64,000 bases of DNA from a bacterium. Its GTDB lineage: Bacteria; Oederibacteriota; Muellerivitia; Muellerivitales; Muellerivitaceae. The notes under the pieces were generated by a model. The model did not search any database, was not told where the DNA came from, and saw only the letters and a program-made list of their open reading frames with translations. Positions 1 to 64,000 of the stretch are shown here, one piece after another (position 1 is the stretch's first letter; each line of letters begins with the position of its first letter). The stretch is taken from positions 7,231 to 71,230 of the forward strand of contig DASZRK010000055.1 in NCBI GenBank assembly GCA_035549195.1, given 5' to 3'. The position numbers and the translations under genes were made by a program.

Positions 1-2
1 TG

Positions 3-647
3 ACGGGGGAGAAGGTCCTGCTCTTTCCATCGGTCAAACGCCTCGGCGGCGTGGCCGCCCAAGGTTGGGTCAAGGCCGCCAAGGGCCGGACCCTTTGGGT
101 CTCGGGGCCTTTGGCCCAGGACGGCTGGGGCCGGGCGACGGAGGGTTTCTCCAGTCTGGGCATCCAGGAGGAACGGGTCGAGGTCCTGCCGGAGGAATCC
201 CTGGGGATGAAAGGGGGGACGATCCCCCTGAACTATGGCAGCCACAAGACCGGTGTTGTGGACAAGGACGCGTCCCGGCCCGCCCAACTGCAGGTCCTTA
301 AGAAGAACGGGACGGCCCTCTATTATTCGCCCCTCCCGGTGGAAGCCAACGACCAGCGGGCGAGCGTGGCGGAGTTCTACCGAGCCCTGGCAACCTTCTG
401 CAAGGTCAAACCCTATTGCGAACTGAAAGGCGCCCCTGAGTTCGAGGTGACCGTGCTCCCCAAAAGGTTCTCGAAAGCGGCCCTTTATATCGCCTTCAAT
501 GAGAGCTCCCGGGACCACCGGATCCAGGTGAGGGACTTGAAGTTCGGGTTCAAGGCCGTGTTGGATATACCCGCGGGCCGGGCGGCCCTGGCGGTGTTCG
601 ACGCGAAGGGGAAAAAGCTGTTGGGATACGAGGGCCCGGACTTCTAA
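3..647 (+). CDS. 5'-truncated CDS, C-terminal part of an unknown protein, possibly a glycoside-hydrolase accessory domain
   Basis: Frame is open from the window edge (ACG at 3) to TAA at 645-647 with host-like codon usage. No diagnostic motif; the resemblance to GH42-type C-terminal domains is weak and contextual. Confidence 0.5.
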   Translation, partial: TGEKVLLFPSVKRLGGVAAQGWVKAAKGRTLWVSGPLAQDGWGRATEGFSSLGIQEERVEVLPEESLGMKGGTIPLNYGSHKTGVVDKDASRPAQLQVLKKNGTALYYSPLPVEANDQRASVAEFYRALATFCKVKPYCELKGAPEFEVTVLPKRFSKAALYIAFNESSRDHRIQVRDLKFGFKAVLDIPAGRAALAVFDAKGKKLLGYEGPDF

Positions 648-692
648 CGCCGGATCGAACCACAGAGAGCACAGAGAAGCAAAACCTAATTT

Positions 693-833
693 GCCACCGA
701 TGAAGGGGATGAACTCCGATAAGGATGAAAAGCACGGAGCTTTGGGTCGTGGACAAAAAAAGGCGGAAAAATCCTTTAGTTTTTAGGTTTTCGGTTTTAG
801 GTCCCATCGGTGTTCATCCCCTTCATCGGTGGC
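693..833. repeat. Intergenic inverted-repeat element (28-bp arms, 85-bp spacer)
   Basis: GCCACCGATGAAGGGGATGAACTCCGAT (693-720) matches the reverse complement of ATCGGTGTTCATCCCCTTCATCGGTGGC (806-833) at 27/28 positions. It is preceded by the 9-nt tandem ACCACAGAG-AGCACAGAG (659-676). Confidence 0.85.
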
Positions 834-867
834 TCATGGTCGTGCCGTTAATCCTTCGGAGGTTTTC

Positions 868-2799
868 ATGAAAAAGCTATTCCTGTTCCTGGCCGTGATC
901 CTCGCCGCCTCGGCGGCGGAGGCGAAGCTCAAGCTCCCCGCCATCTTCGGCGACCACATGGTGCTCCAGCGGGGCAAGTCGGCCGTATTCGGCTGGGCCG
1001 ACCCGGGCCAGAAGGTCACGGTCTCCATCGCCGGCAAGAAGGCCGCCGGAAAGGCGGACGCCGAGGGGAAGTTCAGGGTCCCCCTGGCCTTGGGCCAGGC
1101 CGGCGGGCCCTATGCCCTGGTCGTGACCTCCGACGAGTCGGTGACCCTCACCGATGTCCTGGTGGGCGATGTATGGATGGGGTCGGGCCAATCCAATATG
1201 GAATTCGCCACCAAGGCCTCCAGCGACGCTTCCACCGAGATCCCCAAGGCCGACTTCCCCAAGATCCGGCTTTTCACCGTTGAAAAGACGGCCTCCTTCA
1301 CCCCCGTGAGCGACGTCAAAGGCTCCTGGCAGGTCTGTTCCCCGGGAACGGTCGGGGATTTCTCGGCGGTGGCCTATCATTTCGGGAAGGAACTCCATGA
1401 GGCCTTGAAGGTCCCCGTCGGGTTGGTGGCGGCGAGTTGGGGCGGGACCGGAGCCGAGGATTGGACGCCCCGGGCGGACCTGGACGCGGACCCGGAATTG
1501 GCCAAGCTCGCCAAGGATTGGGAGGCCAACCAGGTCCAAAGGACCGCCTGGACCGAGGGGTTCCCCTACGACCTGTCGGTGTCGGACATCCGGTTGATCC
1601 CCAAGGACAAGTCGGGGAAGGAGATCCAGGTCCCCGTTTCCCCCCAGGATGGGAAGGGCACCTGGTCCGCGTCGGTCAAACCGGGCTGTACGGGCGATGT
1701 GGAAACGGGCCCGGCCATGCGGTTCCACGGGAAAATGATGGGCGGCGGCTGGGGGAGCGTGAGCACCAACCTGGGTTCGCCGACCATCGACCTGAGCGGC
1801 TACCAAGCCATCGAGTTCCAGGTCAAGGGAACGGGTTCCTATAAACTGACCCTGGGACAACCCAGCATCGGCGATTATGACTATTACGCCATGACCCAAA
1901 CCTTCACGGCCGGGGACAGCCCCCAGAAGGTCCATGTGGAGATCGCGGACCTGAAGCAAGGAGGCTGGGGATCGCCGAAAGCCTTCACGCCGGAAAGCAT
2001 TACCACCCTGAACTTCTCCATCCAGGTCCCCTATTGGCCGGACCTGCCTTCGGTCGCCTATAACGCGATGATCGATCCCCTGACGGGTTTTCCCATCAAG
2101 GGCGTGGTCTGGTACCAGGGCGAATCCAACGCCGGCCGGGCGGGGCAGTACGCCCAGCTGCTCTCGGGCCTCATCTCCGGGTGGCGCAAGGCCTGGGGCG
2201 AAAGATTCCCCTTCATCATCATCCAGCTCCCGAATTTCATGGCCCGCCAGGCGGCGCCGGTGGAGAGCGGCTGGGCCGACCTGCGGGAAGCCCAATGGGA
2301 GGTCTCCCAAAAGGTGCCCGCGGTCGGGTTGGTGACCACCATTGAACTGGGCGAAGCGGAGAATATCCACCCCAAGAACAAGACCGAGGTCGGCCGCCGG
2401 GCCGCGCTCTGGGCCCTCAAGAACGTCTATGGAAAGAAGATCGAGGCCTCGGGCCCGCAATTCATGAAGGCGAAACGGTCGGGCGGGAAGGTATTGGTGA
2501 CCTTCGCCGGCAAGGGATTGAAGACCCGCGACGGCGGGGAAGTGACGGGCTTCGCCCTGGGCGACCAGGACGGCCGCTATCACTGGGCCAAGGCCAAGAT
2601 CCAGGGGAACGGGGTGCTGGTCTGGAGCGAGGACGTTCCCGAGCCCTATGACCTGCGCTATGCCTGGGCGGACAACCCGGACTGCAACCTGGTCGGGTCC
2701 AATGGCCTGCCCGCCGGACCCTTCCACGTGAAGTTGGCCGAACGGCCGGTCCCCAAACCGGGCGCGGACAACTACATCCCGCCCCCGCCGGAGAACTAA
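868..2799 (+). CDS. Secreted sialate O-acetylesterase (SASA/SGNH) family protein with an inserted CIA30/CBM11-like domain
   Basis: GGAGG SD before ATG 868; signal peptide MKKLFLFLAVILAASAAEA. Motifs IFGDHMVLQR, GDVWMGSGQSNME, GVVWYQGESNA, IHPKNK, RYAWADNP. Confidence 0.9.
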   Translation: MKKLFLFLAVILAASAAEAKLKLPAIFGDHMVLQRGKSAVFGWADPGQKVTVSIAGKKAAGKADAEGKFRVPLALGQAGGPYALVVTSDESVTLTDVLVGDVWMGSGQSNMEFATKASSDASTEIPKADFPKIRLFTVEKTASFTPVSDVKGSWQVCSPGTVGDFSAVAYHFGKELHEALKVPVGLVAASWGGTGAEDWTPRADLDADPELAKLAKDWEANQVQRTAWTEGFPYDLSVSDIRLIPKDKSGKEIQVPVSPQDGKGTWSASVKPGCTGDVETGPAMRFHGKMMGGGWGSVSTNLGSPTIDLSGYQAIEFQVKGTGSYKLTLGQPSIGDYDYYAMTQTFTAGDSPQKVHVEIADLKQGGWGSPKAFTPESITTLNFSIQVPYWPDLPSVAYNAMIDPLTGFPIKGVVWYQGESNAGRAGQYAQLLSGLISGWRKAWGERFPFIIIQLPNFMARQAAPVESGWADLREAQWEVSQKVPAVGLVTTIELGEAENIHPKNKTEVGRRAALWALKNVYGKKIEASGPQFMKAKRSGGKVLVTFAGKGLKTRDGGEVTGFALGDQDGRYHWAKAKIQGNGVLVWSEDVPEPYDLRYAWADNPDCNLVGSNGLPAGPFHVKLAERPVPKPGADNYIPPPPEN

Positions 2800-2825
2800 G
2801 CCGGGGCGTCAGCGGCTTTTTACCG

Positions 2826-2860
2826 AAAGGGATCCACCTTGATCGGTGGATCCCTTTTTA
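2826..2860. terminator. Bidirectional intrinsic terminator
   Basis: AAAGGGATCCACC-ttgatc-GGTGGATCCCTTT followed by a T-tract, between convergent genes. Confidence 0.85.
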
Positions 2861-2868
2861 TTTTCAGG

Positions 2869-4449
2869 CTATTTCACGAATTCCACATCATCGACCTTGA
2901 AGTCAAAGTCGGGATCGGCGCTGCCGGGCGTGAAGGTCAATTTGGTGACGTCGTTGAACGTCTTCTCCAGTTGTTTGCCCCAATTCGGCTGGGTGAGGTC
3001 CTGGAACTTCAGGGTGACCCGGGTCCAGGCGGCGGGCGACGTGAAATTCCCCTGGAAATCGCAATAGTCGGTGACCGAGGCCTTGTTCAGGGACAGGGAA
3101 TGGGCCTTGCCGTCCCCCTGGGTGAAGAACCGGACCGCGCTGTAGGCCGAGAGGTCCATGGGTTTACCGGCAGGGTCCAGGGACAATGACAAGAGGGCCC
3201 AGGGCCAGGGCGCCTGCATGGGCCCCATGTGCCCCTTCATCCCCGCGCAATGGCCGCTGGAAGTAGGCGAACCGCCGGGCAAGGCCGTGAAAGGCACCGG
3301 GGAGAGCTTGGTCACGCCGTTCCCGTCGCAGCCTTCCCACCACATGCCGCCCAGGGCCGAAGCGCCCGATTCGAAATCATCCACCTTCAGGACGTCCATG
3401 GCCGGGGCCTTGGCCACGGAAGAGGTATCGATGACGGCGGCCTTTTCCTGGTGGACACCCGCAGCGGCGGCCAGGGTCGGTCCGTGCCAGGCCACGTTCT
3501 TGAGCGTCAATTCCCCGGCGTCCATGGAGACCAGGTAGGTGTCTTTTGCGATGGGGGTCAGGACCTTTCCCTTCTGGGAAACCTGGAGCTTGTCCCCCTG
3601 GGCCAGGACCTTCACTTGGACCCCCTGGGGGAAATGATCGGGGTTGTTCCAGGTCAAATGGAGTTGGTCCGTGGGGCGGGAGGGAATGGCGGCTTCCAGG
3701 GTCTTTTGGCCGCGCCAATAGGCGCCGACCTCGCCGAAGGGGGCCACCCAGAGCTGTTTCGAGTTCTGGGCCAAATAATCCAGCAAGTCGAGGTAGCTCC
3801 TCTTGGGGATGGGTTGGTACCAGGTCGAACCCTCGATGGCGTGGATCATGAGCACCGTCCAGGCGCCCCCGGCCAGGTCCTGGTCCACCCAATCCTTATA
3901 GGTCCCATAGGCGTAGGCGGTCATGGTGGCTTGGCTGGGGATGTTGAACCAGTCCGGGTCCTGGTCGGGGGTCAGGTAGGCGGCCCCGCCCCCGCCCCGG
4001 GCCAGGAAGTCATGGGCGGCCACGCTTTTCTTGAGTTCGGGGGAGATCTCCACGAAGGGATAGGCGAAGGTGAGGACGGGGGAGCCGGTCAGTTTCTCCA
4101 GCTTGTCCTTGGCCTGTTCCACCTCGGTCTTCTCGTCCCCGGGTTTGAAGTCGGCGATATGCCGGTGGCTCCAGCTGTGGTTGCCGATCTCCTGGCCGGA
4201 CTGGAAGGCCTTCTTCCACTCCTCGTCCCGGCCCATCTTGCCGGCGATGAGGAAGAAGGTGCCCCTCAAACCCCGTTTGTTCATCTCGGGGATGGCGACA
4301 TCCAGGTGGATGGGATCGGCGTCATCGTAGGTGAGGGAAAGGGCGGCTTTATAGCCGTTCCAGGGAAGGACCTCGAAAGGGACCTCCTTGGCCGATAAGG
4401 CCAAGGGGGATAGGGCCAGGATGGCGGCCAAGAGACAGGCGGTTTTCAT
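2869..4449 (-). CDS. Secreted polysaccharide deacetylase (CE4/NodB) with C-terminal CIA30/CBM11-like domain
   Basis: Signal peptide MKTACLLAAILALSPLALSA. CE4 motifs LTYDDA, NHSWSH, FAYPF, LMIH. The C-terminal domain runs from VDDFE through DLSAYSAVRF to FKVDDVEF. Confidence 0.88.
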   Translation of the reverse strand: MKTACLLAAILALSPLALSAKEVPFEVLPWNGYKAALSLTYDDADPIHLDVAIPEMNKRGLRGTFFLIAGKMGRDEEWKKAFQSGQEIGNHSWSHRHIADFKPGDEKTEVEQAKDKLEKLTGSPVLTFAYPFVEISPELKKSVAAHDFLARGGGGAAYLTPDQDPDWFNIPSQATMTAYAYGTYKDWVDQDLAGGAWTVLMIHAIEGSTWYQPIPKRSYLDLLDYLAQNSKQLWVAPFGEVGAYWRGQKTLEAAIPSRPTDQLHLTWNNPDHFPQGVQVKVLAQGDKLQVSQKGKVLTPIAKDTYLVSMDAGELTLKNVAWHGPTLAAAAGVHQEKAAVIDTSSVAKAPAMDVLKVDDFESGASALGGMWWEGCDGNGVTKLSPVPFTALPGGSPTSSGHCAGMKGHMGPMQAPWPWALLSLSLDPAGKPMDLSAYSAVRFFTQGDGKAHSLSLNKASVTDYCDFQGNFTSPAAWTRVTLKFQDLTQPNWGKQLEKTFNDVTKLTFTPGSADPDFDFKVDDVEFVK

Positions 4450-4510
4450 GAAAGACCTTTCGGTTCGATGATCCGGCGGCATATTTTAGACGAAGTAAGA
4501 GGAAATAGTG

Positions 4511-5362
4511 TCAAAGCAGGCCTAGGGGGAGGGCTCCTGTGTCGAACGGGACCGAAAGAGGGCTTCCTTTCCAGAGAGCCTTCAGGATGACGCCGGCAGG
4601 AAAAGGGTCGGGTCTTTTCCAAGCGATGGGTCGGCCGGGGAACGCGTCCGCCAGCGCTTTTTCGATGATCTTCTGCGCTTTCCAGTAGGCCCCCACCTCG
4701 GCGAAAGGGGCGACCCAGATCTTGTCCTTTTGGGAGGCGATGAGGTCCAGCAGTCCATCGAAGACGGCGCGGGGCATGGGTTGCCAGCCTTCGCCGCCAC
4801 CCTCGATGCCATGCAGTTGGAAAATGGTCCAACTTTCCTGGCGGTAGGTTTCTTGGACCCATTTCTCGTAGGTCGATAAGGGGAAGCTGCTCATGGCGAC
4901 CTGGCTTGGGACCTCGGACCAATCGGGGTCCTCTTGGGGCGCCCAATAATAGCGACCTTGGCCGCCGCGCGAGAGGAAGTGGTGGGCCTGGGCCGCCTCT
5001 TTCAACCCGGGGGTCGTTTCGGTGAAGGGATAGGCGAAGGTATGGATGGGGACCTTCAGGATCCTTTCCAGGGCCGCTTTCGCTTCGGCGACCTGCCGGA
5101 CATCCTCGCCGGGACCCAGGTCCTTGGTCCTTTTATGGGAGATGGAGTGGTTGGCGACCTCATGGCCGCCTTCGACGAGCCGCTTCCAGCCTTGCTGGTC
5201 CTGGGATCGTCCCGCCACGACGAAAAAGGTCCCGCGAAGCCCCCGGCGTTCCAACGCGGGCGCGGCGATCTCCCAATGGGCGGGAACCCCGTCATCGAAT
5301 GTCAGGGATAAAGCGGCTTTATGACCGTTCCAGGGGAGGATTTTAAGGGATAGGGAGTCCAT
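4511..5362 (-). CDS. Polysaccharide deacetylase (CE4), tandem paralog without signal peptide or CBM
   Basis: Motifs LTFDDG, NHSISH, FAYPF, FQLH. Colinear with the catalytic domain of the downstream gene (PWNG.KAALSLT, WVAPF.EVGAYW). Confidence 0.88.
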   Translation of the reverse strand: MDSLSLKILPWNGHKAALSLTFDDGVPAHWEIAAPALERRGLRGTFFVVAGRSQDQQGWKRLVEGGHEVANHSISHKRTKDLGPGEDVRQVAEAKAALERILKVPIHTFAYPFTETTPGLKEAAQAHHFLSRGGQGRYYWAPQEDPDWSEVPSQVAMSSFPLSTYEKWVQETYRQESWTIFQLHGIEGGGEGWQPMPRAVFDGLLDLIASQKDKIWVAPFAEVGAYWKAQKIIEKALADAFPGRPIAWKRPDPFPAGVILKALWKGSPLSVPFDTGALPLGLL

Positions 5363-5430
5363 GGATTTCGTGGCCTATGCTCGCCGGTTGGTTAAAATAC
5401 CCACCCATAGAATAAGCCTGGAGGAAAACC

Positions 5431-6168
5431 CTGAAACAGTCCAAAAAGACCTCGGCCCAAGGCCCCTTGACCCTGTCCATCGACATCGGGGGCACCGGCC
5501 TCAAGGCCTCGGTCCTGGATAGGAACGGAAAGATGGTGGTGGACCGGGTCCGGATGGACACTCCCTATCCCTGCCCCCCGAAGGTCCTGGTGGAAGCCCT
5601 CGTTCAACTGGTCGAACCCTTGCCCGCCTTTGACCGGGTCTCCATCGGATTTCCCGGTGTGGTCCGGGAAGGAAAGGTCATCACCGCCCCCCATTTCAAG
5701 GATGAGAAATGGTCGCGGTTCCCGCTTTGCACAACCCTGGGAAAGATATGGGGCAAGCCCGTGCGGCTCCTCAACGACGCGGACATGCAGGGCCTAGCGG
5801 TGGTGAAGGGGAAGGGGCTGGAATTGGTGGTGACCCTGGGGACCGGGGTGGGGACGGCGCTTTTCAAGAACGGGGAGCTGATGCAGAGGATGGAACTGGC
5901 CCAGCATCCGGCCTGGCACAACAAGACCTACAACGAATATATCGGCGACAAGGTGCTCAAGAAGAAGGGCCGGAAGAAATGGAACAAGCGGGTGCGGCAC
6001 GCTTTGGAACTTTTGAACACGCTCCTGAACCCGGACCTGGTCTATATCGGTGGGGGTAACGCCCGCGAGTTGAACTTCAAGTTGGCGAAGAACACGAAGG
6101 TCGTTCCCAATGAAGCGGGGATCTTGGGCGGGATCGCGCTTTGGGAGCAAAAGGAAGGGTCGCTGTAG
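5431..6168 (+). CDS. ppgK: ROK family sugar kinase, polyphosphate glucokinase-like
   Basis: Motifs IDIGGTGLKA, NDAD, VVTLGTGVGTALF, VYIGGGN. Start placed at CTG 5431 (GGAGG 6 nt upstream, in-frame TAA at 5413); alternative is TTG 5467. Confidence 0.75.
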   Translation: MKQSKKTSAQGPLTLSIDIGGTGLKASVLDRNGKMVVDRVRMDTPYPCPPKVLVEALVQLVEPLPAFDRVSIGFPGVVREGKVITAPHFKDEKWSRFPLCTTLGKIWGKPVRLLNDADMQGLAVVKGKGLELVVTLGTGVGTALFKNGELMQRMELAQHPAWHNKTYNEYIGDKVLKKKGRKKWNKRVRHALELLNTLLNPDLVYIGGGNARELNFKLAKNTKVVPNEAGILGGIALWEQKEGSL

Positions 6169-6198
6169 GCCCTATATCACCCATATAAGGAAGGGAAC

Positions 6199-7161
6199 AT
6201 GCCAGTCCTCGACATGCCGTTGGCCAAGCTGAAGAAGTACAAGGGGATCAACCCCAAACCCAAGGACTTCGATGCCTTTTGGGAGAAGGGGCTGAGGGCG
6301 ATGCGGGAGACCGATCCGAAGATCGAGAGCGTGCCGAACAAGACCCTGTCGGTCTCTTACGCCCAATTCTTCGATCTTTATTGGACCGGAGTGGGCGGGG
6401 CCCGTATCCACGCCAAGTTGGTCCGGCCCACCCATGCGAAAGGCCCGCAACCCGTTCTCTTGTCCTTCCATGGCTATAGCGTCCATTCCGGGGATTGGTC
6501 CGATGCGTTGGCTTATGTGGCGGAAGGGTTCACCGTCGTCAGCCTGGATTGCCGGGGCCAGGGCGGTAGCTCGGAGGACAACGGCGGCACCAAGGGGATG
6601 ACCCTGCGCGGACACTTTGTCCGGGGTTTGGACGATGAGCCGGAAAAGCTCCTGTTCCGGCAGATCTTCCTGGATTGCGCGCAGATGGCCAAGATCGTTC
6701 TGGAGTTGCCGGGTGTGGACGTGAAGCGGGTGGCGGCCCGGGGCGGGAGCCAGGGTGGGGCCCTGACCCTGGCCTGCGCGGCCTTGGAACCGAGGGTCAA
6801 GCGCATCGCGCCCTTTTATCCCTTCCTTTCGGACTACCAGAGGGTCTGGGAAATGGACCTGGCCAAGGACGCCTACGAGGAACTTCAATATTTCTTCCGC
6901 AGCTTCGACCCTTTCCATGAGAAGGAAAAGGAGATATTCACGAAACTGGGCTATATCGACGTCCATCACTTGGCGCCCCGCATCAAGGCGGAGACGCTGA
7001 TGGGCATCACCCTGATGGACCCCATCTGCCCGCCCTCCACCCAGTTCGCGGCCTTCAACAGGATCAAGGCCAAGAAGGAAGCGGTCATTTACCCGGATTA
7101 TTCCCACGAATACCTGAGGGGCTGGGCGGACATTTCCATGAAGTTCCTCTTGGCCGTCTGA
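6199..7161 (+). CDS. Acetyl xylan esterase / cephalosporin-C deacetylase (CE7, alpha/beta hydrolase)
   Basis: Motifs P.DFDAFW, FHGY, DCRGQGG, nucleophile GGSQGG, D.ICPPSTQFA, catalytic H in YSHE. Confidence 0.9.
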   Translation: MPVLDMPLAKLKKYKGINPKPKDFDAFWEKGLRAMRETDPKIESVPNKTLSVSYAQFFDLYWTGVGGARIHAKLVRPTHAKGPQPVLLSFHGYSVHSGDWSDALAYVAEGFTVVSLDCRGQGGSSEDNGGTKGMTLRGHFVRGLDDEPEKLLFRQIFLDCAQMAKIVLELPGVDVKRVAARGGSQGGALTLACAALEPRVKRIAPFYPFLSDYQRVWEMDLAKDAYEELQYFFRSFDPFHEKEKEIFTKLGYIDVHHLAPRIKAETLMGITLMDPICPPSTQFAAFNRIKAKKEAVIYPDYSHEYLRGWADISMKFLLAV

Positions 7162-7946
7162 TGGGCGGGACCGTCCGGCCCTGCTTCCTTTGCGGGAAAG
7201 AGGGCGTCCCCTATGCCAAGGTCGAGGACCACGACTACCTGAAATGTCCCGGGTGCGGCCTGGTCTATGTGGATGTCATCGAGCCCCCGGACAAGCTTTA
7301 TGGGTCCTATGACGGGGGAGGCTTCAAATCCCTCCGGCGCAAGCTTTTCATGCCGTTCCGTTCCTTCCAGGGCGCCAAGAACTTCGAAAGGTCCATGGAA
7401 CGGGCGCGGCGCGTCTTCGACCAGGTGATGCGGAACTCGGCCTGCCCGGCCGGGGTTTTCCTGGATATCGGTTGCAATAAGGGGTTCCTCCTGGCGGCGG
7501 CCGCCGAGAAGGGCTGGGACGTCCATGGGGTGGAGCTGGTGCCCGAGTTGACCATCCCTTTCAAAAAGCAATATCCGCAGTTCGCGGACCAGGTCCACTC
7601 GACGGGTTTCGGAGAAGCCCAAACCTCTTTCAAGGCGGGCATGTTCGATGCCATCTCCGCCATCGATGTGATCGAGCATTTTGAGGACCCCCGCAAGGAC
7701 ATGAGCCGGATCTTCGAAATGCTGGCGCCCCAAGGACTTTTGCTGGTCCAAACCCCGGATACCCAGGACCCGCTGGCCATGGAAAGACGGGAGAATTGGG
7801 GCGCCTTGAAGCCCCGGGAACACCTGCATCTTTTCAGCCGCCATAATCTGGAAAGATTCGCGAAGGAATTGGGTTACCGGGAAATGAAGATCGTCGAGGC
7901 TTTCGATCAGGAGGACGGCAACTTCGCGGCTGTCCTTAAGAAATAA
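7161..7946 (+). CDS. Class I SAM-dependent methyltransferase with N-terminal zinc ribbon
   Basis: CxxC...CxxC at the N-terminus; motifs LDIGCNKG, DVIEHFEDP, HLHLFS. ATG overlaps the upstream TGA. Confidence 0.85.
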   Translation: MGGTVRPCFLCGKEGVPYAKVEDHDYLKCPGCGLVYVDVIEPPDKLYGSYDGGGFKSLRRKLFMPFRSFQGAKNFERSMERARRVFDQVMRNSACPAGVFLDIGCNKGFLLAAAAEKGWDVHGVELVPELTIPFKKQYPQFADQVHSTGFGEAQTSFKAGMFDAISAIDVIEHFEDPRKDMSRIFEMLAPQGLLLVQTPDTQDPLAMERRENWGALKPREHLHLFSRHNLERFAKELGYREMKIVEAFDQEDGNFAAVLKK

Positions 7947-7953
7947 GGCTTTT

Positions 7954-8039
7954 ACCACGGAGGGCACGGAGAACACGGAGAAGGATTTTTGACCTGAACC
8001 AAACGGCTTTAACTCCGTAACCGCCGGGTTCCCTGTGGT
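7954..8039. repeat. Periodic imperfect inverted-repeat element
   Basis: ACCACGGAG-GGCACGGAG-AACACGGAG (7954-7980) with a degenerate complementary arm CTCCGTAAC-CGCCGGGTT-CCCTGTGGT (8013-8039), between convergent stop codons. Confidence 0.7.
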
Positions 8040-9011
8040 TCAAACTTGGTGATTTTCGATAAAGTCTTTCATATCGGCGGGTAATTCAGCGGCGAACGAG
8101 ATCTTTTGACCGGTGACGGGGTGGGCGAAGGCCAGTTTCGAGGCGTGGAGCAGTTGCCGGTCGCTTTCCAGGACCCCTTTCCAACCCGGGTCCCCGCCGG
8201 CCTTGACGTGACGAAGATAAGCGAGGAATTCGGCGTCGGTCCTTCCATAAAGCTTGTCCCCGACGACCGGATGGCCGATGGAATCCAGGTGGACCCGGAT
8301 CTGGTTGGTCCGGCCGGTCTTGGGGATGCAGCGTAGGTGGGTATAGCCCCTCAGGCCAGCGATCTTCCGGAAAAGGGTCCGGGCCGGTTTTGAAAAGGGC
8401 GTCCCCTCGGGAACGACTTTCTGCCGGACCGAGATCTCGCTTTGCTCATCCCGGCCGATGGCACCGGCCACCTCGAATCCCTCCTCGGCCAGGTCGCCCT
8501 TCACCACCGTCTCGTATTCCTTTTCGACCAGTCCCTTCTCGAATTGCTGGACCAAGGCCTGGTGGGATTTTTTGTCCTTGGCCACGACCATGAGCCCGCT
8601 GGTCTCGCGGTCCAGGCGGTGCACCAGTTTCGCCTCGCCCTTCCATCCCTTGGACCGGAGCATTTCCCCGAGGATGTAAATGAAGGTGTTCTTGATGAAA
8701 TTGCCGTCCGCATGGGAAGGGAGTTGGCCGGGCTTGTCGGCGACCAGGAAGGTCCCCTCCTCATGCAGGATGCGGATGTTCCGGTCCACGGGCGGTTCCC
8801 GGAGGATGACCGAATAGGAGACCAGGTCGCCTTGGCGAAGGATGGTCTCCGGGGGGACGGAATTCCCGTTGACCGTCACCTTGCCTTCGAGGATCAGGTC
8901 GTGCCAGGCTTCGGCTGTTTGATAACGGAAGCGCTTGGCGAGGTAATCGACCAAGCCCAAGGAGGCCAGATGGGCGGGAACCTTCGAACGGAGTTGGGTC
9001 TCTTCGGACAT
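8040..9011 (-). CDS. RluA/RluD family RNA pseudouridine synthase with N-terminal S4-like domain
   Basis: Motifs DKPGQL, HRLDRETSG (catalytic Asp), TGRTNQIRVH, GHPVVGDKLY, LHA. GAGGA SD before ATG 9011. Confidence 0.93.
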   Translation of the reverse strand: MSEETQLRSKVPAHLASLGLVDYLAKRFRYQTAEAWHDLILEGKVTVNGNSVPPETILRQGDLVSYSVILREPPVDRNIRILHEEGTFLVADKPGQLPSHADGNFIKNTFIYILGEMLRSKGWKGEAKLVHRLDRETSGLMVVAKDKKSHQALVQQFEKGLVEKEYETVVKGDLAEEGFEVAGAIGRDEQSEISVRQKVVPEGTPFSKPARTLFRKIAGLRGYTHLRCIPKTGRTNQIRVHLDSIGHPVVGDKLYGRTDAEFLAYLRHVKAGGDPGWKGVLESDRQLLHASKLAFAHPVTGQKISFAAELPADMKDFIENHQV

Positions 9012-9034
9012 CGTTCCTCGGTGGTTTGTGGTTT

Positions 9035-9126
9035 CCGTCATGGCGAGCCCCGGTCCCTGGACCGGAAAAACCTGGGATCCCCGCGTCGCTCACCAAGCCT
9101 ATCGGCTTAGCTCCTCGGGATGACGG
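9035..9126. repeat. REP/RPE-like palindromic element
   Basis: Arms CCGTCATGGCGAG and CTCGGGATGACGG with an internal hairpin AAGCC-tatc-GGCTT. The 3' end CTCCTCGGGATGACGG matches CTCCTCGCAATGACGG (52443-52458) at 14/16. Confidence 0.65.
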
Positions 9127-9191
9127 CGAACCGGTAAAGGGTCCTACTTCACCCGAATGTTTTCGCCGTCATTTTGGGGTAAGCTGGAAAC

Positions 9192-9920
9192 ATGGACAAT
9201 CGTCTTTTTGCCCTCCTGATCCTGCTCTTCATCGTGCCCTTCGCGGGATGGTTGGTCTACGACTGGCGACAGGACGCCTTGAGCATCCGCACCAGCGGGT
9301 TGAGCCGGGATGTCCTGGCCGACCCGAGGAACAACGCCATCGTTCCCTTGGAATACCGGTTCCATTTCGCCGAACCGGCCTATTCCCACGTGTTCTCCAC
9401 CGCCCAGATCGAGGCCATCGCCCGAAAAGGGGATTATGGGGAGCATTACCATATCTATGGCCTCACCCAGGCGGACTTCTCCCTGGCGACCCAATTCGAG
9501 GTGGGGTGGTCCAAGGCCTGGTTCAAGGACGAGTACCGGGTCTGGGTGGAGGACCTTCGGGTGGAGTTCGAATACAACACCTTGAACGTCTATGTGACCA
9601 ACGCCTATCCGGAGGCCTCCTGCGAGTACCGGACCACCTTGGATCACGAGAACCAGCATGTGGCGATCCACCGGGCGCTCCACGAGAAGTACGAGGGCAT
9701 CTTCCGGGACAAGATCGGGAACTCCCTGGAGATACCCTTGGAAAGCCGTCCGGTGACGGCCGCTTCCTTCGAGGCGGGGAAGGCCCGGGTGGCGGAGATC
9801 ATTTCGCAGGTCACGGACCCGCTCTTCCAGGGTTTCCGGGACGAGTTGGAGGCCGAGCAGGCGAAACTGGACACCCCGGAGAACTATGCCGCCCTCAAGG
9901 CGCAATGCCAGCATTGGTAG
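9192..9920 (+). CDS. Membrane-anchored hypothetical protein with HExxH motif (DUF922-like putative zinc peptidase)
   Basis: N-terminal TM segment; motifs CEYRTTLDHENQH and Q..LD..ENY...C. Confidence 0.65.
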   Translation: MDNRLFALLILLFIVPFAGWLVYDWRQDALSIRTSGLSRDVLADPRNNAIVPLEYRFHFAEPAYSHVFSTAQIEAIARKGDYGEHYHIYGLTQADFSLATQFEVGWSKAWFKDEYRVWVEDLRVEFEYNTLNVYVTNAYPEASCEYRTTLDHENQHVAIHRALHEKYEGIFRDKIGNSLEIPLESRPVTAASFEAGKARVAEIISQVTDPLFQGFRDELEAEQAKLDTPENYAALKAQCQHW

Positions 9921-9923
9921 GGA

Positions 9924-10634
9924 TTAAGGGGCGGGGATCTCGGACATCTTCTTGGAATAACGGCTGAGGACCGGGGCGGCGTCGCGCAGGTGGACCAGGA
10001 TGTCCCGGACCCCCCAATGGCGGTCGCATTTGGCCAGGGTCCGGCGGGCCAGGATGGCGGCCCGCAGGTCCTCGGCCTTGTCGCCCTCGAATTCGGTATA
10101 GGCCATCCCGATGAACTGGGAATTATGGGCGTCGCTGCAGCCGATCGGGGCCAGCTTCCTCTCTTCCATGACCTTTTGGGCCTTCTTGTTGCTCCAGAAG
10201 GAAAGGGCGTCCCCGTGATTGATGGTCTCGACCCCGTCGAAGGGGATGTCGTCCATGATATCGACCGCCTTCGGATGGCGGTACTGTTTGCCCGTATAGA
10301 CGTGGAAGGGATGGGCCAGGATGGCGATGCCACCCTGCTCGTGGATCAGGTCCACCGTGCGGCGGGCGCTGAGGCGGGCCGGGATGAATTCGTGGAGGAA
10401 GAGGCCGATCACATGGCCGTTCACGGTGCTGACCTCCTCGCCCAGGATGACCTGGACGCCCAGGTCGGGCCGGCGAAGGGAGTATTCCTTGGCGCGGAAA
10501 GCGCCTTCCATGGTGTCGTGGTCGGTGACGGCGATGAACTGAAGACCGGCGAGGGAGGCGGCTTTTACGACCCTGTGGGGAGGGTGGAGACCGTCGGAGA
10601 AGTCGGTGTGAAGGTGTAGGTCAGCCTTGGCCAT
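9924..10634 (-). CDS. PHP domain phosphoesterase
   Basis: Motifs DLHLHTDFSDG, AVTDHD, GEEV, GHVIGL, AHPF, GCSDAH. Confidence 0.9.
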   Translation of the reverse strand: MAKADLHLHTDFSDGLHPPHRVVKAASLAGLQFIAVTDHDTMEGAFRAKEYSLRRPDLGVQVILGEEVSTVNGHVIGLFLHEFIPARLSARRTVDLIHEQGGIAILAHPFHVYTGKQYRHPKAVDIMDDIPFDGVETINHGDALSFWSNKKAQKVMEERKLAPIGCSDAHNSQFIGMAYTEFEGDKAEDLRAAILARRTLAKCDRHWGVRDILVHLRDAAPVLSRYSKKMSEIPAP

Positions 10635-10681
10635 TCGCGAACAGGTTAAAAAAGCGGGGTCAACGCGCGGTCAAGCGGGCG

Positions 10682-11101
10682 TTAAATCGAGGTTAATAGA
10701 TCTTCCGGTTCGGGACGGGCGGGCGCGGGCTTCGAGGGGAAATGGGCCAGCATCTCGCGCAGTTTCTTTTCCGCGCGCTCGGCGGCGCAGGGCTTGGAAA
10801 GCACCACGTCCACCTTCCAGCGGAAGATATCCTCCAAGGTCCGGGTGGAGCGGATCCTGGTCAAGGCCAGGACCGGGATCCGGTAGCCACCGGGGAGCTC
10901 CCGGAGCGAACGGAGGAAGCCGCTTTCCGGAAGGCCCGGAGTGGTGGGGTCGAGGACCAGGGCGTGCGGGAGGAAGATGCGGTAAAGGTCCAGGGCCTTT
11001 TCGCCCCGGCTGCAATTCAACAGTTGGAAAGAGTTCGAAAGGCCCTTGTCCAGGGTCCGGAGTTGTTCGACGTCCGAATCGATCAACATGATCTTTTTCA
11101 T
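10682..11101 (-). CDS. Stand-alone response regulator receiver protein
   Basis: Motifs IMLIDSD, LVLDP (phospho-acceptor Asp), PVLALT, LSKP. Confidence 0.8.
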   Translation of the reverse strand: MKKIMLIDSDVEQLRTLDKGLSNSFQLLNCSRGEKALDLYRIFLPHALVLDPTTPGLPESGFLRSLRELPGGYRIPVLALTRIRSTRTLEDIFRWKVDVVLSKPCAAERAEKKLREMLAHFPSKPAPARPEPEDLLTSI

Positions 11102-11232
11102 CGCGACCTCCTTCGATGCGGCCCACGATAGGCCCTGCCCGAAAGTCCGGGGCGAAGCCGGGGTAAATTCACCGTAAAACCATCCTCGGTCTTTGGACGC
11201 GGCGGAGAGCGTTCCGTCCCGTGTAAATTGGT

Positions 11233-11250
11233 TTTACAAGTTTTTAACAT
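11233..11250 (+). promoter_or_regulatory. Pho-box-like direct repeat upstream of phoB
   Basis: TTTACAA (11233) and TTAACAT (11244) are 11 bp apart. A second 11-bp pair, GTAAAT/GTAAAA, lies at 11163/11174. Confidence 0.55.
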
Positions 11251-11306
11251 GGCCCCGGAAGCCCTTCGATATAATCCGTCCCATCCGACGGCATCGAGGG
11301 ACCGGC

Positions 11307-11990
11307 ATGAAGCAGATTTTCGTAGTCGAGGACGAGAAGGACCTTGTGGAGCTTTTGACCTATAACCTGGAAAAGGACGGCTACCGGGTCCTTTCGGAGA
11401 TGGACGGGGAAGCCGCGCTGAAGAAGATCCCGGAGAAGATGCCCGACCTGGTCCTGCTGGACCTCATGCTCCCCAAGGTGGACGGGTTGACCGTCTGCAA
11501 GACCCTCAAATCCAACCCCAAGACCAACCACATTCCCGTGGTGATGCTGACCGCCAAGGGCGAGGAATCGGACAAGATCGTGGGCCTGGAGCTGGGCGCG
11601 GACGATTACGTGACCAAGCCCTTCTCGGTCAAGGAACTCCTGGCCCGGGTGCGGGCGGTGCTCAGGCGCTTCAGCAAGGCGGGCGAGGGGGAAGTGCTCC
11701 AGAAGTTCAAGGACCTGACCCTGAACCGGGCCAAGCACGAGGTGGTGCTCAAGACCCAGAAACTGGGCCTGACCGCCAAGGAATTCGAGCTTTTGGATTA
11801 TTTCCTCACCCACCCCGGGCGGGTCCTGTCGCGGGATGTGCTTTTGAACAATGTTTGGGGTTATGATTATTTCGGCACCACCCGCACGGTCGATGTGCAT
11901 GTGCGCCGCCTCCGGGAGAAGCTGGGGGGCTACCAAAAGCACATCCAGACCGTGAAGGGATATGGTTATCTCTTCAAGGAAGAAACCTGA
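11307..11990 (+). CDS. phoB: PhoB/PhoP OmpR-family response regulator
   Basis: Motifs VVEDE, LLDLMLP, LTAKGEE.DKIVGLELGADDYVTKPFS, RTVDVHVRRLREKL, TVKGYGY. Located next to phoR and near pst. Confidence 0.9.
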   Translation: MKQIFVVEDEKDLVELLTYNLEKDGYRVLSEMDGEAALKKIPEKMPDLVLLDLMLPKVDGLTVCKTLKSNPKTNHIPVVMLTAKGEESDKIVGLELGADDYVTKPFSVKELLARVRAVLRRFSKAGEGEVLQKFKDLTLNRAKHEVVLKTQKLGLTAKEFELLDYFLTHPGRVLSRDVLLNNVWGYDYFGTTRTVDVHVRRLREKLGGYQKHIQTVKGYGYLFKEET

Positions 11991-12018
11991 GCCCTTCCTG
12001 ATCCCTCCAAGGTCCAAC

Positions 12019-13323
12019 ATGCCCGAAGGCCGTCCTCCGTCATCGCCCCTGGTCTGGGTCCTCCCCGCCGGGGTGGGACTATTCCTTTCCTTCCATTATT
12101 TAGGGTGGGCCGGGCTGGCCTGCCTCGCGGGAGGCGCCGGCATCGCGGCGGCTTTCGCCGGGTGGAAGGGCTCCCCGTCCCCCGGGGTCCCGGAACCGAC
12201 GGCCGCAAGCGTCCCCAAGGGACCGGAAGGCCTGCGGGATGTCTACATCCCGGGCAGGAATTTCGAGGAGATGCTGGAACGCCTGGGGTCCAACGAGTCC
12301 ATGCTCAACGTCATCCTCAACAGCATGGGAGAGGGCGTCCTCCTCTTGAACCAGGCGGACCGGGTGGTCCTGATGAACCCCACGGCGGAGAGGATCTTGG
12401 GAGGGTCGGAAAAATCGCACCTGGGGAAGCATTACCTGGAGTTGGTCCGGCACCCGGCCCTGGCCGACCTCCTGGCCCGTTCCAAGCAGGAAGGCCTTTC
12501 GGTCGGCGAGATGGAGTTCAGCGGGACCGAGGAGCGGACCTTCACGGTCAGCGTGGCCTCGGTGCGCACGGACCGGGAACAGGTCCTAGGGCACATCCTG
12601 GTCTTCTCCGACATCACTTCCTTCAAGCGCCTCATGCGCATGCGCACCGAGTTCGTGGCCAACGTTTCCCACGAACTGAAGACGCCCCTGACGGCCATCC
12701 TGGGCTACGTCGAGACGTTGATCTCGGGCGCGCTGGACGACAAGAAGAACCGGGTCCAATTCCTCCAGAAGATCTCGGACCAGGCCCAGCGGTTGAACGC
12801 CCTCATCACCGACGTCCTGGAGCTTTCCCGCATCGAAAGCGGAATGTTCATCACTTCCCTCGAAGCGGTGGACGTCGCCGAGACCGCCCAGCAGGCGGTG
12901 GACCTGCTGAAGGCGAAATGGGAGGCCAAGGGCATCGGGATCGATCTCAAGGTCCCGCCGCGCACCCTGGTGGAGGCCCATCGGGAAGGCCTCTTCCACG
13001 TCTTCGAGAACCTGTTGGACAACGCCATCAAGTATTCGCCGGAGAAGAGCCGGATCGTCATCGGCGCCGAGGAAAGGCCGCAGAGCAAGGTCGCCCTTTT
13101 CGTCCAGGACCAGGGGCCCGGTATCCCCAAAGAGGCCCAGGCCCGGGTCTTCGAGCGCTTCTTCCGGGTGGATGTTTCCCGCAGCCGGGAGGCGGGCGGG
13201 ACCGGCCTGGGGCTTTCCATCGTGAAGCACCTGGTCGAAAAAATGGAAGGGGAAGTGGTCCTGCAGAGCGAGGAAGGGAAGGGCAGCACTTTTACGATCC
13301 TTTTAGCCATTCCCCTGGACTGA
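12019..13323 (+). CDS. phoR: PhoR sensor histidine kinase (TM-PAS-HisKA-HATPase)
   Basis: Motifs ILNSMGEGV (PAS), FVANVSHELKTPLT, NLLDNAIKYS, DQGPGIP, FERFFRVD.SRSRE.GGTGLGLSIVKH. Confidence 0.92.
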   Translation: MPEGRPPSSPLVWVLPAGVGLFLSFHYLGWAGLACLAGGAGIAAAFAGWKGSPSPGVPEPTAASVPKGPEGLRDVYIPGRNFEEMLERLGSNESMLNVILNSMGEGVLLLNQADRVVLMNPTAERILGGSEKSHLGKHYLELVRHPALADLLARSKQEGLSVGEMEFSGTEERTFTVSVASVRTDREQVLGHILVFSDITSFKRLMRMRTEFVANVSHELKTPLTAILGYVETLISGALDDKKNRVQFLQKISDQAQRLNALITDVLELSRIESGMFITSLEAVDVAETAQQAVDLLKAKWEAKGIGIDLKVPPRTLVEAHREGLFHVFENLLDNAIKYSPEKSRIVIGAEERPQSKVALFVQDQGPGIPKEAQARVFERFFRVDVSRSREAGGTGLGLSIVKHLVEKMEGEVVLQSEEGKGSTFTILLAIPLD

Positions 13324-13471
13324 ACCCCTTTCGGGGGCCTTCTTTTGGCGATCTTTTCCCGGTCCTTTCCTTAGAATGACCCTGTCCGTTCGAGACGGCC
13401 GGATCTTGGGCCGGTCCGGGCGGTGAAAAAGCCTTCGGGGAGGCTGGGATCATGGTTCGCGCTTATCCGGG

Positions 13472-13990
13472 ATGCCGGCATTGAACAGTCTTGAGGTCGC
13501 CCGTGAACTGATCGGTTCCTCGGGGTTGGAGGAGAGCCTGTCCCTTTTCAAGACGGCGGGCCATGGCGGGACCGCGCCTCCGGAGGAACTCTTGAAATGG
13601 GTCCTGGCCATGAGCGCCTGCAACCTCAGCCGGACCCTGAAGCTGGAGCATATCCAGGCCCAGGTCCAGGAGGAGGATCGCCAGGACATCCTGGACGATT
13701 ACATCGTGGAATCCCTCCGCCGCCAGGACCTGCAGGTCTTCCGGGATGGGGCGGAGTTGATGGAAAAGTGCCAGGATATCCTGAAGGCCGCCGAAGAACT
13801 GGAGTCCTTTTGGTACGGGACCCCTCAGGATCCCGGCAACCCGGGGCCCCGCTATTTTTGCGTGAAGGCGGTCCTTGAACACCTTGGGGCCGAGGACCAG
13901 TTGGACCTCCGTGACGCCCTTTTCGAATTCATGTACGTCCAGCACAGCCATTTCCTGGCCCATTTCCGCAGGCCCCGCCCGCAGGCCTAA
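13472..13990 (+). CDS. Hypothetical protein, paralog of the downstream gene
   Basis: Host-like codon usage; shares ACNL..TLK, EDRQDI.DDYIVE.LR, PGPRY.CVK and LFEF.Y.QH.HF with 14086-14682. Confidence 0.8.
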   Translation: MPALNSLEVARELIGSSGLEESLSLFKTAGHGGTAPPEELLKWVLAMSACNLSRTLKLEHIQAQVQEEDRQDILDDYIVESLRRQDLQVFRDGAELMEKCQDILKAAEELESFWYGTPQDPGNPGPRYFCVKAVLEHLGAEDQLDLRDALFEFMYVQHSHFLAHFRRPRPQA

Positions 13991-14085
13991 GGACCTTGGG
14001 TAAGTTGTTGGGGCCGGGGCCTGGTCTTGGGTAGAATCCAGTGACTGTGTGGCGTGAGAAAAATATTCCTTGCCCAAGAGGTTAC

Positions 14086-14682
14086 ATGTTTTCCTTGTTC
14101 GAGGGCGCCAGCCTCAAGATCGCCAAGAACCTGATCAAGGTCACCGGGGTCCAACAGACCCTGGCCGTGATCCAGGCCAAGAACCTGGCCGCGGTCGGCG
14201 CGCCGGAGCTCCTGGAGCAGATCCTGGCCCTCAACGCCTGCAACCTCTTCCAGACCCTGAAGGAGGACTTCGTCGAACGGCAGATCGACGCGGAGGACCG
14301 CCAGGACATCGTGGACGATTACATCGTGGAGAACCTGCGGCTCCAGACCGTGATCCCCTACCGGGACGGCGGGCACCTGATGGACCTCTGCCTGAAGGTC
14401 CAGGACCTGTCGGAGAAATACAAGGTCCATTGGATGGAGGAACAGGAGGAGTCGGGCGGGCCGGGCCCCCGCTATTATTGCGTGAAGGACCTCCTGCGCC
14501 GGTTGGGGAACGAGAAGAACTACGAACTGCATGACACGCTGTTCGAGTTCGTTTACCTTCAGCACAAGCATTTCATCCACTACTTCAAGACCCTTTTGGA
14601 ACCCATCGATGCCATGGAACCGAGGACCCCGGAGGGACCCGCCGGGGAAGCGGCCCCCGGCGAGCCCGGCGGGACGGCCTAG
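14086..14682 (+). CDS. Hypothetical protein, paralog of the upstream gene
   Basis: GAGG SD before ATG 14086; same conserved blocks as the upstream gene. Confidence 0.82.
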   Translation: MFSLFEGASLKIAKNLIKVTGVQQTLAVIQAKNLAAVGAPELLEQILALNACNLFQTLKEDFVERQIDAEDRQDIVDDYIVENLRLQTVIPYRDGGHLMDLCLKVQDLSEKYKVHWMEEQEESGGPGPRYYCVKDLLRRLGNEKNYELHDTLFEFVYLQHKHFIHYFKTLLEPIDAMEPRTPEGPAGEAAPGEPGGTA

Positions 14683-14683
14683 T

Positions 14684-15220
14684 TCACTTCTTGGCGGGGG
14701 AGTCCGGGACGAAGGTGACCGAGGCCGAGTTCACGCAGTAGCGCAGGCCCGTGGGCGGGGGACCATCCTCGAAAACATGGCCCAGGTGCCCGCCGCAACG
14801 GGGACAGTGGATCTCGACCCGGTCCATGCCCCAGGAGTGGTCCTCGCGGGTGGCGATGTTCTCCGGATAGATGGGTTTGAAGAAGCTGGGCCAGCCGGTG
14901 CCCGACTCGAACTTCGTGTCCGAAACGAAGATCTCCAACCCGCACCCGGCGCAGTGATAGACGCCCTTCTCGTGGTTGTTCCAGTAAAGGCCGGTGCAGG
15001 CCCTCTCGGTCCCGTGGCCGCGCAGGATCTCGTATTGCTCGGGGGTCAGCGCCTTCTTCCATTCGGCGTCCGTCTTGACCACCTTGTCGCCCTTCCACTT
15101 GCCCATATAGCACCCCTTGATGCCGATCTTTTCCTTCGCCTTGGCCTTCGCCTCGGAGCCGCCCGGCAGCAAGGCCAGGAGGCCCAAGACGAGGGAACCA
15201 GCCACTATCTTTCGGTCCAT
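14684..15220 (-). CDS. msrB: Peptide-methionine (R)-S-oxide reductase with signal/TM extension
   Basis: Motifs [54 protein letters not shown]. Confidence 0.95.
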
Positions 15221-15296
15221 GGTACCCCCCTTCGGTCGTTCATCTTCGTTGAGGATTACGGGACGGCCGGCCGCGGGGTTACAGGCGACCCCCGGG

Positions 15297-16070
15297 TCAG
15301 TTCGTGGTTTCCTTGGGGGCCGCGGACTTTTCGGGCGGCGCCGCCGGTTCCTTGGGAGGGACGGCGGGGGCGGCGGGACGGTCGGAAAGGAGGATCTTCT
15401 CCACCCGCGCCCGGATCTCCTTGGCGATCGAAAGGGGGGATCGGGAGGCGGCGACGCTGAAGAAACCGTACTCCCGCTGCAGGGCCAGGAAGACCTTGTG
15501 GAGCTTGTTCTGGTACTTGATGAAATTATCGTACATGCTCCCGACCCGCTGGATGTCCATGCCCGATTCCCAGTAGTCCAAATAGCCCCGTTTCTGGAAA
15601 TTCCGCTCGGCCAGGGTCTTGGGGCTGGTGTTGAGGTAAAAGACGGCGTCGGGCTCCAGGGCGAAACCGTAGATCTCCCGGAGCCAGTCCATGGAAGATC
15701 CCCGGACGATGTCCCGGGCCATGAGGGTGTAGATATAGCGGTCGGCCAGCACCACGAACCCCGCCTTGAGGGCAGGCAGGATGACCCGTTCCAGCTGGTC
15801 GGCGAAATCAGTGGCGTAGAAAAGGTTGAGGGTCAGGGCGTTCAGGGTGTTGCCGTGCATGGCCTCCGCCAGGGCCTCGCCGACCAGTTCGGACCTTTTG
15901 AGCCCCACCACCACGGTGGGATAACCCCGCCGCTCGAGCCAGTTCTGGAGGAAGCTGATCTGGGTGGAACGTCCCGCCCCGTCGGACCCCTCGATGACGA
16001 TAAGGTTCCCCTTGAGCTGGGTCGGGTCGACGTTCGGGAGGCCCTTGCCGTAAAAACGCTTGGTCTTCAT
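15297..16070 (-). CDS. Thymidylate-kinase-like P-loop protein B (Walker A Lys replaced by Arg)
   Basis: Motifs [29 protein letters not shown]. Start overlaps the upstream paralog's stop (ATGA). Confidence 0.85.
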
Positions 16071-16756
16071 TCCGCGCCTCCCCGCTTGAGCTTGAATTTC
16101 TTGAGGTCGATCAGTTTCTTGACGACGTCCCGCATCCGGGCCTGCTGGAGTTCGGAGGGATCGGTGGCGTTGATGCGTTCGGCGTTGAATTCCTTGAAGA
16201 TGCGGCCGTATTCCTCGTAGATCCTGCCCTGGAAGATCCGGAAGGATTCATAGGGGTCCTTGGAGAATCCCATGTCCAGGCCGGCCTCATGGTATTTCAA
16301 GGCGGGGCGTCCCTCCAGGATCCGGCCCAGGGCGACCTCCAGGGGAAGCTCAAAGAAGAAGGTGATGTCGGGCTTCCGGGCGAAGCGGTAGAGCTTGCGC
16401 AACCAGTCGCGGTCGCAGCCCCGGACCGAATCGCGGGCGAAGGCGGTATAGACGTAGCGGTCCGCCAGGACCAGGTAGCCCCCCTTCAGGAGGGGAAGGA
16501 TCTGCCGCTCGTAACGGTCGGCGAAGTCGGTGGCGTGGATGAGGGAAAAGGTGGTGGGGGTTAGCAGTTTCTTCTTCTTGCCCTTGCGGGTCGCCTTTCG
16601 GACGAGTTCGGAGGAGTTCCATTCGGTGAAGAAGACCTTGTAGCCTTCCAGCTCCAGCCAGCGCTTCAGGAGCCGTATCTGGGTCGACTTTCCGGACCCG
16701 TCCAGGCCTTCCACGGCGATCAGTTTGCCTTCGACCTCTTGGTTGGACTTGGGCAT
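16067..16756 (-). CDS. Thymidylate-kinase-like P-loop protein A
   Basis: Motifs AVEGLDGSGKSTQ, VLADRYVYT, PDITFFF. AGGAG SD before ATG 16756. Confidence 0.87.
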   Translation of the reverse strand: MPKSNQEVEGKLIAVEGLDGSGKSTQIRLLKRWLELEGYKVFFTEWNSSELVRKATRKGKKKKLLTPTTFSLIHATDFADRYERQILPLLKGGYLVLADRYVYTAFARDSVRGCDRDWLRKLYRFARKPDITFFFELPLEVALGRILEGRPALKYHEAGLDMGFSKDPYESFRIFQGRIYEEYGRIFKEFNAERINATDPSELQQARMRDVVKKLIDLKKFKLKRGGAE

Positions 16757-16771
16757 TCTCAAGACTCCTTT

Positions 16772-16951
16772 GGAACAGGGATGGACGCCGATGGACGGCG
16801 ATGGGAAGAAAGGCGATTCGAGAACCGCCGGATCCGTACCTTGGGCTGCCCGAAGTTCATCAAGTCGCTGACCTTGTAGGCGCAACCGATCACCTGCTTG
16901 GTCAAATCACTAGGTCCTTTATCCTTATTCATCCGGGTTTATCCCTGTTCC
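16772..16951. repeat. Periodic imperfect inverted-repeat element
   Basis: Left arm GGAACAGGGAT-GGACGCCGAT-GGACGGCGAT; right arm ATCCTTATTC-ATCCGGGTTT-ATCCCTGTTCC. The outer 11 bp are perfectly complementary and the period is about 10 nt. Confidence 0.7.
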
Positions 16952-16954
16952 TTG

Positions 16955-18466
16955 TCAGCTTTTGACGGCGAATTTGACCTTGAAGGTCTTCTCGAACATG
17001 TCGCACTTCTTCATCAGGGCCCAGCGTTCCAGAAGGAGGTCGCCCTTGCCGACCATCCGGATCGCGAATTGCGGGCGGGTGGAAAGGATACGGAACTCCT
17101 GGACCCGGCCCGAGTGGTCATGGTCCATGGCGTCCGCCACGCGGAGCAGGGAAGCGAGCTTCCAGACCAGGACCTTTTGACGGGGGTCCAGGGGGCGGAA
17201 GTTCTCGTGGGTGGCTTTGGGCAATGCCTTACGGTGATAACGGGCGATATTGGCGATCAATTCGACCTGCTCGACCTTCAGACCGATCAGGGGGGTGGCC
17301 TTGATCAGATAGTAGGAATGCTTGTGATGGGCCGCGTAATTCACGAACTGGCCGATATCGTGGAGGCGGGCGGCGGCCTCCAGCACCAGTTTGAATTCGT
17401 CCCCCAGGCGGTGCATTTTCTTCGTCTTGTCGAAAAGGTCCAAGGCCAGGCGCGAGACGGTCTCGGCATGGGCCTGATCGTAGGCGTAACGGAGGCCGGT
17501 CCTTTGGATGGACTCCATGACCTCGTCACGGTGGAGGGGAGGCTTCCCGGTCAGCAGCTCGGAGACCATGTCGATCAGGAGCCCTTCCTTCACGCCCACA
17601 TTGGGGATGTAGATCCGGGGACTATGGCTCACGTCCATGATCTGGCGGAGGGCCGTGGTGGCGGGGATGATGACATCCGCGCGGTCCGGCCGGAGGCCCA
17701 GCCGCGTTATCCTTTCGTCGTAGGGGATCTTCCGCAAGCGCGTCAGAAGGGCGTCCAATTCGGCCCGGGTGACGAAACCGGATCCTTCCTTATGGAGGAG
17801 CCTGGATTTGAGGTCGAGCAGGGCATCCAGGTTGCCCCCGGTGCCCACGCAGAGCTCGATCTTTTGGCCGGACAATTTGGCGTTGAAACGGCGCCGGGCG
17901 GCCTCCACGTATTCCTGGACCATGTGGTTGAATTTCTTCTCGCCGTATTTTTCCTTTTCCAGGACCTGCAGGAGACGGACGGCCCCCATCTGGAAGCTCT
18001 CGGCGGCCAGGATCTTGCCGTTGCGGGCCAGGGTGATCTCGACGCTGCCGCCGCCGATGTCCACCAGCATGGCGGTGCGCCCCTCCAGGGGGATCTTCTT
18101 GGAGACGGCCAGGTAGACCAGCAGGGCCTCTTCCTCGCCTGTGATGGTCTTGAGCTCGATCCCGGTGGCCTGGAAGACCTTCTTGATGAAGACGTCCCGG
18201 TTCTTCGATTCGCGAAGGGCGCTGGTGGCCACGGCCCGGGTCTTGAGGACGCGATTCTGGTCGATCACCTCGCGGAAGTGGCGGAAGGCTTCCAGGGCCC
18301 GTTGGGTGGTTTCCTTCGTTATATAACCCTTGGTGAAGACATCCTGACCGAGGCGGACCGGCTCCCGAAGGTCCTCGACCACGTGGAGCTGGCGGTTATG
18401 GTCCATGAATCCAATGGCCAGCCGCATGGCGTTGGAACCGACATCGATGGAGCAAAGGGTGGGCAT
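16955..18466 (-). CDS. ppx: Exopolyphosphatase / pppGpp phosphohydrolase (Ppx/GppA) with C-terminal HD domain
   Basis: Motifs IDVGSNAMR, VATSALRE, GEEEA, DIGGGSVE, GTGG, R.DVII, GVKEG, LHDIG, HHKHSYYLI, RYHRK. Confidence 0.93.
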   Translation of the reverse strand: MPTLCSIDVGSNAMRLAIGFMDHNRQLHVVEDLREPVRLGQDVFTKGYITKETTQRALEAFRHFREVIDQNRVLKTRAVATSALRESKNRDVFIKKVFQATGIELKTITGEEEALLVYLAVSKKIPLEGRTAMLVDIGGGSVEITLARNGKILAAESFQMGAVRLLQVLEKEKYGEKKFNHMVQEYVEAARRRFNAKLSGQKIELCVGTGGNLDALLDLKSRLLHKEGSGFVTRAELDALLTRLRKIPYDERITRLGLRPDRADVIIPATTALRQIMDVSHSPRIYIPNVGVKEGLLIDMVSELLTGKPPLHRDEVMESIQRTGLRYAYDQAHAETVSRLALDLFDKTKKMHRLGDEFKLVLEAAARLHDIGQFVNYAAHHKHSYYLIKATPLIGLKVEQVELIANIARYHRKALPKATHENFRPLDPRQKVLVWKLASLLRVADAMDHDHSGRVQEFRILSTRPQFAIRMVGKGDLLLERWALMKKCDMFEKTFKVKFAVKS

Positions 18467-18660
18467 CAGGGGCCTTCTCGAGGGTTGGGACTGAAAAGGC
18501 CGTATTTTATCAGGAAAAAAAGGGCGGGCATGGAGATCAATGTTAAATCTTCAGGATTTTAGGGCCTTTTTGTCCTTCCTTTGTTTTCGGGGCTTTAATG
18601 GCCGCTTTACCGTTCGGAAACATAGGGGCCCTAGCCTTCTCCCAACGAAAAGGGGGAACT

Positions 18661-19200
18661 TTGGCCTCGGGGATCCTGCAAAAAGTCACGGCTTGGGATG
18701 GGCGGCTCTTTGAGCGCGTCTTCGACAACGCCCATCGCCGCTTCTGGAAAGCGTTCTTCCGGGTCCTTTCCCACAGCGCCGAAAGTTATTCCTTCCTGAT
18801 CCTCGGGTTCCTGGGCGTTCTTTTGCGGCCGGAAACACTGCCATGGGTCATGGCGGGAATGATCGGGTTCGCGTTGGAGCTTTCCGCCTATTACCTCCTC
18901 AAAAAGAACATCAAACGGCCAAGGCCCTTCGTTCAAAGACCGAACGTTCATTTCCATATCGTCCCGCCCGATGAATTCTCTTTTCCTTCCGGCCATACGG
19001 GCGCGGCCTTCCTGATGGCGGTCCTTATTTCGGGCGCATTCCCGTTCCTGATGGTCCCGGCGGTCCTTTGGGCCTGCCTGGTGGGTTTTTCAAGGGTGTT
19101 CCTGGGCGTCCATTATCCGACCGATGTGGTGGCCGGGATGGTCCTGGGGGTCAGCAGCGCCTTCGCCGGGATCCATTGGGTGCATTCGCTTCTTTCGTAG
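18661..19200 (+). CDS. PAP2 family membrane phosphatase
   Basis: Motifs K..IKRPRP, SFPSGH, SRVFLGVHYPTD. Start placed at TTG 18661 (GGGGGA SD); alternative is ATG 18598. Confidence 0.88.
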   Translation: MASGILQKVTAWDGRLFERVFDNAHRRFWKAFFRVLSHSAESYSFLILGFLGVLLRPETLPWVMAGMIGFALELSAYYLLKKNIKRPRPFVQRPNVHFHIVPPDEFSFPSGHTGAAFLMAVLISGAFPFLMVPAVLWACLVGFSRVFLGVHYPTDVVAGMVLGVSSAFAGIHWVHSLLS

Positions 19201-19232
19201 AGCTGGTTTTCTTTTGGTAGGTCCATCCAAAC

Positions 19233-19250
19233 TTAACCCGGATTTAACCT
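19233..19250 (+). promoter_or_regulatory. Pho-box-like direct repeat upstream of the porin gene
   Basis: TTAACCC (19233) and TTAACCT (19244) are 11 bp apart. Confidence 0.5.
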
Positions 19251-19480
19251 TGGTGAAATGTTTCGAGGGACCCCTACCTGTAGAGTTCGCCCAGATTTTT
19301 TCCTGAAGTGGGTCTAGGTCCCGGAAGTCTCCTGACGTGGGTAATCATCAAGGAGGCCGGGCCGCCCGGTCCTTAGATGATGTTGGAAGGCTAAGCCACC
19401 CCCACACCCCGCCTTCGACCTGGGAACTGATGAACCCGTTTCGGGGAGAGCCGTAAAAAAACAAGATCTAAGGAGAGGTT

Positions 19481-20728
19481 ATGAAACGCTTTTGGTTGCT
19501 GGCGCTTTTGATGGCCGGAATGCTGGCGTTGCCCCTGGGCTCGTCCGCTTCCGCCCAAGATGAAGGTACGTCCATGGACGATATCAATTCGGCGTTGGGC
19601 AGCATGTCCGCCCACATGAACGACATTGATAAGCAGTTGAAACTGAAGTTCTTCGGGGATGTTCGTCTTCGTTACGCCTTCATCGCCCAAAGCTCGAGCA
19701 CGGCTGGGACCACGATCGCCGACCAGAGCCTGGGTCGGTATCGCGCCCGCTTCGGGGCCGCGATGACTTCCGGGGATTTCACTGGGAAGATCCGGATCGC
19801 CACTGGCTCGAACAATTCCCCTTGGTCGCAGAACAATACTTTTGACACTGGTATGGTCACCCCGTTCTTGACGATCGATACCGCTCAGATCGATTGGAAG
19901 CCGAGTTTCGCGAACGGCATGTTGCTTGTCACCGCCGGCAAAATGGGGAACCCTTTGACGAAGTCGGTCATCACCTGGGACCCGGATATCCAACCGGAAG
20001 GCGCCTTGATCCAATTCCAGAAGAGCGACTTCACCCTCCGGGCGACCTATTTTGAACTGGTGAACCAAGCTCCGGTCACCATCAATGGGGTTGCCCAAAA
20101 ATGGGACTTCTTCATGGACAACGTTCAGGCCGAATATGACATCAAGATGGACAAGGATTCCTTGGGCATCATGGTCGGCTACGAGTACATTCCCAATACC
20201 ACCCTTCTTGCCGCCAATGGATTGGGTTTTGGGTCCACGACCGTTTTCACCTCTGGCGTCACTGACCCGGGTGGTGTTTACCGCGATTTCAACGTGGTGG
20301 AAGGGATGTTGACCTTCAAGTCCAAGCTGGGGGATGTCCCCATGAAGTGGACCTTGCACATGACGGACAATCTGAACGGCATGAACCTCCCCATCGCCGG
20401 CAATGTCTATAGCTCGACCTTCACCAACCAGTATGCCTGGTTGTTGGGCGTGGACTTTGGCCAGAACAAAGAGGTGGGCGAGTTCGCCGCTGGCGTTTTC
20501 GCCGCCCAGGTGGATCCGAATGCCCAGTTGCCTACCCTGGTGGATGACGACTCCGGCCGGACCAATACCCAATATCTGTCGGGATATTGCTCCACCTTGT
20601 TGGATCCGGGTGTGACCTTGAAGCTGACCCAGTGGGTCAATGGCAAGGAGTATTACGCTTTGATCAGCACTGCGAGCAAGCACAATCCGGAATTCCGCAC
20701 TTACCTGGATTGCATCGTCAACCTTTAA
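19481..20728 (+). CDS. Putative outer-membrane porin directly upstream of pstS
   Basis: Signal peptide; motifs LKFFGDVRLRY, RYRARFG, IDTAQIDW, GKMGNP, WDPDIQPEG; alternating beta-strand pattern. Confidence 0.78.
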   Translation: MKRFWLLALLMAGMLALPLGSSASAQDEGTSMDDINSALGSMSAHMNDIDKQLKLKFFGDVRLRYAFIAQSSSTAGTTIADQSLGRYRARFGAAMTSGDFTGKIRIATGSNNSPWSQNNTFDTGMVTPFLTIDTAQIDWKPSFANGMLLVTAGKMGNPLTKSVITWDPDIQPEGALIQFQKSDFTLRATYFELVNQAPVTINGVAQKWDFFMDNVQAEYDIKMDKDSLGIMVGYEYIPNTTLLAANGLGFGSTTVFTSGVTDPGGVYRDFNVVEGMLTFKSKLGDVPMKWTLHMTDNLNGMNLPIAGNVYSSTFTNQYAWLLGVDFGQNKEVGEFAAGVFAAQVDPNAQLPTLVDDDSGRTNTQYLSGYCSTLLDPGVTLKLTQWVNGKEYYALISTASKHNPEFRTYLDCIVNL

Positions 20729-20816
20729 TCGACTTCATCCTGGGGCCGCCCGGTAGTCAGGGAACCGGGCCGGCCCCCTCTCCCCTCGTTAAAAAGGGGG
20801 TTGGCAGGAAGGTTAG

Positions 20817-20834
20817 TTAACATCCCTGTAACAT
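20817..20834 (+). promoter_or_regulatory. Pho-box-like direct repeat upstream of pstS
   Basis: TTAACAT-ccct-GTAACAT; the same two heptamers occur at 25392-25409. Confidence 0.7.
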
Positions 20835-20879
20835 CTGAAGTACGAACGAGAATTAAAATCCAAACGAGGAGAAGCGAAA

Positions 20880-21887
20880 ATGAAAAATCTGCAAACCATC
20901 CTGAAAGGAGCCCTGGCGGCGGCCGTCATGACGGCTACCAGCTTGGCCAACGCCGGTTCCTTGAACGGAGCCGGGGCCACTTTCCCCTATCCCATCTACT
21001 CCAAGTGGTTCTATGAGTACAACCAGAAGACCGGGACGGCCATCAACTACCAATCCATCGGGTCCGGCGGGGGCATCCAACAGATGACCAACGGCACCGT
21101 GGACTTCGGGGCGTCCGACGCTCCCTTGACCGACGAGCAGGTCGCGAAGATCAAGGACGGTTGCATGCACTTCCCGACGGTCGCCGGCGCGGTGGCCTTG
21201 GCCTACAACGTCCCCGGCGTGTCCAGCGGGTTGAAGCTGACCCCGGCCGTCCTGGCCGATATGTACATGGGCGCCATCACCAAGTGGAACGACCCGCAGA
21301 TCGCCGAGATCAACGAAGGGGTGAACCTTCCTGACCTCAACATCACGGTCGCCCACCGGTCCGATGGAAGCGGAACGACCAACATCTTCACCAACTACCT
21401 GACCAAGGTCAGCGTGAAGTGGGCCTCCACGGTCGGCTTCGGCACCGCGGTCAAGTGGCCGGTCGGCGTGGGTGGGAAGGGCAACGAGGGCGTTGCCGGT
21501 CTCATCTCGCAGATCCCGGGCACCATTGGCTACGTCGAGTTGGCCTATGCCGTCAAGAACAAGCTCTCCTACGCCATGCTGAAGAACAAGTCGGGCAAGT
21601 ATGTGGAGCCCACCTTGGCGTCCACCACCGCCGCGGTGGCCGGGGCGAAGATGCCCCCCGATTTCCGCGTGATGATCACCAACGCCTCGGGCGCGGATGC
21701 CTACCCCATCTGCGGTTTCACCTGGCTGCTCATCCACAAGAGCTATGGTGAGAAGGCCGCGGACATCAAGGGATTCTTGAACTGGTACCTGACCACGGGT
21801 GAGGGAATGGCCTCGGAGCTTTACTATGCGCCGCTGCCTTCCGCCATCATCGACAGGGTGAAGAAGAAAGTCGATCTGATCCAGTAA
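20880..21887 (+). CDS. pstS: Phosphate ABC transporter substrate-binding protein
   Basis: Motifs GAGATFPYP, YQSIGSGGG, DFGASD, HRSDGSGTT, GKGNEGV, IGYVE, YPI. Confidence 0.96.
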   Translation: MKNLQTILKGALAAAVMTATSLANAGSLNGAGATFPYPIYSKWFYEYNQKTGTAINYQSIGSGGGIQQMTNGTVDFGASDAPLTDEQVAKIKDGCMHFPTVAGAVALAYNVPGVSSGLKLTPAVLADMYMGAITKWNDPQIAEINEGVNLPDLNITVAHRSDGSGTTNIFTNYLTKVSVKWASTVGFGTAVKWPVGVGGKGNEGVAGLISQIPGTIGYVELAYAVKNKLSYAMLKNKSGKYVEPTLASTTAAVAGAKMPPDFRVMITNASGADAYPICGFTWLLIHKSYGEKAADIKGFLNWYLTTGEGMASELYYAPLPSAIIDRVKKKVDLIQ

Positions 21888-21905
21888 TCGGGAAAAGAGA
21901 ACATC

Positions 21906-22880
21906 TTGAACGGTTCGAACGAGTTGACAGGCAACGAGGAGGTCCGGAACCGGACCTCCTCGTTGTTCTTTTTAAAGTCCGGTTTCGCGGACAAGGCCTT
22001 TGAGGGTATCACGGCCTTTTTCGCCTTTTTGATCCTTTTCCTCGCCGTTCTGACGGCCTTCACGTTGTGGAAAGCCTCCGCGCCGACCATCGAAAAGATG
22101 GGCTGGCAATTCCTCACTTCCTCCGATTGGGACCCGGTCCAAGGGGTCTTCGGTTCCTTGCCTTTCGTCTATGGCACCCTGCTTTCCTCCTTCCTCGCCT
22201 TGCTGATCGCAACGCCTTTCGGAATCGGCATCTCCCTTTTCCTCACCGAGCTTTCGCCCATGAAATGGCGGGACCCGGTCGCTTTCCTGATCGAGATATT
22301 GGCCGCCATCCCCAGCGTGGTCTATGGGCTTTGGGGCATGTTCCTTCTGGCGCCCTTCATGCGGGTCCATGTGGACCCGATCCTGATGAAGACCGGGCTT
22401 CCGTTCTTCAAGGGGCCGTCCACGGGCCTGTCCCTCCTGACCGCCGGCATCATCCTTTCCATCATGATCCTCCCGACCATCACGGCCATCAGCCGGGAGG
22501 TGTTCGAGGCCGTCCCGAACCCCTATCGTGAATCGGCCAGGGCCCTGGGAGCCACCCGGTGGGAGACCATCCTGCTGGCCGTGGTGAGCCCCGCGCGGGT
22601 CGGGGTCCTGGGCGCCATCATGCTGGCCCTGGGCCGGGCCCTGGGCGAGACCATGGCGGTCACCATGGTGATCGGGAACAACCCCCAGATCGTGGCCGAC
22701 CTGTTGGCCCCTTCCCACAGCATGGCCAGCGTCATCGCCAATGAATTCTCCGAGGCCACCAGCGACCTGCATATCTCCGCTTTGGCGGAGATCGGCCTGC
22801 TCCTGATGGTCATCACACTGGTCTTGAACATCGCCGCGAACCTCCTGGTTTGGGCCACGGCCGCAAAATTCCAGAAATAA
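21906..22880 (+). CDS. pstC: Phosphate ABC transporter permease
   Basis: Motifs LAAIPSVVYGLWG, RESARALGATRWE, ALGETMAV, IANEF. Confidence 0.95.
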   Translation: MNGSNELTGNEEVRNRTSSLFFLKSGFADKAFEGITAFFAFLILFLAVLTAFTLWKASAPTIEKMGWQFLTSSDWDPVQGVFGSLPFVYGTLLSSFLALLIATPFGIGISLFLTELSPMKWRDPVAFLIEILAAIPSVVYGLWGMFLLAPFMRVHVDPILMKTGLPFFKGPSTGLSLLTAGIILSIMILPTITAISREVFEAVPNPYRESARALGATRWETILLAVVSPARVGVLGAIMLALGRALGETMAVTMVIGNNPQIVADLLAPSHSMASVIANEFSEATSDLHISALAEIGLLLMVITLVLNIAANLLVWATAAKFQK

Positions 22881-22890
22881 GGACCCGAAG

Positions 22891-23742
22891 ATGATCGATC
22901 ACCAGACCCGCCGCCTTTGGTTGGACCGAGCCATGGTCTTCCTTTGCGGGGCCGCGGCTTTCATCGCGATGATCCCGCTGGTGAGCCTGATCCTTTATGT
23001 GTTGGTCCAGGGGGTCCACCGCCTGGACCTCACCTTTTTCACCCATCTGCCGACGCCTGTCGGCGTTCCGGGCGGCGGCATGGGGAACGCCATCCTGGGG
23101 ACCTTGACGCTGATGCTGGTGGCTTCCTTGCTCGGTCTTCCGATCGGGATCCTGGCCGGGGTCTACCTGTCCGAATACGGGAAGAAGAACAAATTCGCCT
23201 GGCTGGTGCGTTTCACCTCGGACGTCCTCTCGGGGGTGCCTTCCATCGTGACGGGCATCGTGGCCTATTCCCTGGTGGTCCGCCCCATGCACGGGTTCTC
23301 CGCGCTGGCCGGGGGAGTGGCCCTGGGCTTCATGATGATCCCCATCGTGACCCGGACCACCGAGGAACTGGTGAAGATGGTGCCCCACTCCATCCGGGAA
23401 GCCTCCTGGGCCTTGGGCGTTCCCCAATGGCAGACCATCCTGGCCATCGTGATCCGCACCGCCAAGAACGGGATCCTGACCGGGGTCCTGCTTTCCATCG
23501 CCCGCATCGCCGGGGAAACGGCGCCCCTGCTCTTCACGTCCTTCAACAACCAGTATTGGCCCCACGGGTTGATCCAGCCCACGGCGTCGTTGACGGTCCA
23601 GGTCTTTACCTATTCCATCTCCCCCTTCAAGGACTGGCAGGACCAGGCCTGGACCGGCGCCTTGGTGCTCTTGATACTGGTATTGACCATCAATCTGTCG
23701 GCAAAACTCTTTTTCAAGAATCCCAGGAGCGCTTTAAGATAA
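22891..23742 (+). CDS. pstA: Phosphate ABC transporter permease
   Basis: Motifs [27 protein letters not shown]. Confidence 0.95.
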
Positions 23743-23756
23743 TTCGGAGGGGAAGG

Positions 23757-24641
23757 ATGGGACCCATGATCGACGAGGTCGCCGCAAGGCCTGAAAAGGA
23801 AAAAAAGAAAATGGACTCCAAGGAAGGCAAGGTCGAGGTCCGGAAGGTCGAAGTCGTCCGGCAGGATGCCCCTGCGGGCGAGAAAAAGCTCAAGATGAAG
23901 GCCGAGGGCGTTTGCGCTTGGTTCGGCACCAAGCAGGCCCTCTATGACGTCAACATGCCCATCTACGAGAAGGAAGTGACCGCCATCATCGGGCCCTCGG
24001 GTTGCGGCAAGTCCACCCTGATCCGCTGTTTCAACCGCATGCACGAGACGGTCCCGGGCTCGAAATTCGCCGGGGACATCTTCCTGGAACAGCAGAGCAT
24101 CTTCGATCCCCGGATGGATCCGGTCGAGGTCAGGCGCCGGGTGGGGATGGTCTTCCAAAAACCCACCCCTTTTCCGACCCTTTCGATCTTCGACAATGTG
24201 GCCGTGGGGCTTCGCTTGAACGGCGTGCGGGACCGCAAGGTCCTGGAGGAGGTCGTGGAGCGCAGTCTGCGGAAGGCCGCCCTTTGGGAGGAAGTGAAGG
24301 ATTCGCTGGGCAAGGCCGGCGGGGCCCTTTCGGGCGGGCAGCAGCAGCGCCTTTGCATCGCCCGGGCCTTGGCCATTGAACTGGAGGTCCTGCTGATGGA
24401 CGAACCCTGTTCGGCCCTGGATCCCATCTCGACCACCAAGATCGAGGAATTGATCCACGAACTGCGCCAGAACTATACGATCATCATCGTGACCCACAAC
24501 ATGCAACAGGCCGCCAGGGTCTCGAACCGGACCGCCTTCATGCTCAACGGGAAGCTGATCGAATACGACGCGACGGAAAAGATGTTCACCAATCCCGAGA
24601 ATAAACTGACGGAAGATTACATCACCGGCCGTTTCGGCTGA
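23757..24641 (+). CDS. pstB: Phosphate ABC transporter ATP-binding protein
   Basis: Motifs [53 protein letters not shown] before ATG 23757. Confidence 0.96.
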
Positions 24642-24690
24642 GGCGGGGTGTAGAATGGCGAGTGAAAGTATGGAATTGGAAGGAAAGAGA

Positions 24691-25347
24691 ATGCAGATAT
24701 CGTTCGACGAGGAATTGTCCCAGCTGAAGGAAAAGATCCTCTTCATGGGGAGCAAGGTGGAAGAGGCCATCCGCTTGGCCTTGAAATCCCTGGTGGACCG
24801 CGACTCCAAGCTGGCCCGGCAGGTCATCCAGGGCGACCGCGACATCAACGACATGGAGATCGAGGTGGACGAGATCTGCCACCGCCTTTTGGCCCTGCAC
24901 CAGCCCATGGCCGGGGATATGCGGTTCGTGACCAGCGCCATGAAGATCAACGCGGACCTGGAGCGGATCGGCGACATGGCGGTCAACATCGCCGAGCGGG
25001 CCCTGACCCTCAATGAAGTGGCGCCCTTGAAGCCCTTCATCGACATCCCCCGGATGGCCTCGATCGCGCAGGAGATGGTCAAGGTGTCCCTGGATTCCTT
25101 GGTCAATCGGGACCCGGCGGCGGCCAAGAAGGTCTGCGAACGCGACGACGAGGTGGACAACCTGAACGACCAGATCATCCGGGAACTGATCAGCTACATG
25201 CTGGAGGACCGGGCCAACATCAAGCGGTCCTTGGACCTCATCCTGGTCTCGCGCTACCTGGAACGGGTGGCCGACCACGCCACCAACATCGCCGAGGACG
25301 TCATTTACATGGTGGCCGGCAAGGATATCCGTCACCATCGCGGCTGA
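24691..25347 (+). CDS. phoU: Phosphate signalling protein PhoU
   Basis: Motifs D..IN..E..VDE, DLERIGD, DDEVD, LERVADHATNIAE. Alternative start at 24655. Confidence 0.95.
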   Translation: MQISFDEELSQLKEKILFMGSKVEEAIRLALKSLVDRDSKLARQVIQGDRDINDMEIEVDEICHRLLALHQPMAGDMRFVTSAMKINADLERIGDMAVNIAERALTLNEVAPLKPFIDIPRMASIAQEMVKVSLDSLVNRDPAAAKKVCERDDEVDNLNDQIIRELISYMLEDRANIKRSLDLILVSRYLERVADHATNIAEDVIYMVAGKDIRHHRG

Positions 25348-25391
25348 TCCCGCCGTCCCTTCCGTCGGGCCTTGTTAAATCCGTGGGGCTT

Positions 25392-25409
25392 TTAACATTG
25401 ACGTAACAT
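25392..25409 (+). promoter_or_regulatory. Pho-box-like direct repeat upstream of DUF47-pit
   Basis: TTAACAT-tgac-GTAACAT. Confidence 0.68.
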
Positions 25410-25460
25410 GGGCCCTGGGGCAAACTTGCCCCGCTCCAACAACCTTGGAACGGGGTGCCC

Positions 25461-26087
25461 ATGTTCGACTTCCTGATCCCAAAAGAGTTCGGTTTTTTCG
25501 ATGTTTTTGACCAACACGCGGCCACCTGCGTGGAAGGAAGCCGCATCCTCTGCGAAATGCTGGACCATTACGGGGACGCTCCCGCCAAGGCCCGGCGCAT
25601 CAAGGATGTGGAACACCAGGCCGATGACATCACCCACCACACGGTCGAGATGCTCCATAAGACCTTCGTCACCCCCATCGACCGGGACCAGATCCATGAG
25701 CTGATCACCAACATGGACGACATCATGGACCTCATCGACGGGGCCGCCCGCCGGATGCTCCTTTATGATGTCCGCTCCATCCCCGCGGAACTGAAGGAAC
25801 TGGCCAAGGTCCTCCACCATTCCACCCTGGAGCTCCAGGTCGCCATCAAGAGCCTCCGGAACCTCAAGAACGCCAAGGTCATCATCAAGGCCTGCATCGA
25901 GATCAATAAATTGGAGAACGACGGGGACGCCATCCGGGACGCGGCCATTGCCAAGCTCTTCCAGGAAGAAAAGGACGCGGTCCAGGTGCTGGTCTGGAAG
26001 GAGATCTACGAGGCCGTCGAGACCGCCATCGATCGTTGCGAGGACGTGGCCAATGTGATCGAGGGCGTCGTCCTCGAGAACGCCTGA
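25461..26087 (+). CDS. DUF47 / PhoU-like Pit accessory protein
   Basis: Motifs IKDVEHQAD, TFVTPIDR, LENDGD, IDRCEDVANVIE; adjacent to pit. Confidence 0.9.
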   Translation: MFDFLIPKEFGFFDVFDQHAATCVEGSRILCEMLDHYGDAPAKARRIKDVEHQADDITHHTVEMLHKTFVTPIDRDQIHELITNMDDIMDLIDGAARRMLLYDVRSIPAELKELAKVLHHSTLELQVAIKSLRNLKNAKVIIKACIEINKLENDGDAIRDAAIAKLFQEEKDAVQVLVWKEIYEAVETAIDRCEDVANVIEGVVLENA

Positions 26088-26101
26088 ACGACGGGGCTCC
26101 C

Positions 26102-27121
26102 TTGGAACATCATCCTTTATTGATGGCCTTCATCATCCTGATGGCCTTGTCCTTCGACTTCCTGAACGGTTTCCACGACGCCGCCAATTCCATCGCGACG
26201 GTCGTTTCCACCCGGGTGCTTTCGCCAGGCCAGGCGGTCATCTGGGCAGCCTTCTTCAACTTCGTGGCGGCCTTTACGGTAGGGACCCATGTGGCCAAGA
26301 CGGTGGGGAAGGGGATGGTGGACCCCGCGGGCATCACCGTTTACGTCATCCTGGCCGCCCTCTTGGCCGCTATCCTCTGGGACCTGATCACCTGGTATTA
26401 CGGCCTTCCGACCAGTTCCTCCCACGCCCTGATCGGTGCCTTCGGCGGTGCCGCCGTGGTCCACGGCGGATGGAAGGTGCTGATCCTGGCGGGTTTCCAG
26501 AAGACCATCCTGTTCATCTTCCTGTCGCCCATCCTGGGGCTCATCCTCGGCTACATTTTCATGACATTGGTCTTCAATCTCTTCAACCGCTTCACGCCCT
26601 CGGCGGTGGACGGGATCTTCCGGATCGGGCAGTTCTTCTCGGCGGCGGCCTATAGCATCGGGCATGGGGCCAACGACTCCCAAAAGACCATGGGCATCAT
26701 CGTGGCCCTGCTCCTGGCGGCCCGGCGGCCTGAATGGGCCTACCACGCGGGGAGCGAGGAGATCGCCTGGTGGATCATCGTCTGTTGTTATGCCGCCATG
26801 GCCCTGGGGACCATGTCGGGCGGTTGGCGCATCGTCAAGACCATGGGCCAGAAGATCACCAAGTTGAAGCCCGTGGGCGGCTTCTGCGCCGAGATGGGCG
26901 GGGCGATCTCGCTCTTCATCGCGGCCTCCATGGGGGTCCCGGTCTCCACGACCCACACCATCACCGGCGCCATCATCGGGGTGGGGAGCACGACCAAGTT
27001 CTCCTCGGTCCGTTGGGGCGTGGCGGGACGGATCGTCTGGGCCTGGATCCTGACCATCCCGGCTTCCGCCCTTGTCGCCGCCCTGTTCCAGTACGCCTTC
27101 ATTTCCTGGGGATGGAACTGA
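26102..27121 (+). CDS. pit: Inorganic phosphate transporter, PiT family
   Basis: Motifs NGFHDAANSIAT, GLPTSSSHA, HGANDSQK, G.PVSTTH. Start is TTG 26102 or ATG 26123. Confidence 0.93.
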   Translation: MEHHPLLMAFIILMALSFDFLNGFHDAANSIATVVSTRVLSPGQAVIWAAFFNFVAAFTVGTHVAKTVGKGMVDPAGITVYVILAALLAAILWDLITWYYGLPTSSSHALIGAFGGAAVVHGGWKVLILAGFQKTILFIFLSPILGLILGYIFMTLVFNLFNRFTPSAVDGIFRIGQFFSAAAYSIGHGANDSQKTMGIIVALLLAARRPEWAYHAGSEEIAWWIIVCCYAAMALGTMSGGWRIVKTMGQKITKLKPVGGFCAEMGGAISLFIAASMGVPVSTTHTITGAIIGVGSTTKFSSVRWGVAGRIVWAWILTIPASALVAALFQYAFISWGWN

Positions 27122-29497
27122 TCACTGCAGGATGGTGATCTCGCTGGTCGAGGAACGGCCCGCGTCGTCCAGGCAGACCACCCGGTGCTTTCCGGGGGCC
27201 GGAACGTAGAAGACCTTCTGTTCCGGCGGGCCCGACCCCGCCAATTTCCCGTCCACCAGCCAGTAGACCTTCTTCACATTGGAGTAGACCGAGGCCAGGA
27301 GCAGGATCTTCTGGTCCTCCCGGGCGATGCCGGGCCTGAGGCTGAACTCGGTCTTGTCCTCGGGGGAATGGATGTGGGGCGCGGACCCGTCCTCGGGCCT
27401 CTGGCACCAGGAAGCGTGAGGGGGAAGGGTCTTGAGGGGATAGCCCGCCCGCCGGAGCCAGGTGGCGATCCAAGCGGGCCAGACCTCGAAGGGTTTCTCA
27501 TAACACTTACGCCCCTTCTCGCAGGCGCTGCAGACCAGCTCGCCCGTCAGGGCGTCGACCTTGCGCATCTGATGGAAGGTGCATTCCCGGGTCGAGGAGA
27601 CGTTCTTGAGGTAATAATCGGTGGTCCTTTCCGAACAGGCCTGTCCCGGGGGCGCCCCGCTCAGGGCGCAGACCTCCCGGATGCCGACGTCGTCGGGCCG
27701 GCGGAACCATCCACCCGGTTCCAATTGGTCCAAGGCCCTGAAAATATGGAAGAGAAGGGGGGCGGCCGCGGTGCCGCCCACCAGGTCCCGCGACCCTTCG
27801 CCCGTGAAATTCCCCGTCCAGACCCCGACGGTGAACCGGGAGTTATAACCGATGCTCCAGGCATCCTTGTAGCCATAGGAAGTCCCGGTCTTCCAGGCGA
27901 TCTTGGGGGCGTCGGCCAGGCTCTCCCAGGTGTCGGGGAAATCCGGGCGGTGGACGTCGGTCAGGATCTCGGAGACCAGGTAGCAGGCGCCGGGGGAGAG
28001 GATGGGGCCCAGATCCTCCCCCTCCAGGTCCTTCAGGAAAGAGGCCTTCTTCAGGTCGCCGCCCCGGGCGAGACAGCTGTAGAACTCGCAAAGCTCCACC
28101 AGGCTCACCTCGCAGGCACCCAACACGATCGGAAGACCATAGTAATAGGGATTCGGGTTCAGGCCCCGGACCCTGTCCCGGGCGAGCAGGGTGTAAAGGC
28201 CGTCGGGCCCCAGCCGATGGTTGAGGATGACCGCCGGGACGTTGAGCGATTGAGCGAGGGCGTTGCGGGCGCTGACCACCCCGGCGTATTTCCCGTCGAA
28301 GTTGGAGGGTTGGTATCCGTCGTAGGAAATGGGCACATCCTCCAGGAGGGTCCGGGGCGTGATCATGCCCTTGTCCATGGCCAGGGCGTAAAGCAGCGGC
28401 TTCAAGGTGGAACCGGGCGACCGAGAGGCCAGGGCCCCGTTGACCTGGCCCTGGTAGCGGTCGTCCTGGAAATCCCCGGACCCGACCATGGCCAGGACCT
28501 GGGCGGTCTTGTTGTCCATCACCACCACGGCGGCCTGGTGGATCTGGGAGGCGGCCAGGATCCGCAGGTGCCGCTCGGTCAGGCTCTGGCAGATGGACTG
28601 GATCCGCCGGTCCAAGGGCGTGCGGATGTCGGCCGCCCGGGGGGAGGAGGACTTGACCCAATCGGTGAAATGGGGGGCCTCGAAAGGGAACTCCCGTTCG
28701 GCCACGGGGTTCTCCTCCCGCAGGGCCAGTTTCAGGTCGTTCGGGGAAAGGGCCCCGAGGACGGCCAGCTTATGGAGGACCTGGTCCCGGCGGAAGCGGG
28801 CCGCCCCGTAATTGCGGTCCAAACGATAGCCGTTGGGGGATTTGGGGATGACCGTCAGTAACGCCGCCTGGGAATAGCTCACCCGGGAAGGCGGTTCATG
28901 GAAATAAGCGAGGCAGGCCGACCGCACCCCCACCAGGTTGCCGCCATAGGGGGCCAGGTTCAGGTAAAGTTCGAAGATCCGGTCTTTGGGAAGATGCCAT
29001 TCCAATTGGAGGGCCCGAAGCACCTCCAGGGCCTTGGAGGAATAGGTCCTCTCCTTGGGCTCCAGGAGCCGGGCGACCTGCATGGTGAGGGTGGAGCCGC
29101 CGCAGACCACCTTTCCCGCCCGGTGGTTGGTCCAGAATGCCCTGATAAGGGAGAAGGGGTTGATCCCCGGGTGCCAATAGAACCAGCGGTCCTCGTAATA
29201 GAGGATCGAGCGCCGCAGGGGTTCGGAAACATCCTCCAACCTGCATTTGAGCCGCCATTCGTTGCGGCTGTCGCTGAAGATCCGAAGGGGGACGCCTTGG
29301 GTGTCGGAGACGACCGTGGAATAGTCCTGGAGCGCCCGGTCGAGGGGGAGCGGGAAGAGCAGGTCCAGCAGCTTGAACGACAGGAGGAAGGCCAGGAAAA
29401 ACCGGGCCTTCCGGGAAGCGGCCAGGGTCTCCAGGGCGGGCCGGGCCACCGCCCAGGCCCGCCGGGACCTCTGCTTCCATTCGCGCCGCAAGGCCAA
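27122..29497 (-). CDS. pbpC: Penicillin-binding protein 1C
   Basis: Transglycosylase motifs EDRWFY.HPGINP and GGSTLTMQVAR; transpeptidase motifs SPGSTLKP, SLN, KTGTS; C-terminal BiPBP domain; adjacent to A2M. Confidence 0.93.
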   Translation of the reverse strand: MALRREWKQRSRRAWAVARPALETLAASRKARFFLAFLLSFKLLDLLFPLPLDRALQDYSTVVSDTQGVPLRIFSDSRNEWRLKCRLEDVSEPLRRSILYYEDRWFYWHPGINPFSLIRAFWTNHRAGKVVCGGSTLTMQVARLLEPKERTYSSKALEVLRALQLEWHLPKDRIFELYLNLAPYGGNLVGVRSACLAYFHEPPSRVSYSQAALLTVIPKSPNGYRLDRNYGAARFRRDQVLHKLAVLGALSPNDLKLALREENPVAEREFPFEAPHFTDWVKSSSPRAADIRTPLDRRIQSICQSLTERHLRILAASQIHQAAVVVMDNKTAQVLAMVGSGDFQDDRYQGQVNGALASRSPGSTLKPLLYALAMDKGMITPRTLLEDVPISYDGYQPSNFDGKYAGVVSARNALAQSLNVPAVILNHRLGPDGLYTLLARDRVRGLNPNPYYYGLPIVLGACEVSLVELCEFYSCLARGGDLKKASFLKDLEGEDLGPILSPGACYLVSEILTDVHRPDFPDTWESLADAPKIAWKTGTSYGYKDAWSIGYNSRFTVGVWTGNFTGEGSRDLVGGTAAAPLLFHIFRALDQLEPGGWFRRPDDVGIREVCALSGAPPGQACSERTTDYYLKNVSSTRECTFHQMRKVDALTGELVCSACEKGRKCYEKPFEVWPAWIATWLRRAGYPLKTLPPHASWCQRPEDGSAPHIHSPEDKTEFSLRPGIAREDQKILLLASVYSNVKKVYWLVDGKLAGSGPPEQKVFYVPAPGKHRVVCLDDAGRSSTSEITILQ

Positions 29498-29519
29498 AGC
29501 GATCCTCCGCCGGGTCCGG

Positions 29520-32500
29520 TTACTGGCGCAGTACGGTCACGCCGCCGGCGTCGGAGATGCTGGTGACGGCCGGGTCGTACATGGACTCCACCTTGACCGG
29601 GGGCAGTTGGAACTGGCCGGCGGTCACGGCCCGCAAGGTGTAGTAATAACGGTAGGTCTGCCCGGTGCCCAAGGGCAGGAAGAAGATCACCCGGTCATCC
29701 CGCAGGTCCAGGAAGTCGACGGGGGTCTTGCCGTTCTCCTGGGAGACCCAGGGAAGCACCTCCCGGGATTCCAGCCGTGGGTTCTCCACCTCGAAGCCGG
29801 CCGGGAGCAGGTCCACGACCGCCAGGTTCTTGTAGTCGTCCTTGGCGCCCGAGACCGTGACCTCGGCCACGATCATCTGGCCCTGGGCGACCTTGGAAAG
29901 GTCCAGGTTCCCGCCGTCCCGGTCCTTGTAGACGCGGCGCACCGAGATGTCATTGTCGTAGGAGGTCACCGGCCCGTTCCCCTGGACCACGCCGTCCGCT
30001 TCCCAGAAATAGAAGGCGGTGCCTTCGCCCTGGGTCTCGATCTCCACCTTCTGGCCGCCCATATCCTCGCCCCGCACCTCGACGGTCGATTTCGAGTCAA
30101 AGGAGCGGACCTTCTTGCCGCCGATGCGGATCTCGCCGGTGAAAGTGCCGGTGGAAAGCTTGGTGAAGGTCTTGCCCAACGCCATCAGGGCGAAGGAGGT
30201 CTCCTGGGTGTTGTACCAGCGGCCCATGCGCGAATGGGTGTTGAGGAACTTGAGGAGGGACGGGATGGCCGGGTGTTCCCCATCCAGTTCCACGTAGGCG
30301 TCCAGGAGCATGGCGGCCTCCCGGACGTCCGAGTTGAAGTAGCCGCCCGTCTCCCGTTTGCCGTCGTTGTTGGGTCTGGCGTTGGCCGGCAGGATGGACC
30401 GGGCCGTCTTGGGGTCCCCGGCGTGGATATAGGCCAGCGCCAACTGGGCGCGGGAGTAGAGGGGGAGCTGGTTGAGTTTCTGCTCCCGGAAATAGTTCAT
30501 GGTGCCCATGTCCGGATCCCCGAGGAGGGAAAGGACATAGCAGGCATAGACGCGGGTGTTCTCCCCCCAACCGTCGTAATAGGAGTAGTAATCCCGCTGC
30601 TCGTCGCCCCGGGCCACGGACCGGAGGTTGTGGGTGATGCCGTCGATGACCCGGTCGGAGACGTCATAGCCCTTGAGCTTGGCCTCGGCCAGGAAATGGG
30701 AGGCGTAAACGCTGCACCAATAGTTGCTGTAGGAGCCTCCCGGCCAGTAGCTGAAGCCGCCCCTGGAATCCATCATGGATTCGATCTTGCGGATACCCTC
30801 CCCGACGAAGTAATCCGCCGAGTTGTTCTTGAACAGGTCCGGGGCCGCCACCTTGGCCACTTCGTTGAAATAAAGGAGGGGGAAAGCGGCGGAGGTGGTC
30901 TGTTCGATGCAGCCATAGGGGTAATGCAGGAGATAGGCGAGGCCCCCCATGTAACGCATGGTCGGCAGGCCCGAAAGGACCAGGGAATAGCGGTCGGTGC
31001 CCTGGACCAGCTTGTCCGGGAGGTCGAAGGAAACGGCCTTGCCGGGCGGGACCGAGCCCGAACCGCCGAAGTTCTCGATCGGGCGCGCGGGCCGCACGGG
31101 GATGGATGTGACCTGGCTCACCGACGCTCCCAAACCGTCGGCGGTCAAGGTGATGTCGGTCGGTTCCACCCGTTCCAGGACATGGGCCTGGAAGAGGACT
31201 TGGCCCATGGAAGAGGGGCCGATCTCCACCTCGGCGCTGGCGGGACCATCGACCTGCACGGGGCCGGAGGAGGACAGGTGGACGGTGACCTTGCCCTTTT
31301 GCTTGGTGCCGTTGAAGACGCCCACGGGGATCTCGAAGGAGTCGCCCATGGCCAGGAAGCGCGGCAGGTTGGGGGTGAGCACGATGGGGGAGCGCACGAT
31401 GAGGGGCGATTCGGCTGCCCCGAAGCGGCTTCCCTTGAAGGCGACGGCCATGAGGCGCAGCTCGCCGTCGAACTGGGGCACCTGGAAGGTGACCGTGGCG
31501 TGGCCCAGCATGTTCGTCTTCACCAGACCCGACCAAAGGGCCACGGGCTTGACCCGTTTCACCTGCGGACGGGCCAGGTTCCTTTCGCGCCTGCCGTCGG
31601 AGCCGCCGGTAGGGCCCTTGCCCTTGGCGACCTCGGGAAGGACATAGGAATAAAGGTCCATAGGCACGGTCGCCAGACGGAGGGGACCGTAAAAGAAGTC
31701 ATAGGGGTCGGGGGACCGGAAATCGGTCAACTGCAGGATGCCCGAATCCACCGCGGCCAGGATGACCTGGGCCCCGGGTTTGGCGTTGACCTCGACGGTC
31801 AGGGAGGTGAGCGGCCGGATCTCGGCGGGGGCCTTCAAGCTCACCGGGATACGGTCGGCCGGCTTCGAGACCATCATGCGCACCAGGCCGAAGGCGCGGG
31901 CCGGGGCGTGGGTCTCCATCGAATCGGTCGAACGGATGAGGGTGGCGGTCACGTAGACGTTGGGTTTGAACCGCTCGGGGACGGGGATCTGGATGACCCC
32001 GGTGTTCTCCGTCAGGGTGGCGGTGGTGTACCAATAGACGTCGTCCCGCTCGACGGTGACGAGGATCTTGCCGGGGAAGGGCGAGCGGACGCGTAGTTGG
32101 GCGATATCGCCGGGCGAGAACTCGCTCTTGTCCAGGCTCAGGTCCAACTTATCGGGCTGGGCCATGGAGACCGAGGAGTAGCCCCAGCCCCAGGCGGAGA
32201 ACTCGTCGGAGGTGATGACCTGTCCGTCGGCGGAGGAGACCTCCAGCTTGAACTGGCCGTATTCGTTCACGTCCATGCCCAGGGGTTCGATCCCACCGTC
32301 CAGGTCCAGGGGGACCTGCTTGACGATCTGGAACTGGTATTCGGAGACGAAGCGGTAATGGCCGTCGTTGTCCTTGCGGTAGAGCGATTCCCAGACCTTG
32401 CGGTAAAGGGTGGCCTTGGCGGGCCCGGCCTTGAAGGGCTTGCCCTGGGGATCCAGGGAAACGATGTCGTAGCGGACCTTCCGGCCCTCGGAATCGCCGT

Positions 32501-35057
32501 ATTCGTCGCTCTTCATACGGTTGCGGAGCCCGATGTAATAGGGATAGGGGTGGAAATCCACGGTCTTGACGCCGGAGATGGCGCGGCTTCCCTCGTCCAG
32601 GACGGTCCCGACCACCTGGGCGGAGAGCAGGCCCCGGGGTTTGGCATCCGGGAGCTTGAGGGTGACGGCGAAGCCGCCCTGGGCGTCCAGGGTCCCTTGG
32701 CCGGCCTCGGTCTCGAATTCCTTGAAGTCGTTGTTGGGATCGCCGAACTTGAAGTCCGAATAGCCCTTGGGACGGAAGGCCTTGTCCGTGAAGACGGTCC
32801 GCACGGAGACCTTCTGGTTGGCGGCCGGGGCGCCGAAGAGGAAGTCGCCCTGGACATGGGCTTGCAGGCTGTCACCCAGTTGGTAGGAGTCCTTGTCGGT
32901 CTTGACCGCGACGCGGATGCGGTCCGGGATGAAGTCCTCGACGCTGAAGGAGACGGCGCCCACCTCGTTCTTTTCCCCGATGGTCAGGCTGGCCCGGTAT
33001 TTCCCCGTCTTGGCGTAGGTGGGGATGGGGATGTCCAGGTCGAAGCCCCCGTCGGACTGGGACTTGGCCATGGTCTCCAGGAAGACCTTGGATTGGGGGT
33101 CGTAGAGGGTCAGTTTCGCCGGCATGGAAGGGGGCGTGTCCAACTGGGCGGTGCGCAGGATGCCCGCCAGGTGGGCCTTGTCGCCGGGCCGATAGACGCC
33201 CCGGTCGGTGAAGAGATAGGCCTGGAGGTCCTTGGACTGGTCGCGGCCGGAGATGTCGTAGTCGGCCAGGGAGATCTCGGACGAATCGAAAAGAAGGAAG
33301 GATTCGTCGTCCCCCAGCTTGGCGGTGATGAGCAGGGGGGTCATCTTCTCCTTGTCGAAGGCCGAAAGCCCCTCGAAGACCGCCTTCCCGTCCTTGTCGG
33401 TGGTGGCATGGGCCAGGGGCTGGTTGTTGGTGCTGATGAGGGTCAATTCGACCCCGGCGAGGGAATGGAGGGTGGTCAGGGAATTGGCGAAGACCACATA
33501 GGAATCGGCGGTCTTGCGGGCGATGAGCCCGATGTCGGTGACCAGCACCCACTTGGAGTCGGTCAGTTTTCGGTTCGTGTCGTAGTCGTAATCGTCGTCC
33601 CCGCCCTCCTCGTCGTCGCCTTCCCCGGCGTCGGCCTGGTGGGGACGGCCCCCGGTCCTCAGGAAGACCCGGAAGAGGCCTTTGCGCTTGCCTTGGGCCA
33701 ATTCGCGCATGCTGTAGGCGGTGGTCACCATGGTGTTGCGGTCGCGGCTGAGCGTCACATCCTCGGTCTTGACGTGCTGGCCCAGGTTCTGGAATTGCCC
33801 CTCATAGTAGTAATAGCGGTAATAGCCGGAGGCCCCCAGGATCCGCCCGCCGAATTCCCTCAATAGATAGACCAGGTTGTTCATGAAGACCTTGTCCACC
33901 ATCACCTGGGCCTTGGAGACGTTCACCGAATTGATGGCCAGGTTCATCTCCCCGCGGCGGGGGAGGTAGAAGCCGTCGTCGGCGAAGGTGAGCATGGGTT
34001 CCAGGTCGGTGATCTCGATGTCCTTCTTGACCTCGGCGGGAAGCACGGACCCGTCGATCCCCTGCAGGCCGTCCCGGACGGTCACGTGGTAGGTCTGCCC
34101 GCCCTGGAAACGGCCCCTGAGGAAGACGGTCTGATAGGAAGCGGTGGCCGAGAACTCGACGTCGGGGCTGACCACGATGTAGTCCTTGAGGCGGGAGGTG
34201 TCGACCGGCGAGGAGAAATTCAGTCGGATGGCGATGTTCCCCGGGTTGGTATCCACCTCGGCGCTCTTGAGCTCCAGGTCCTTGGCCATTTGCGGCTCCA
34301 GGTCCTGGGTGACGGCGTGCCCCAGCCCTCCGCCGCAGCTGACACAGGCCAGGTCGCCCGTCAAGGCCACCTTCAAGTGGGCCTTGCCCTTGCGCGGTTC
34401 GATGGGTTGGGTGATGAGGGAATGGAGGCTCCCGGTGGCCAGGGTCTCGAAGGAAAAGGGGACGGTCTTTCCGTTCTCGTCCAGCACGATCACGTTCTGT
34501 ACCAGGTCCTTCTGGGCGACGGGATAGTTGAATTCCAGGCCGATCCGCACCCGGCTTTTTTCGCCCTTGGACAGGGTCCTTTCATAAAAACCGCTGACGC
34601 TCTTGACCTCGAAATCGGGGGTCTGGAAATGGAAGGTGCTGCTGCCGTCGATCTTCTTCCCGGAAACGGCGTCCTCCAGGACCTGGACGGTGTAGCGGGT
34701 GGCGGGGGCCAGGGGAACGGCGGCGGTATAGGAGAGGGTCCGGGCGTCCTTCCAAATATAAAATCCCGGGATGGGCGGATCGATGTCCATCAAATGACCC
34801 TGAAAGCGCCGGTTCAGGGCGGATTCTTCGGCGACCTTACGGTTGAACTGGATGGTGAGTTCCTGTTGGTTGACGGCCACTTGTCCGGTCGGGCTGAATT
34901 GGGAGATCCGGATCCCGGGACGGTAATGGAACAGGGTGCCCAGCGCGAGAAGGAGAAGTCCCCCAAGAAAGAGCTTCTTGCGGGTGCCCGGGTCCTTCCA
35001 GCGGATGGATCTTAGGGAGGATAGGGAACGGCCGAATAACGAAAGGACCTTTTTCAT
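29520..35057 (-). CDS. Bacterial alpha-2-macroglobulin
   Basis: About 1845 aa. Motifs TDRGVYRPG, EDFIPDR, AAVDSGILQLT, thioester PYGCIEQ, W.NTQE, DLLPAGFE.EN, RDDR, YDP. GGAG SD before ATG 35057. Confidence 0.95.
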   Translation of the reverse strand: MKKVLSLFGRSLSSLRSIRWKDPGTRKKLFLGGLLLLALGTLFHYRPGIRISQFSPTGQVAVNQQELTIQFNRKVAEESALNRRFQGHLMDIDPPIPGFYIWKDARTLSYTAAVPLAPATRYTVQVLEDAVSGKKIDGSSTFHFQTPDFEVKSVSGFYERTLSKGEKSRVRIGLEFNYPVAQKDLVQNVIVLDENGKTVPFSFETLATGSLHSLITQPIEPRKGKAHLKVALTGDLACVSCGGGLGHAVTQDLEPQMAKDLELKSAEVDTNPGNIAIRLNFSSPVDTSRLKDYIVVSPDVEFSATASYQTVFLRGRFQGGQTYHVTVRDGLQGIDGSVLPAEVKKDIEITDLEPMLTFADDGFYLPRRGEMNLAINSVNVSKAQVMVDKVFMNNLVYLLREFGGRILGASGYYRYYYYEGQFQNLGQHVKTEDVTLSRDRNTMVTTAYSMRELAQGKRKGLFRVFLRTGGRPHQADAGEGDDEEGGDDDYDYDTNRKLTDSKWVLVTDIGLIARKTADSYVVFANSLTTLHSLAGVELTLISTNNQPLAHATTDKDGKAVFEGLSAFDKEKMTPLLITAKLGDDESFLLFDSSEISLADYDISGRDQSKDLQAYLFTDRGVYRPGDKAHLAGILRTAQLDTPPSMPAKLTLYDPQSKVFLETMAKSQSDGGFDLDIPIPTYAKTGKYRASLTIGEKNEVGAVSFSVEDFIPDRIRVAVKTDKDSYQLGDSLQAHVQGDFLFGAPAANQKVSVRTVFTDKAFRPKGYSDFKFGDPNNDFKEFETEAGQGTLDAQGGFAVTLKLPDAKPRGLLSAQVVGTVLDEGSRAISGVKTVDFHPYPYYIGLRNRMKSDEYGDSEGRKVRYDIVSLDPQGKPFKAGPAKATLYRKVWESLYRKDNDGHYRFVSEYQFQIVKQVPLDLDGGIEPLGMDVNEYGQFKLEVSSADGQVITSDEFSAWGWGYSSVSMAQPDKLDLSLDKSEFSPGDIAQLRVRSPFPGKILVTVERDDVYWYTTATLTENTGVIQIPVPERFKPNVYVTATLIRSTDSMETHAPARAFGLVRMMVSKPADRIPVSLKAPAEIRPLTSLTVEVNAKPGAQVILAAVDSGILQLTDFRSPDPYDFFYGPLRLATVPMDLYSYVLPEVAKGKGPTGGSDGRRERNLARPQVKRVKPVALWSGLVKTNMLGHATVTFQVPQFDGELRLMAVAFKGSRFGAAESPLIVRSPIVLTPNLPRFLAMGDSFEIPVGVFNGTKQKGKVTVHLSSSGPVQVDGPASAEVEIGPSSMGQVLFQAHVLERVEPTDITLTADGLGASVSQVTSIPVRPARPIENFGGSGSVPPGKAVSFDLPDKLVQGTDRYSLVLSGLPTMRYMGGLAYLLHYPYGCIEQTTSAAFPLLYFNEVAKVAAPDLFKNNSADYFVGEGIRKIESMMDSRGGFSYWPGGSYSNYWCSVYASHFLAEAKLKGYDVSDRVIDGITHNLRSVARGDEQRDYYSYYDGWGENTRVYACYVLSLLGDPDMGTMNYFREQKLNQLPLYSRAQLALAYIHAGDPKTARSILPANARPNNDGKRETGGYFNSDVREAAMLLDAYVELDGEHPAIPSLLKFLNTHSRMGRWYNTQETSFALMALGKTFTKLSTGTFTGEIRIGGKKVRSFDSKSTVEVRGEDMGGQKVEIETQGEGTAFYFWEADGVVQGNGPVTSYDNDISVRRVYKDRDGGNLDLSKVAQGQMIVAEVTVSGAKDDYKNLAVVDLLPAGFEVENPRLESREVLPWVSQENGKTPVDFLDLRDDRVIFFLPLGTGQTYRYYYTLRAVTAGQFQLPPVKVESMYDPAVTSISDAGGVTVLRQ

Positions 35058-35176
35058 ATATAGAAGGCTCCTTGGCTGGATGGTCGATAGGCTGGAGGAA
35101 GGGCCTATGATAAACCTGGGCCGAAGAGGCCAGTGTAAATAAACCGGCAAAAATACATCCTTATATAAGGGGAACC

Positions 35177-35734
35177 ATGGCTTCCGCATTGACGCACGCT
35201 TTCGTTGGGTCCGTGATGGGGAAGATCATCCGTGGAAAGGACCGGATGCCACGGCGATTTTGGATCGGCCTGGCTTTAACGGCCGCTCTACCCGACCTGG
35301 ATGTGGTCTCATTTCATCTGGGGATCCCCTATGAAAGCCCCTGGGGACACCGGGGATTCACCCATTCCCTGGTCTTCGCCGCTTTCCTGGGATGGCTGAC
35401 CCTCGAACTGTTACGGCTGGGGGAAAAGCGTTTTTCGAGGAACTGGTGGATGCTGTGGGCCTGTTTTTTCCTGGCGACCGCCTCCCATGGGCTCCTGGAC
35501 GCCATGACCAATGGCGGTATGGGCATCGCCTTCTTTTGGCCCTTTCGTAACGCCCGCTATTTCCTGCCCTGGCGGCCCATCCTTGTCTCGCCGGTCGCGT
35601 TCCAAGCTTTCTTCCACCATCGCGCCTTCGCGATCCTGAAAAGCGAGTTCCTGTGGGTCTGGATCCCGGTGGTCCTGCTTTGGGTTCTCTCCGCCATTCT
35701 TCGCCGGGTCTTGGGGAGTGAAAGGCCGAAATGA
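35177..35734 (+). CDS. Membrane metal-dependent hydrolase (YdjM/YbcI family)
   Basis: Motifs LTH, LPDLD, GHRGFTHSL, SHGLLDA. Confidence 0.88.
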   Translation: MASALTHAFVGSVMGKIIRGKDRMPRRFWIGLALTAALPDLDVVSFHLGIPYESPWGHRGFTHSLVFAAFLGWLTLELLRLGEKRFSRNWWMLWACFFLATASHGLLDAMTNGGMGIAFFWPFRNARYFLPWRPILVSPVAFQAFFHHRAFAILKSEFLWVWIPVVLLWVLSAILRRVLGSERPK

Positions 35735-35926
35735 CGCCGGTGGGGCCATTGCTAATCACGGCCTTTTTCCCTTAAACTTGAATCGCATCGTCGTAAGCAT
35801 CAGTGGCGGTGTGTTGTCATCGGTGGTGGGCCTTTTCAAGTCGGCATCCCGGTAACAGGAACGCGACGGTGGGAAGCCTCGGGGCCGGTGGGACGCAAAG
35901 GATGCGGAAAGCGTAGGGCTCGAAAG

Positions 35927-36133
35927 ATGCCACAGGGGCGCGTGAAGTGGTTCAACGCGGGCAAGGGCTACGGGTTCATCGAACAGGAGGGCGGGGAAGA
36001 CGTGTTCGTTCACTTCTCGGCCATCCAGGGGGATGGGTTCAAGACCTTGACGGCGGGACAGGAAGTGACCTTCGAGATCGTGCAGGGCGCGAAGGGGAAG
36101 CAAGCCGCGAACGTAACCAAGACGGGGGCTTAA
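35927..36133 (+). CDS. cspA: Cold-shock protein
   Basis: Motifs [34 protein letters not shown]. Confidence 0.93.
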
Positions 36134-36146
36134 CCGACACCAACCC

Positions 36147-36180
36147 AAAGGCCTTCCCAGCGATGGGAAGGCCTTTTTTG
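36147..36180 (+). terminator. Intrinsic terminator after cspA
   Basis: AAAGGCCTTCCCA-gcga-TGGGAAGGCCTTT followed by a T-tract. Confidence 0.9.
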
Positions 36181-36199
36181 TTTGGATCCACTGGGAAGC

Positions 36200-36955
36200 A
36201 TGGCCATGAAAAAAAAGAAGAACATCCAAACCTTTGAGACCGTCGCGCCCGGTGGCGCCGCCCAGGACGGCGCCAAGATCGACGTGCTGGCCTTCGGGGC
36301 CCATCCCGACGATGTCGAGATCGCCATGGGCGGCACGATCCTTTCCCTGAAGGACCGGGGCGCCCGGGTGGTCGTCTGCCACCTGACCGATGGGGAACCG
36401 ACCCCCTATGGGAACCACAAGCTCCGTTTGAAGGAAGCGGAAGCCGCCGCCCGGGTCCTGGGACTGGACGATCACCTGATCCTTCCGCTCAAGAACCGTG
36501 AACTGCAGGACACGATCCCGGCCCGCCGCAAGGTGGCCGAGGTCATGCGCCGATACCGGCCCGCCATGGTCTTTGCCCCCTATTGGGTGGACGCCCATCC
36601 GGACCATTGGGGCGGCAGCCGACTGGTGGAAGCGGCCCGCTTCTGGGCCAAACTGGTCAAGACCGACATGAAAGGGGATCCTTGGTATCCCCCGAAGTTC
36701 TATTACCACCTTTGTTCGCACCTGCGCCCGAACGTCCAGCCGGCCTTCATCGTGGATACGACCGGTTTCCAGGACCGAAAGGTCCGGGCGGTCTCCTGCT
36801 ACGAGAGCCAGTTCATCAAGAAGCCCGGGAGCCGGGCCCTGGAGTTCATCGGGGTGGCGAACCGCTATTGGGGGTCCATGATCGGGAGGGAAACGGGCGA
36901 ACCCTTCTTTTCAAAGGAAAATATCGGGGTGAACGATCCGAGGATATTGCTTTAG
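36200..36955 (+). CDS. bshB1: PIG-L/LmbE family deacetylase (BshB1-like)
   Basis: Motifs FGAHPDDVE..MGGT, R..EA..AA..LG, D.HPDH, S.YESQF. The exact substrate is unproven. Confidence 0.75.
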   Translation: MAMKKKKNIQTFETVAPGGAAQDGAKIDVLAFGAHPDDVEIAMGGTILSLKDRGARVVVCHLTDGEPTPYGNHKLRLKEAEAAARVLGLDDHLILPLKNRELQDTIPARRKVAEVMRRYRPAMVFAPYWVDAHPDHWGGSRLVEAARFWAKLVKTDMKGDPWYPPKFYYHLCSHLRPNVQPAFIVDTTGFQDRKVRAVSCYESQFIKKPGSRALEFIGVANRYWGSMIGRETGEPFFSKENIGVNDPRILL

Positions 36956-37185
36956 GGCCGGCTTAGATCCGGCGGTTCTTCTGGCGTTTGATCGGTGCCA
37001 AGGCGAGCCCCACCATCCAGAAGCCCGACATCCCCAAAAAAGCCAGGCCGTCCAGGACCAGCGTCCCCAGCATGTTCTTGATCTTGCGGCCCATGACGAA
37101 CCTCCTTCACTTTTTCAGACGGGCCAACATCCCCATTGGTTCAAGGTGCATAACCGATGCCAAGTGGCCCGGTCGGGCCGGGAAG

Positions 37186-37209
37186 AAAAGTATACGGCCG
37201 TATACTTTT
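37186..37209. promoter_or_regulatory. Perfect 24-bp palindrome, candidate operator of recA
   Basis: AAAAGTATACGGCCGTATACTTTT is its own reverse complement and ends 3 bp before the -35 box. Confidence 0.65.
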
Positions 37210-37212
37210 TTC

Positions 37213-37241
37213 TTGACGGGGCATTGGGCGGCTTTTAGGAT
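37213..37241 (+). promoter_or_regulatory. Sigma70-type recA promoter
   Basis: TTGACG (37213-37218), 17-bp spacer, TAGGAT (37236-37241). Confidence 0.75.
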
Positions 37242-37368
37242 GTGCCGCGTAGGCCTCCTACCCCGTAGGACCTACCCCGCCTTCCTGCCAAGGAAGGTGA
37301 CACCCACTACGAACCGCGTAAAAGCACGAAAAACCCGTCAAACGGGCTATAAATCAAGGAGCGATGAA

Positions 37369-38520
37369 ATGGCGAGCGAGAAACAAAAGGCGTTGGATAA
37401 CGCGATCCTGCAGATCGAGAAGGACCACGGCAAGGGCGCGATCATGAAACTGGGGGAGGCCAAGGTCCAGGACGTGAAGTCCATCTCCACGGGGGCCATC
37501 TCGGTCGATATCGCCACCGGCATCGGGGGGGTTCCCCGGGGCCGCATCGTTGAGATCTATGGACCGGAATCCTCCGGTAAGACCACCCTCACCCTCCATA
37601 TCGTCGCCGAGTGTCAAAAAGCGGGCGGGACCGCCGTGTTTATTGACGCGGAACATGCCATGGACCCGGTCTATGCCAAGAAACTGGGGGTGAACGTGGA
37701 TGAACTGCTCATCTCCCAGCCTGATTCGGCCGAAGAAGCCCTCCAGATCGCCGATACCCTCATCCGTTCCGGGGCCATCGACGTCATCGTCATCGACTCC
37801 GTGGCCGCCTTGGCCCCCAGGGCCGAGTTGGAAGGCGAGATGGGCGATGCCCACGTGGGGCTCCAGGCCCGCTTGATGAGCCAGGCCCTGCGTAAATTGA
37901 CGGCTTTGCTCTCGAAATCCAACACCAGCGCCCTTTTCATCAACCAGATCCGCGAGAAGATCGGGGTCATGTTCGGGAATCCGGAGACCACCCCAGGGGG
38001 ACGGGCCTTGAAGTTCTACTCCTCCATGCGGCTGGATGTGCGCCGGGTCGAGGCCATCAAGAGCGGGGACCAGAACATCGGGAACAAGGTGAAGGTCAAG
38101 GTGGTCAAGAACAAGACGGCCCAGCCTTTCCGGGAGGGTTTCGTCGACATCATCTTCGGGGAAGGCATCTCCAAGGAAGGTTCGCTCATCGATGTGGGCG
38201 TGGAAATGGGCATCGTGGACAAGAGCGGGACTTGGTTGAGCTTCGGGGAGACCAAGATCGGCCAGGGCCGGGACGCCGGCAAGGCTTTCTTGAAGGAACA
38301 CACCGATGTCGCCGCCCAGATCGAGAAGAGGATCAAGGAAAAGGTCGGGCTGATCCCGGCGCCGGCCCAGGCACCCGCCAAGCCTTCGGCGACGGGCTCC
38401 GCCCCTGCGGCGGCTTCGGCGGACAAGCCGGTGGCCGCGCCCACGCCCTTGAAGCCCGAACTTAAGAAGGATGCCGGACTGGTCCTGACCGAGAAGGCCA
38501 AAGTCGCCTTGCGCAAGTGA
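37369..38520 (+). CDS. recA: Recombinase RecA with long Ala/Pro/Lys-rich C-terminal tail
   Basis: AAGGAG SD; motifs [52 protein letters not shown]. Confidence 0.98.
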
Positions 38521-38529
38521 GGTGGATCG

Positions 38530-38658
38530 ATGGAAACCTATCGTCCGACCTATCGGAACGGCCAGTGGGTCGTGGTTGACTCGAACGGCGACGTGGTCGC
38601 CCTGTGCGAGAGCCAATCCGATTCGTTGGTCCAGGCGAACAGCCTGAACGGCTACTGA
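38530..38658 (+). CDS. 42-aa small protein downstream of recA (not in the ORF track)
   Basis: GAGGTG SD overlapping the recA stop; ATG 38530 to TGA 38658; METYRPTYRNGQWVVVDSNGDVVALCESQSDSLVQANSLNGY; followed by a terminator. Confidence 0.72.
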   Translation: METYRPTYRNGQWVVVDSNGDVVALCESQSDSLVQANSLNGY

Positions 38659-38673
38659 CGAGTCGTTCTTTTG

Positions 38674-38699
38674 AAAAGGGGGCCTTTGGCCCCTTTTTT
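38674..38699 (+). terminator. Intrinsic terminator closing the recA-sORF unit
   Basis: GGGGCC-ttt-GGCCCC followed by TTTTTT. Confidence 0.8.
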
Positions 38700-38767
38700 C
38701 ATTTCATGGACCTGTCAAACACTGCCGGTTGCCTTAAAATGGCCCCCATCTCCAAAAGGGAAGGCCC

Positions 38768-41140
38768 ATGACCCAGAAACCCATGAACAAGTTCCTGAAG
38801 ATCATCCTGTGGATCATCGGCGGTTTTGTCGGCCTGGTGGTCCTGCTCCTGGCCGCTGCCGCCATCATCATCCCGATCAAATATCCGCCCGAGAAGTTGA
38901 AGGCCATGGCCACGGAGAAGCTCACCGAGACCCTTCATCACCAGGTCGCCGTCAAGGACGTTCGATTCAACATCCTCAGCGGCTTCAAAATCCAAGGCTT
39001 GAAAGTGGCGAACCGGGCGGGTTGGGACCCGACCCCGATCGTGGACGCCAAGGAGATCTCCATCTCCTATCAGTTGTTCCCCCTGCTTTGGGGCCAAGTG
39101 AAACTGGACGAGGTGGTGTTGGACCGCCCCGAGATCTTCATCGAGCGCCGGGGGATGGATTCCTTCAATTTTTCCGACATGACGGCCTCCACTTCTTCGG
39201 CCGTTCCGGCGGCCGCCCCCGCGGCCCAAGCGTCCGTCGCGGCCAAAAAGCCGGCCGCTAAGCCCAAGGCCAAGCCGAAACCGAAGAGCAAAAAGAAGGC
39301 GAAGCCCCACGCCGGATTGCCTTCCGAGACCCGCCCGGATGCTTTCGGGTCCTTGTTCGTCGCTTCCGCCTACGCCGATGACGGGACGGCTTCGAAGCCC
39401 GCGGACAAGGCTTCCAAGACCACCCTCCTGCTCACGGTGGGGAACGCCAAGATCGTGCACGGGAAGATGACCTACCTGGACCGCTCCGTGAACCCGCCTC
39501 AAAAGTACCTTTTGAGCGATCTGAACCTCCATATCGAGAACATCTCGATGGTCGGTGGAAAGTCCAATTTCACCATGAGCACCCCGGTGGAAGCCAATAA
39601 CCAGAAGTATCAGTTCTCGCTCAAGGGGACCTACCGGTTCTTGATGGCCAGTTCGATGATCAAGGACATGGACATCGAAGGGATCTTGAACGACTCCCAC
39701 AGCTTCCAGGTGAAGGGCGACCTGTCCTATGGGGATGGTATCGCCCCCAAATTGGATGGGGACGCCAGTCTCGACAGCCTGAAATTGGTGGATCTCATCC
39801 CCCGGAACCTGGCCAAGATGCCCCAGGGCCTGGTCTTAAAGGGACCCGCCCGGGTCGATTTCCACTTGGAAGGGAACACCAAGGCCGGTTTGGAATTGGA
39901 CGGGTCCGCCGATGGCTCGAGCCTGGCGATCCAGTTCAAGGACTATTTCATCAAGACCGACAAGACCACCTGCAAGGTGGAGTTCAAGAGCTTGAACCGC
40001 ATGGCCCAGGGGATCTATGACATCCCTTCGTTCAAGATCCATTACCAGGATTGGGATGTGAACGGTTCCTTCCATTACCAAAGCAATGGGCTTTATTCCG
40101 GCTCGGTCCATTCCAAGTCCTTGCCTTTCCAGGGGCTGCCGGGGATGTTCCCGAAATTGAAGAACACCACCGTGAACGGTTCGGGGGCCATGGACATCGA
40201 TTTTTCCCAGGTCCTGGGAAAGCCCGAGTCCCTGAAGGTGAACGGGCTGGTGTCCTTGAAGGGGGTCGGGATCATCCTGCCGAAACAAGAACCCTATTTG
40301 GAGGACATCACGGGGCCGATCTACCTGAACGGGCAGGTCCTCCGGGTGCCCAAGGCGACCTTCAAATCCTTTGACGGGACGGGAGCCGCGGGGGTCACTT
40401 GGAACTACGTCAACGATGGTTATACGTACGGATTCGTCCTGAAGGATGTGAGCGCCCAGAAAGCCATCGATGCCAGCATCGACGCCTATGTGACCACCAA
40501 GGACTTCACCGACTATAAGGACAAGCTCCTGGGAAACCTCAACCTGTCCTATGCCGGTTCGGGAAGGGGATTCGGCGGCGACCAGATGATCGCCTCGGCC
40601 CTGGGGAACGGGAGCTATACGCTCGACCACGCCAAGGTCAAGGACCTTGCCCTGGTCAAGGCCATCAACAAGTACTTCAAGGACTCGAGCAACGAGATCG
40701 CCTTCGATCAGATCAAGGGTGTCCTGGTGATGAAGAACAAGGTCTTCACTTACACGGCGGATACGAACGGGAAGGTGGGCGCGGTCCGGGAAAGGGGCGG
40801 CATCAACGTGGCGGAGATGGTCTATGCCCCCGACATGACGGTCCAGGCCGATGTGAAGAAGGACTTCCTGAATTCGGACGCGGTCCTGGCCGGACTCCCG
40901 GGGGAAGTGAGGGGGCTGGTCAAGAACGTGGATTGGTTCGCGGACGGGAACGGGAACATCCCCATCGATTTCAAGTTCACCGGGCCGGTCAAACAGAACA
41001 ATTACGCCTATGACTGGGACCGGCTGAAGAAGAACGTCGGGGACCATGCGGCCCAGGAGGCCAAAAAGGCCGTTGGCGACGCGGCGAAGCCCGTGCTCAA
41101 CGATATCGGCAATAAATTAAAAGGATTGTTCGGCAAATAA
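38768..41140 (+). CDS. AsmA family protein
   Basis: N-terminal TM anchor followed by AsmA_N-like pattern (KLTETLHHQV.V.DV, I.I..SYQLFPLLWGQV.LDEVVLDRPEI.IER); beta-rich body; C-terminal PI.F..TGP... Confidence 0.8.
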   Translation: MTQKPMNKFLKIILWIIGGFVGLVVLLLAAAAIIIPIKYPPEKLKAMATEKLTETLHHQVAVKDVRFNILSGFKIQGLKVANRAGWDPTPIVDAKEISISYQLFPLLWGQVKLDEVVLDRPEIFIERRGMDSFNFSDMTASTSSAVPAAAPAAQASVAAKKPAAKPKAKPKPKSKKKAKPHAGLPSETRPDAFGSLFVASAYADDGTASKPADKASKTTLLLTVGNAKIVHGKMTYLDRSVNPPQKYLLSDLNLHIENISMVGGKSNFTMSTPVEANNQKYQFSLKGTYRFLMASSMIKDMDIEGILNDSHSFQVKGDLSYGDGIAPKLDGDASLDSLKLVDLIPRNLAKMPQGLVLKGPARVDFHLEGNTKAGLELDGSADGSSLAIQFKDYFIKTDKTTCKVEFKSLNRMAQGIYDIPSFKIHYQDWDVNGSFHYQSNGLYSGSVHSKSLPFQGLPGMFPKLKNTTVNGSGAMDIDFSQVLGKPESLKVNGLVSLKGVGIILPKQEPYLEDITGPIYLNGQVLRVPKATFKSFDGTGAAGVTWNYVNDGYTYGFVLKDVSAQKAIDASIDAYVTTKDFTDYKDKLLGNLNLSYAGSGRGFGGDQMIASALGNGSYTLDHAKVKDLALVKAINKYFKDSSNEIAFDQIKGVLVMKNKVFTYTADTNGKVGAVRERGGINVAEMVYAPDMTVQADVKKDFLNSDAVLAGLPGEVRGLVKNVDWFADGNGNIPIDFKFTGPVKQNNYAYDWDRLKKNVGDHAAQEAKKAVGDAAKPVLNDIGNKLKGLFGK

Positions 41141-41171
41141 GTCCCAAGAAATTCGTTCGGAAGCGATCGGG

Positions 41172-41198
41172 GCGGGGCGAAAGCCCCGCTCTTTTTTT
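41172..41198 (+). terminator. Intrinsic terminator
   Basis: GCGGGGC-gaaa-GCCCCGC followed by a T-tract. Confidence 0.85.
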
Positions 41199-41212
41199 AT
41201 ATAAGGAGAACC

Positions 41213-42502
41213 ATGTTCGACCTCTTTTTCGCCTATGTTTACAAGTTCCTGCACCGTTACCTGGGTGTCCGCCGGCCCCTTTCCCACCGGGAAAAGACCC
41301 TGGCCTGGATGTTCAGCCTCTACGACTTCAATTACACCCTTTCGAGCGTCTTCCTGACGGTCTTTCTCTTCAAGAAGGACCATGACCTTCAGGTGCCGGT
41401 GTTCTTCTACCTGGCCCAATTCCTGGTGATCGTCCCGGCCTTCTGGGTGGGCGGACACCTTTCCAAGCGCTGGGGGAACCTGACCTCCTATCAACTGGGC
41501 TTTTTCTTCAGCGCGACCGTTTATGGCGCCACCCTGATCCTCCGGGAGAACGCCGCCGATCATCCCTTTCTCTTGGGGACCCTGGCGGGCACGGGGATCG
41601 GGTTCTATTTCCTGGGAGAGCATTCCCTGACCCTGGAGGAAACGAGCGAGAGGACGCGGGATTATTTCCTTTCGCTGACGACCTTCTTCACTTCGGTCCT
41701 TTGCATCCTGGCCCCGCAGATCTCGGGTTGGCTGATCGTTTCCTTCGGCAACCCCGCCAGGCCCGGCGGAAGCTCCTTGATCGGTTATTACTTTGTCTTC
41801 GCCATCGCCCTGGCCCTTTATTTAGTGCTTTTCTTCAAGAGTTTCCAATTCAAGGCCCATCCCACGGGGAAAGGGTTCGACTTCTGGCGGATCCTGACCA
41901 TGCCCAATACAGGGGACTGGAAACGCCTCATGTGGTCGCAGGTCTTCCTGGGTTTGAGGAACGGGGCCTTCTGGTTTCTGGTACCTCTGCTCGTTTACCA
42001 GGTCTCCAAGAACGAGGCGGTGGTGGGGGGCTACAGCACCTTTGCCAACCTCCTGGGCGTCCTCACCTCTTATGGATTGTCCCTTTGGGCCAAGGCCGAG
42101 AACCGGCGGCAAGGACTTTGGGTCTCGTCGTTGCTTTTGGGTTTCGCTTCCGTGGGGCTGGCCCTCAAGGTCGCCTATTTCACCCTCTTCCTTTACGCCA
42201 TCCTGGCCATGATCGGCGGCACCTGGCTCCAAGTGGTCTTCGGGGCCTTTTCCTTCAACATCCTTGAGAGGGCGAAGGAGGGAAAAAAGCACCGGATCGA
42301 ATACCTGGCCGTCCGTGAAGTGCCTTTGGCCGTCGGCCGCCTGCTGAGCCTGGTCGGGCTCTACCTGGGCCAAGCCCACTTCGGGGAGTTGGGCCTTCGC
42401 CTGGCGGTGTTGGTCCTCGGGTTCTCCCACATGGGGATCCTCTGGCTGTTCCCCGGGGAGAAGTCCGCGGAAATACGCGCCCGGGAACGGAAAAGAGCTT
42501 AA
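41213..42502 (+). CDS. MFS transporter
   Basis: About 12 hydrophobic segments with a 6+6 organisation; AAGGAG SD. Confidence 0.8.
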   Translation: MFDLFFAYVYKFLHRYLGVRRPLSHREKTLAWMFSLYDFNYTLSSVFLTVFLFKKDHDLQVPVFFYLAQFLVIVPAFWVGGHLSKRWGNLTSYQLGFFFSATVYGATLILRENAADHPFLLGTLAGTGIGFYFLGEHSLTLEETSERTRDYFLSLTTFFTSVLCILAPQISGWLIVSFGNPARPGGSSLIGYYFVFAIALALYLVLFFKSFQFKAHPTGKGFDFWRILTMPNTGDWKRLMWSQVFLGLRNGAFWFLVPLLVYQVSKNEAVVGGYSTFANLLGVLTSYGLSLWAKAENRRQGLWVSSLLLGFASVGLALKVAYFTLFLYAILAMIGGTWLQVVFGAFSFNILERAKEGKKHRIEYLAVREVPLAVGRLLSLVGLYLGQAHFGELGLRLAVLVLGFSHMGILWLFPGEKSAEIRARERKRA

Positions 42503-42526
42503 ACTGGACGGCGAAAAGGAGCTTCC

Positions 42527-43201
42527 GTGATCTACGCGATCGGTGACATCCATGGTTGCCTGAAGGCCTTGAAGGAGCTGGTGGCCCAACTGCCCCTGAA
42601 GGAAGGGGATGAGGTCGTCTTCCTGGGCGACTATATCGACCGGGGCCTCGACAGCAAGGGCGTCCTGGATTTCCTCCTGCAGAACCAAAAGCCCGGATGG
42701 CATTTCCTTCGGGGGAACCATGAGCAAATGCTCCTGGATTGGCTGGGGACGCCCAATCCGCTCGCGGCGGCCAATTGGCTCTTGAACGGCGGCCATGCGA
42801 CCCTGCAATCCTACGTGCCGAAGGAAAAGCTGGACGAGGTCCGGGGCGAGGGAGCCCATATCCTGCTCCAATCCTACATTCCCCACACCCATGTGGAGTT
42901 CCTGAACGCGCTCCCCCTGACCCTGGACCGCCCGGAAGCCTTCTTTTGCCACGCGGGGATCAACCTGGATAATCCCTTGGACGCTCAGGATCCGGACGAT
43001 CTCCTGTGGATCCGCCGCAAGTTCATCCAAGACCCTCGGCCCACCCCGAAGCTCATTGTCCATGGGCACACGCCCATCCAGGAAGTGGACCTAGCCCGCG
43101 ACCGGATCAACCTGGACACGGGTTGCGTCTATGGCAACCGCTTGACCGCCCTGGCCCTCCCTGAGAAGCGGCTTTATCAAGTGGGGTTCTCCCAGGAGTG
43201 A
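42527..43201 (+). CDS. Calcineurin-like metallophosphoesterase (Ser/Thr protein phosphatase PrpA-like)
   Basis: Motifs GDIHG, GDYIDRG, RGNHE, HAG, HGHTP, DTG. Confidence 0.93.
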   Translation: MIYAIGDIHGCLKALKELVAQLPLKEGDEVVFLGDYIDRGLDSKGVLDFLLQNQKPGWHFLRGNHEQMLLDWLGTPNPLAAANWLLNGGHATLQSYVPKEKLDEVRGEGAHILLQSYIPHTHVEFLNALPLTLDRPEAFFCHAGINLDNPLDAQDPDDLLWIRRKFIQDPRPTPKLIVHGHTPIQEVDLARDRINLDTGCVYGNRLTALALPEKRLYQVGFSQE

Positions 43202-43282
43202 CCCGCCTGGAATTTTCATCCTTTTAACAGACCCTTATCCCCGGTTCCGGGAAGAATACCTGCCGTTCCCGATGGAGGGACC

Positions 43283-44206
43283 ATGAAAGAACATTTCCGG
43301 ATGAAGGATGGGACCGTCCAAGGCGGGGATGCGGACGGATCCAACATCACGGTCTATACCATCCCCGACGAGGCGGAGCGGGAGGAACTGCTGCAACTCC
43401 TCCATTGTGACCGGCATGTGTTGGAATCGGGGCTGGATCCGGACGAGATCTCCCGCCTGGAGATCCTCAGGGACGGGCTTTTTGTTGTCTGGAAGAGGCC
43501 CAACAACACCTCCTTCGCCGAACAGTTCAAGCTCGAGGTCTCCTCGATCGGGCTTTTTCTCCAGAAAGAAAGCCTGACCGTCATCCTGGCCGAGGGGGTC
43601 GTCCCCTTCGCCGAGAAGGAGTTCCAGGGGGTCGCCTCGCTCCCGGACGTGATGCTGCGCATCCTCCAGCACACCATCCACCATTTCCTGGGTCACCTGA
43701 AGGCCATCAAGATGCTGACGTCGGAGATCCAGGCCAAATTGAACGCTTCCATGGGCAACCAATACCTCCTGCAGATGTTCACCCTGGGCGAGAACCTCAT
43801 CTATTACCTGGATGCCCTGGAGGCCAACGCGGCCGTCCTGGCGAAACTGCATAAGGACGGTGAAAAGTGCGGTTTCAGCCGTTCCGAATTGGCGGTGATG
43901 GAGGATGTGATGATCGAGCATCATCAATGTTGCAAACAGGCGGAGATCTATTCGAACGTCCTCTCCGGCCTGATGGATACCCGGGCCAGCATCATCAACA
44001 ACAACATGAACACCTTGCTGAAGAACCTGACCGTCATCAGCATCGTTTTCCTTCCCCTGAACCTGGTAGCGGGGATCGGGGGCATGTCCGAGTTCAGCCA
44101 ATGGACCCATGGGGTGGATTGGCGCATTTCCTACGGGCTGGTCCTTTTGGCGATGTGGATCGGGGGATGGGTCCTGTGGCGTTTTTTGATGCGCAACATC
44201 CGTTGA
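43283..44206 (+). CDS. CorA family divalent-cation transporter
   Basis: Soluble N-terminal domain plus two C-terminal TMs; motifs NNNMN..LK.LT, PLNLVAGIGGMSE (variant of GMN). Confidence 0.85.
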   Translation: MKEHFRMKDGTVQGGDADGSNITVYTIPDEAEREELLQLLHCDRHVLESGLDPDEISRLEILRDGLFVVWKRPNNTSFAEQFKLEVSSIGLFLQKESLTVILAEGVVPFAEKEFQGVASLPDVMLRILQHTIHHFLGHLKAIKMLTSEIQAKLNASMGNQYLLQMFTLGENLIYYLDALEANAAVLAKLHKDGEKCGFSRSELAVMEDVMIEHHQCCKQAEIYSNVLSGLMDTRASIINNNMNTLLKNLTVISIVFLPLNLVAGIGGMSEFSQWTHGVDWRISYGLVLLAMWIGGWVLWRFLMRNIR

Positions 44207-44212
44207 GGGACC

Positions 44213-44899
44213 CTAGCGCCGGGTCGGTTCTTCCGACTTCCGGAAGGAACGTTCGAACGAGGCGGAGGCCCGTTGAAGGGCCATCTCGGCATGGACGCCC
44301 TCCGCTTGGGCCAGGCGGGTAAAGGCGAGCAGGAATTCACCGGCGGCCCTTTCTTTTCCCCGTCTTCCGGCCTTGAGGCTCTTTTGCAGGCCCTGCCAGG
44401 CCTTGGCCGCCTGTTTTTCCAGGTCCTTCTTATCCGTTGCTTTTTGCCCCTTGTTGATCTTCTCGAACATCCGCTGGGTCCTCAGCAGGGACGGGAGGGA
44501 CTTGGGGAGGCCGTCCAAGGCCGATCTCCGCTCGGGTTTTTCCTGCCGTTTCAATTCTTCCCATTTACGGTTGATGTCGGAGATCCTGCGGCTGGATTTC
44601 CCGAAGACGTGGGGATGGCGGCGGATGAGCTTGTCGCCGATACCCTTGGCCACCTCCTGGAGGTCGAAACGGCCCTTTTCCTTGGCCATTTGGGCGTGGA
44701 AGACGACCTGCAACAAGAGGTCCCCCAGTTCTTCCTGGAGGGCCTTGGGATCGTCCATGTCGATGGCGTCCAGGACCTCGTGGGCCTCTTCCAATAGGTA
44801 AGGTTTCAGGGTGCGGTGGGTCTGGCGGCGGTCCCAGGGGCAGCCGTTCCTGGATCGGAGCCGGGTCATGATATTTTCAAGACGGCGCAGATAATCCAT
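44213..44899 (-). CDS. mazG: Nucleoside triphosphate pyrophosphohydrolase MazG
   Basis: Motifs LR...GCPWD..QT, EEAHE, EELGDLLLQVVFH, RRHPHVF, WEELK. Confidence 0.93.
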   Translation of the reverse strand: MDYLRRLENIMTRLRSRNGCPWDRRQTHRTLKPYLLEEAHEVLDAIDMDDPKALQEELGDLLLQVVFHAQMAKEKGRFDLQEVAKGIGDKLIRRHPHVFGKSSRRISDINRKWEELKRQEKPERRSALDGLPKSLPSLLRTQRMFEKINKGQKATDKKDLEKQAAKAWQGLQKSLKAGRRGKERAAGEFLLAFTRLAQAEGVHAEMALQRASASFERSFRKSEEPTRR

Positions 44900-44975
44900 G
44901 CTTGCCTCCGGGGTGGGTGGAATTTACCATGCCTGGCGTCGGGAAAACCATCCCCAACAAGGGCGGAGGCGGACA

Positions 44976-46724
44976 TTGGATCTGTCTTTCTGGACCGAAC
45001 GGTTGATGAAGGTCCCCGGAGCCCAGGGGACCAAGGCGCACCTCTTGGCGCAGGGCCACACCGAACAGGAGGCGACCTTCGGCGGGGCCATCGTCGGGGC
45101 CCTGGGGATCTTCCTGGGCGTCATCCTTTTCAATTCCTTCATTTATGGGATCATCCGCGGGTTCTTCGACCAGGCCTGGGCCTATTGCCTGGAGAACCCG
45201 GTGGAAGCCACCTTGGCGGGGATCTTCGCCACCCTTCTCTTCCTGGCGGTCCTCTTCAAATGGATGGGCCATAGCTCCCAAAAGAAGATCGAGTCGGCCC
45301 AGCAAACCCGCCGGGACCGTCACCGCATGGAGGAGAAACGGGACTACCTGCGCAAGGGGGCCATGGGGAACTTCGAGGAGATATTCCGCTACTTCCTCAA
45401 GGAAACACGGCCCGACCTCGAGGTGAAGACCTGCCACGTGGTGGACAACATCCCGCGGATCCTGTTCCTGGCCCGGCGGTTCAACACCGAACTGGGCGGT
45501 GACGTGGGGAAGAACTACAACCTTTTTCGCGACGCCCTCTTCCAGGATACCTTGGACCTTCTCGGGGCCGCTTTCGACCTGGCCGAGAACATTCCCGCGG
45601 TCATCGTGGACGCCCAAATGAACTTCATCAGCGGTAAGGCCAAGTATTACGAGGGATCGGTCCTGAGCGTGAAGGCCCAGCGGGACGTCTTCCTCCACGC
45701 CCGGGGCAAGAAAACGGCCCCCTTCAAGGCCCTGACCTCCTTTGACCTACGCTACAACGACGGTATGGAGGTCAAGTCCATCCCCCAGGAGGAAAGCAAG
45801 CAGGCCCGGGTCCTGGAAAGGATCAAGGAGAACGCGCCCAGGTTGAACGTGCGTTATGAGGCGCCCAAGGCCAAGGCCGATGACGGGTGGGAGAAGCCCA
45901 AGGAGATCGCCGAGCCCGAGGTCATCCAGGAGACGACCCGGGGGAAGGAAATGAGCGCGCTGTCCCTGTCCCAATTCCAGGACCTGGTCCTCGGCGTCCT
46001 GGCCAAAATGAGCTTCGCGGTCCAAAAGGTGAAGAAGGTGCCCGGCGGGACGCTCCAGATCCAGGTGGATTTCGCCCATCCGGTGGTGGGGGGCAGTTTC
46101 CTGGTCCTGGCCCGCCAATATCCGGAGACCGCTCCGGTGCACGCCGACCTCATCCGGGAACTGGACGAAGTCACCCGCGAGGAGGCGTGCAAACGAGGCA
46201 TCTATATCGTGACCGGGCGCTATACCGAGGAGGCCCGCAACATCACCCGGAAGATGGCGGTGGACCTGGTGGACGGGGCCCGGTTGGAGGAACTCGTCGC
46301 GGGCCCGCCCTATGACGGACGCTGGACCTTCCGGATCGTGGATGAGAAGGGGGTGGTCCAGGACCTGTCCCGGATGCCCCTCTTGAGCTTCGAGAAGGAA
46401 ACGGACCTTTTCTTGAAAAGCATGGGGTTCCGCGTGGAGAAGATCCGGCGCCAGCCGGGAGGGTCCGTCGTGGCCGTGGCCCAATATCCCCACCCGGTGG
46501 TCGGGGGCAAGTTCTGCGTGATGGCCAAGCAATTCCAGGCGAGCGAGACCGTTTCCCCGGAGTTCGTCAGCGAGATGAGCCATGTGATGAAGGCGGAGTT
46601 CTGCGACCGGGGCTTGTTGATGGTGACGACGGCCATCGGCCAGGAGGCCCGGGCCTTGGCCCGTTTCTCGAACGTGGACCTGGTGGACCGGAACACCTGG
46701 GAGAACCTGCGGCGCCAGATCTGA
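44976..46724 (+). CDS. Membrane-anchored protein with two tandem Mrr-type restriction-endonuclease-like domains
   Basis: GGAGG SD 6 nt before TTG 44976; two N-terminal TMs; two internal repeats (F...........MGF.V.K, HPVVGG.F...A(R/K)Q(Y/F), RG..V.T, VDLVD). Confidence 0.75.
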   Translation: MDLSFWTERLMKVPGAQGTKAHLLAQGHTEQEATFGGAIVGALGIFLGVILFNSFIYGIIRGFFDQAWAYCLENPVEATLAGIFATLLFLAVLFKWMGHSSQKKIESAQQTRRDRHRMEEKRDYLRKGAMGNFEEIFRYFLKETRPDLEVKTCHVVDNIPRILFLARRFNTELGGDVGKNYNLFRDALFQDTLDLLGAAFDLAENIPAVIVDAQMNFISGKAKYYEGSVLSVKAQRDVFLHARGKKTAPFKALTSFDLRYNDGMEVKSIPQEESKQARVLERIKENAPRLNVRYEAPKAKADDGWEKPKEIAEPEVIQETTRGKEMSALSLSQFQDLVLGVLAKMSFAVQKVKKVPGGTLQIQVDFAHPVVGGSFLVLARQYPETAPVHADLIRELDEVTREEACKRGIYIVTGRYTEEARNITRKMAVDLVDGARLEELVAGPPYDGRWTFRIVDEKGVVQDLSRMPLLSFEKETDLFLKSMGFRVEKIRRQPGGSVVAVAQYPHPVVGGKFCVMAKQFQASETVSPEFVSEMSHVMKAEFCDRGLLMVTTAIGQEARALARFSNVDLVDRNTWENLRRQI

Positions 46725-46856
46725 CGGTCCTCCGGGGCCGGGACGCGAGAGCGAACACCACGGTAAATTTAGGGAAGGCGAAAAGGCCAGTCCCTTGACA
46801 GGACCCCGAAGTCAAAGTATCAGTATCCCAAGTGAATTTTCCACAGGAGGATCCCC

Positions 46857-47276
46857 TTGCCCCGTAAGCGTGGTCATGAGGATGACGAAGATCTCGTCGA
46901 GGACGATCTGGAGGATGATGACGATCAGGTCGAGGACGATGAGGATGATGAAGAGGATGACGACGACGATGACACCATCGACCTGGACCAGGCGGAGGAA
47001 GAGGAAAAAGAGGACGAGGACGATTCCGACGATGATGACGAGGACGGCGAGTCCGTGGACACGATCGAGCGCCGCCGGCTCTTCCAGAACGAGGCCGAGG
47101 AGCTCCTGGAGAACATGACCCTGGAGGACGTGCGGGAGGTCCTCCGGGAGAACGAGCTGGATGAGAGCCAGGCCCAACGCCTGCGCAAGCTCCTGAACGA
47201 GGTGGTGGACGAGGGGGAGGTCGTTTCCATGGACGAAGCCTGGGAAGAGGCCTTGGAGCGTTTGGAGGAGGAATGA
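46857..47276 (+). CDS. Hyper-acidic hypothetical protein
   Basis: GGAGG SD, TTG start; 70 of 139 residues are D/E (counted); upstream TTGACA at 46795; its own terminator. Confidence 0.8.
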   Translation: MPRKRGHEDDEDLVEDDLEDDDDQVEDDEDDEEDDDDDDTIDLDQAEEEEKEDEDDSDDDDEDGESVDTIERRRLFQNEAEELLENMTLEDVREVLRENELDESQAQRLRKLLNEVVDEGEVVSMDEAWEEALERLEEE

Positions 47277-47288
47277 AGTTCCGCATGG

Positions 47289-47318
47289 GCCCGGAGGCGA
47301 CCCCTCCGGGCTTTTTTT
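47289..47318 (+). terminator. Intrinsic terminator
   Basis: GCCCGGAGG-cgacc-CCTCCGGGC followed by TTTTTTT. Confidence 0.88.
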
Positions 47319-47367
47319 ATTTCGGGTCCCTTCGGCCCCTTTGGGGCCTGTGTTACACTCTAGCCCC

Positions 47368-47898
47368 ATGATCCAACGTTATTTCCAAGACATGCGCTCC
47401 CTTTGGCTCGATCCTTCCGGATTTTTCGCCCGTTCCCCGGAACGCTTGAACGAGAAGGAGGCGTTCCGTTTCGCCAACCTGACGGGCCTGGCCATCGCGC
47501 TGGAGCTGGGGCTGGTGGAGATCCTTTCCGGGAGCTCCTGGATGAACGTGGTCCTGGTGACCCTGGTCATGTTCCTGGCCTTGCCCTTCCTCGTGAACGC
47601 CTGGATCTATCTTTGGGACGGTTTCCTGCGGCTTTGCGCTTTCCTGCTGGGGGAGAAGGTCCCCTTCACGGAGACCCGCTCCGTGGTGGCCTATTCGCTG
47701 GGCGGGTTCCTTTTCGTCGGCATCGGTTTCGGGGTCGGGAAGTGGTTGGCGCTGGCGACCTTCCTTTTCCAGGTCCTGGGACTGGAGAAAAGCCTGAAAT
47801 GCTCCCGTTGGACCGCGGGCGTTTTGGTCCTTTTTCCCCTATCCCTGGTCCTGGTGTTGGTGGTCTTCACCCTTTTCATGTTCAAGGTCTTCCAATGA
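47368..47898 (+). CDS. Hypothetical membrane protein (Yip1-like)
   Basis: About five hydrophobic segments; SLWLDPSGFF resembles the Yip1-type N-terminus. Confidence 0.65.
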   Translation: MIQRYFQDMRSLWLDPSGFFARSPERLNEKEAFRFANLTGLAIALELGLVEILSGSSWMNVVLVTLVMFLALPFLVNAWIYLWDGFLRLCAFLLGEKVPFTETRSVVAYSLGGFLFVGIGFGVGKWLALATFLFQVLGLEKSLKCSRWTAGVLVLFPLSLVLVLVVFTLFMFKVFQ

Positions 47899-48203
47899 GC
47901 CCCCGGGCCCGCCGCGCTTCGACCCGGCCCCCCGCGCCTGTTCCCTCGGCGGGAGGATCGATCACCGAATACCGGCTGGTCTGGTACCTGCTCTCTTTCT
48001 GCGTGCCCTTCGCCGGGATCCTGGTGGCCCTTTTCCTTTACGACCGGGACGAAAAGGAGGTCCGGCGCATCGGCCGGAACTGCCTCCTGATCGGTTTCGT
48101 GTTCTGGGTCCTTTTGCCCCTCTTGGTCGGGTTCCTCCTGGTGGTCATCGCGCTCTTTTCCATGGCGGGATGGGTCTCGGACGTGATGGACGCGGCGGAT
48201 TAA
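47895..48203 (+). CDS. Small hypothetical membrane protein
   Basis: ATGA overlap with the upstream stop; two to three TM segments (SFCVPFAGIL, CLLIG). Confidence 0.7.
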   Translation: MSPRARRASTRPPAPVPSAGGSITEYRLVWYLLSFCVPFAGILVALFLYDRDEKEVRRIGRNCLLIGFVFWVLLPLLVGFLLVVIALFSMAGWVSDVMDAAD

Positions 48204-48233
48204 GCCTTTCCTCGGGCGTTCCTGGAGGCTCCT

Positions 48234-48965
48234 TTGAAGACCCTTCTGATCAGCGGCGGGACCAGGGGCATCGGACTCGCCATCGCCCGCGCTTTCCTCC
48301 GGAAGGGCTGGGCCCTCTCGACCTGCTACCATTCGGATGAGGTTTCCGCCCAAGCGGCGGCCGTGGAATTCACCGCCCTGGGGGGCGATTTCCAGGTCGT
48401 CAAGGCCGACATGGGAAAGGAAGCCGAGGTCCGGGCCTGGGTCGCCGGCGCCCTGGAACGTTGGGGCCGCCTGGATTGCGTCCTTCACAATGCCGGGGCC
48501 ACCTGGAACGCCCGCCTTCTGAACGTGGAAGAAACCGAATGGAAGGCCACCATGGATGTCCATCTCAAGGGGGCCTACCTGATGACCCAAGCCGCCTTGA
48601 AGCCCATGCTCAAACAGAAGGACGGCCACTTCATCTTCATTTCCTCCATCGTGGCGACCACCGGCAATATCGGCCAGGGGGCCTATACGGCGGCCAAAGC
48701 GGGCATGCTGGGTTTTGCCCGGAGCCTGGCCCAGGAATATGGGGGAAGGAACCTGCGGGCCAACGTGGTCTTTCCGGGTTTCCACAAGACCCGGATCGCG
48801 GACAACCTTTCCCCGGAGGCCGAGGAGGCCATCCGCCAGCGGCACCTTTTGGGGCGAACGGCGGACCTGGGCGAGGTGGCGGAGTTCGTGACCTGGCTTG
48901 CGGGGACGAAGAACATCTCGGGCCAGGTCTTCAACCTGGATTCCCGCCTGCCCGGCTGGCTTTGA
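48234..48965 (+). CDS. fabG: 3-oxoacyl-ACP reductase-like SDR
   Basis: Motifs ISGGTRGIG, HNAG, YTAAKAG (YxxxK), N.V.PGFHKT, SGQV. Confidence 0.82.
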   Translation: MKTLLISGGTRGIGLAIARAFLRKGWALSTCYHSDEVSAQAAAVEFTALGGDFQVVKADMGKEAEVRAWVAGALERWGRLDCVLHNAGATWNARLLNVEETEWKATMDVHLKGAYLMTQAALKPMLKQKDGHFIFISSIVATTGNIGQGAYTAAKAGMLGFARSLAQEYGGRNLRANVVFPGFHKTRIADNLSPEAEEAIRQRHLLGRTADLGEVAEFVTWLAGTKNISGQVFNLDSRLPGWL

Positions 48966-50143
48966 TGCCCGAACCCATCGTGGTGACGGGATGGGGCGCG
49001 GTGACCCCCTTGGGGCCCGATTCCCAGAGGACTTGGGAGGGTCTTTGGTCCGAGGAGAAACCCTACCGTCGTTTGAAGGGCGGCGAGTGGGACGCCTTCG
49101 AGGAGCCCAAGGCGGCCTATGCCATCGAAGGATGGACGCCTGACAAGCTGCTGTCCCGGGATCGTTCCCTGAAACTTGCCTATGTTTGTTCGGAGGAAGC
49201 CTGGAAGATGGCGGGTCTCTACAAAGTCGCGCCGGGACGTATCGCGACCACTTTTTCCTCGAGCAAAGGGGGAGTCCTCAGCCTCCTGGCCGCCGCAGGG
49301 GACCCGCCTCCCGAATGGGATTTCCTCAGCGACTTTTTTCCCCATGCCAGCGGCAAGCTCCTGAGGGAAAGGTTCGGTTTCGCCGGACCTTCCCTGTCCG
49401 TGACCTCGGCCTGTTCCACGGGGATCGGGAGCATCGCCATGGGCGCGCGTCTTTTGGAGGACGGGGACTGCGACGCGGTCCTGACCGGGACGACCGAATC
49501 CTCCATCCACCCCCTGATCTACGCAGGTTTCCAGAACATGGGGGTCCTGAGCCGCAGGGATGAGGGGCCGGCGCCCTTCGATAGGGCCAGGGATGGTTTC
49601 CGCATGGGCGAAGGCGCCGCCATGCTGGTCCTGGAAAGGGAGCGGACGGCGAGGAAAAGGAAGGCGAAAGTGCTGGCCAGGCTTTCGGGATGGGCCTTGG
49701 GCGCCGACGCCCATGGGATGCTGGAAATGGAACCCAAAGGGGATACCATCATTCCCTTGGTCCTGCGCGCCTTGGATCGGGCGGGCCTCCAACCCTCCGA
49801 TATAGGCTATATCAATGCCCATGGCACGGGGACGCGTTTGAACGACCTGGTCGAAAGCCGGGCCTTGAAACGGGTTTTTGGGGAGGACGGCCCTTGGGTC
49901 AGTTCCACCAAAGGGGCCACGGGCCATCTCTTGGGCGCGGCGGGCAGCGTGGAGGCGGTCCTGGCCGCCATGGTGCTGGAAAAGGGACGGGTGCCCGATA
50001 CGAGGAACCTCCAGGACCCGGACCCTGAATGCCATTTGCGCCATGTTCCCAAAGGGGGCGTGGAAGAGAAATTGGACCATGTCATGTCCCTTTCTTATGG
50101 GTTCGGGGGGCAATTGGGGGCTGTGATCTTTTCCAGGGCCTGA
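48965..50143 (+). CDS. fabF: Beta-ketoacyl-ACP synthase (FabF-like)
   Basis: Motifs VVTGWGAVTPLG, SACSTG (catalytic Cys), PFDRARDGF.MGEGA, NAHGTGT.LND, STKGATGHLLGAAG, SYGFGG. Confidence 0.88.
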   Translation: MPEPIVVTGWGAVTPLGPDSQRTWEGLWSEEKPYRRLKGGEWDAFEEPKAAYAIEGWTPDKLLSRDRSLKLAYVCSEEAWKMAGLYKVAPGRIATTFSSSKGGVLSLLAAAGDPPPEWDFLSDFFPHASGKLLRERFGFAGPSLSVTSACSTGIGSIAMGARLLEDGDCDAVLTGTTESSIHPLIYAGFQNMGVLSRRDEGPAPFDRARDGFRMGEGAAMLVLERERTARKRKAKVLARLSGWALGADAHGMLEMEPKGDTIIPLVLRALDRAGLQPSDIGYINAHGTGTRLNDLVESRALKRVFGEDGPWVSSTKGATGHLLGAAGSVEAVLAAMVLEKGRVPDTRNLQDPDPECHLRHVPKGGVEEKLDHVMSLSYGFGGQLGAVIFSRA

Positions 50144-50153
50144 AAGGTTTTCG

Positions 50154-50569
50154 GTGAAAATAAGAACGGCACAACTCGAGGACAGTTCATTGCTGGCTTT
50201 GATGAATCGCCGTCTCATCCGGGACTCGGGGCATCGTAATTCCATGAATGCCGCTCAATTGAACCGCCGAATGCGGGGGTGGCTTCGGGGCGAATATAAG
50301 GGGTGTGTTTTTGAAGAAGCCGGGTCTGCGCTTGGATATTGCATTTACCGCAAGGAAAAGGAATTCCTTTATATCCGTCAGTTCTATATCGAGCCCGCAC
50401 ACCGGAGGAAAGGATTGGGGTTGCGGGCCTTGAGGGTTCTTCGGAAGACGGTCTGGAAAAAGTACCCCCTCCTTCGGATGGATGTGTTGGTCGATAACGG
50501 GCCGGGGGTCCGCTTTTGGCGGGCGGCAGGTTTCCGCGATTACTGCTTAACTTTGGAGAGTGATAATCG

Positions 50570-50573
<4 letters not shown>
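50154..50573 (+). CDS. GNAT family N-acetyltransferase
   Basis: Motifs IRQFYIEPAHRRKGLG, N..GVRFWRA.GF. Overlaps the bioF start (ATGA). Confidence 0.85.
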
Positions 50574-52458
<1,885 letters not shown>

Positions 52459-52462
52459 AAAA

Positions 52463-53851
52463 ATGGACCACCGAACACTTTCCCGAAAAGATAAAAAATA
52501 CCTCTGGCATCCCTTTACCCAGCAACAGGAATGGGAAAGGGACCCGGATATCACCATCCTCACCCGGGGCAAAGGAACTTATCTTTACGATGCCAAGGGA
52601 AGGCGATACCTGGACGGCGTCTCATCCCTCTGGTGCAACGTCCATGGTCACCAAGTGCCTGTCATCGACCGGGCCATCCAACGCCAACTAAAAAAAATAG
52701 CCCACTCCACCCTGCTCGGCGCTTCCAACGAGCCGGCCATCCTGCTGGCGGAAAAACTCGTTCAAATGGCGCCCAGGGGACTGACCCGGGTCTTCTATTC
52801 CGATTCCGGTTCCGAGGCCAACGAGATCGCCATGAAGATGGCTTTCCAGTACTGGCAACAGGCCCGTCCGACCCCCGCTGGTCCGGGGCGGACGGGACGC
52901 CGTTCAAAAAAGGACCTGTTCCTGACGGTTCGAGAGGGCTATCACGGGGACACGGTGGGGTCGGTCAGCCTGGGAGGGATCGACCTTTTCCATGGCATCT
53001 TTGGACCGCTCCTTTTTAAGACGCTCAAGGTCAAAAGTCCCCATGAATACCCGAGCCGCCACGTTTCGAACGAGGATTGGTTGAAGGATTGTGTCCGGGA
53101 AGCGGAAGGCGTTTTCCGGAAATATGGGTCCCGGTTGGCGGCGGTCCATATGGAGCCGCTCATCGAAGGGGCGGGAGGGATGCTGCTCCATCCCTGGGGT
53201 TACCTGAAGGCCATCCGCCGTCTTTGCGACCGCCATGACGTGCTCCTGATCCTGGACGAGGTGGCGACCGGCTTTGGACGCACGGGAACGATGTTCGCCT
53301 GCGACCAGGAGAATGTCCGGCCCGATATCCTTTGCCTGGCCAAGAACCTGACCGGAGGTTACTTGCCGGTGGCGGCGACCCTGACCTCGGAAAAGGTCTA
53401 CCGGGCGTTCCTCGGCAAATTCGAGTCGGGACGGACCTTCTATCATGGCCATACCTTCACGGGGAACCAGTTGGGTTGCGCGGCGGCCTTGGCGAACGTG
53501 GGCCTTTATGAGCGCAAAGGCTTCATGGCTTCCGTGGCGCGAAAGGCCGGGCTGCTCCAGGACTGGGTGGCGTCCCTGGAGGATCATCCCCATGTGGGCG
53601 AGGTCCGATTGAGGGGGCTGATGGGTGGCATCGAGCTGGTGAAGGACAAGAAGAAGGGAATCCCGTACCCATATGCCTTGAAGATGGGTCATCGCGTTTG
53701 CGCCGAAGCCAAGAAGCGAGGGGTGCTCCTGCGGCCCTTGGGGAATGTCATCGTCCTGATGCCGCCTTTGGCCATATCCGAAACCGACCTGAAGCGGTTG
53801 ATCAAGGTCATTACGGAAAGCATCGAAACGGCGACCCAGGTTCGCTTTTAA
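52463..53851 (+). CDS. bioA: Adenosylmethionine-8-amino-7-oxononanoate aminotransferase
   Basis: Motifs LWHPFTQ, DGVSSLW...HGH, DSGSEA.EIAMKMA, YHGDT, DEVATGFGRTG, AKNLTGG, HGHTF.GN, LRPLG. Confidence 0.95.
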   Translation: MDHRTLSRKDKKYLWHPFTQQQEWERDPDITILTRGKGTYLYDAKGRRYLDGVSSLWCNVHGHQVPVIDRAIQRQLKKIAHSTLLGASNEPAILLAEKLVQMAPRGLTRVFYSDSGSEANEIAMKMAFQYWQQARPTPAGPGRTGRRSKKDLFLTVREGYHGDTVGSVSLGGIDLFHGIFGPLLFKTLKVKSPHEYPSRHVSNEDWLKDCVREAEGVFRKYGSRLAAVHMEPLIEGAGGMLLHPWGYLKAIRRLCDRHDVLLILDEVATGFGRTGTMFACDQENVRPDILCLAKNLTGGYLPVAATLTSEKVYRAFLGKFESGRTFYHGHTFTGNQLGCAAALANVGLYERKGFMASVARKAGLLQDWVASLEDHPHVGEVRLRGLMGGIELVKDKKKGIPYPYALKMGHRVCAEAKKRGVLLRPLGNVIVLMPPLAISETDLKRLIKVITESIETATQVRF

Positions 53852-53879
53852 AAGCCCCTGTGCTACAGTAAGCCACCCT

Positions 53880-55256
53880 ATGGCCCCTTCCGCTCCCAAA
53901 ACATCCGGCCCCACCAAGACCGTCGCGGTCATCAGTTTGGGCTGTCCCAAGAACACCGTGGATTCCGAGGTGATGCTGGGGAAGCTCGCCCAGGACCATT
54001 ATTCCCTCGTCAAGGACCCCGCCCAAGCGGAGGTGGTCATCGTCAATACCTGCGGCTTCATCGAAGCCTCCAAGAAGGAGTCCATCGATACCATCCTGGG
54101 GGTCGCCAAGCTCCGCAAGACCGGCAAGCTGAAGTCCCTCGTGGTGGGGGGGTGCCTGGCCCACCGCTATGGGGACGAACTCAAGAAGGAACTTCCCGAG
54201 ATCGACATCCTTTTCGGCCTGAACGACGTGGAGGACGTTTCCAGGCAGATCGCCGGCAAGTCGAAAACGACGGTCGATGCGCCGAAGCCCATGCTTCCCG
54301 AGTCGCTTTCCGAGGCCACCTATGTTTATGACGCATCCTCGCCCCGCTTGCTCTCCACCCCGGGCCATTTCGCCTATGTGAAGATCTCGGAGGGGTGCGA
54401 TCTGCCCTGCACCTTCTGCATCATCCCCAAGATCCGGGGACACTACCGCAGCCGCTCCATCGAGGATATCGAGCAGGAGGCCGGGAACTTGGCCTCCCAG
54501 GGGATCCGGGAGATCTGCCTGGTGGCCCAGGACAGCACCTGGTATGGCGCGGACCGCTATGGGAAGCCCAAGATCGCCCAGTTGCTGGAAAAACTCGCGG
54601 GAGTGAAGGGCCTGGATTGGGTCCGCCTCCATTATCTATATCCCAGCCGGGTGACCGACGAGATGCTCGATGTCATGGCCGCCCATGGCAACATCGCCCC
54701 TTATTTCGATGTGCCCCTCCAGCACGCCAGCGACCGGATCCTCAAGTCCATGCAACGGATCGGGGACCGGGCCCTGCTGGAGCGGATGTTGGACCGTATC
54801 CGCCAAAGGGTGCCGAAAGCCTCCCTCCGTTCCACCTTCATCGTGGGGTTCCCGGGGGAGACGGGCGAGGATTTCGACCAACTCATGGATTTCCTCAAGA
54901 AGGCCCAATTGGATTACGCCGGGTTCTTCGCTTATTCCCAAGAGGAGAACACGCCGGCGGGGATCATGCCGGGCCAGGTGACCGAAGGGATCAAAAAGGC
55001 CCGTTTGGCGGAGGCCTATCGCCTTCAGGAATCCATCGCCGAAAAGGCCCATGGGAAATGGGTCGGCGAGAAACTCCTGGCGGTGGTCGAAAGCGTAGGC
55101 GCCGACGGGGAAGTGCAGGGCCGCACGAAGTACCAGGCCCCGGAAGTGGACGGAGTGGTCCTGATCGAGGGATTGAAAGCCCCCGAACCGGGCCAATGGG
55201 TCGAGGTCGAGATCACCCATACCCTTAACCAAGACCTGGTGGCCAGAGCGGTTTAA
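53880..55256 (+). CDS. rimO: Ribosomal protein S12 methylthiotransferase
   Basis: Motifs SLGCPKN.VDSE, NTCGFI, GGCL, CDLPCTFC.IP, GFPGET, C-terminal TRAM with APEVDG. Confidence 0.93.
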   Translation: MAPSAPKTSGPTKTVAVISLGCPKNTVDSEVMLGKLAQDHYSLVKDPAQAEVVIVNTCGFIEASKKESIDTILGVAKLRKTGKLKSLVVGGCLAHRYGDELKKELPEIDILFGLNDVEDVSRQIAGKSKTTVDAPKPMLPESLSEATYVYDASSPRLLSTPGHFAYVKISEGCDLPCTFCIIPKIRGHYRSRSIEDIEQEAGNLASQGIREICLVAQDSTWYGADRYGKPKIAQLLEKLAGVKGLDWVRLHYLYPSRVTDEMLDVMAAHGNIAPYFDVPLQHASDRILKSMQRIGDRALLERMLDRIRQRVPKASLRSTFIVGFPGETGEDFDQLMDFLKKAQLDYAGFFAYSQEENTPAGIMPGQVTEGIKKARLAEAYRLQESIAEKAHGKWVGEKLLAVVESVGADGEVQGRTKYQAPEVDGVVLIEGLKAPEPGQWVEVEITHTLNQDLVARAV

Positions 55257-55302
55257 AGAGAGCTGTCCGACTTGGACCTTTTCCGGTGCCCCGGAGGGCG
55301 GA

Positions 55303-55956
55303 TTGAGCCGACCGAAACCCCAAAACCGAGCCTCGCGTTGGAACATCGCCAACATCCTGACGTTATCGCGGATCGGCGTCACGCCCCTCTACCTGATCCT
55401 GATCTTCCGGGAGGAAGTCTGGGCCAAGTGGGCGGCGGGCCTTCTTTTTGCCTGGGGGGCCATCAGCGACTACCTGGACGGCTATTACGCCCGAAAATAC
55501 AACCTCAAGACCGACTTTGGGGCCCTCTTGGACCCCTTTGCGGACAAGGTGCTCATCGTTTCGGTCTTCGTTTCCTTCGTGGCCCTGGACCTGGTCCCGG
55601 CCTGGATGGTGGTGATCATGGTGGGGAGGGAATTCCTCATCACGGGGTTCCGCCAGGTGGCCCAGACCCAGAACATCATCCTGGCCGCCAGCCGGGCCGG
55701 GAAGCACAAGACCGTTTCCCAGATCGTGGCCATCTCGGTCATCCTGGCCATCGTCTGCGCCCAGTCCACCGTGGAGGCCTACCAGGGGACCTGGGACCAG
55801 TTCATCCTGCGCCTGGGCGGATGGGGGGAGTTCCTGGACAAGTTCGTGTGGTACGGTCCCTATTGGCTGATGTTCTACGCGACGGTCATGTCCATCATCT
55901 CGGGCGTGGATTACTTCTACAAGAACCGGCACATCCTGGGCGGTCCCAAGCGATGA
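55303..55956 (+). CDS. pgsA: CDP-diacylglycerol--glycerol-3-phosphate 3-phosphatidyltransferase
   Basis: Motifs AN.LT.SRI, DYLDGYYAR, G.LLDP.ADK, REF.ITG.R, GK.KT..Q. Confidence 0.95.
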   Translation: MSRPKPQNRASRWNIANILTLSRIGVTPLYLILIFREEVWAKWAAGLLFAWGAISDYLDGYYARKYNLKTDFGALLDPFADKVLIVSVFVSFVALDLVPAWMVVIMVGREFLITGFRQVAQTQNIILAASRAGKHKTVSQIVAISVILAIVCAQSTVEAYQGTWDQFILRLGGWGEFLDKFVWYGPYWLMFYATVMSIISGVDYFYKNRHILGGPKR

Positions 55957-56408
55957 ACTACCTCTATTTCTGGATCGCGACCTTCCTGGGGGTCGGAAAA
56001 CTTCCGAAGGCTCCCGGGACCTGGGCGTCCCTGGTGGCGGCCATCCTTTTCTACCCTTTGATCGAAACTCCTTGGGTCCTGGGAGGCTTATTGGCCGGCA
56101 TCTTCTTCGTCGGGGTCCTGGCCTGCGACGGCTACTCCAAGGGCCTGAAGGACCCGGACCCTTCCTCCGCCGTCATCGACGAGGTCCTGGGGATGGGGAT
56201 TGCGATGCTGGCCATCCCCAAGGCTTGGCCCTATGTGGTCATGGCTTTCATCCTGTTCCGTCTTTTCGACATCTGGAAGCCCTTCCCGATCCGGCGTTTG
56301 GAGAAGCTTCCCGGAGGATGGGGCATCATGGCCGATGACCTGATGGCGGGACTTTATGCCCGGCTTTGGGTCCAGATCGGCCTTTGGACCATCTATTGGA
56401 TCCAATGA
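55953..56408 (+). CDS. pgpA: Phosphatidylglycerophosphatase A
   Basis: Motifs G..PKAPGTW.S, DP...VIDEV.G, FRLFDIWKP.PI, GG.GIM.DDL.AG. ATG 55953 overlaps the pgsA stop. Confidence 0.93.
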   Translation: MNYLYFWIATFLGVGKLPKAPGTWASLVAAILFYPLIETPWVLGGLLAGIFFVGVLACDGYSKGLKDPDPSSAVIDEVLGMGIAMLAIPKAWPYVVMAFILFRLFDIWKPFPIRRLEKLPGGWGIMADDLMAGLYARLWVQIGLWTIYWIQ

Positions 56409-56430
56409 TGGATTCCCACGGGGGCCTTCC

Positions 56431-57690
56431 TTGAACGCTGAGATCGTCGCCATCGGGACCGAACTCCTTTTGGGCCAGAACACGGACACCAATTCGGGCT
56501 GGATCGCCCGGGAATTGGCCTTGATGGGCATCGATGTCTTCGGGTTCCAAGCGGTCGGGGACAATGAAAAGCGCCTGGAGGCGGCCCTCAAGCTGGCCTG
56601 TGAGAGGGGCCCCATCGTGATCGCGACCGGCGGGCTCGGCCCCACGGTGGATGACGTGACCCGCAAGGTCGCCGCCCGGTTGGCGGGCAAGCAACTGGTC
56701 TTCCATGACCATCTGGCCAAGGCCATCGAGGAACGTTTCGCCCGGTTCCGCCCCGGAAAGCCTTTTCCCAAAGCGAACCTGAACCAGGCTTTCCTGCCCC
56801 AGGGGGCCACGGTCATCCCCAATGCCAACGGCACGGCGCCGGGGTTCATCGTGAAGGTCGGGAAGGCCCATTTGGCCTGCCTGCCGGGTGTGCCTTTCGA
56901 GATGAAGGCCATGTTCGAGGAGACCTTGAAACCCTTCCTCAAGGGGCTGGGGCCCACGGGGTCCATCATCAAATCCCGGGTTTTCCGCACCACGGGGATC
57001 GACGAATCGGCCTTGAACGAGAAGATCAGGGACCTCTTCGAGGGTTCGACCAATCCCACCATCGGGGTCTTGGCCCATTGGGAAGGGGTGGATATTCGCC
57101 TGACGGCCAAGGAGGAGAATGAGGCCAAGGCCGATCTTCTGATCGAGGCGCTGGGAAAGAACCTGACCACCCGCTTGCCCAATTTCATCTATGGCTGGGA
57201 CAAGGATGACCTGGAGACCATCGTGGGGCGGATGTTGACCACCCGGAACATGACCTTGGCCACGGCCGAATCCTGCAGCGGCGGCTTGATTTCCCATCGG
57301 ATCACCCAGGTCCCGGGAAGCTCCACCTATTTCCTGCGCGGTTACGTGGTCTATAGCAACCGGGCCAAGGAGCAGGCCCTGGGGGTGAGCGCTTCTTTGA
57401 TCGAGAAAAAGGGGGCCGTGAGCCGGGAAGTGGCGGAAGCCCTGGCGTTGGGCGCCCGGAAAGCCGCGGGAAGCGACCTAGCCCTTTCCACGACAGGTAT
57501 CGCCGGTCCCGGGGGAGGGAGCGCTGAAAAACCGGTCGGCTTGGTCCACATCGCCTTGGCCGATGACCAAGGTGCCCAATCCTTCGAGTTCCGGTTCACA
57601 GGGGACCGGAGTATCGTCAAGAAGCGCACCAGCCAGGCGGCCTTGGAGATCCTGCGCCGTTATTGCCTGGGGCTTCCTTACCGGGATTGA
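56431..57690 (+). CDS. cinA: Competence/damage-inducible protein A (molybdopterin-binding domain plus NMN deamidase)
   Basis: Motifs IGTELLLG...DTN, GGLGPT.DD.T, GTAPG, LPGVP.EM, AESCSGG, YSN..K, TTGIAGPGGG...KPVG. Confidence 0.93.
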   Translation: MNAEIVAIGTELLLGQNTDTNSGWIARELALMGIDVFGFQAVGDNEKRLEAALKLACERGPIVIATGGLGPTVDDVTRKVAARLAGKQLVFHDHLAKAIEERFARFRPGKPFPKANLNQAFLPQGATVIPNANGTAPGFIVKVGKAHLACLPGVPFEMKAMFEETLKPFLKGLGPTGSIIKSRVFRTTGIDESALNEKIRDLFEGSTNPTIGVLAHWEGVDIRLTAKEENEAKADLLIEALGKNLTTRLPNFIYGWDKDDLETIVGRMLTTRNMTLATAESCSGGLISHRITQVPGSSTYFLRGYVVYSNRAKEQALGVSASLIEKKGAVSREVAEALALGARKAAGSDLALSTTGIAGPGGGSAEKPVGLVHIALADDQGAQSFEFRFTGDRSIVKKRTSQAALEILRRYCLGLPYRD

Positions 57691-58286
57691 CCTTGGGGTC
57701 TCCCCGGCTTTTCGTGGCGGTCCCCGTAACGGGGGGAGTCCTGATCCCCTTGACGGCCCTTTTGGAGGGCGCGCCACCGACCCCGGCGGTCAAATGGACC
57801 CGAACGGATCAACTGCACCTGACCCTTTTTTTCCTGGGTCCCACCCCCGAAGAAAAGATCCCCGGGTTGATCCGTTCCCTGTCGGAACTGTCGGCCCGGT
57901 ACCGTCCCTTCCGACTATCCATCGAGGGATGGGGTGCCTTCCCGGACAAGCGATCGCCGAAAGTCCTCTTCGCCGACGTCGGCGGGAGTGCGGGGGTCCT
58001 GGAAGCCCTGGCGTCGGATGTCCAGCGGTCCATCGGGACCGAGCAGGCTTCGGGCGAAAAACCGGCCGCTTTCAAGGCTCACGTGACCTTGGGACGGATC
58101 CGGGAAAGAAAAGAGGCCGGGCCCGCCCTTCGTTACCTGGAAAGGGAAAAGGACCGCCTGATAGGGACCTTTCCCATGGACGGATTGGTCCTCTTCGAGA
58201 GCGTCTTGGAGCCGGGCGGCGCCCGCTACATCAAGAGGGCTTCTTTTTCGTTCCCTGGGATGGATAGTTCGCAGGGGGTTGTTTAA
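57687..58286 (+). CDS. thpR: RNA 2',3'-cyclic phosphodiesterase (2H family)
   Basis: Motifs RLFVAV, HLTLFFLG, HVTLGR, LFES.L. TTGA overlap with cinA. Confidence 0.9.
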   Translation: MTLGSPRLFVAVPVTGGVLIPLTALLEGAPPTPAVKWTRTDQLHLTLFFLGPTPEEKIPGLIRSLSELSARYRPFRLSIEGWGAFPDKRSPKVLFADVGGSAGVLEALASDVQRSIGTEQASGEKPAAFKAHVTLGRIRERKEAGPALRYLEREKDRLIGTFPMDGLVLFESVLEPGGARYIKRASFSFPGMDSSQGVV

Positions 58287-58314
58287 AATCCCGTCAAAAT
58301 CACCAAGGAAACCC

Positions 58315-58829
58315 ATGGCCCACGACCACGCCCATCATCCGCACGACCATTCCCACGACCAAGGTGAAGGACCGGAACTGACCGAAAAGGAGATGGAGGA
58401 ACGTCTTCAGGCCTACCAGGAGGCCCAACAGAGGTATTTGGAAGGGACCTTCCATTGCTCATCGAGTTCGTAGGCAGCTATTTTCCACAGGACCGTCTGG
58501 TGGTCCGGGACATGGACCTGGAGGTCCATTTCGTCCATGAGGTCTCCGAGGGAGGGAAACCCGTGGGGGCCTTGGTCTATCGCCTGCGGAAGTTCCAGGA
58601 CAAGGGCGAGTATTTCCGGGAAATGGCCAAGGATTACCAGGAGGGCTTGGGGATCCCGGAGGTGCTTTTCGTGGACACGGAAAGCGCCAAGTTCGAGGCG
58701 CCCGCCTCGCTGGAGATCCAGGAAGCCTATTGGGAGATCCCGCAGGATAAGTTGACGGGAAAGATCCGCGAGATGCGCGAGATCCTGGTCGCAAAGTCGA
58801 AACTGAAGAGTTTGCGCAACAGCGTTTGA
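58315..58829 (+). pseudogene. His-rich hypothetical gene, either frameshifted near 58443 or two overlapping ORFs (58315-58473 and 58455-58829)
   Basis: The first frame gives MAHDHAHHPHDHSHD...QRYLE and then degrades to a stop at 58473. The -1 frame continues (R)DLPLLIEFVGSYF... to 58829. Confidence 0.5.
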
Positions 58830-58846
58830 ATCTTAAGGAGCGTGGA

Positions 58847-59326
58847 ATGAAAAAGTCCGTTCTTTTTTTGGGATTGATCGTTGCGATGGGACTGTCGAGT
58901 TGGGCCGAAGCCGGGGAGTCCCCCATCCTGGGCGGCGGTAACTTTGGATTGGGGCTGGAGGTCGGGGACCCCGGGGTCTGGGGACCGGTGGGGATGATCT
59001 GGATCGACCGGGAGAATTCGTTCCAGCCGGCCCTGAAGCTGGGGAATGGGACCGCCCTCCTGCAACTGGATTACCTTTGGCACGATTACTCGCTCATCAA
59101 GCCATCCAAGGGGATGCTGCCGTTCTACCTGGGGGTGGGCGGGGACGTGAATTTCCAGAACACGGTCACCCTCGGGGCCCGGGGCCTGGTGGGCATCGAC
59201 TACCTGTTCAACCAGGAGAACGTTCCGGTGGACATCTATGTGCAGGTGGTCCCCGAGCTTTGGTTCAATAGCGGCGCGACCGCCTTCTACGTTTACGGCA
59301 ACCTCGGCTCCCGGTACTACTTCTGA
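58847..59326 (+). CDS. Small outer-membrane beta-barrel-like protein
   Basis: AAGGAG SD; signal peptide; amphipathic strands (FGLGLEVG, FYLGVGG, GARGLVGIDYLF); C-terminal RYYF. Confidence 0.75.
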   Translation: MKKSVLFLGLIVAMGLSSWAEAGESPILGGGNFGLGLEVGDPGVWGPVGMIWIDRENSFQPALKLGNGTALLQLDYLWHDYSLIKPSKGMLPFYLGVGGDVNFQNTVTLGARGLVGIDYLFNQENVPVDIYVQVVPELWFNSGATAFYVYGNLGSRYYF

Positions 59327-60474
59327 TGCCCCGAAGGGCGTCGCGCCCCGGCTCCGGGGCCCTCATGATCTATGCCGCCAGTGAGCACGACTCGAACCTC
59401 TATTACGCGGTGAAGTTCTCGGTGCCCGACCCGTTCCCTTATTTCCGTATCGGGAACAAGGACATCATCCTCATGAGCGACCTGGAGCTGGGCCGGGCCC
59501 AAAAACAGGCCCAGGTGGACGAGGTCCTGTCCTACTCGGAGGCCCAGATGGCGGCCAAAGGCCAGGGGATCGAACGCCCGGGCGTCGCCGACGTTTCGGC
59601 CCACTTCCTCAAGTCCCGGGGGGTGCGGAAGGTCACGGTGCCGGACAACTTCAACCTGGGACTGGCCGACGCCCTGCGGCAAAGGGGCATCCAGGTCGTC
59701 CCGAAGGCCGACCCCTTCTTCGAACAGAGGGTCCTCAAGAGCGAGGAGGAAGTGCGGATGATCACCCGCTCCCTGCGCCACACGGAGGCCGCCATCCACA
59801 AGCTCGAGGACCTTTTGCGGCGCTCCCGGATCGTGGGCAAACGCTTGTCCTACCGGGGGACCTTGGTCACTTCCGAACTGCTCAAGAAGGTCCTGAACGT
59901 CTCCATGATGGAGAACAACTGCATCGGCAGTCACACCATCGTGGCCAGTGGAAACCAGGGCTGCGACCCGCACCAGGAAGGGACGGGACCGGTCTGGGCC
60001 CACCAATCCCTGATCGTGGACGTGTTCCCGAGGTCCGCTGACACCTTTTATTACGCCGATATCACCCGGACCTTCGTGAAGGGGAAGGCCTCCCCGCAAT
60101 TGAAACGCCAATACGAGGCGGTCCGCCACGCCCAGGAATTGGGGATCAAGAAGGTGGCCCCGGGCGTGAATGGGCGGGAGGTCCACCAGGCGATCCAGAA
60201 GGATATGGAATCGCGGGGTTACCGGACGGAAAAGCGCAAGGGGACCATGGTGGGTTTCTTCCATGGGACCGGCCATGGCCTGGGGTTGGACGTGCATGAA
60301 CCACCGCGGGTCAATGCGAGCGACCACGTGCTCAGACCGGGGGAAGTGGTGACGGTGGAACCGGGTCTCTATTATCCCGGAGTGGGAGCGGTCCGCATCG
60401 AGGACCTTTTGGTGGTCACGCCCAAAGGGCACCGGAACTTGACGGTCTATCCCAAGAAGCTGGAGATCCCCTAA
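59326..60474 (+). CDS. Xaa-Pro aminopeptidase (M24B)
   Basis: Motifs PH, VDVFP, YYADITRT, HGTGHGLGLDVHE, VTVEPGLY, RIED. Confidence 0.92.
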   Translation: MPRRASRPGSGALMIYAASEHDSNLYYAVKFSVPDPFPYFRIGNKDIILMSDLELGRAQKQAQVDEVLSYSEAQMAAKGQGIERPGVADVSAHFLKSRGVRKVTVPDNFNLGLADALRQRGIQVVPKADPFFEQRVLKSEEEVRMITRSLRHTEAAIHKLEDLLRRSRIVGKRLSYRGTLVTSELLKKVLNVSMMENNCIGSHTIVASGNQGCDPHQEGTGPVWAHQSLIVDVFPRSADTFYYADITRTFVKGKASPQLKRQYEAVRHAQELGIKKVAPGVNGREVHQAIQKDMESRGYRTEKRKGTMVGFFHGTGHGLGLDVHEPPRVNASDHVLRPGEVVTVEPGLYYPGVGAVRIEDLLVVTPKGHRNLTVYPKKLEIP

Positions 60475-60695
60475 GGGGTCTGCAGGGTCGGGGTGACCGA
60501 GATCCCCAGGCCCTTCAAGGCGGTCTTGGCCGCCTCTTCGTCGTTCCCGCCGCTGAAGATGAGATAGGACAGGACGATCAGGGCCCCGCCCCAAAGGATC
60601 ATCTGTACGTTCTGGATCTTTTTTCCCCGGTACATGAAATATCCCCCCAGGATCCCCATCAGTGTGCTGACAATGAGTTTCAAGGATTCGAGCAT
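60471..60695 (-). CDS. Small membrane hypothetical protein
   Basis: 74 aa with two hydrophobic segments; directly follows the PBP gene. Confidence 0.65.
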   Translation of the reverse strand: MLESLKLIVSTLMGILGGYFMYRGKKIQNVQMILWGGALIVLSYLIFSGGNDEEAAKTALKGLGISVTPTLQTP

Positions 60696-60699
60696 CGGG

Positions 60700-62526
60700 T
60701 CACCTTGGGGGGGTGTTGGAGTTCAGGTCCATGAACTCCTGGATGCCATCGAAGACTTTTTTGGCGATGGGGGCCGCCACATCCTTGCCGGTCCCCCCAT
60801 TCTCCGCAACGATGGCCAGGGCGATCTTGGGGTTCTCGATGGGCGCGAAACAGATGAACCAGGCGTGAAAGTTCGGGTCGCGGCTCCCGGAGGTCCCGGT
60901 CTTGCCGGCGATCTTGAGCCCCTTGACCCGGGCCTTGACCCCGATGCCCCGCTCCACATCGTTGACCATCATGGTGGTCAGGAACTGTGCCGTAGGCCGG
61001 CTGATGGTGTTCTTGTAGATCACCGGCTTATGCTGCTCGAGGATCTTCCCGTCGATGTTGGTGAGCTTTTCGGTCAGGTAAGGGGACATCAGGACCCCAT
61101 CGTTGGCGATGGCCGACACGATCATGGCCGCGTTCAGGGGCGTGATGCGGAAGGCGGGGCCCAGCCCGGTGGCGGTCTCGGCCAACTCGTAGCGGGTCAG
61201 GCCCAATTTGGGGCAGGTGCTGGCCACCACGGGAAGCTCCAAGGTCTTGGGGACGGAGTTGAACCCGAAGCGGTTGTTGAATTCCAAAAGGGTGTCCTCG
61301 CCCAGGGCGAGCCCTAAACGGGCATAGCCGATGTTACAGGAGGTATCGAAGGCCTCCTCTAGGGAGCGGATCTCCTTATGCTTTTGCCAATCCATGAAAT
61401 CCTTTCCGTCGATGACCATCCGGCCACGGCAGTAGAAGGGGAAGACATTGGAAAGGTTGATGTCCTTTTCCACGGCCGCGGCCGAACTGATGATCTTGAT
61501 GATCGAGCCGGGTTCATAGAGGCTCTCGAAGGCCCGGTTCTTGAGGGGATTGTTCTTGTTGGAGATATAGGTCCACCATTGGCTGTGGACCTTCTCGGGG
61601 GTGAAGGTCGGCTGGGAGATGCAGCCCAGGATCTCCCCGGTCCGGGGATCCAGGGCCACAATGGAGCCCTTTTGCCAGCCCATGGCCCGGGAGAGGACCC
61701 GTTGGATGCGGCTGTCGATGGTGAGATAAAGCTTGTTCCCGGGGAAATAGGACTGATAGACCTTCTCAAGGCCCATGGAACCGCGGTTATCGGCGGCCTG
61801 TTGGTCCAGGTAGCCGATCAATTGGGCGAATTCCGGGCCCATGGGATAGCCCCGTTCCCCGTTCTTCGTCCATTGCAGGGCCAAGGGCACCCCATTGCGG
61901 TCGAATATATAGTAGATGGAGCCCCGGTCACGCTCCTCCCGGGATTTTTCCAGCAAGGATTGGTATTCCTTGTTCTTGGGCTCGTAATTGACCGCGGTCT
62001 CGAAATATTTCACCGCCTTGCCGACCTGCCCCAGGGCCCGATCCACCGTCCCGAGCGCCACATAGATCTCGGGGTTGGAGGGCTGTAGCTCGAGGGCGTG
62101 TTGGAGCTCCAATTCGGCCACGTTGTACTTGCCCTCGTCGATGAAGGATTGCCCCGTCTTGGTGTGGTTGAACTTCTTGCTGTAGGTGAGTCCCATCCGC
62201 ATGGCTTGGTCGTAGAGTTCCTTGGCCTTTTCCAGGTTCCCGGCCTTCATTTCCACCAGGCCCAGGCCATCCACCGCCTTGGCATCCCCGGGAGTGCGGC
62301 TCAGGACCTTGTTGAACTCCATACGGGAGAGCTCCAGGTTGCCGTTATGCCAGTATTTCAACCCTTTGAGGTAGTTGACCTGGTTCATCAAGCTGGTCTT
62401 GGAGGCCAGAAGGACGATGAATAGGGCCAAGAAGAGGATGGTGGTCCGGAAAGAGGGAAGCTTGGTGCGCCGGTGGCGTGACAGAGGGATGGGGTTGTAC
62501 TTTTTGAAGGGATCGATCACAGGCAT
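60700..62526 (-). CDS. TPR-repeat and penicillin-binding transpeptidase fusion protein
   Basis: N-terminal TM; TPR-like helices (A..GLG.V, A..ELQ.ALELQP.N.E.Y..LG); transpeptidase motifs EPGSIIK, SCN, GKTGT. Confidence 0.85.
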   Translation of the reverse strand: MPVIDPFKKYNPIPLSRHRRTKLPSFRTTILFLALFIVLLASKTSLMNQVNYLKGLKYWHNGNLELSRMEFNKVLSRTPGDAKAVDGLGLVEMKAGNLEKAKELYDQAMRMGLTYSKKFNHTKTGQSFIDEGKYNVAELELQHALELQPSNPEIYVALGTVDRALGQVGKAVKYFETAVNYEPKNKEYQSLLEKSREERDRGSIYYIFDRNGVPLALQWTKNGERGYPMGPEFAQLIGYLDQQAADNRGSMGLEKVYQSYFPGNKLYLTIDSRIQRVLSRAMGWQKGSIVALDPRTGEILGCISQPTFTPEKVHSQWWTYISNKNNPLKNRAFESLYEPGSIIKIISSAAAVEKDINLSNVFPFYCRGRMVIDGKDFMDWQKHKEIRSLEEAFDTSCNIGYARLGLALGEDTLLEFNNRFGFNSVPKTLELPVVASTCPKLGLTRYELAETATGLGPAFRITPLNAAMIVSAIANDGVLMSPYLTEKLTNIDGKILEQHKPVIYKNTISRPTAQFLTTMMVNDVERGIGVKARVKGLKIAGKTGTSGSRDPNFHAWFICFAPIENPKIALAIVAENGGTGKDVAAPIAKKVFDGIQEFMDLNSNTPPR

Positions 62527-62676
62527 TCCAGCGGGCTCCTTTGGGAAAACCTCTGCATTTTAAGGGGTGGACCCCTGGAATAAAGGGGTAAAAATACTTT
62601 TTGGGCGGTATCTGGGAAGATTGCGCGGCTCCGCAAAGGGGTCTATAAAGAAGGACCACGAAAAGGAGCGCTCCCC

Positions 62677-63909
62677 ATGCAGGTCTTCATCATTGCGAAC
62701 CTCGTCCTGAGCATGGCCTTGTTGGTCCTGTTCTTTTTGGGGCGCAAAGGCGGCTCGGATCCCCAGGGGCGGGAACTCGAGAAGGGTTTGGGATCCCTGG
62801 CCCGGGACCTGGAACGCTTGGAGAAGGTCTTGAAAGATGAGATGGCGCGCGGCCGGGAGGAAACGGGGAACCGTGAAAGGGCCGCCCGGGACGAGATGGG
62901 CCAGCAGTTCCAGAACATCGTCCGGGTCAACGAAGAGAAGCTCGAGTCCATCCGCCTGACCTTGGAGAGGCTGCTGAACGGACTCCAGGAGGAGAATGCC
63001 AAGAAGCTGGACGAGATGCGGATGGTGGTGGACGAGAAACTGCAGTCCACCCTGGAAAAACGGCTGACCGAGTCCTTCCGCCAGGTCAGCGACCGGTTGG
63101 AGCGGGTCCATCAGGGCCTGGGCGAGATGCAGAGCCTGGCTTCCAGCGTGGGGGACCTGAAGGCCGTCCTGACCAACGTCAAAACCCGCGGGACCTGGGG
63201 TGAGGTGCAGTTGGAGGCGTTGCTTTCCCAGGTGCTTTCCCCGGCCCAATATGCCAAGAATGTGCAGACCAAGAAGGACAGCGGGGACCGGGTCGAGTTC
63301 GCCATTCGGTTGCCGGGCCGTGGGGAGCAGGATGATGAGGTCCTGTTGCCGATCGATGCCAAATTCCCCGTGGAGGACCATCAGCGCCTGATGGCCGCCC
63401 TGGAGAAGGGGGACGGGGCCCAGGCGGAGGAAATGGCCAAGAACCTCGTGAATCGGCTCAAGAGCGAGGCCCGGGCCATCAAGGAAAAATACCTGGATCC
63501 TCCCGCGACCACCGATTTCGGGATCCTTTTCCTTCCGACAGAAGGGCTTTATGCGGAGGTCCTGCGTCAACCCGGTCTGGTCGAAGAACTCCAAAGGGAC
63601 CATCGGATCGTGGTGACCGGGCCCACCACCCTGACCGCCATCCTGAACAGCCTCCAGCTCGGTTTCCGGACCCTGGCCATCGAGAAAAGGACGAGCGAGG
63701 TTTGGGCCCTCCTGGGGACCGTGAAGAAGGAATTCGGCCTTTTCGCCGGTATCCTGGAAAAGACCCAAAAAAAGCTCCAGGAAGCCAGTCATACCATCGA
63801 GGATGCCGCCAAAAAGACCCGGACCATCGAAAGGAAGCTCAAGGGGGTGGAAGGAATCCAGGGCAATGGGTCAGAAGCTTTGGAAGAGGAGCCGGCCCAG
63901 GGTAATTGA
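62677..63909 (+). CDS. rmuC: DNA recombination protein RmuC
   Basis: Motifs N.KTRG.WGEVQL, LPIDAKFP, YL.PP.TTDF..LFLP.EGLYAE, GPTTL.A.L.SLQ.GF.TLAI.KR. Confidence 0.95.
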   Translation: MQVFIIANLVLSMALLVLFFLGRKGGSDPQGRELEKGLGSLARDLERLEKVLKDEMARGREETGNRERAARDEMGQQFQNIVRVNEEKLESIRLTLERLLNGLQEENAKKLDEMRMVVDEKLQSTLEKRLTESFRQVSDRLERVHQGLGEMQSLASSVGDLKAVLTNVKTRGTWGEVQLEALLSQVLSPAQYAKNVQTKKDSGDRVEFAIRLPGRGEQDDEVLLPIDAKFPVEDHQRLMAALEKGDGAQAEEMAKNLVNRLKSEARAIKEKYLDPPATTDFGILFLPTEGLYAEVLRQPGLVEELQRDHRIVVTGPTTLTAILNSLQLGFRTLAIEKRTSEVWALLGTVKKEFGLFAGILEKTQKKLQEASHTIEDAAKKTRTIERKLKGVEGIQGNGSEALEEEPAQGN

Positions 63910-64000
63910 ACTATTTTGAGAATGTTTCGGATGTTGTAAGAAAACCTACGGTTATTGTTAGAAATTCGAGGAATGAGCTGTTTTTGACCTCTTCTTTTTA

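Follow-up and report, generated by a model that had tools for sequence, protein, structure and literature searches.

The tandem thymidylate kinase (TMK)-like genes that follow ppx in the 64-kb window (the whole stretch of DNA analysed, from an uncultured candidate-phylum bacterium) very probably encode a bacterial family-3 polyphosphate kinase (PPK3) beside its partner exopolyphosphatase. This identification rests on the orthology of the two predicted proteins, hereafter A and B, to both characterised subunits of the archaeal enzyme, together with their motif pattern and the conserved gene order. Biochemical evidence for PPK3, a heteromeric, reversible ATP:polyphosphate (polyP) phosphotransferase, first came from the archaeon Sulfolobus in work of 2024-2026 (Hofmann et al., JBC 2026, PMC12995831; bioRxiv 10.1101/2024.08.28.610084). 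The system itself is thus already described, and the statement of the first-pass annotation that such pairs have no characterised function was overtaken by the 2024 preprint and the 2026 paper. A single archaeal enzyme served to define the family; in the window, ppx, cPPK3 and rPPK3 form a complete module within a phosphate island of the Pho type.

The archaeal system in Sulfolobus acidocaldarius is encoded in a sixA-ppx-cPPK3-rPPK3-CHAD operon (PMC12995831). Its catalytic subunit, Saci_2019, synthesises polyP from ATP and also forms ATP out of ADP and polyP, and the regulatory subunit Saci_2020, inactive alone, activates Saci_2019 at 1:1 in an alpha2beta2 complex; dTMP kinase activity is absent in both and present in a third paralogue, Saci_0893 (PMC12995831). 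The S. acidocaldarius enzyme (SaPPK3) strongly prefers the polyP-consuming, ATP-forming direction, favours ADP with some activity on GDP and does not accept GTP as a donor (PMC12995831). Genomes with PPK3 generally carry a separate canonical tmk, often lack PPK1 or PPK2, and are said to include "a few bacteria" (PMC12995831).

Gene order and gene calls

The genes ppx, cPPK3 (A) and rPPK3 (B) are consecutive and co-oriented, all on the minus strand (Table 1). Direct reading thus bears out what had been noted before, namely two TMK-fold paralogues with overlapping stop and start codons (ATGA), co-oriented downstream of a Ppx/GppA-HD gene. Identity between A and B is 41% (E = 6e-49), and both match PF02223 (2.7e-23 and 3e-22, respectively; about 80 bits). 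Ppx matches PF02541 (3.3e-48), PF21447 (1.6e-28) and HD (8.8e-07); it scores 228 bits on the NCBIfam exopolyphosphatase model TIGR03706, under the cutoff of 307, versus 145 bits on the GppA model.

Table 1. Features of the ppx-cPPK3-rPPK3 locus and the surrounding phosphate island, in window coordinates.
Feature	Position	Strand	Basis
phoB-like response regulator	11307-11990	+	gene calls and Pfam, identical contig L001
phoR-like PAS histidine kinase	12019-13323	+	gene calls and Pfam, identical contig L001
rPPK3, TMK-like paralogue B, predicted non-catalytic regulatory/oligomerisation subunit, 257 aa	15297..16070	-	HMM, NJ
ATGA, cPPK3 stop/rPPK3 start overlap (translational coupling)	16067..16070	-	direct sequence reading
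cPPK3, TMK-like paralogue A, predicted catalytic subunit, 229 aa	16067..16756	-	Saci_2019 identity, HMM, PDB
ppx-cPPK3 spacer, 198 nt	16757..16954	-	sequence
ppx, Ppx/GppA-family exopolyphosphatase with C-terminal domain III (HD-like), 503 aa	16955..18466	-	Pfam
PAP2 phosphatase	18598-19200	+	Pfam, gene calls
Pho-box-like direct repeat TTTACC-N5-GAAACA, divergent ppx/PAP2 promoter region	18606..18622	+	putative function
porin	19481-20728	+	Pfam, gene calls
pstS	20880-21887	+	Pfam, gene calls
pstC	21906-22880	+	Pfam, gene calls
pstA	22891-23742	+	Pfam, gene calls
pstB	23757-24641	+	Pfam, gene calls
phoU	24655-25347	+	position beside pstB, tblastn matches in related pst clusters
PhoU_div/DUF47	25455-26087	+	Pfam, gene calls
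PHO4/Pit transporter	end 27121	+	Pfam, gene calls

The reading frame of A is open as far upstream as a TTG at 16885, but metagenome contigs of identical sequence, on which genes were called independently, have its start at the ATG at 16756, with which the lengths of homologues (~229-240 aa) and the AAGGAG ribosome-binding site preceding this ATG agree. The ribosome-binding site of rPPK3 (GGAGG) sits within the 3' end of cPPK3. The spacer between ppx and the c gene varies in length (9-147 nt in relatives) and here contains a weak terminator-like hairpin at 16829-16812, so that a single transcript covering ppx and A is only putative.

Protein A as the predicted catalytic subunit

A shares 55% identity with the characterised Saci_2019 (E = 5e-75) and reaches 415 bits with the c-type HMM versus 202 bits with the r-type HMM. 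In the PDB it comes closest to S. tokodaii st1543 (2plr/5h70; E = 1e-64, alignment spanning 209 residues), versus 8e-17 for the best canonical TMK, all other canonical TMKs being weaker. By sequence comparison A is orthologous to Saci_2019, and its predicted PPK3 activity rests on this identity to an archaeal enzyme. The first-pass annotation had picked out the P-loops GLDGSGKST in A and GSDGAGRST in B along with a DRY.YT..ARD motif in both, and all of these are read in the sequence: the Walker A of A (EGLDGSGKST) is intact, its ADRYVYT has the DRX arginine, and the AYQ motif of TMKs is replaced by ARD in both proteins (ADRY(V/I)YT..ARD). The REPGG-type loop of the dTMP site is likewise replaced, by TEWNSS in A and VVGLKRS in B. 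A carries a basic patch (RKATRKGKKKK) and has K/R at all c-specific basic positions, defined as those with at least 80% K/R among 30 c-type sequences (R32, K40, R53, K58, K60-62, R81, R84, R150, K154 and R173). A is accordingly predicted to have a positively charged cleft for polyP, and the dTMP-binding residues are not conserved in it.

The S. tokodaii protein st1543/STK_15430 (PDB 2plr, 4nzy, 4rzx, 5h70) has the same fold and ADP site as A and B; it went into the PDB and was initially reported as an unusual thymidylate kinase, and its structures are of the catalytic subunit only. Canonical Tmk (TIGR00041, PF02223) has the fold, P-loop, DRY and lid in common with A and B, from which it differs in that they have replaced dTMP motifs, form a heteromeric pair and are linked to ppx, with a predicted basic polyP cleft in A.

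Protein B as the predicted regulatory subunit

B reaches 395 bits with the r-type HMM versus 192 bits with the c-type HMM and is 31% identical to Saci_2020. The bacterial r-type HMM in turn recognises the archaeal regulatory subunits better than the c-type HMM does (135 versus 88 bits for Saci_2020, 146 versus 94 for that of M. sedula). In a neighbour-joining (NJ) tree built from c and r sequences, canonical TMKs not included, the split between c and r is found in 200 of 200 bootstraps, with A on the c side and B on the r side, where B groups with Saci_2020 and the r subunits of M. sedula and Nitrososphaera. Derived characters common to B and Saci_2020 are ADQxE, a GL/GI strand and TLxA. The AF2 model of B (pLDDT 76) has 5h70_B as its best fold match (target-normalised TM-score 0.92, rmsd 1.9 Å), and the best solved-structure match of B is also S. 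tokodaii st1543 (E = 1e-42). On these sequence criteria B is orthologous to the r lineage that contains Saci_2020.

In B the P-loop (GSDGAGRST) has the Walker A lysine changed to arginine, the basic patch is lost, the C-terminal tail is Pro/Ala-rich, and most of the c-specific basic positions are occupied by non-basic or otherwise different residues, namely N43, P51, G64, E69, M71, H72, G73, Q92, D165 and I184. Loss of the basic cleft fits the finding that cPPK3, but not rPPK3, conserves the basic residues that bind polyP (PMC12995831). Replacement of the DRX arginine, the reason given there for inactivity of the r subunit, is not seen in B, which retains DRY (ADRYIYT). Since B, with Lys to Arg and DRY intact, would be disabled differently from Saci_2020, in which the lysine is kept and DRY reads DGY, its inertness and activating role are extrapolated by analogy.

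Walker A and DRX motifs across the r lineage

The Walker A lysine position is Arg in 117 of 120 close homologues of B and in 29 of 30 aligned r-type sequences; in a set of 89 diverse representative domains of the r type, 81 have Arg there, seven Cys, one Val and none Lys, whereas the lysine is always present in c-type representative domains. DGY occurs among the 30 r-type sequences only in the S. acidocaldarius and M. sedula subunits. The DRX arginine (column 116) is kept in Nitrososphaera and in all 27 bacterial r sequences, B included, and for this reason we treat its loss as a Sulfolobaceae trait that does not define the family; among 112 r-type domains of representative clusters it is replaced in about four. 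An Arg (rarely Cys) for the Walker A lysine combined with an intact DRY is, in these alignments, the near-universal signature of rPPK3. The common r subunit thus differs from the one studied, a point that bears on mechanism.

The r lineage shows little change across phyla in its P-loop (EGxDGxGRST, almost invariant), DRY, lid arginines and LDYWESGMD motif. In P-loop enzymes, exchange of the Walker A lysine for arginine usually abolishes phosphoryl transfer and allows nucleotide binding. Given that the Arg-containing P-loop and the intact DRY and lid are kept across about ten bacterial phyla and in Nitrososphaera, we may speculate that the r subunit is, beyond a scaffold, a nucleotide-binding and catalytically inert sensor of energy charge, a suggestion that we ourselves hold to be rather unlikely. 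If it were true, ATP/ADP occupancy of the r site could set whether the alpha2beta2 complex builds or consumes polyP, and the Sulfolobaceae r subunit (DRY to DGY, with a P-loop lysine in S. acidocaldarius) would be a derived, atypical form.

Distribution and genomic neighbourhood

The c gene lies directly upstream of the r gene in 78 of 80 related bacterial loci, and natural c-r fusions are also found (P0360, P0428 and P0445). For the first-pass annotation, linkage of such pairs to polyP genes was what its proposal hinged on, and the loci surveyed do not overturn it. At least 41 of the 80 bacterial loci have some polyP or phosphate gene linked to the pair, ppx itself being within 10 kb in 35; PhoX, CHAD and SixA are among the neighbours in relatives, some of which have the full ppx-c-r-CHAD-SixA operon. 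The order ppx-c-r is common to the window, S. acidocaldarius, M. sedula and Nitrososphaera. At species level, bacterial genomes with an r-type gene number in the hundreds and belong to about ten phyla, foremost Verrucomicrobiota, with Acidobacteriota, Planctomycetota, Chloroflexota, Bdellovibrionota, Bacteroidota and others. Both this breadth and the Lys to Arg signature go beyond the main text of PMC12995831. Wherever homologues are named, the name is dTMP kinase or thymidylate kinase; the PPK3 reading would imply thousands of mislabelled genes, and it would help to predict which soil and freshwater bacteria can make polyP with neither PPK1 nor PPK2. A search of the 64-kb window returned no further TMK paralogue or canonical tmk and no PPK1, PPK2 or CHAD gene, and neither A nor B matched the PPK2 family (PF03976) at E ≤ 0.01.

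The window resembles the SaPPK3 locus in having tandem TMK-fold paralogues directly 3' of ppx, an A protein that shares Walker A, DRY and the predicted basic cleft with the catalytic subunit, and an r subunit devoid of that cleft. It differs in its bacterial host, probably of the candidate phylum FCPU426, in an operon with neither SixA nor CHAD genes, in a Ppx of 503 aa with an extra C-terminal HD-like domain III (versus 411 aa) and in being embedded in a phoBR/pst/pit island. A counterpart of B is found in the predicted PPK3 operon of Nitrososphaera (L086; sixA-ppx-c-r-CHAD), whose r subunit bears the same signature (GPDASGRST, ADRYIYT) and which has, like the window, a Ppx of about 505 aa and a c/r overlap, whereas its host is archaeal and its neighbours are SixA, CHAD and PhoX. 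The two-domain class II PPK2 of P. aeruginosa (PA3455) likewise combines an active P-loop kinase module with an inactive oligomerisation paralogue for polyP-dependent nucleotide phosphorylation, and it differs in belonging to PF03976, in having its modules fused in one chain and in using AMP/GMP as substrates. The polyP and nucleotide sites are also swapped in PPK2 relative to PPK3 (PMC12995831).

Proposed mechanism and alternative explanations

We infer by analogy that the bacterial pair would resemble SaPPK3 in activity, in stoichiometry, in being activated by the r subunit and in its ATP-forming preference. A would be a TMK-fold P-loop kinase with ATP/ADP at the usual P-loop site and polyP bound in a basic cleft that replaces the dTMP pocket, catalysing the reversible reaction ATP + polyP(n) <-> ADP + polyP(n+1). 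B would be a catalytically dead paralogue (Walker A Lys to Arg, basic cleft lost), made 1:1 with A through translational coupling, and the two would assemble, probably as an alpha2beta2 tetramer on a B dimer, with activation of A as the result; Ppx would hydrolyse the polymer to phosphate. At high ATP/ADP the module would most likely store phosphate as polyP, a role suggested by the position of the genes in a Pho-type island, and at low energy or phosphate the polymer would be returned as ATP by PPK3 or as phosphate by Ppx. The earlier proposal of a heteromeric active/pseudo-active polyP kinase working with Ppx is supported by its likeness to the characterised alpha2beta2 SaPPK3.

Besides the ppx-A spacer with its hairpin and the difference between B and Saci_2020 in how they are disabled, two observations count against the PPK3 reading: CHAD and SixA of the archaeal operon are missing, and both proteins score just over the cutoff of the dTMP-kinase equivalog TIGR00041 (A 88.6 and B 84.1 bits versus 83.25, 1-5 bits above). 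The latter, along with some 80 bits on PF02223, the names of homologues and the deposition of the S. tokodaii protein as a dTMP kinase, is what one would expect if one or both genes were ordinary dTMP kinases, duplicated in tandem beside ppx by chance. We give this explanation hardly any credence, as canonical TMKs match some 48 orders of magnitude more poorly than the PPK3 structure, the dTMP-site motifs are replaced in A and B, the close homologues of B all lack the Walker A lysine, c and r genes are so regularly paired, and Saci_2019 and Saci_2020, unlike Saci_0893, are inactive on dTMP (PMC12995831). The earlier rejection of a housekeeping dTMP kinase is supported, A and B being orthologous to SaPPK3 subunits devoid of that activity.

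Somewhat less improbable, if still improbable, is a polyP-dependent nucleotide kinase with another acceptor (GDP, NMPs or a guanine nucleotide related to alarmones) working with a GppA-type phosphatase: Ppx/GppA enzymes can hydrolyse pppGpp, the Ppx of the window does match the GppA model, and SaPPK3 is strongly polyP-consuming with some GDP activity (PMC12995831). However, SaPPK3 prefers ADP and GTP is no donor for it (PMC12995831), Ppx scores better on the exopolyphosphatase model, and the surrounding genes serve phosphate uptake or belong to the Pho system (CHAD, SixA and PhoX in relatives), none being a stringent-response gene; nothing points to the role in alarmone (pppGpp) turnover that had also been suggested. 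That B is active by itself, as a kinase or phosphatase with an Arg-containing P-loop independent of A, would account for conservation of the P-loop, DRY, lid arginines and LDYWESGMD in excess of what a pure scaffold needs, but it conflicts with the usual effect of the Lys to Arg exchange, and strict c-r adjacency, ATGA coupling and natural fusions argue for an obligate complex. With the orthologue Saci_2020 inactive alone as well (PMC12995831), we rate independent activity of B as very improbable.

Phosphate island and Pho-box-like repeats

The phosphate island in which the first-pass annotation had placed the genes is confirmed, with phoB, phoR, PAP2, porin, pstSCAB, phoU, DUF47 and PHO4/Pit genes all found (Table 1) and phoBR, pstSCAB, phoU and pit all within 10 kb of ppx-A-B. 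Exact Pho-box-like repeats lie upstream of phoB (11233-11249) and at 19233-19249, 20817-20833 and 25392-25408, that is, four matches in the window versus 0.01 expected; the one upstream of phoB is kept in related loci (L005, L006, L008 and L009). From these sites and those near ppx we infer PhoB control of the ppx-cPPK3-rPPK3 operon. The repeat in the divergent ppx/PAP2 promoter region has one mismatch to TTWACM-N5-KTAACM, and a Pho-box-like half-site, TTTAACATTGA, is present upstream of ppx. Counterparts of this repeat in matching position and orientation are found in the FCPU426-like relatives L006 and L007, and one-mismatch sites occur immediately upstream of ppx in L005, L011 and L012.

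A TMK-like gene pair downstream of ppx as a probable bacterial PPK3

Downstream of ppx lie two paralogous thymidylate kinase (TMK)-like genes, A and B, whose products are 41% identical to each other; the loci discussed here are collected in the table. The open frame of A extends back to a TTG at 16885, but we place its start at the ATG on the grounds of independent gene calls (identical contigs of runs SRR12170510, SRR12170511 and SRR12170516), homologue lengths of ~229-240 aa and an AAGGAG ribosome-binding site. A carries the motifs EGLDGSGKST and ADRYVYTAFARD, and its stop codon overlaps the B start codon as ATGA, with GGAGG upstream. Everything that the first-pass annotation described here (tandem TMK-like genes, their overlap and P-loops, the linkage to ppx and the phosphate island) is present in the window sequence. 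Since the 198-nt spacer between ppx and A holds a weak terminator-like hairpin, cotranscription of ppx with A-B is only likely. A scan of 14.5-21 kb gave no sigma-70 promoter match and no enrichment of terminator-like sites (6 observed vs 9.4 expected). A conserved RNA element in the spacer was considered and dropped, as spacer length varies among relatives.

Features of the window discussed in the text
Feature	Position	Strand	Remarks
phoB	11307-11990	plus	upstream of operon
phoR	12019-13323	plus	upstream of operon
tandem paralogous frame, 172 aa	13472-13990	plus	between phoR and msrB
tandem paralogous frame, 213 aa	14041-14682	plus	between phoR and msrB
B, TMK-like	16070-15297	minus	257 aa; predicted rPPK3
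A, TMK-like	start ATG 16756	minus	229 aa; gene calls on identical metagenome contigs; predicted cPPK3
ppx/gppA	18466-16955	minus	503 aa; Ppx-GppA domain and domain III/HD (Pfam)
TTWACM-N5-KTAACM, exact	11233-11249	plus	upstream of phoB
TTWACM-N5-KTAACM, exact	19233-19249	plus	upstream of porin
TTWACM-N5-KTAACM, exact	20817-20833	plus	upstream of pstS
TTWACM-N5-KTAACM, exact	25392-25408	plus	upstream of DUF47-pit
Pho-box-like, one mismatch	10680-10696	minus
Pho-box-like, one mismatch	18606-18622	plus	ppx/PAP2 divergent region
Pho-box-like, one mismatch	43213-43240	plus
Pho-box-like, one mismatch	60217-60233	minus
class-A penicillin-binding protein	27122-29536	minus	PBP1C-type C-terminal domain
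alpha-2-macroglobulin	29520-35225	minus	1,900 aa, bacterial type
MazG-like pyrophosphohydrolase	44213-44923	minus
Mrr_cat protein	44895-46724	plus	609 aa

Read by family models, A and B could pass for dTMP kinases: both score ~80 bits with Pfam Thymidylate_kin, and both exceed the cutoff of the NCBIfam dTMP-kinase equivalog TIGR00041. They do so by only 1-5 bits, a narrow pass that accounts for the names given to their homologues (P0001-P0240), which are always 'dTMP kinase' or 'thymidylate kinase'. Searched against all solved structures, both proteins match best st1543 of Sulfolobus (Sulfurisphaera) tokodaii, a so-called 'dTMP kinase' (2plr, 4nzy, 4rzx, 5h70), with E=1e-64 for A and E=1e-42 for B, vs E=8e-17 and E=9e-13, respectively, for the best canonical TMK structure. 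st1543 is a homologue of Saci_2019, the catalytic subunit (cPPK3) of the newly defined family-3 polyphosphate kinase, PPK3 (PMC12995831, JBC 2026; preprint 2024). In S. acidocaldarius the operon reads sixA-ppx-saci_2019-saci_2020-CHAD; Saci_2019 makes both polyP from ATP and ATP from ADP and polyP, ATP formation being strongly favoured, and the regulatory subunit Saci_2020 (rPPK3), inactive alone, joins cPPK3 in an alpha2beta2 complex and stimulates it most at a 1:1 ratio (PMC12995831). Neither subunit phosphorylates dTMP, while a third paralogue, Saci_0893, does (PMC12995831). A phmmer search with A and B against all window frames of at least 100 codons found no third TMK paralogue.

A is 55% identical to Saci_2019. 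For B pairwise identity is ambiguous, at 31% to Saci_2020 but 40% to Saci_2019, and its r assignment is settled instead by the separation of c-type and r-type subunit HMMs (each trained on 26 bacterial sequences of its type) and by the c/r split in trees. With operons of S. acidocaldarius, Metallosphaera sedula and Nitrososphaera for comparison, r-HMM vs c-HMM bits were 135 vs 88 for Saci_2020, 146 vs 94 for the M. sedula r subunit, 395 vs 192 for B and 202 vs 415 for A; the 'all c / all r' split appeared in 200/200 bootstrap replicates (neighbour-joining, 60 sequences). B and Saci_2020 also have derived characters in common, namely ADQxE (c-type ADRYE), a GL/GI strand (c-type TEWNSS) and TLxA (c-type TAxA). 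Modelled with AlphaFold2 (pLDDT 76, pTM 0.74), B superposes most closely on the ADP-bound structure 5h70 (target-normalised TM-score 0.92, rmsd 1.9 A). At every position where at least 80% of c-type sequences are basic, A has K/R; B is non-basic at most of them, in agreement with a proposed polyP cleft that is kept in cPPK3 and not in rPPK3 (PMC12995831).

On this sequence evidence the ppx-adjacent A-B pair is very probably a PPK3, and the dTMP kinase labels would amount to a systematic misannotation across the whole family. By analogy, and with less assurance, alpha2beta2 assembly, the direction of the reaction and activation by the r subunit may carry over to A-B. The first-pass annotation had proposed an active/pseudo-active heteromeric polyphosphate kinase working with Ppx, a reading that matches PPK3 by predicted orthology to Saci_2019/Saci_2020; its remark that no characterised function was known to it for such pairs is out of date, given SaPPK3 of Sulfolobus (PMC12995831; preprint 2024). 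PPK3 was found there independently, so the function class of A-B is already described: the pair would be a new bacterial member of a characterised family and does not define a new type of system.

Active-site changes in the r lineage

Inactivity of rPPK3 has been attributed to a replaced DRX arginine (PMC12995831). B keeps this arginine, in contrast to the CHARACTERISED r subunit Saci_2020, which reads ADGYVLT; it is likewise replaced in the M. sedula r subunit (ADGYVST), and is present in 28/30 aligned r-type sequences, including B, Nitrososphaera and all bacterial ones. The Walker-A Lys replacement that the first-pass annotation had spotted in B turns out to be general to the r lineage, with Arg at this position in 117/120 close homologues; of the 30 paired r sequences, 29 have it. 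In representative clusters at 50% identity, 81 r-type domains have Arg here, 7 have Cys and 1 has Val; none has Lys, and c-type domains all have Lys. Saci_2020 is the exception among r subunits in having kept the Lys. Judged from these alignments, the replaced Walker-A Lys, not the replaced DRX arginine, is the general feature of predicted r subunits. The main text of neither version (preprint, JBC 2026) mentions this replacement in rPPK3.

The Cys variants are P0384, P0392, P0414, P0420, P0442, P0493 and P0498 (e.g. EGAESAGCTT), and r-type P0398 has TNGY instead of DRY, like Sulfolobaceae; active-site residues have thus been altered in more than one way within the r lineage. Natural single-chain PPK3 proteins came from the representative search as well (P0360, P0428 and P0445, 454-471 aa; P0385, P0395, P0417 and P0481, 621-696 aa). 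Some are c-r fusions; others are longer and combine a c-type domain and a degenerate r-like one with additional sequence. P0480 (1610 aa) has an internal c-type domain. P0062 (444 aa) resembles a c-r fusion but was not counted as one, because the linker and C-terminus look like out-of-frame translation.

Distribution and gene neighbourhoods

A species-level scan (one genome per species, two r-specific peptide patterns) matched at least 600 stretches, of which at least 591 proved to be relatives; a representative search gave 193 clusters at E<=1e-30. Among the matches listed, MAGs of candidate division FCPU426, probably the phylum of the window, come nearest of the named genomes (77-92% identity). 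The best 80 of the at least 591 loci are mostly from Verrucomicrobiota, with others from Acidobacteriota, Planctomycetota, Anaerolineae, Bdellovibrionota, Bacteroidota/Ignavibacteria, Latescibacterota, Lindowbacteria and Geobacteraceae. By sequence assignment, the PPK3 family is patchy, yet extends far beyond 'a few bacteria'.

A c-type gene stands directly upstream of r in 78 of these 80 loci, the remaining two ending at a contig edge. ppx is directly upstream in 19/80 and a more divergent ppx downstream in 16/80; other loci have phoBR (12), SixA (8) or pst/phoU (6) nearby. Some polyP or phosphate gene is found at no fewer than 41/80, in line with the linkage expected in the first-pass annotation and an undercount, because probes were limited to the window's own proteins. 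In one relative the ppx-c-r-CHAD-SixA operon is complete, and PhoX lies close to it. In Verrucomicrobiota loci L025, L027, L032, L034, L039-L041, L044, L070-L072 and L081-L083 the order is not ppx-c-r: c-r is followed ~1 kb downstream, past another gene, by a Ppx-like gene (24-29% identity to window Ppx).

The phosphate island and Pho-box-like repeats

The surroundings of ppx-A-B are a phosphate island. Beyond ppx come genes for a PAP2 phosphatase and a porin, pstS, pstC, pstA, pstB, phoU, a PhoU_div/DUF47 gene and a PHO4/Pit transporter gene; msrB is downstream of B. The two tandem frames between phoR and msrB, 43% identical to each other (E=8e-51), have no Pfam or NCBIfam match and are both predicted by gene callers on identical contigs. 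A copy with 45% identity adjoins rPPK3 in relative L006, and the frames are possibly part of the Pho island. PPK1, PPK2, CHAD and SixA were absent among the window frames screened against Pfam (37 directly, most others via calls on identical contigs).

The direct repeat TTWACM-N5-KTAACM has four exact copies in the window (0.01 expected), all intergenic, and nine with at most one mismatch (0.52 expected). It resembles the TT(A/T/C)ACA-N5 repeats to which PhoP of Bacillus binds. The phoB-upstream site is kept in relatives L005, L006, L008 and L009, and the site in the ppx/PAP2 divergent region matches in position and orientation in FCPU426-like loci. Directly upstream of window ppx the full repeat is absent, only a half-site and the one-mismatch PAP2-side site being present; in some other relatives a one-mismatch copy immediately precedes ppx. 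The repeats around the module and their resemblance to those of Bacillus PhoP suggest that ppx-A-B belongs to the Pho regulon, through putative Pho-box-like sites. The start of a CorA-like gene carries two overlapping copies.

Other features of the window

Neither Rfam nor tRNA scanning gave a match in the window. The alpha-2-macroglobulin frame, unrelated to PPK3, overlaps that of the penicillin-binding protein directly downstream, and together (27122-35225) they are presumably the known A2M-PbpC pairing. The Mrr_cat protein has its restriction-endonuclease domain in the C-terminal half, with no domain assigned to the N-terminal 350 aa, and its gene adjoins that of the MazG-like pyrophosphohydrolase.

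Follow-up and report, generated by a model that had tools for sequence, protein, structure and literature searches.

The recA gene in the 64-kb stretch of bacterial DNA analysed here (the window) is preceded by a perfect 24-bp palindrome, AAAAGTATACGGCCGTATACTTTT (positions 37186-37209, no strand assigned), and the locus raises the question of whether this sequence controls recA and, if so, which protein reads it. The palindrome is AT-rich against GC-rich surroundings (window G+C 57-65%), and its symmetry is broken on either side by G37185 and T37210. On its 3' side it is followed by TTC (37210-37212), the -35 hexamer TTGACG (37213-37218, + strand), a 17-nt spacer and the -10 hexamer TAGGAT (37236-37241, + strand), and a consensus scan identified TTGACG-N17-TAGGAT as the sole sigma-70-like promoter between positions 36900 and 37450. 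The first-pass annotation of this DNA, which had described a perfect AT-rich 24-bp palindrome 3 bp upstream of that promoter, is confirmed by the sequence in this respect. No other perfect palindrome of at least 20 bp occurs in the window, at up to three mismatches the pattern AAGTATAC-N4-GTATACTT was matched once in the window but in none of 100 shuffles, and the only two GTATAC hexamers in the 64 kb, where ~8.7 are expected from base composition, are the two arms of the palindrome. On these three grounds a chance origin is excluded.

The recA gene itself (37369-38520, + strand, with its ATG at 37369) codes for a protein of 383 aa carrying the RecA Pfam domains. Transcription is predicted from the position of the -10 hexamer to start near 37248, which would place the centre of the operator core ~50.5 bp upstream of the start. 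A near-identical contig of run X8 starts at ~37256, a weak hint for the transcription start. The RNA runs contained only distant relatives and no transcription start could be read from them. The putative 5' leader (37242-37368, + strand, 127 nt) includes an AAGGAG ribosome-binding site and hairpins in common with the related locus L089, the segments that pair in both the window (37250-37350) and L089 (9900-9990) being GTAGG...CCTAC and CCTTCC...GGAAGG. A small hairpin, CCCGTCAAACGGG, directly precedes the ribosome-binding site in the window leader, and the recA leaders of other relatives are shorter or unrelated. The C-terminal tail of RecA (38350-38520) comprises ~55 residues and is rich in Ala, Pro and Lys; leaving fragments out, RecA proteins of the clade measure 357 to 421 aa, and this tail may vary in length.

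About 83 close relatives of this RecA, sharing 76-91% identity and derived from soil and other metagenomes, were found, below which identity falls sharply to 69%. In the seven relatives with gene tables the gene order is CSD, PIG-L, recA, AsmA, usually MFS, Metallophos, MazG and usually an Mrr-like gene. Among 81 out-group loci, the recA-asmA pair is found only in L002 (candidate division FCPU426) and L336 (GCA_964604705.1), and this common gene order suggests that the lineage, an uncultured soil group, is probably a relative of FCPU426. Both of the latter loci carry a different dyad, AAAAYGYTT-N7-AAGYRTTTT (L002:2895-2925 and L336:5898-5925), just downstream of the recA -10 hexamer of a TTGACA-N17-TAGAAT/TACAAT promoter, and the sister lineages thus seem to have come to differ in their recA operator. 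Elsewhere in the window, a bacterial alpha-2-macroglobulin of 1889 aa adjoins a PBP1C-type penicillin-binding protein (27122-35189, - strand), a phosphate-uptake cluster (Pst/PhoU/PhoBR) occupies the remainder of the left half, and genes for biotin and fatty-acid synthesis are clustered in the right half.

Orthologous recA promoters were obtained from 13 lineage genomes, eight through protein look-ups and five through a metagenome pattern scan, and all 13 contain [A/G]GTATAC-N4-GTAT[A/T]C upstream of recA. In the window, the conserved operator core delimited by the ortholog alignment and the position-specific scoring matrix (PSSM) is AGTATAC-GGCC-GTATACT (37189-37206, no strand assigned), in which a variable 4-bp spacer separates two 7-bp half-sites, and a conserved T-tract linker, TTTTTTC (37206-37212, + strand), leads from this core to the -35 hexamer. 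When the 11 non-redundant sequences were aligned on the palindromic site, identity amounted to 98% in the operator arms, 61% in the N4 spacer and 44-49% in the flanks, with 46% in the 40 bp upstream, 84% in the T-tract and -35, 49% in the promoter spacer and 73% in the -10 zone. TTGAC is retained in ten of the 13 promoters and TTTAGGAT is retained at the -10 position. The N4 spacer occurs as GGCC, AGCC, AGGG, GGTT, GCCT, GAGT, GGCT and AGCT, favouring R at its first base and Y at its last. Judged from this alignment, the pattern is a textbook phylogenetic footprint, in which the operator, -35 and -10 are kept and the rest drifts.

The palindromic motif is absent from all 80 out-group recA loci, so that conservation upstream of recA orthologs, one of two tests which the first-pass annotation had set for its proposal in advance, was found in 13 of 13 lineage genomes and in none of these out-group loci. 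A GAAC-N4-GTTC-type box lies within 300 bp upstream of recA in 44 of these 80 loci, 29 times in its exact form and otherwise as one of four listed one-mismatch variants, with the gene start taken as the alignment start and no chance expectation computed for the loose pattern. This frequency suggests that lineage-specific dyads upstream of recA are the rule. When 254 kb of lineage DNA were scored with the PSSM, the recA sites attained 26-38 bits and everything else stayed below 10 bits, and a metagenome scan with AGTATAC-NSSN-GTATACT returned at least five lineage matches, with five out of five among the matches listed located at recA. Of the 22 GTATAC copies in 239 kb of lineage DNA (L081-L089, L261 and L319), 20 belong to operator arms; since further TA-rich palindromic hexamers are scarce as well, the rarity of GTATAC need not mean a restriction system. 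The window further encodes YdjM (35177-35734), MazG (44213-44899, - strand), an Mrr-like nuclease-domain protein (44898-46724), CinA (56356-57690) and RmuC (62677-63909), and some of these genes are damage-inducible in other bacteria. No dyad was found at cinA, rmuC, mazG, ydjM or the Mrr-like gene in the lineage DNA searched; the 254 kb include no uvrA, ruvAB, dinB/imuAB, ssb or recN. It is highly probable that the palindrome is a functional regulator-binding site for recA and a conserved cis-regulatory site.

Such a site could act as DNA or through the RNA copied from it. When folded as RNA, the palindrome in the window can form a hairpin of -14.8 kcal/mol (z = -3.9) that is followed by U's. 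This hairpin, the AT-rich DNA at -40 to -60 and a sigma-54-like promoter ~35 bp away on the opposite strand would be compatible with a structural element that has no specific regulator, be it an UP-like AT-rich element, a hairpin that terminates transcription of the PIG-L gene lying upstream, or a site that serves the divergent promoter from upstream. Folding of the orthologues, however, yielded only -3.6 to -6.6 kcal/mol, and in L085 and L087 (both -3.6 kcal/mol, z about 0) the right arm is altered to GTATTC without a compensating change. An intrinsic terminator or structured RNA was rejected on account of the stem energy that is not kept and these one-sided changes. Rfam contained no match to the palindrome region, and the flanking genes in the window both point away from it. 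Arms that are letter-perfect around a variable spacer rich in G and C are a poor fit with an UP element. The sigma-54-like promoter, TGGCAT-CGGTT-ATGCA (TGGCAT-N5-ATGCA; 37147-37162, - strand), has the canonical GG/GC spacing and precedes, by ~45 nt, a 43-aa membrane ORF (36963-37094, - strand) that has a ribosome-binding site and is divergent from recA. This block occurs only in the four genomes with the 43-aa ORF, namely the window, L081, L089 and L261, and none was found in the recA upstream regions of nine of the 13 genomes (directly checked in L082, L083, L085, L087 and L088), although the palindrome is kept in all 13, which argues against a role as an upstream site for the divergent promoter. 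A structural element is accordingly a very improbable explanation. The unconserved hairpin, the letter-perfect arms and the retention of the site in nine genomes where no divergent small gene was seen point to selection on the sequence rather than on pairing. The palindrome is predicted to be a protein-binding DNA site, and a dimeric helix-turn-helix protein would be expected to read two 7-bp half-sites with this 10-bp separation.

Twelve published damage-response motifs were compared with the recA intergenic region at up to one mismatch, including CTGT-N8-ACAG, GTTC-N7-GTTC, TTAC-N3-GTAA, TGTTC-N4-GAACA, CTAA-N5-TTAG and the RecA-NDp motif TGTCGG-N8-TANNNT, and none matched except GGTT-N10-AACC. 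This Geobacter-type match (37138-37155) was rejected as a LexA box or recA operator, as it coincides with the minus-strand sigma-54-like promoter and is absent where the 43-aa ORF is absent. The Cheo box GAAC-N4-GTTC likewise has no match with up to one mismatch in 37095-37368, where the site reads ATAC-N4-GTAT. The cyanobacterial LexA box, RGTAC-N3-DGTWCB, resembles the palindrome in being an N4-type dyad in which GTAC and ATAC differ by one letter per half-site, but its outer letters differ and it too is without a match at up to one mismatch in the recA intergenic region. LexA motifs are documented for the Balneolaeota (TTACACATATTTTWTACATA; PMC7739468) and the Bacteroidetes (CTAA-N5-TTAG and GGA-N5-TCC; PMC8565304), while GAAC-N4-GTTC is the LexA consensus of Gram-positive bacteria (PMC4234289), and none of the Balneolaeota, Bacteroidetes and classical motifs in these three papers resembles the recA palindrome. 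As in the Balneolaeota and Bacteroidetes studies, a newly sequenced lineage with a conserved motif of its own was approached here by footprinting of orthologous core SOS promoters, but those studies covered the promoter of the regulator and several SOS genes and included in vitro binding, whereas the present footprint covers recA promoters only. No description of a TATAC-N4-GTATA motif was found in the literature, papers on the LexA motifs of Verrucomicrobia and Patescibacteria lying outside the comparison. Taken literally, the original statement that no known SOS box is matched by the palindrome holds at up to one mismatch, but the AC-N4-GT format, the R..Y spacer and the position are those of the Cheo box.

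The Cheo box of Bacillales recA promoters, CGAAC-N4-GTTCG, is taken here as the site bound by LexA (DinR) in Firmicutes and Actinobacteria, and in its Gram-positive consensus, CGAACRNRYGTTYC, the spacer has R as first and Y as last base. The recA promoters of Bacillus, Paenibacillus and Virgibacillus among the out-group loci served as Bacillales controls. In these, an A-tract is followed by CGAAT-N4-GTTCG, a T-rich linker of 7-10 nt and TTGGCA, as in Bacillus (A-tract, CGAATAAATGTTCG, ATTTTTA, TTGGCA) and Virgibacillus (GAACATTTATTC, GTTCTTTTC, TTGGCA). The lineage promoters run in the same order through an A-tract, TATAC-N4-GTATA, an 8-nt linker (CTTTTTTC) and TTGAC, or, when set side by side with the controls, A-tract, ATAC-N4-GTAT, ACTTTTTTC and TTGAC. 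The distance from the AC-N4-GT core to the -35 is 9 nt in the lineage and 8-10 nt in Bacillales. The two elements therefore have in common a 14-bp inverted repeat with a 4-bp R..Y spacer and an invariant AC...GT core, a location upstream of recA, a preceding A-tract and a T-rich linker of similar length before the -35. They differ in the half-site, which is (AG)TATAC rather than (C)GAAC, so that two of the four core letters in each half-site are changed, and in the lineage each half-site is conserved over 7 bp, G and C predominate in the spacer and no LexA is linked to the site. On balance, the recA palindrome looks like a derivative of the Cheo type and not like something unrelated.

The Cheo box upstream in Bacillales recA promoters is a repressor site, and its similar position there speaks against the possibility, also raised in the first-pass annotation, that the palindrome serves an activator bound upstream of the -35, such as a competence- or damage-responsive one. 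That possibility would agree with the imperfect -10 hexamer, TAGGAT, and with the placement of the site, which in ten of the 13 promoters lies wholly upstream of the -35, with its centre near -50.5, and ends 7 nt before a near-consensus -35. With TTGAC(A/G/T) and a 17-nt spacer, however, the promoter should fire unaided, and no activator is needed. In three divergent promoters, furthermore, the placement differs: in L083 and L250 the site appears to overlap TATACA(-35)-N17-TATAGT/TACAGT, and in L087 it seems to fall inside TTGAAT-N17-TATTCT, these hexamers having been read by eye rather than scanned; where the site appears over the -35, spacer or -10 in this way, an activator would block the promoter. 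Activation is thus a weaker reading and is regarded as improbable, and the near-consensus -35 and the apparent overlaps favour a repressor instead. A second, degenerate copy of the site is located 16 or 21 bp upstream in L082 and in L083/L250. These tandem copies fit cooperative dimers and would also suit a repressor. The palindrome is very probably a repressor docking site controlling recA.

The identity of the repressor is less readily deduced, as the same palindrome recurs in unrelated organisms. An identical 18-bp AGTATAC-N4-GTATACT coincides with the start of a TetR-family gene, or lies shortly before it, in two contigs of high GC content (L228:1138-1155 and L284:3396-3413) and is found 38-71 nt upstream of genes for PaaX_M-domain proteins in two others (L266:8339-8356 and L287:500-517). 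These palindromes are presumably the operators of the adjoining regulators, and unlike the lineage site they sit at the regulator's own gene and not at recA. The sequence alone consequently neither names a protein family nor points to LexA. The palindrome also occurs at L210:3402 and L226:403, two unrelated metagenome contigs, and an extended version, CACATT-AGTATACGGCCGTATACT-AATG, is similar in three unrelated contigs. The metagenome pattern matches were dominated by 10-bp tandem repeat arrays, (AGTATACTGC)n, which are unrelated to the window, often lie beside a conserved flank, TGGTGGAGGAACGCGCGCAGCGTCC, and occur in many JGI contigs from few samples, including L213, L215, L225, L227, L230 and L234.

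A dyad of this kind was also found in a viral contig of 63.6 kb (L144/L330), where it lies exactly between the -35 and -10 of a promoter, TTGACA-GTATACGCATGTATACTT-TAGGAT (L144:3074-3103, equivalent to L330:7963-7992), upstream of a DUF932 gene. The same contig encodes a 78-aa protein that consists of a LexA DNA-binding domain only (L144:5112-5348, equivalent to L330:10001-10237) and has its place among some 20 short phage proteins of one family; an exhaustive search also returned proteins with two LexA DNA-binding domains in tandem. A link between this phage and the lineage was dropped, as the site is degenerate in sister phages and its tetranucleotide usage is no more than ordinarily similar to that of the window (r = 0.48). 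The viral LexA-domain lead was likewise abandoned, since the nearest full-length relatives are without the catalytic Ser/Lys. Word-based and exhaustive searches for a lineage LexA with the phage LexA DNA-binding domain gave no usable candidate among the matches listed.

The resemblance in format and position to the Bacillales Cheo box argues for a LexA-type SOS operator, at which recA would be repressed by a LexA with altered specificity, and this is judged the best explanation, somewhat more probable than not. A tblastn search of 254 kb of lineage DNA nevertheless revealed no lexA or S24-peptidase gene in the window or any lineage locus, and no second site was detected in the same 254 kb with the PSSM, which counts against LexA, given that its hallmark is a regulon. 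The different dyad downstream of the -10 in L002 and L336, which have the same recA-asmA order, also counts against it, as do the two of four positions per half-site that depart from the Cheo box. A non-LexA regulator, for example of the TetR, PaaX, XRE/ImmR or WYL type, that controls recA alone or a very small regulon would account for a site present only at recA in the 254 kb and in all five lineage matches listed from the metagenome scan, and would agree with the unusually perfect dyad of 14-18 bp, which is typical of local regulators, as well as with the occurrence of the same palindrome at TetR and PaaX-like regulator genes elsewhere. There are precedents in EppR, a TetR-like repressor of damage genes in Acinetobacter (PMC12242105), and in the S24 regulators of Bacteroidetes with other DNA-binding domains (PMC8565304). 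However, no TetR- or PaaX-like homologue was found in the 254 kb by tblastn, the lineage loci with gene tables show no regulator gene of any kind in linkage with recA, nor does a TetR/PaaX-like gene adjoin recA there, and the architecture of the promoter parallels the Cheo-box arrangement of Bacillales. A non-LexA regulator is the main rival but rather less likely, and this includes the case of a dedicated regulator of recA whose near-perfect 18-bp operator would be unique in the genome. The proposal of a divergent LexA or another DNA-damage regulator, as originally put forward, is still the best reading: conservation at recA and the Cheo-like architecture lend it partial support, and the 254 kb offer neither a lexA gene nor a second site in its favour.

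Under the LexA reading, a dimeric helix-turn-helix repressor of recA, most likely the LexA of the lineage, would recognise TATAC-N4-GTATA instead of GAAC-N4-GTTC, with one AGTATAC half-site contacted by each monomer and both half-sites, 10 bp apart, presented on the same helical face. Occupying roughly -58 to -43, where it would abut the T-tract and the -35, such a protein would deny RNA polymerase access to a promoter that is otherwise strong, and following DNA damage RecA-stimulated self-cleavage of LexA would free the recA promoter. LexA is unusual in that its recognition sequence has changed many times, and each new motif traces a co-change of protein and operator. If the repressor is LexA, TATAC-N4-GTATA would mark a further departure, and a new one, from the Gram-positive GAAC-N4-GTTC, made in a lineage that soil metagenomes alone have revealed, and would provide a ready search pattern with which the damage response of this lineage may be mapped from metagenome-assembled genomes alone. 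If it is not, the palindrome would be an example of LexA-independent control of recA, by which a little-explored bacterial branch would switch its response to DNA damage or its recombination.

Follow-up and report, generated by a model that had tools for sequence, protein, structure and literature searches.

Among the closest described counterparts of the gene reported here are small modulators of RecA. RecX proteins are about 150–260 aa long and all-helical, and DinI-type SOS proteins are acidic, have about 80 aa and bind the RecA filament. In mycobacteria, recX overlaps recA, lies directly downstream of it and is co-transcribed with it (PMC3062782), which bears out the claim of a sequence-only reading of this DNA that the short ORF (sORF) behind recA sits in the slot used by recX elsewhere. 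In the window, by which we mean the whole 64-kb stretch of DNA that was analysed, from an uncultured soil bacterium, the slot that recX holds in other bacteria is occupied by a new, clade-restricted small gene. Its surroundings comprise the following features, the transcription signals being predicted.

37189-37206, forward strand: perfect palindrome AGTATAC-GGCC-GTATACT, 6 nt upstream of the recA −35 box
37213-37241, forward strand: sigma-70-like promoter of the recA–sORF unit, TTGACG-17-TAGGAT, found by pattern scan, with both hexamers kept in relatives
37369-38520, forward strand: recA, 383 aa (Pfam RecA, E=1e-136; RecA_C, 2.5e-22)
38519-38524, forward strand: Shine–Dalgarno sequence GAGGTG of the sORF, overlapping the recA stop, with 5 nt between its end and the ATG
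38530-38658, forward strand: sORF with ATG start, 42 aa, sequence METYRPTYRNGQWVVVDSNGDVVALCESQSDSLVQANSLNGY
38673-38699, forward strand: intrinsic terminator GAAAAGGGGGCC-TTT-GGCCCCTTTTTT, closing the recA–sORF unit
38712-38740, forward strand: promoter-like site of the asmA-like gene, found by pattern scan; it lies outside the recA–sORF unit and marks its boundary
38768-41140: asmA-like gene, with AsmA/DUF748 Pfam matches

The spacer between the recA stop codon (TGA, 38518-38520) and the sORF ATG is 9 nt, and the Shine–Dalgarno sequence extends over that stop, as the sequence-only reading had stated. In the relatives that bear the sORF, AAGGGGG replaces GAGGTG at the same place; across the window and these relatives, the distance from the Shine–Dalgarno sequence to the ATG is 5–6 nt, and the sORF starts 9–10 nt after the recA stop, each time with a Shine–Dalgarno sequence of its own. 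The terminator consists of a 12-bp stem with a G/C core of 6 bp followed by U6, and a folding energy of −27.6 kcal/mol is predicted for the 71-nt terminator stretch (z = −3.5 relative to shuffles). It is the first strong hairpin with a U-run after recA and lies 3′ of the sORF, which, with the 9-nt gap, confirms that termination is predicted only after the sORF. This hairpin is absent from the list produced by a simple pattern scan for terminators, probably owing to an A/U extension of the stem that absorbs the T-run. The proposal that recA and the sORF form one unit is also supported, since relatives without the sORF have a predicted terminator directly behind recA. Only the description of the sORF as uncalled was wrong: automatic gene callers list its 42-residue product in public gene-call tables (P0001), unnamed and with no Pfam match. 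The product of the window variant has a mass of 4.7 kDa and a pI of 4.1, and would yield the tryptic peptide NGQWVVVDSNGDVVALCESQSDSLVQANSLNGY.

The gene order at the locus is cold-shock (CSD), PIG-L deacetylase, recA, sORF, asmA-like, MFS, Metallophos, MazG and Mrr-type nuclease. Upstream of the cold-shock gene lies a minus-strand ORF of 1889 aa (29520-35189). On the other side, the asmA-like gene is preceded by a block, TAAAATGGCC(C/T)CCATCTC(A/C)(A/G)A..AAGGGAA(A/G)GCC(C/T)ATG (38700-38767 in the window), that is near-invariant in L084, L088, L089 and L092, the last of which is a lineage without the sORF. This block is more conserved at the DNA level than the sORF and suggests a conserved −10 element plus the leader or ribosome-binding region of asmA.

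Only the window has its sORF in the frame of recA, the junction TGA GGT GGA TCG ATG (38518-38532) reading stop-Gly-Gly-Ser-Met, and UGA read-through there would yield a RecA-GGS-peptide fusion. Such a fusion was rejected as a conserved mechanism, given the 10-nt spacer and the TAA stop in L084, L087, L088 and L089.

Contigs of relatives were found with the AsmA-like and RecA proteins as queries. Four relatives, L084, L087, L088 and L089, bear the sORF, which begins 10 nt past the recA stop and precedes the terminator (in L084 and L087/L088 the contigs contain recA in part); in L084, L088 and L089, the terminator hairpin recurs at the same place with sequence changes. Together with the window, they provide four sORF variants from independent soil metagenomes (that of the window, that of L084, that of L087/L088, which is P0030, and that of L089), and the locus was found in four soil-metagenome runs of one study, with 98–100% of the words present. 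The sORF is missing from at least six related lineages that share the CSD/PIG-L/recA/asmA gene order. The loci without it are listed here with the identity of their RecA to that of the window.

L092/L093: no sORF; RecA identity 87%
L090/L091: no sORF; RecA identity 87%
L094/L095: no sORF; RecA identity 90% over the core
L096: no sORF; RecA identity 90% over the core
L085: no sORF; RecA identity 83%
P0005 contig: no sORF; RecA identity 80%; a 134-nt gap without a called gene (gene calls only)
L005, candidate division FCPU426 MAG: no sORF; RecA identity 68%; an asmA-like ORF begins at the end of recA and leaves no room

Of the 80 genome loci listed, the candidate division FCPU426 MAG (68%) has the nearest RecA with a named source, and a tblastn search with the sORF peptide gave no match in the 80 RecA loci listed from GTDB genomes, a set that does not include close relatives. 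In the recA–asmA gaps of L085, L090, L092, L094/L095 and L096, an intrinsic terminator stands 20–50 nt past the recA stop, and none of the frames of these gaps encodes a peptide related to the sORF. In the alignment, a clean block of approximately 130 nt separating the recA stop from the terminator is either present or absent. In a neighbour-joining tree of RecA, the lineages bearing the sORF are nested among lineages without it, with L092 as sister; a single gain is hence the more parsimonious history, compared with several losses, and we consider it fairly probable, as judged from these sequences, that the sORF is a recent acquisition and not the remnant of many losses. As to the origin of the 130-nt block, it has no paralogue in the window and no mobile-element signature. 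Its restriction to one shallow clade means that the sORF is no general substitute for recX, and since most relatives lack it, it is dispensable for RecA function.

Dozens of ORFs as long as the sORF are listed in this DNA of 60% G+C, so its length alone is not significant, and it could be a chance ORF or, given that residues 9–27 look like one WG beta-repeat unit, the leftover of a larger gene (e.g. a WG-repeat fragment) that is untranslated or unselected. Its composition and its pattern of variation speak against this. A codon model was trained on ten long window genes; by this model the sORF frame scores +0.41 bits per codon and the other five frames −0.38 to −1.17; none of the off-frame 42-codon windows taken from real genes reaches the score of the sORF, whose GC3 is 0.83 vs 0.82 in the training genes. 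The host-like codon usage noted earlier thus holds, with a positive score in a single frame. The sORFs of the window, L084, L087, L088 and L089 all have 42 codons, with the same start, stop and position and without a single indel, although the copies of the relatives diverge from that of the window by 30–32% in nucleotides, and the three other peptide variants are 62–64% identical to that of the window. No indel is found in 126 nt of the sORF, in contrast to the flanking non-coding DNA, which contains indels.

A comparison of relatives including dN/dS, the check named in the sequence-only reading, was run and found the 42-codon ORF conserved in the clade with a dN/dS of 0.11–0.14, at a dS of about 2, which is saturated; the encoded protein is thus under purifying selection. 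For the same genome pairs, the neighbouring genes have values of 0.13 (AsmA), 0.09 (MFS) and 0.08–0.09 (RecA). Differences pile up at third codon positions, the counts at the first, second and third positions being 13/6/20 (window vs L084), 2/3/15 (L087 vs L089), and 12/9/20 and 3/5/17 in two further pairs. When the same substitutions were placed at random, equally few amino-acid changes arose at P = 0.004 to <5e-5, and a stop codon was introduced in 42–89% of placements depending on the pair (probability of no stop, 0.11–0.59), whereas the ORF is intact in four of the four real variants; these selection statistics come from four variants, three of them mutually close, and thus from few independent comparisons. 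The last seven residues, ANSLNGY, are invariant and their codons differ synonymously. Given this conservation, which includes the start, the stop, the length and the Shine–Dalgarno sequence, the sORF is more than a chance ORF. The confident fold prediction described below and the lack of a paralogue in the window also count against a relic, and we regard a chance ORF or relic as very improbable.

The 130-nt block might instead act as a structured RNA, either an element of the 3′-UTR or an sRNA derived from the 3′ end of recA, the ORF being incidental. Bacterial sRNAs derived from 3′-UTRs are common, and a 161-nt stretch of the window folds at −68.7 kcal/mol (z = −3.1 relative to shuffles). Nevertheless, covariation gives no support to the consensus fold of the four sequences (covariation term +0.56, with a compensatory change in 1 of 51 pairs), in which the terminator alone is conserved. 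The substitutions maintain codon periodicity and amino acids, the 126 nt are free of indels while those of the flanks are not, and Rfam gave no match in the entire window. We thus give this RNA reading a slightly smaller probability still than that of a chance ORF. A long mRNA hairpin is predicted within the sORF of the window (38560-38630); it is found there only and is not kept in three relatives. Overall, the evidence makes it very likely that the sORF is a genuine coding gene under selection, which shares a transcript with recA as far as its position and signals indicate. The RNA runs that have words in common with the region show zero depth over the sORF and cover the conserved recA core of other organisms, and the sORF may also be transcribed from a promoter inside recA.

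The sORF product is predicted with high confidence to be a three-stranded sheet packed on a C-terminal helix. AlphaFold2, run on a two-sequence alignment, gave a mean pLDDT of 95.6 and a pTM of 0.72, values that for a 42-mer on a near-empty alignment are not proof of folding; the control, an overlapping +1-frame ORF of 41 aa, obtained a pLDDT of 59.5 and a pTM of 0.29. The model places strands at residues 5–9, 12–16 and 22–26 and a helix at residues 29–39 (beta-beta-beta-alpha), as had been guessed from the sequence pattern. A metal site was considered and rejected: Cys8/His9 is confined to L084-type variants, Tyr8/Arg9 occupying these positions in the window, and the sole invariant residue of this kind is Cys26.

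The other proposal of the sequence-only reading, a likeness to DUF2188 or DUF1508 mini-domains, failed. For DUF1508 (PF07411), none of the four variants gave a Pfam match at E<=10, and hhalign against E. coli YegP, which had been confirmed beforehand as DUF1508 (4.7e-45), returned a probability of 0.1% over 2 aligned columns. Of the 50 Foldseek PDB matches listed, none is significant and none bears a YegP/DUF1508 description. Membership of DUF2188 (PF09954) was rejected likewise, there being no Pfam-A match for the window peptide at E<=1 or for the three other variants at E<=10.

Searches for homologues returned little beyond the clade itself. Searched exhaustively with phmmer, a set of 1.84 billion cluster representatives yielded two full-length matches, the sORF product itself and P0030, and hence no full-length homologue outside the clade among these proteins. 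A word-indexed protein search matched the peptide to itself only. In the JGI metagenomes, patterns of the N-terminal peptide gave 308 pattern matches with 0 relatives among them, and a degenerate pattern of the RecA tail gave 0 matches. In other runs, the contigs with recA words in common were low-depth identical fragments or contained unrelated recA core only, and no sORF paralogue was found within the window. Pfam gave no significant match for the four variants (best DUF5678, E=0.13), NCBIfam none for the sORF peptide and PHROGs none of significance (best phrog_23751, E=0.07); the best values were E=0.48 in a PDB sequence profile search and E=5 in tblastn against phage genomes. Foldseek against the PDB reached E=0.9 at best, with generic beta-meander-plus-helix pieces (integrase cores, chemokines).

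The remaining phmmer matches are long proteins with 4–11 matches each over residues ~7–31, at 8–10 bits per unit. All of these matches outside the clade are multi-repeat proteins; four of the six that were scanned in Pfam contain WG_beta_rep (PF14903), the other two have nothing above the Pfam curated cut-offs, and further phmmer matches carry other hairpin repeats. Residues 9–27 of the sORF product (RNGQWVVVDSNGDVVALCE) align with the repeat core NGKWG.ID..G..v.PCe, and its strand 2, turn and strand 3 resemble a WG-type hairpin. An ad hoc HMM of the WG unit scored the four peptides at 12.5–14.8 bits, above all 10,000 shuffles, a result biased by the fact that the HMM was built from proteins selected for similarity to the query; the high WG scores of whole proteins are sums over 5–11 repeats, with 8–10 bits per unit. 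The curated WG_beta_rep model gave no match at E<=10. WG_beta_rep proteins are tandem arrays of units of ~35 aa, whereas the sORF product, at 42 aa, has one hairpin unit followed by a helix that is without a WG counterpart, and it has W-V where the WG repeat has W-G. Membership of the WG_beta_rep family was thus rejected, given the unmatched curated model and a single unit without an array.

The best fold likenesses were obtained with Foldseek against predicted viral structures (TM 0.76–0.80 and rmsd 1.1–1.4 Å over ~38 residues, with E of 0.1 or worse). They include the small phage proteins K4I3E2 (Salmonella phage SSE121) and I6X2S4 (Vibrio phage phi-pp2) in BFVD, with query-normalised TM of 0.76–0.78 over 38 residues. 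Phage proteins of this type superpose on the sORF model with an rmsd of 1.2–1.4 Å, but their identity to it is 18–32% over 38 columns, E is >=0.1 and they are uncharacterised. As far as the predicted models go, the mini-fold recurs elsewhere and is uninformative on function.

The promoter of recA offers another line of evidence. The palindrome upstream of it is the sole match in the 64-kb window, and a block of the form AAAAAGTATAC-N4-GTATACTTTTTTCTTGAC-N17-TAGGAT lies upstream of recA in six lineages (window, L089, L090, L092, L094 and L096), with few base changes in L094 and L096. In the relatives, the palindrome has these positions.

L089: 75-90
L090: 1402-1417
L092: 1332-1347
L094: ~1108
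L096: ~1108

This palindrome looks like a candidate repressor operator, for which a LexA-type repressor is the obvious candidate; we know of no LexA box that the GTATAC palindrome matches. Divergently from recA, a hydrophobic ORF of 43 aa (36963-37094, reverse strand) starts ~95 nt from the palindrome and has no Pfam match. Homologues of 42–53 aa are found at the corresponding position of L090, L092 and L096 (M.RKIKN..G..LD.LAF...). This ORF is conserved more widely than the sORF, and it could encode a small membrane protein under the same candidate operator.

RecA itself ends in a Pro/Ala-rich extension of ~55 residues (residues ~329–383, encoded at 38353-38517) that is probably disordered and has a conserved basic end. 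The tail has a pI of 10, and its last 18 aa carry a charge of about +3.8; in E. coli, the RecA tail is acidic, i.e. of opposite charge. The ending ...KVAL[KR]K is common to most relatives without the sORF (L092, L090 and L085, with variants in L094 and L096).

From these observations a working model can be drawn. The sORF would be transcribed from the recA promoter with its conserved palindromic operator and, because of this, its product would be synthesised along with RecA, probably in response to DNA damage, perhaps with translational coupling to recA. The product would be cytoplasmic. The sORF peptides are acidic (pI 4.1–4.95, net charge −2.4 to −4.4 across variants), which may provide charge complementarity to the basic RecA tail, and their C-terminal helix and tail have invariant polar residues that hint at a binding surface. 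Most likely, the product would bind a partner through this invariant helix and the ANSLNGY tail, and the likeliest partner would be RecA, via its basic C-terminal tail or the filament, which would make the sORF product an analogue, without homology, of DinI, RecX and similar small RecA modulators. The proposed role in RecA function or DNA damage relies on operon position, the palindromic operator, the acidity of the peptide and its invariant C-terminus, and we consider it possible, though doubtful, that the target is RecA or the DNA-damage response. A more specific version, in which a newly born or acquired autonomous fold of 42 residues, unrelated to RecX and DinI, modulates RecA or the SOS response by docking via ANSLNGY, appears less likely again.

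In another reading, the sORF would encode the precursor of a ribosomally made, modified peptide (RiPP), with the invariant C-terminal NGY as its modification site; the length of 42 aa and the strictly conserved tail ending in Gly-Tyr recall some RiPP precursors. However, none of the neighbouring genes (CSD, PIG-L, recA, asmA-like, MFS, Metallophos, MazG and Mrr) encodes a maturation enzyme, and the whole chain is predicted to be compact rather than divided into leader and core. A RiPP precursor is, in our estimation, the least probable of the alternatives, and it is unlikely, as are a non-functional ORF and an RNA element.

A stronger competitor is a selected small protein that merely rides on the recA transcript, profiting from a strong inducible promoter while its target lies outside recombination (stress, phage-related or metabolic). 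The probable recent gain in a single clade agrees with this, and at least six related lineages without the sORF share the RecA tail and the candidate operator. The peptide is also unlike RecX, DinI or any RecA-binding family, and its best fold likenesses, none of them significant, are the small phage proteins mentioned above (TM 0.76–0.80, E of about 0.1). On the other hand, by general operon logic, genes placed between a gene and its terminator, with a Shine–Dalgarno sequence on the stop codon before them, usually have a functional connection to this gene; in addition, the neighbourhood is without mobile-element or phage genes and the codon usage of the sORF is fully host-like. We regard such a rider as a doubtful possibility, about as likely as an accessory role with RecA. 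Taken as a whole and weighted to the parts that were shown, our best explanation remains a clade-restricted coding gene in a putative two-gene operon with recA, its product being a possible RecA partner, an explanation towards which we lean slightly.

If the peptide does act on RecA, it would represent a new class of RecA modulators of very small size, and if its reading as a RecA/SOS modulator is true, a new regulator would have joined a core repair operon within a shallow clade. With 42 residues, the peptide is accessible to chemical synthesis and can be assayed in vitro against recombinant cognate RecA, with no need for culture. Whatever its function, the sORF is a clean example of a taxonomically restricted small gene, in which both the insertion point, between stop codon and terminator, and the sister lineages free of the sORF are visible, and it is useful for studying the birth and fixation of small proteins. 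It also indicates that the 3′ region of recA, usually taken as non-coding, can contain a selected gene. The reach of these results is that of a handful of soil-metagenome contigs from one lineage.

Among the known systems, the DUF1508 (YegP) and DUF2188 domains, with roughly 50–60 aa, are like the sORF product in small size only. RecX (PF02631) is closer in arrangement: both are small accessory products encoded on the same strand as recA, in the slot right after it and with apparent co-transcription, which for the sORF is predicted from its signals. The sORF product differs from RecX in having 42 aa and a mainly beta structure, and in being restricted to one shallow clade instead of the broad range of RecX; membership of the RecX family was rejected, as there is no Pfam or NCBIfam match to a 42-aa peptide with a predicted beta-beta-beta-alpha fold. 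In comparison with DinI, the sORF product shows no homology, has half the size and lies within the putative recA operon, not at an SOS locus of its own. Yet it shares with DinI a small, acidic and, according to the model, soluble design of beta-sheet plus helix and, like DinI-type SOS proteins, it is presumably made with RecA from a promoter bearing an operator-like palindrome.
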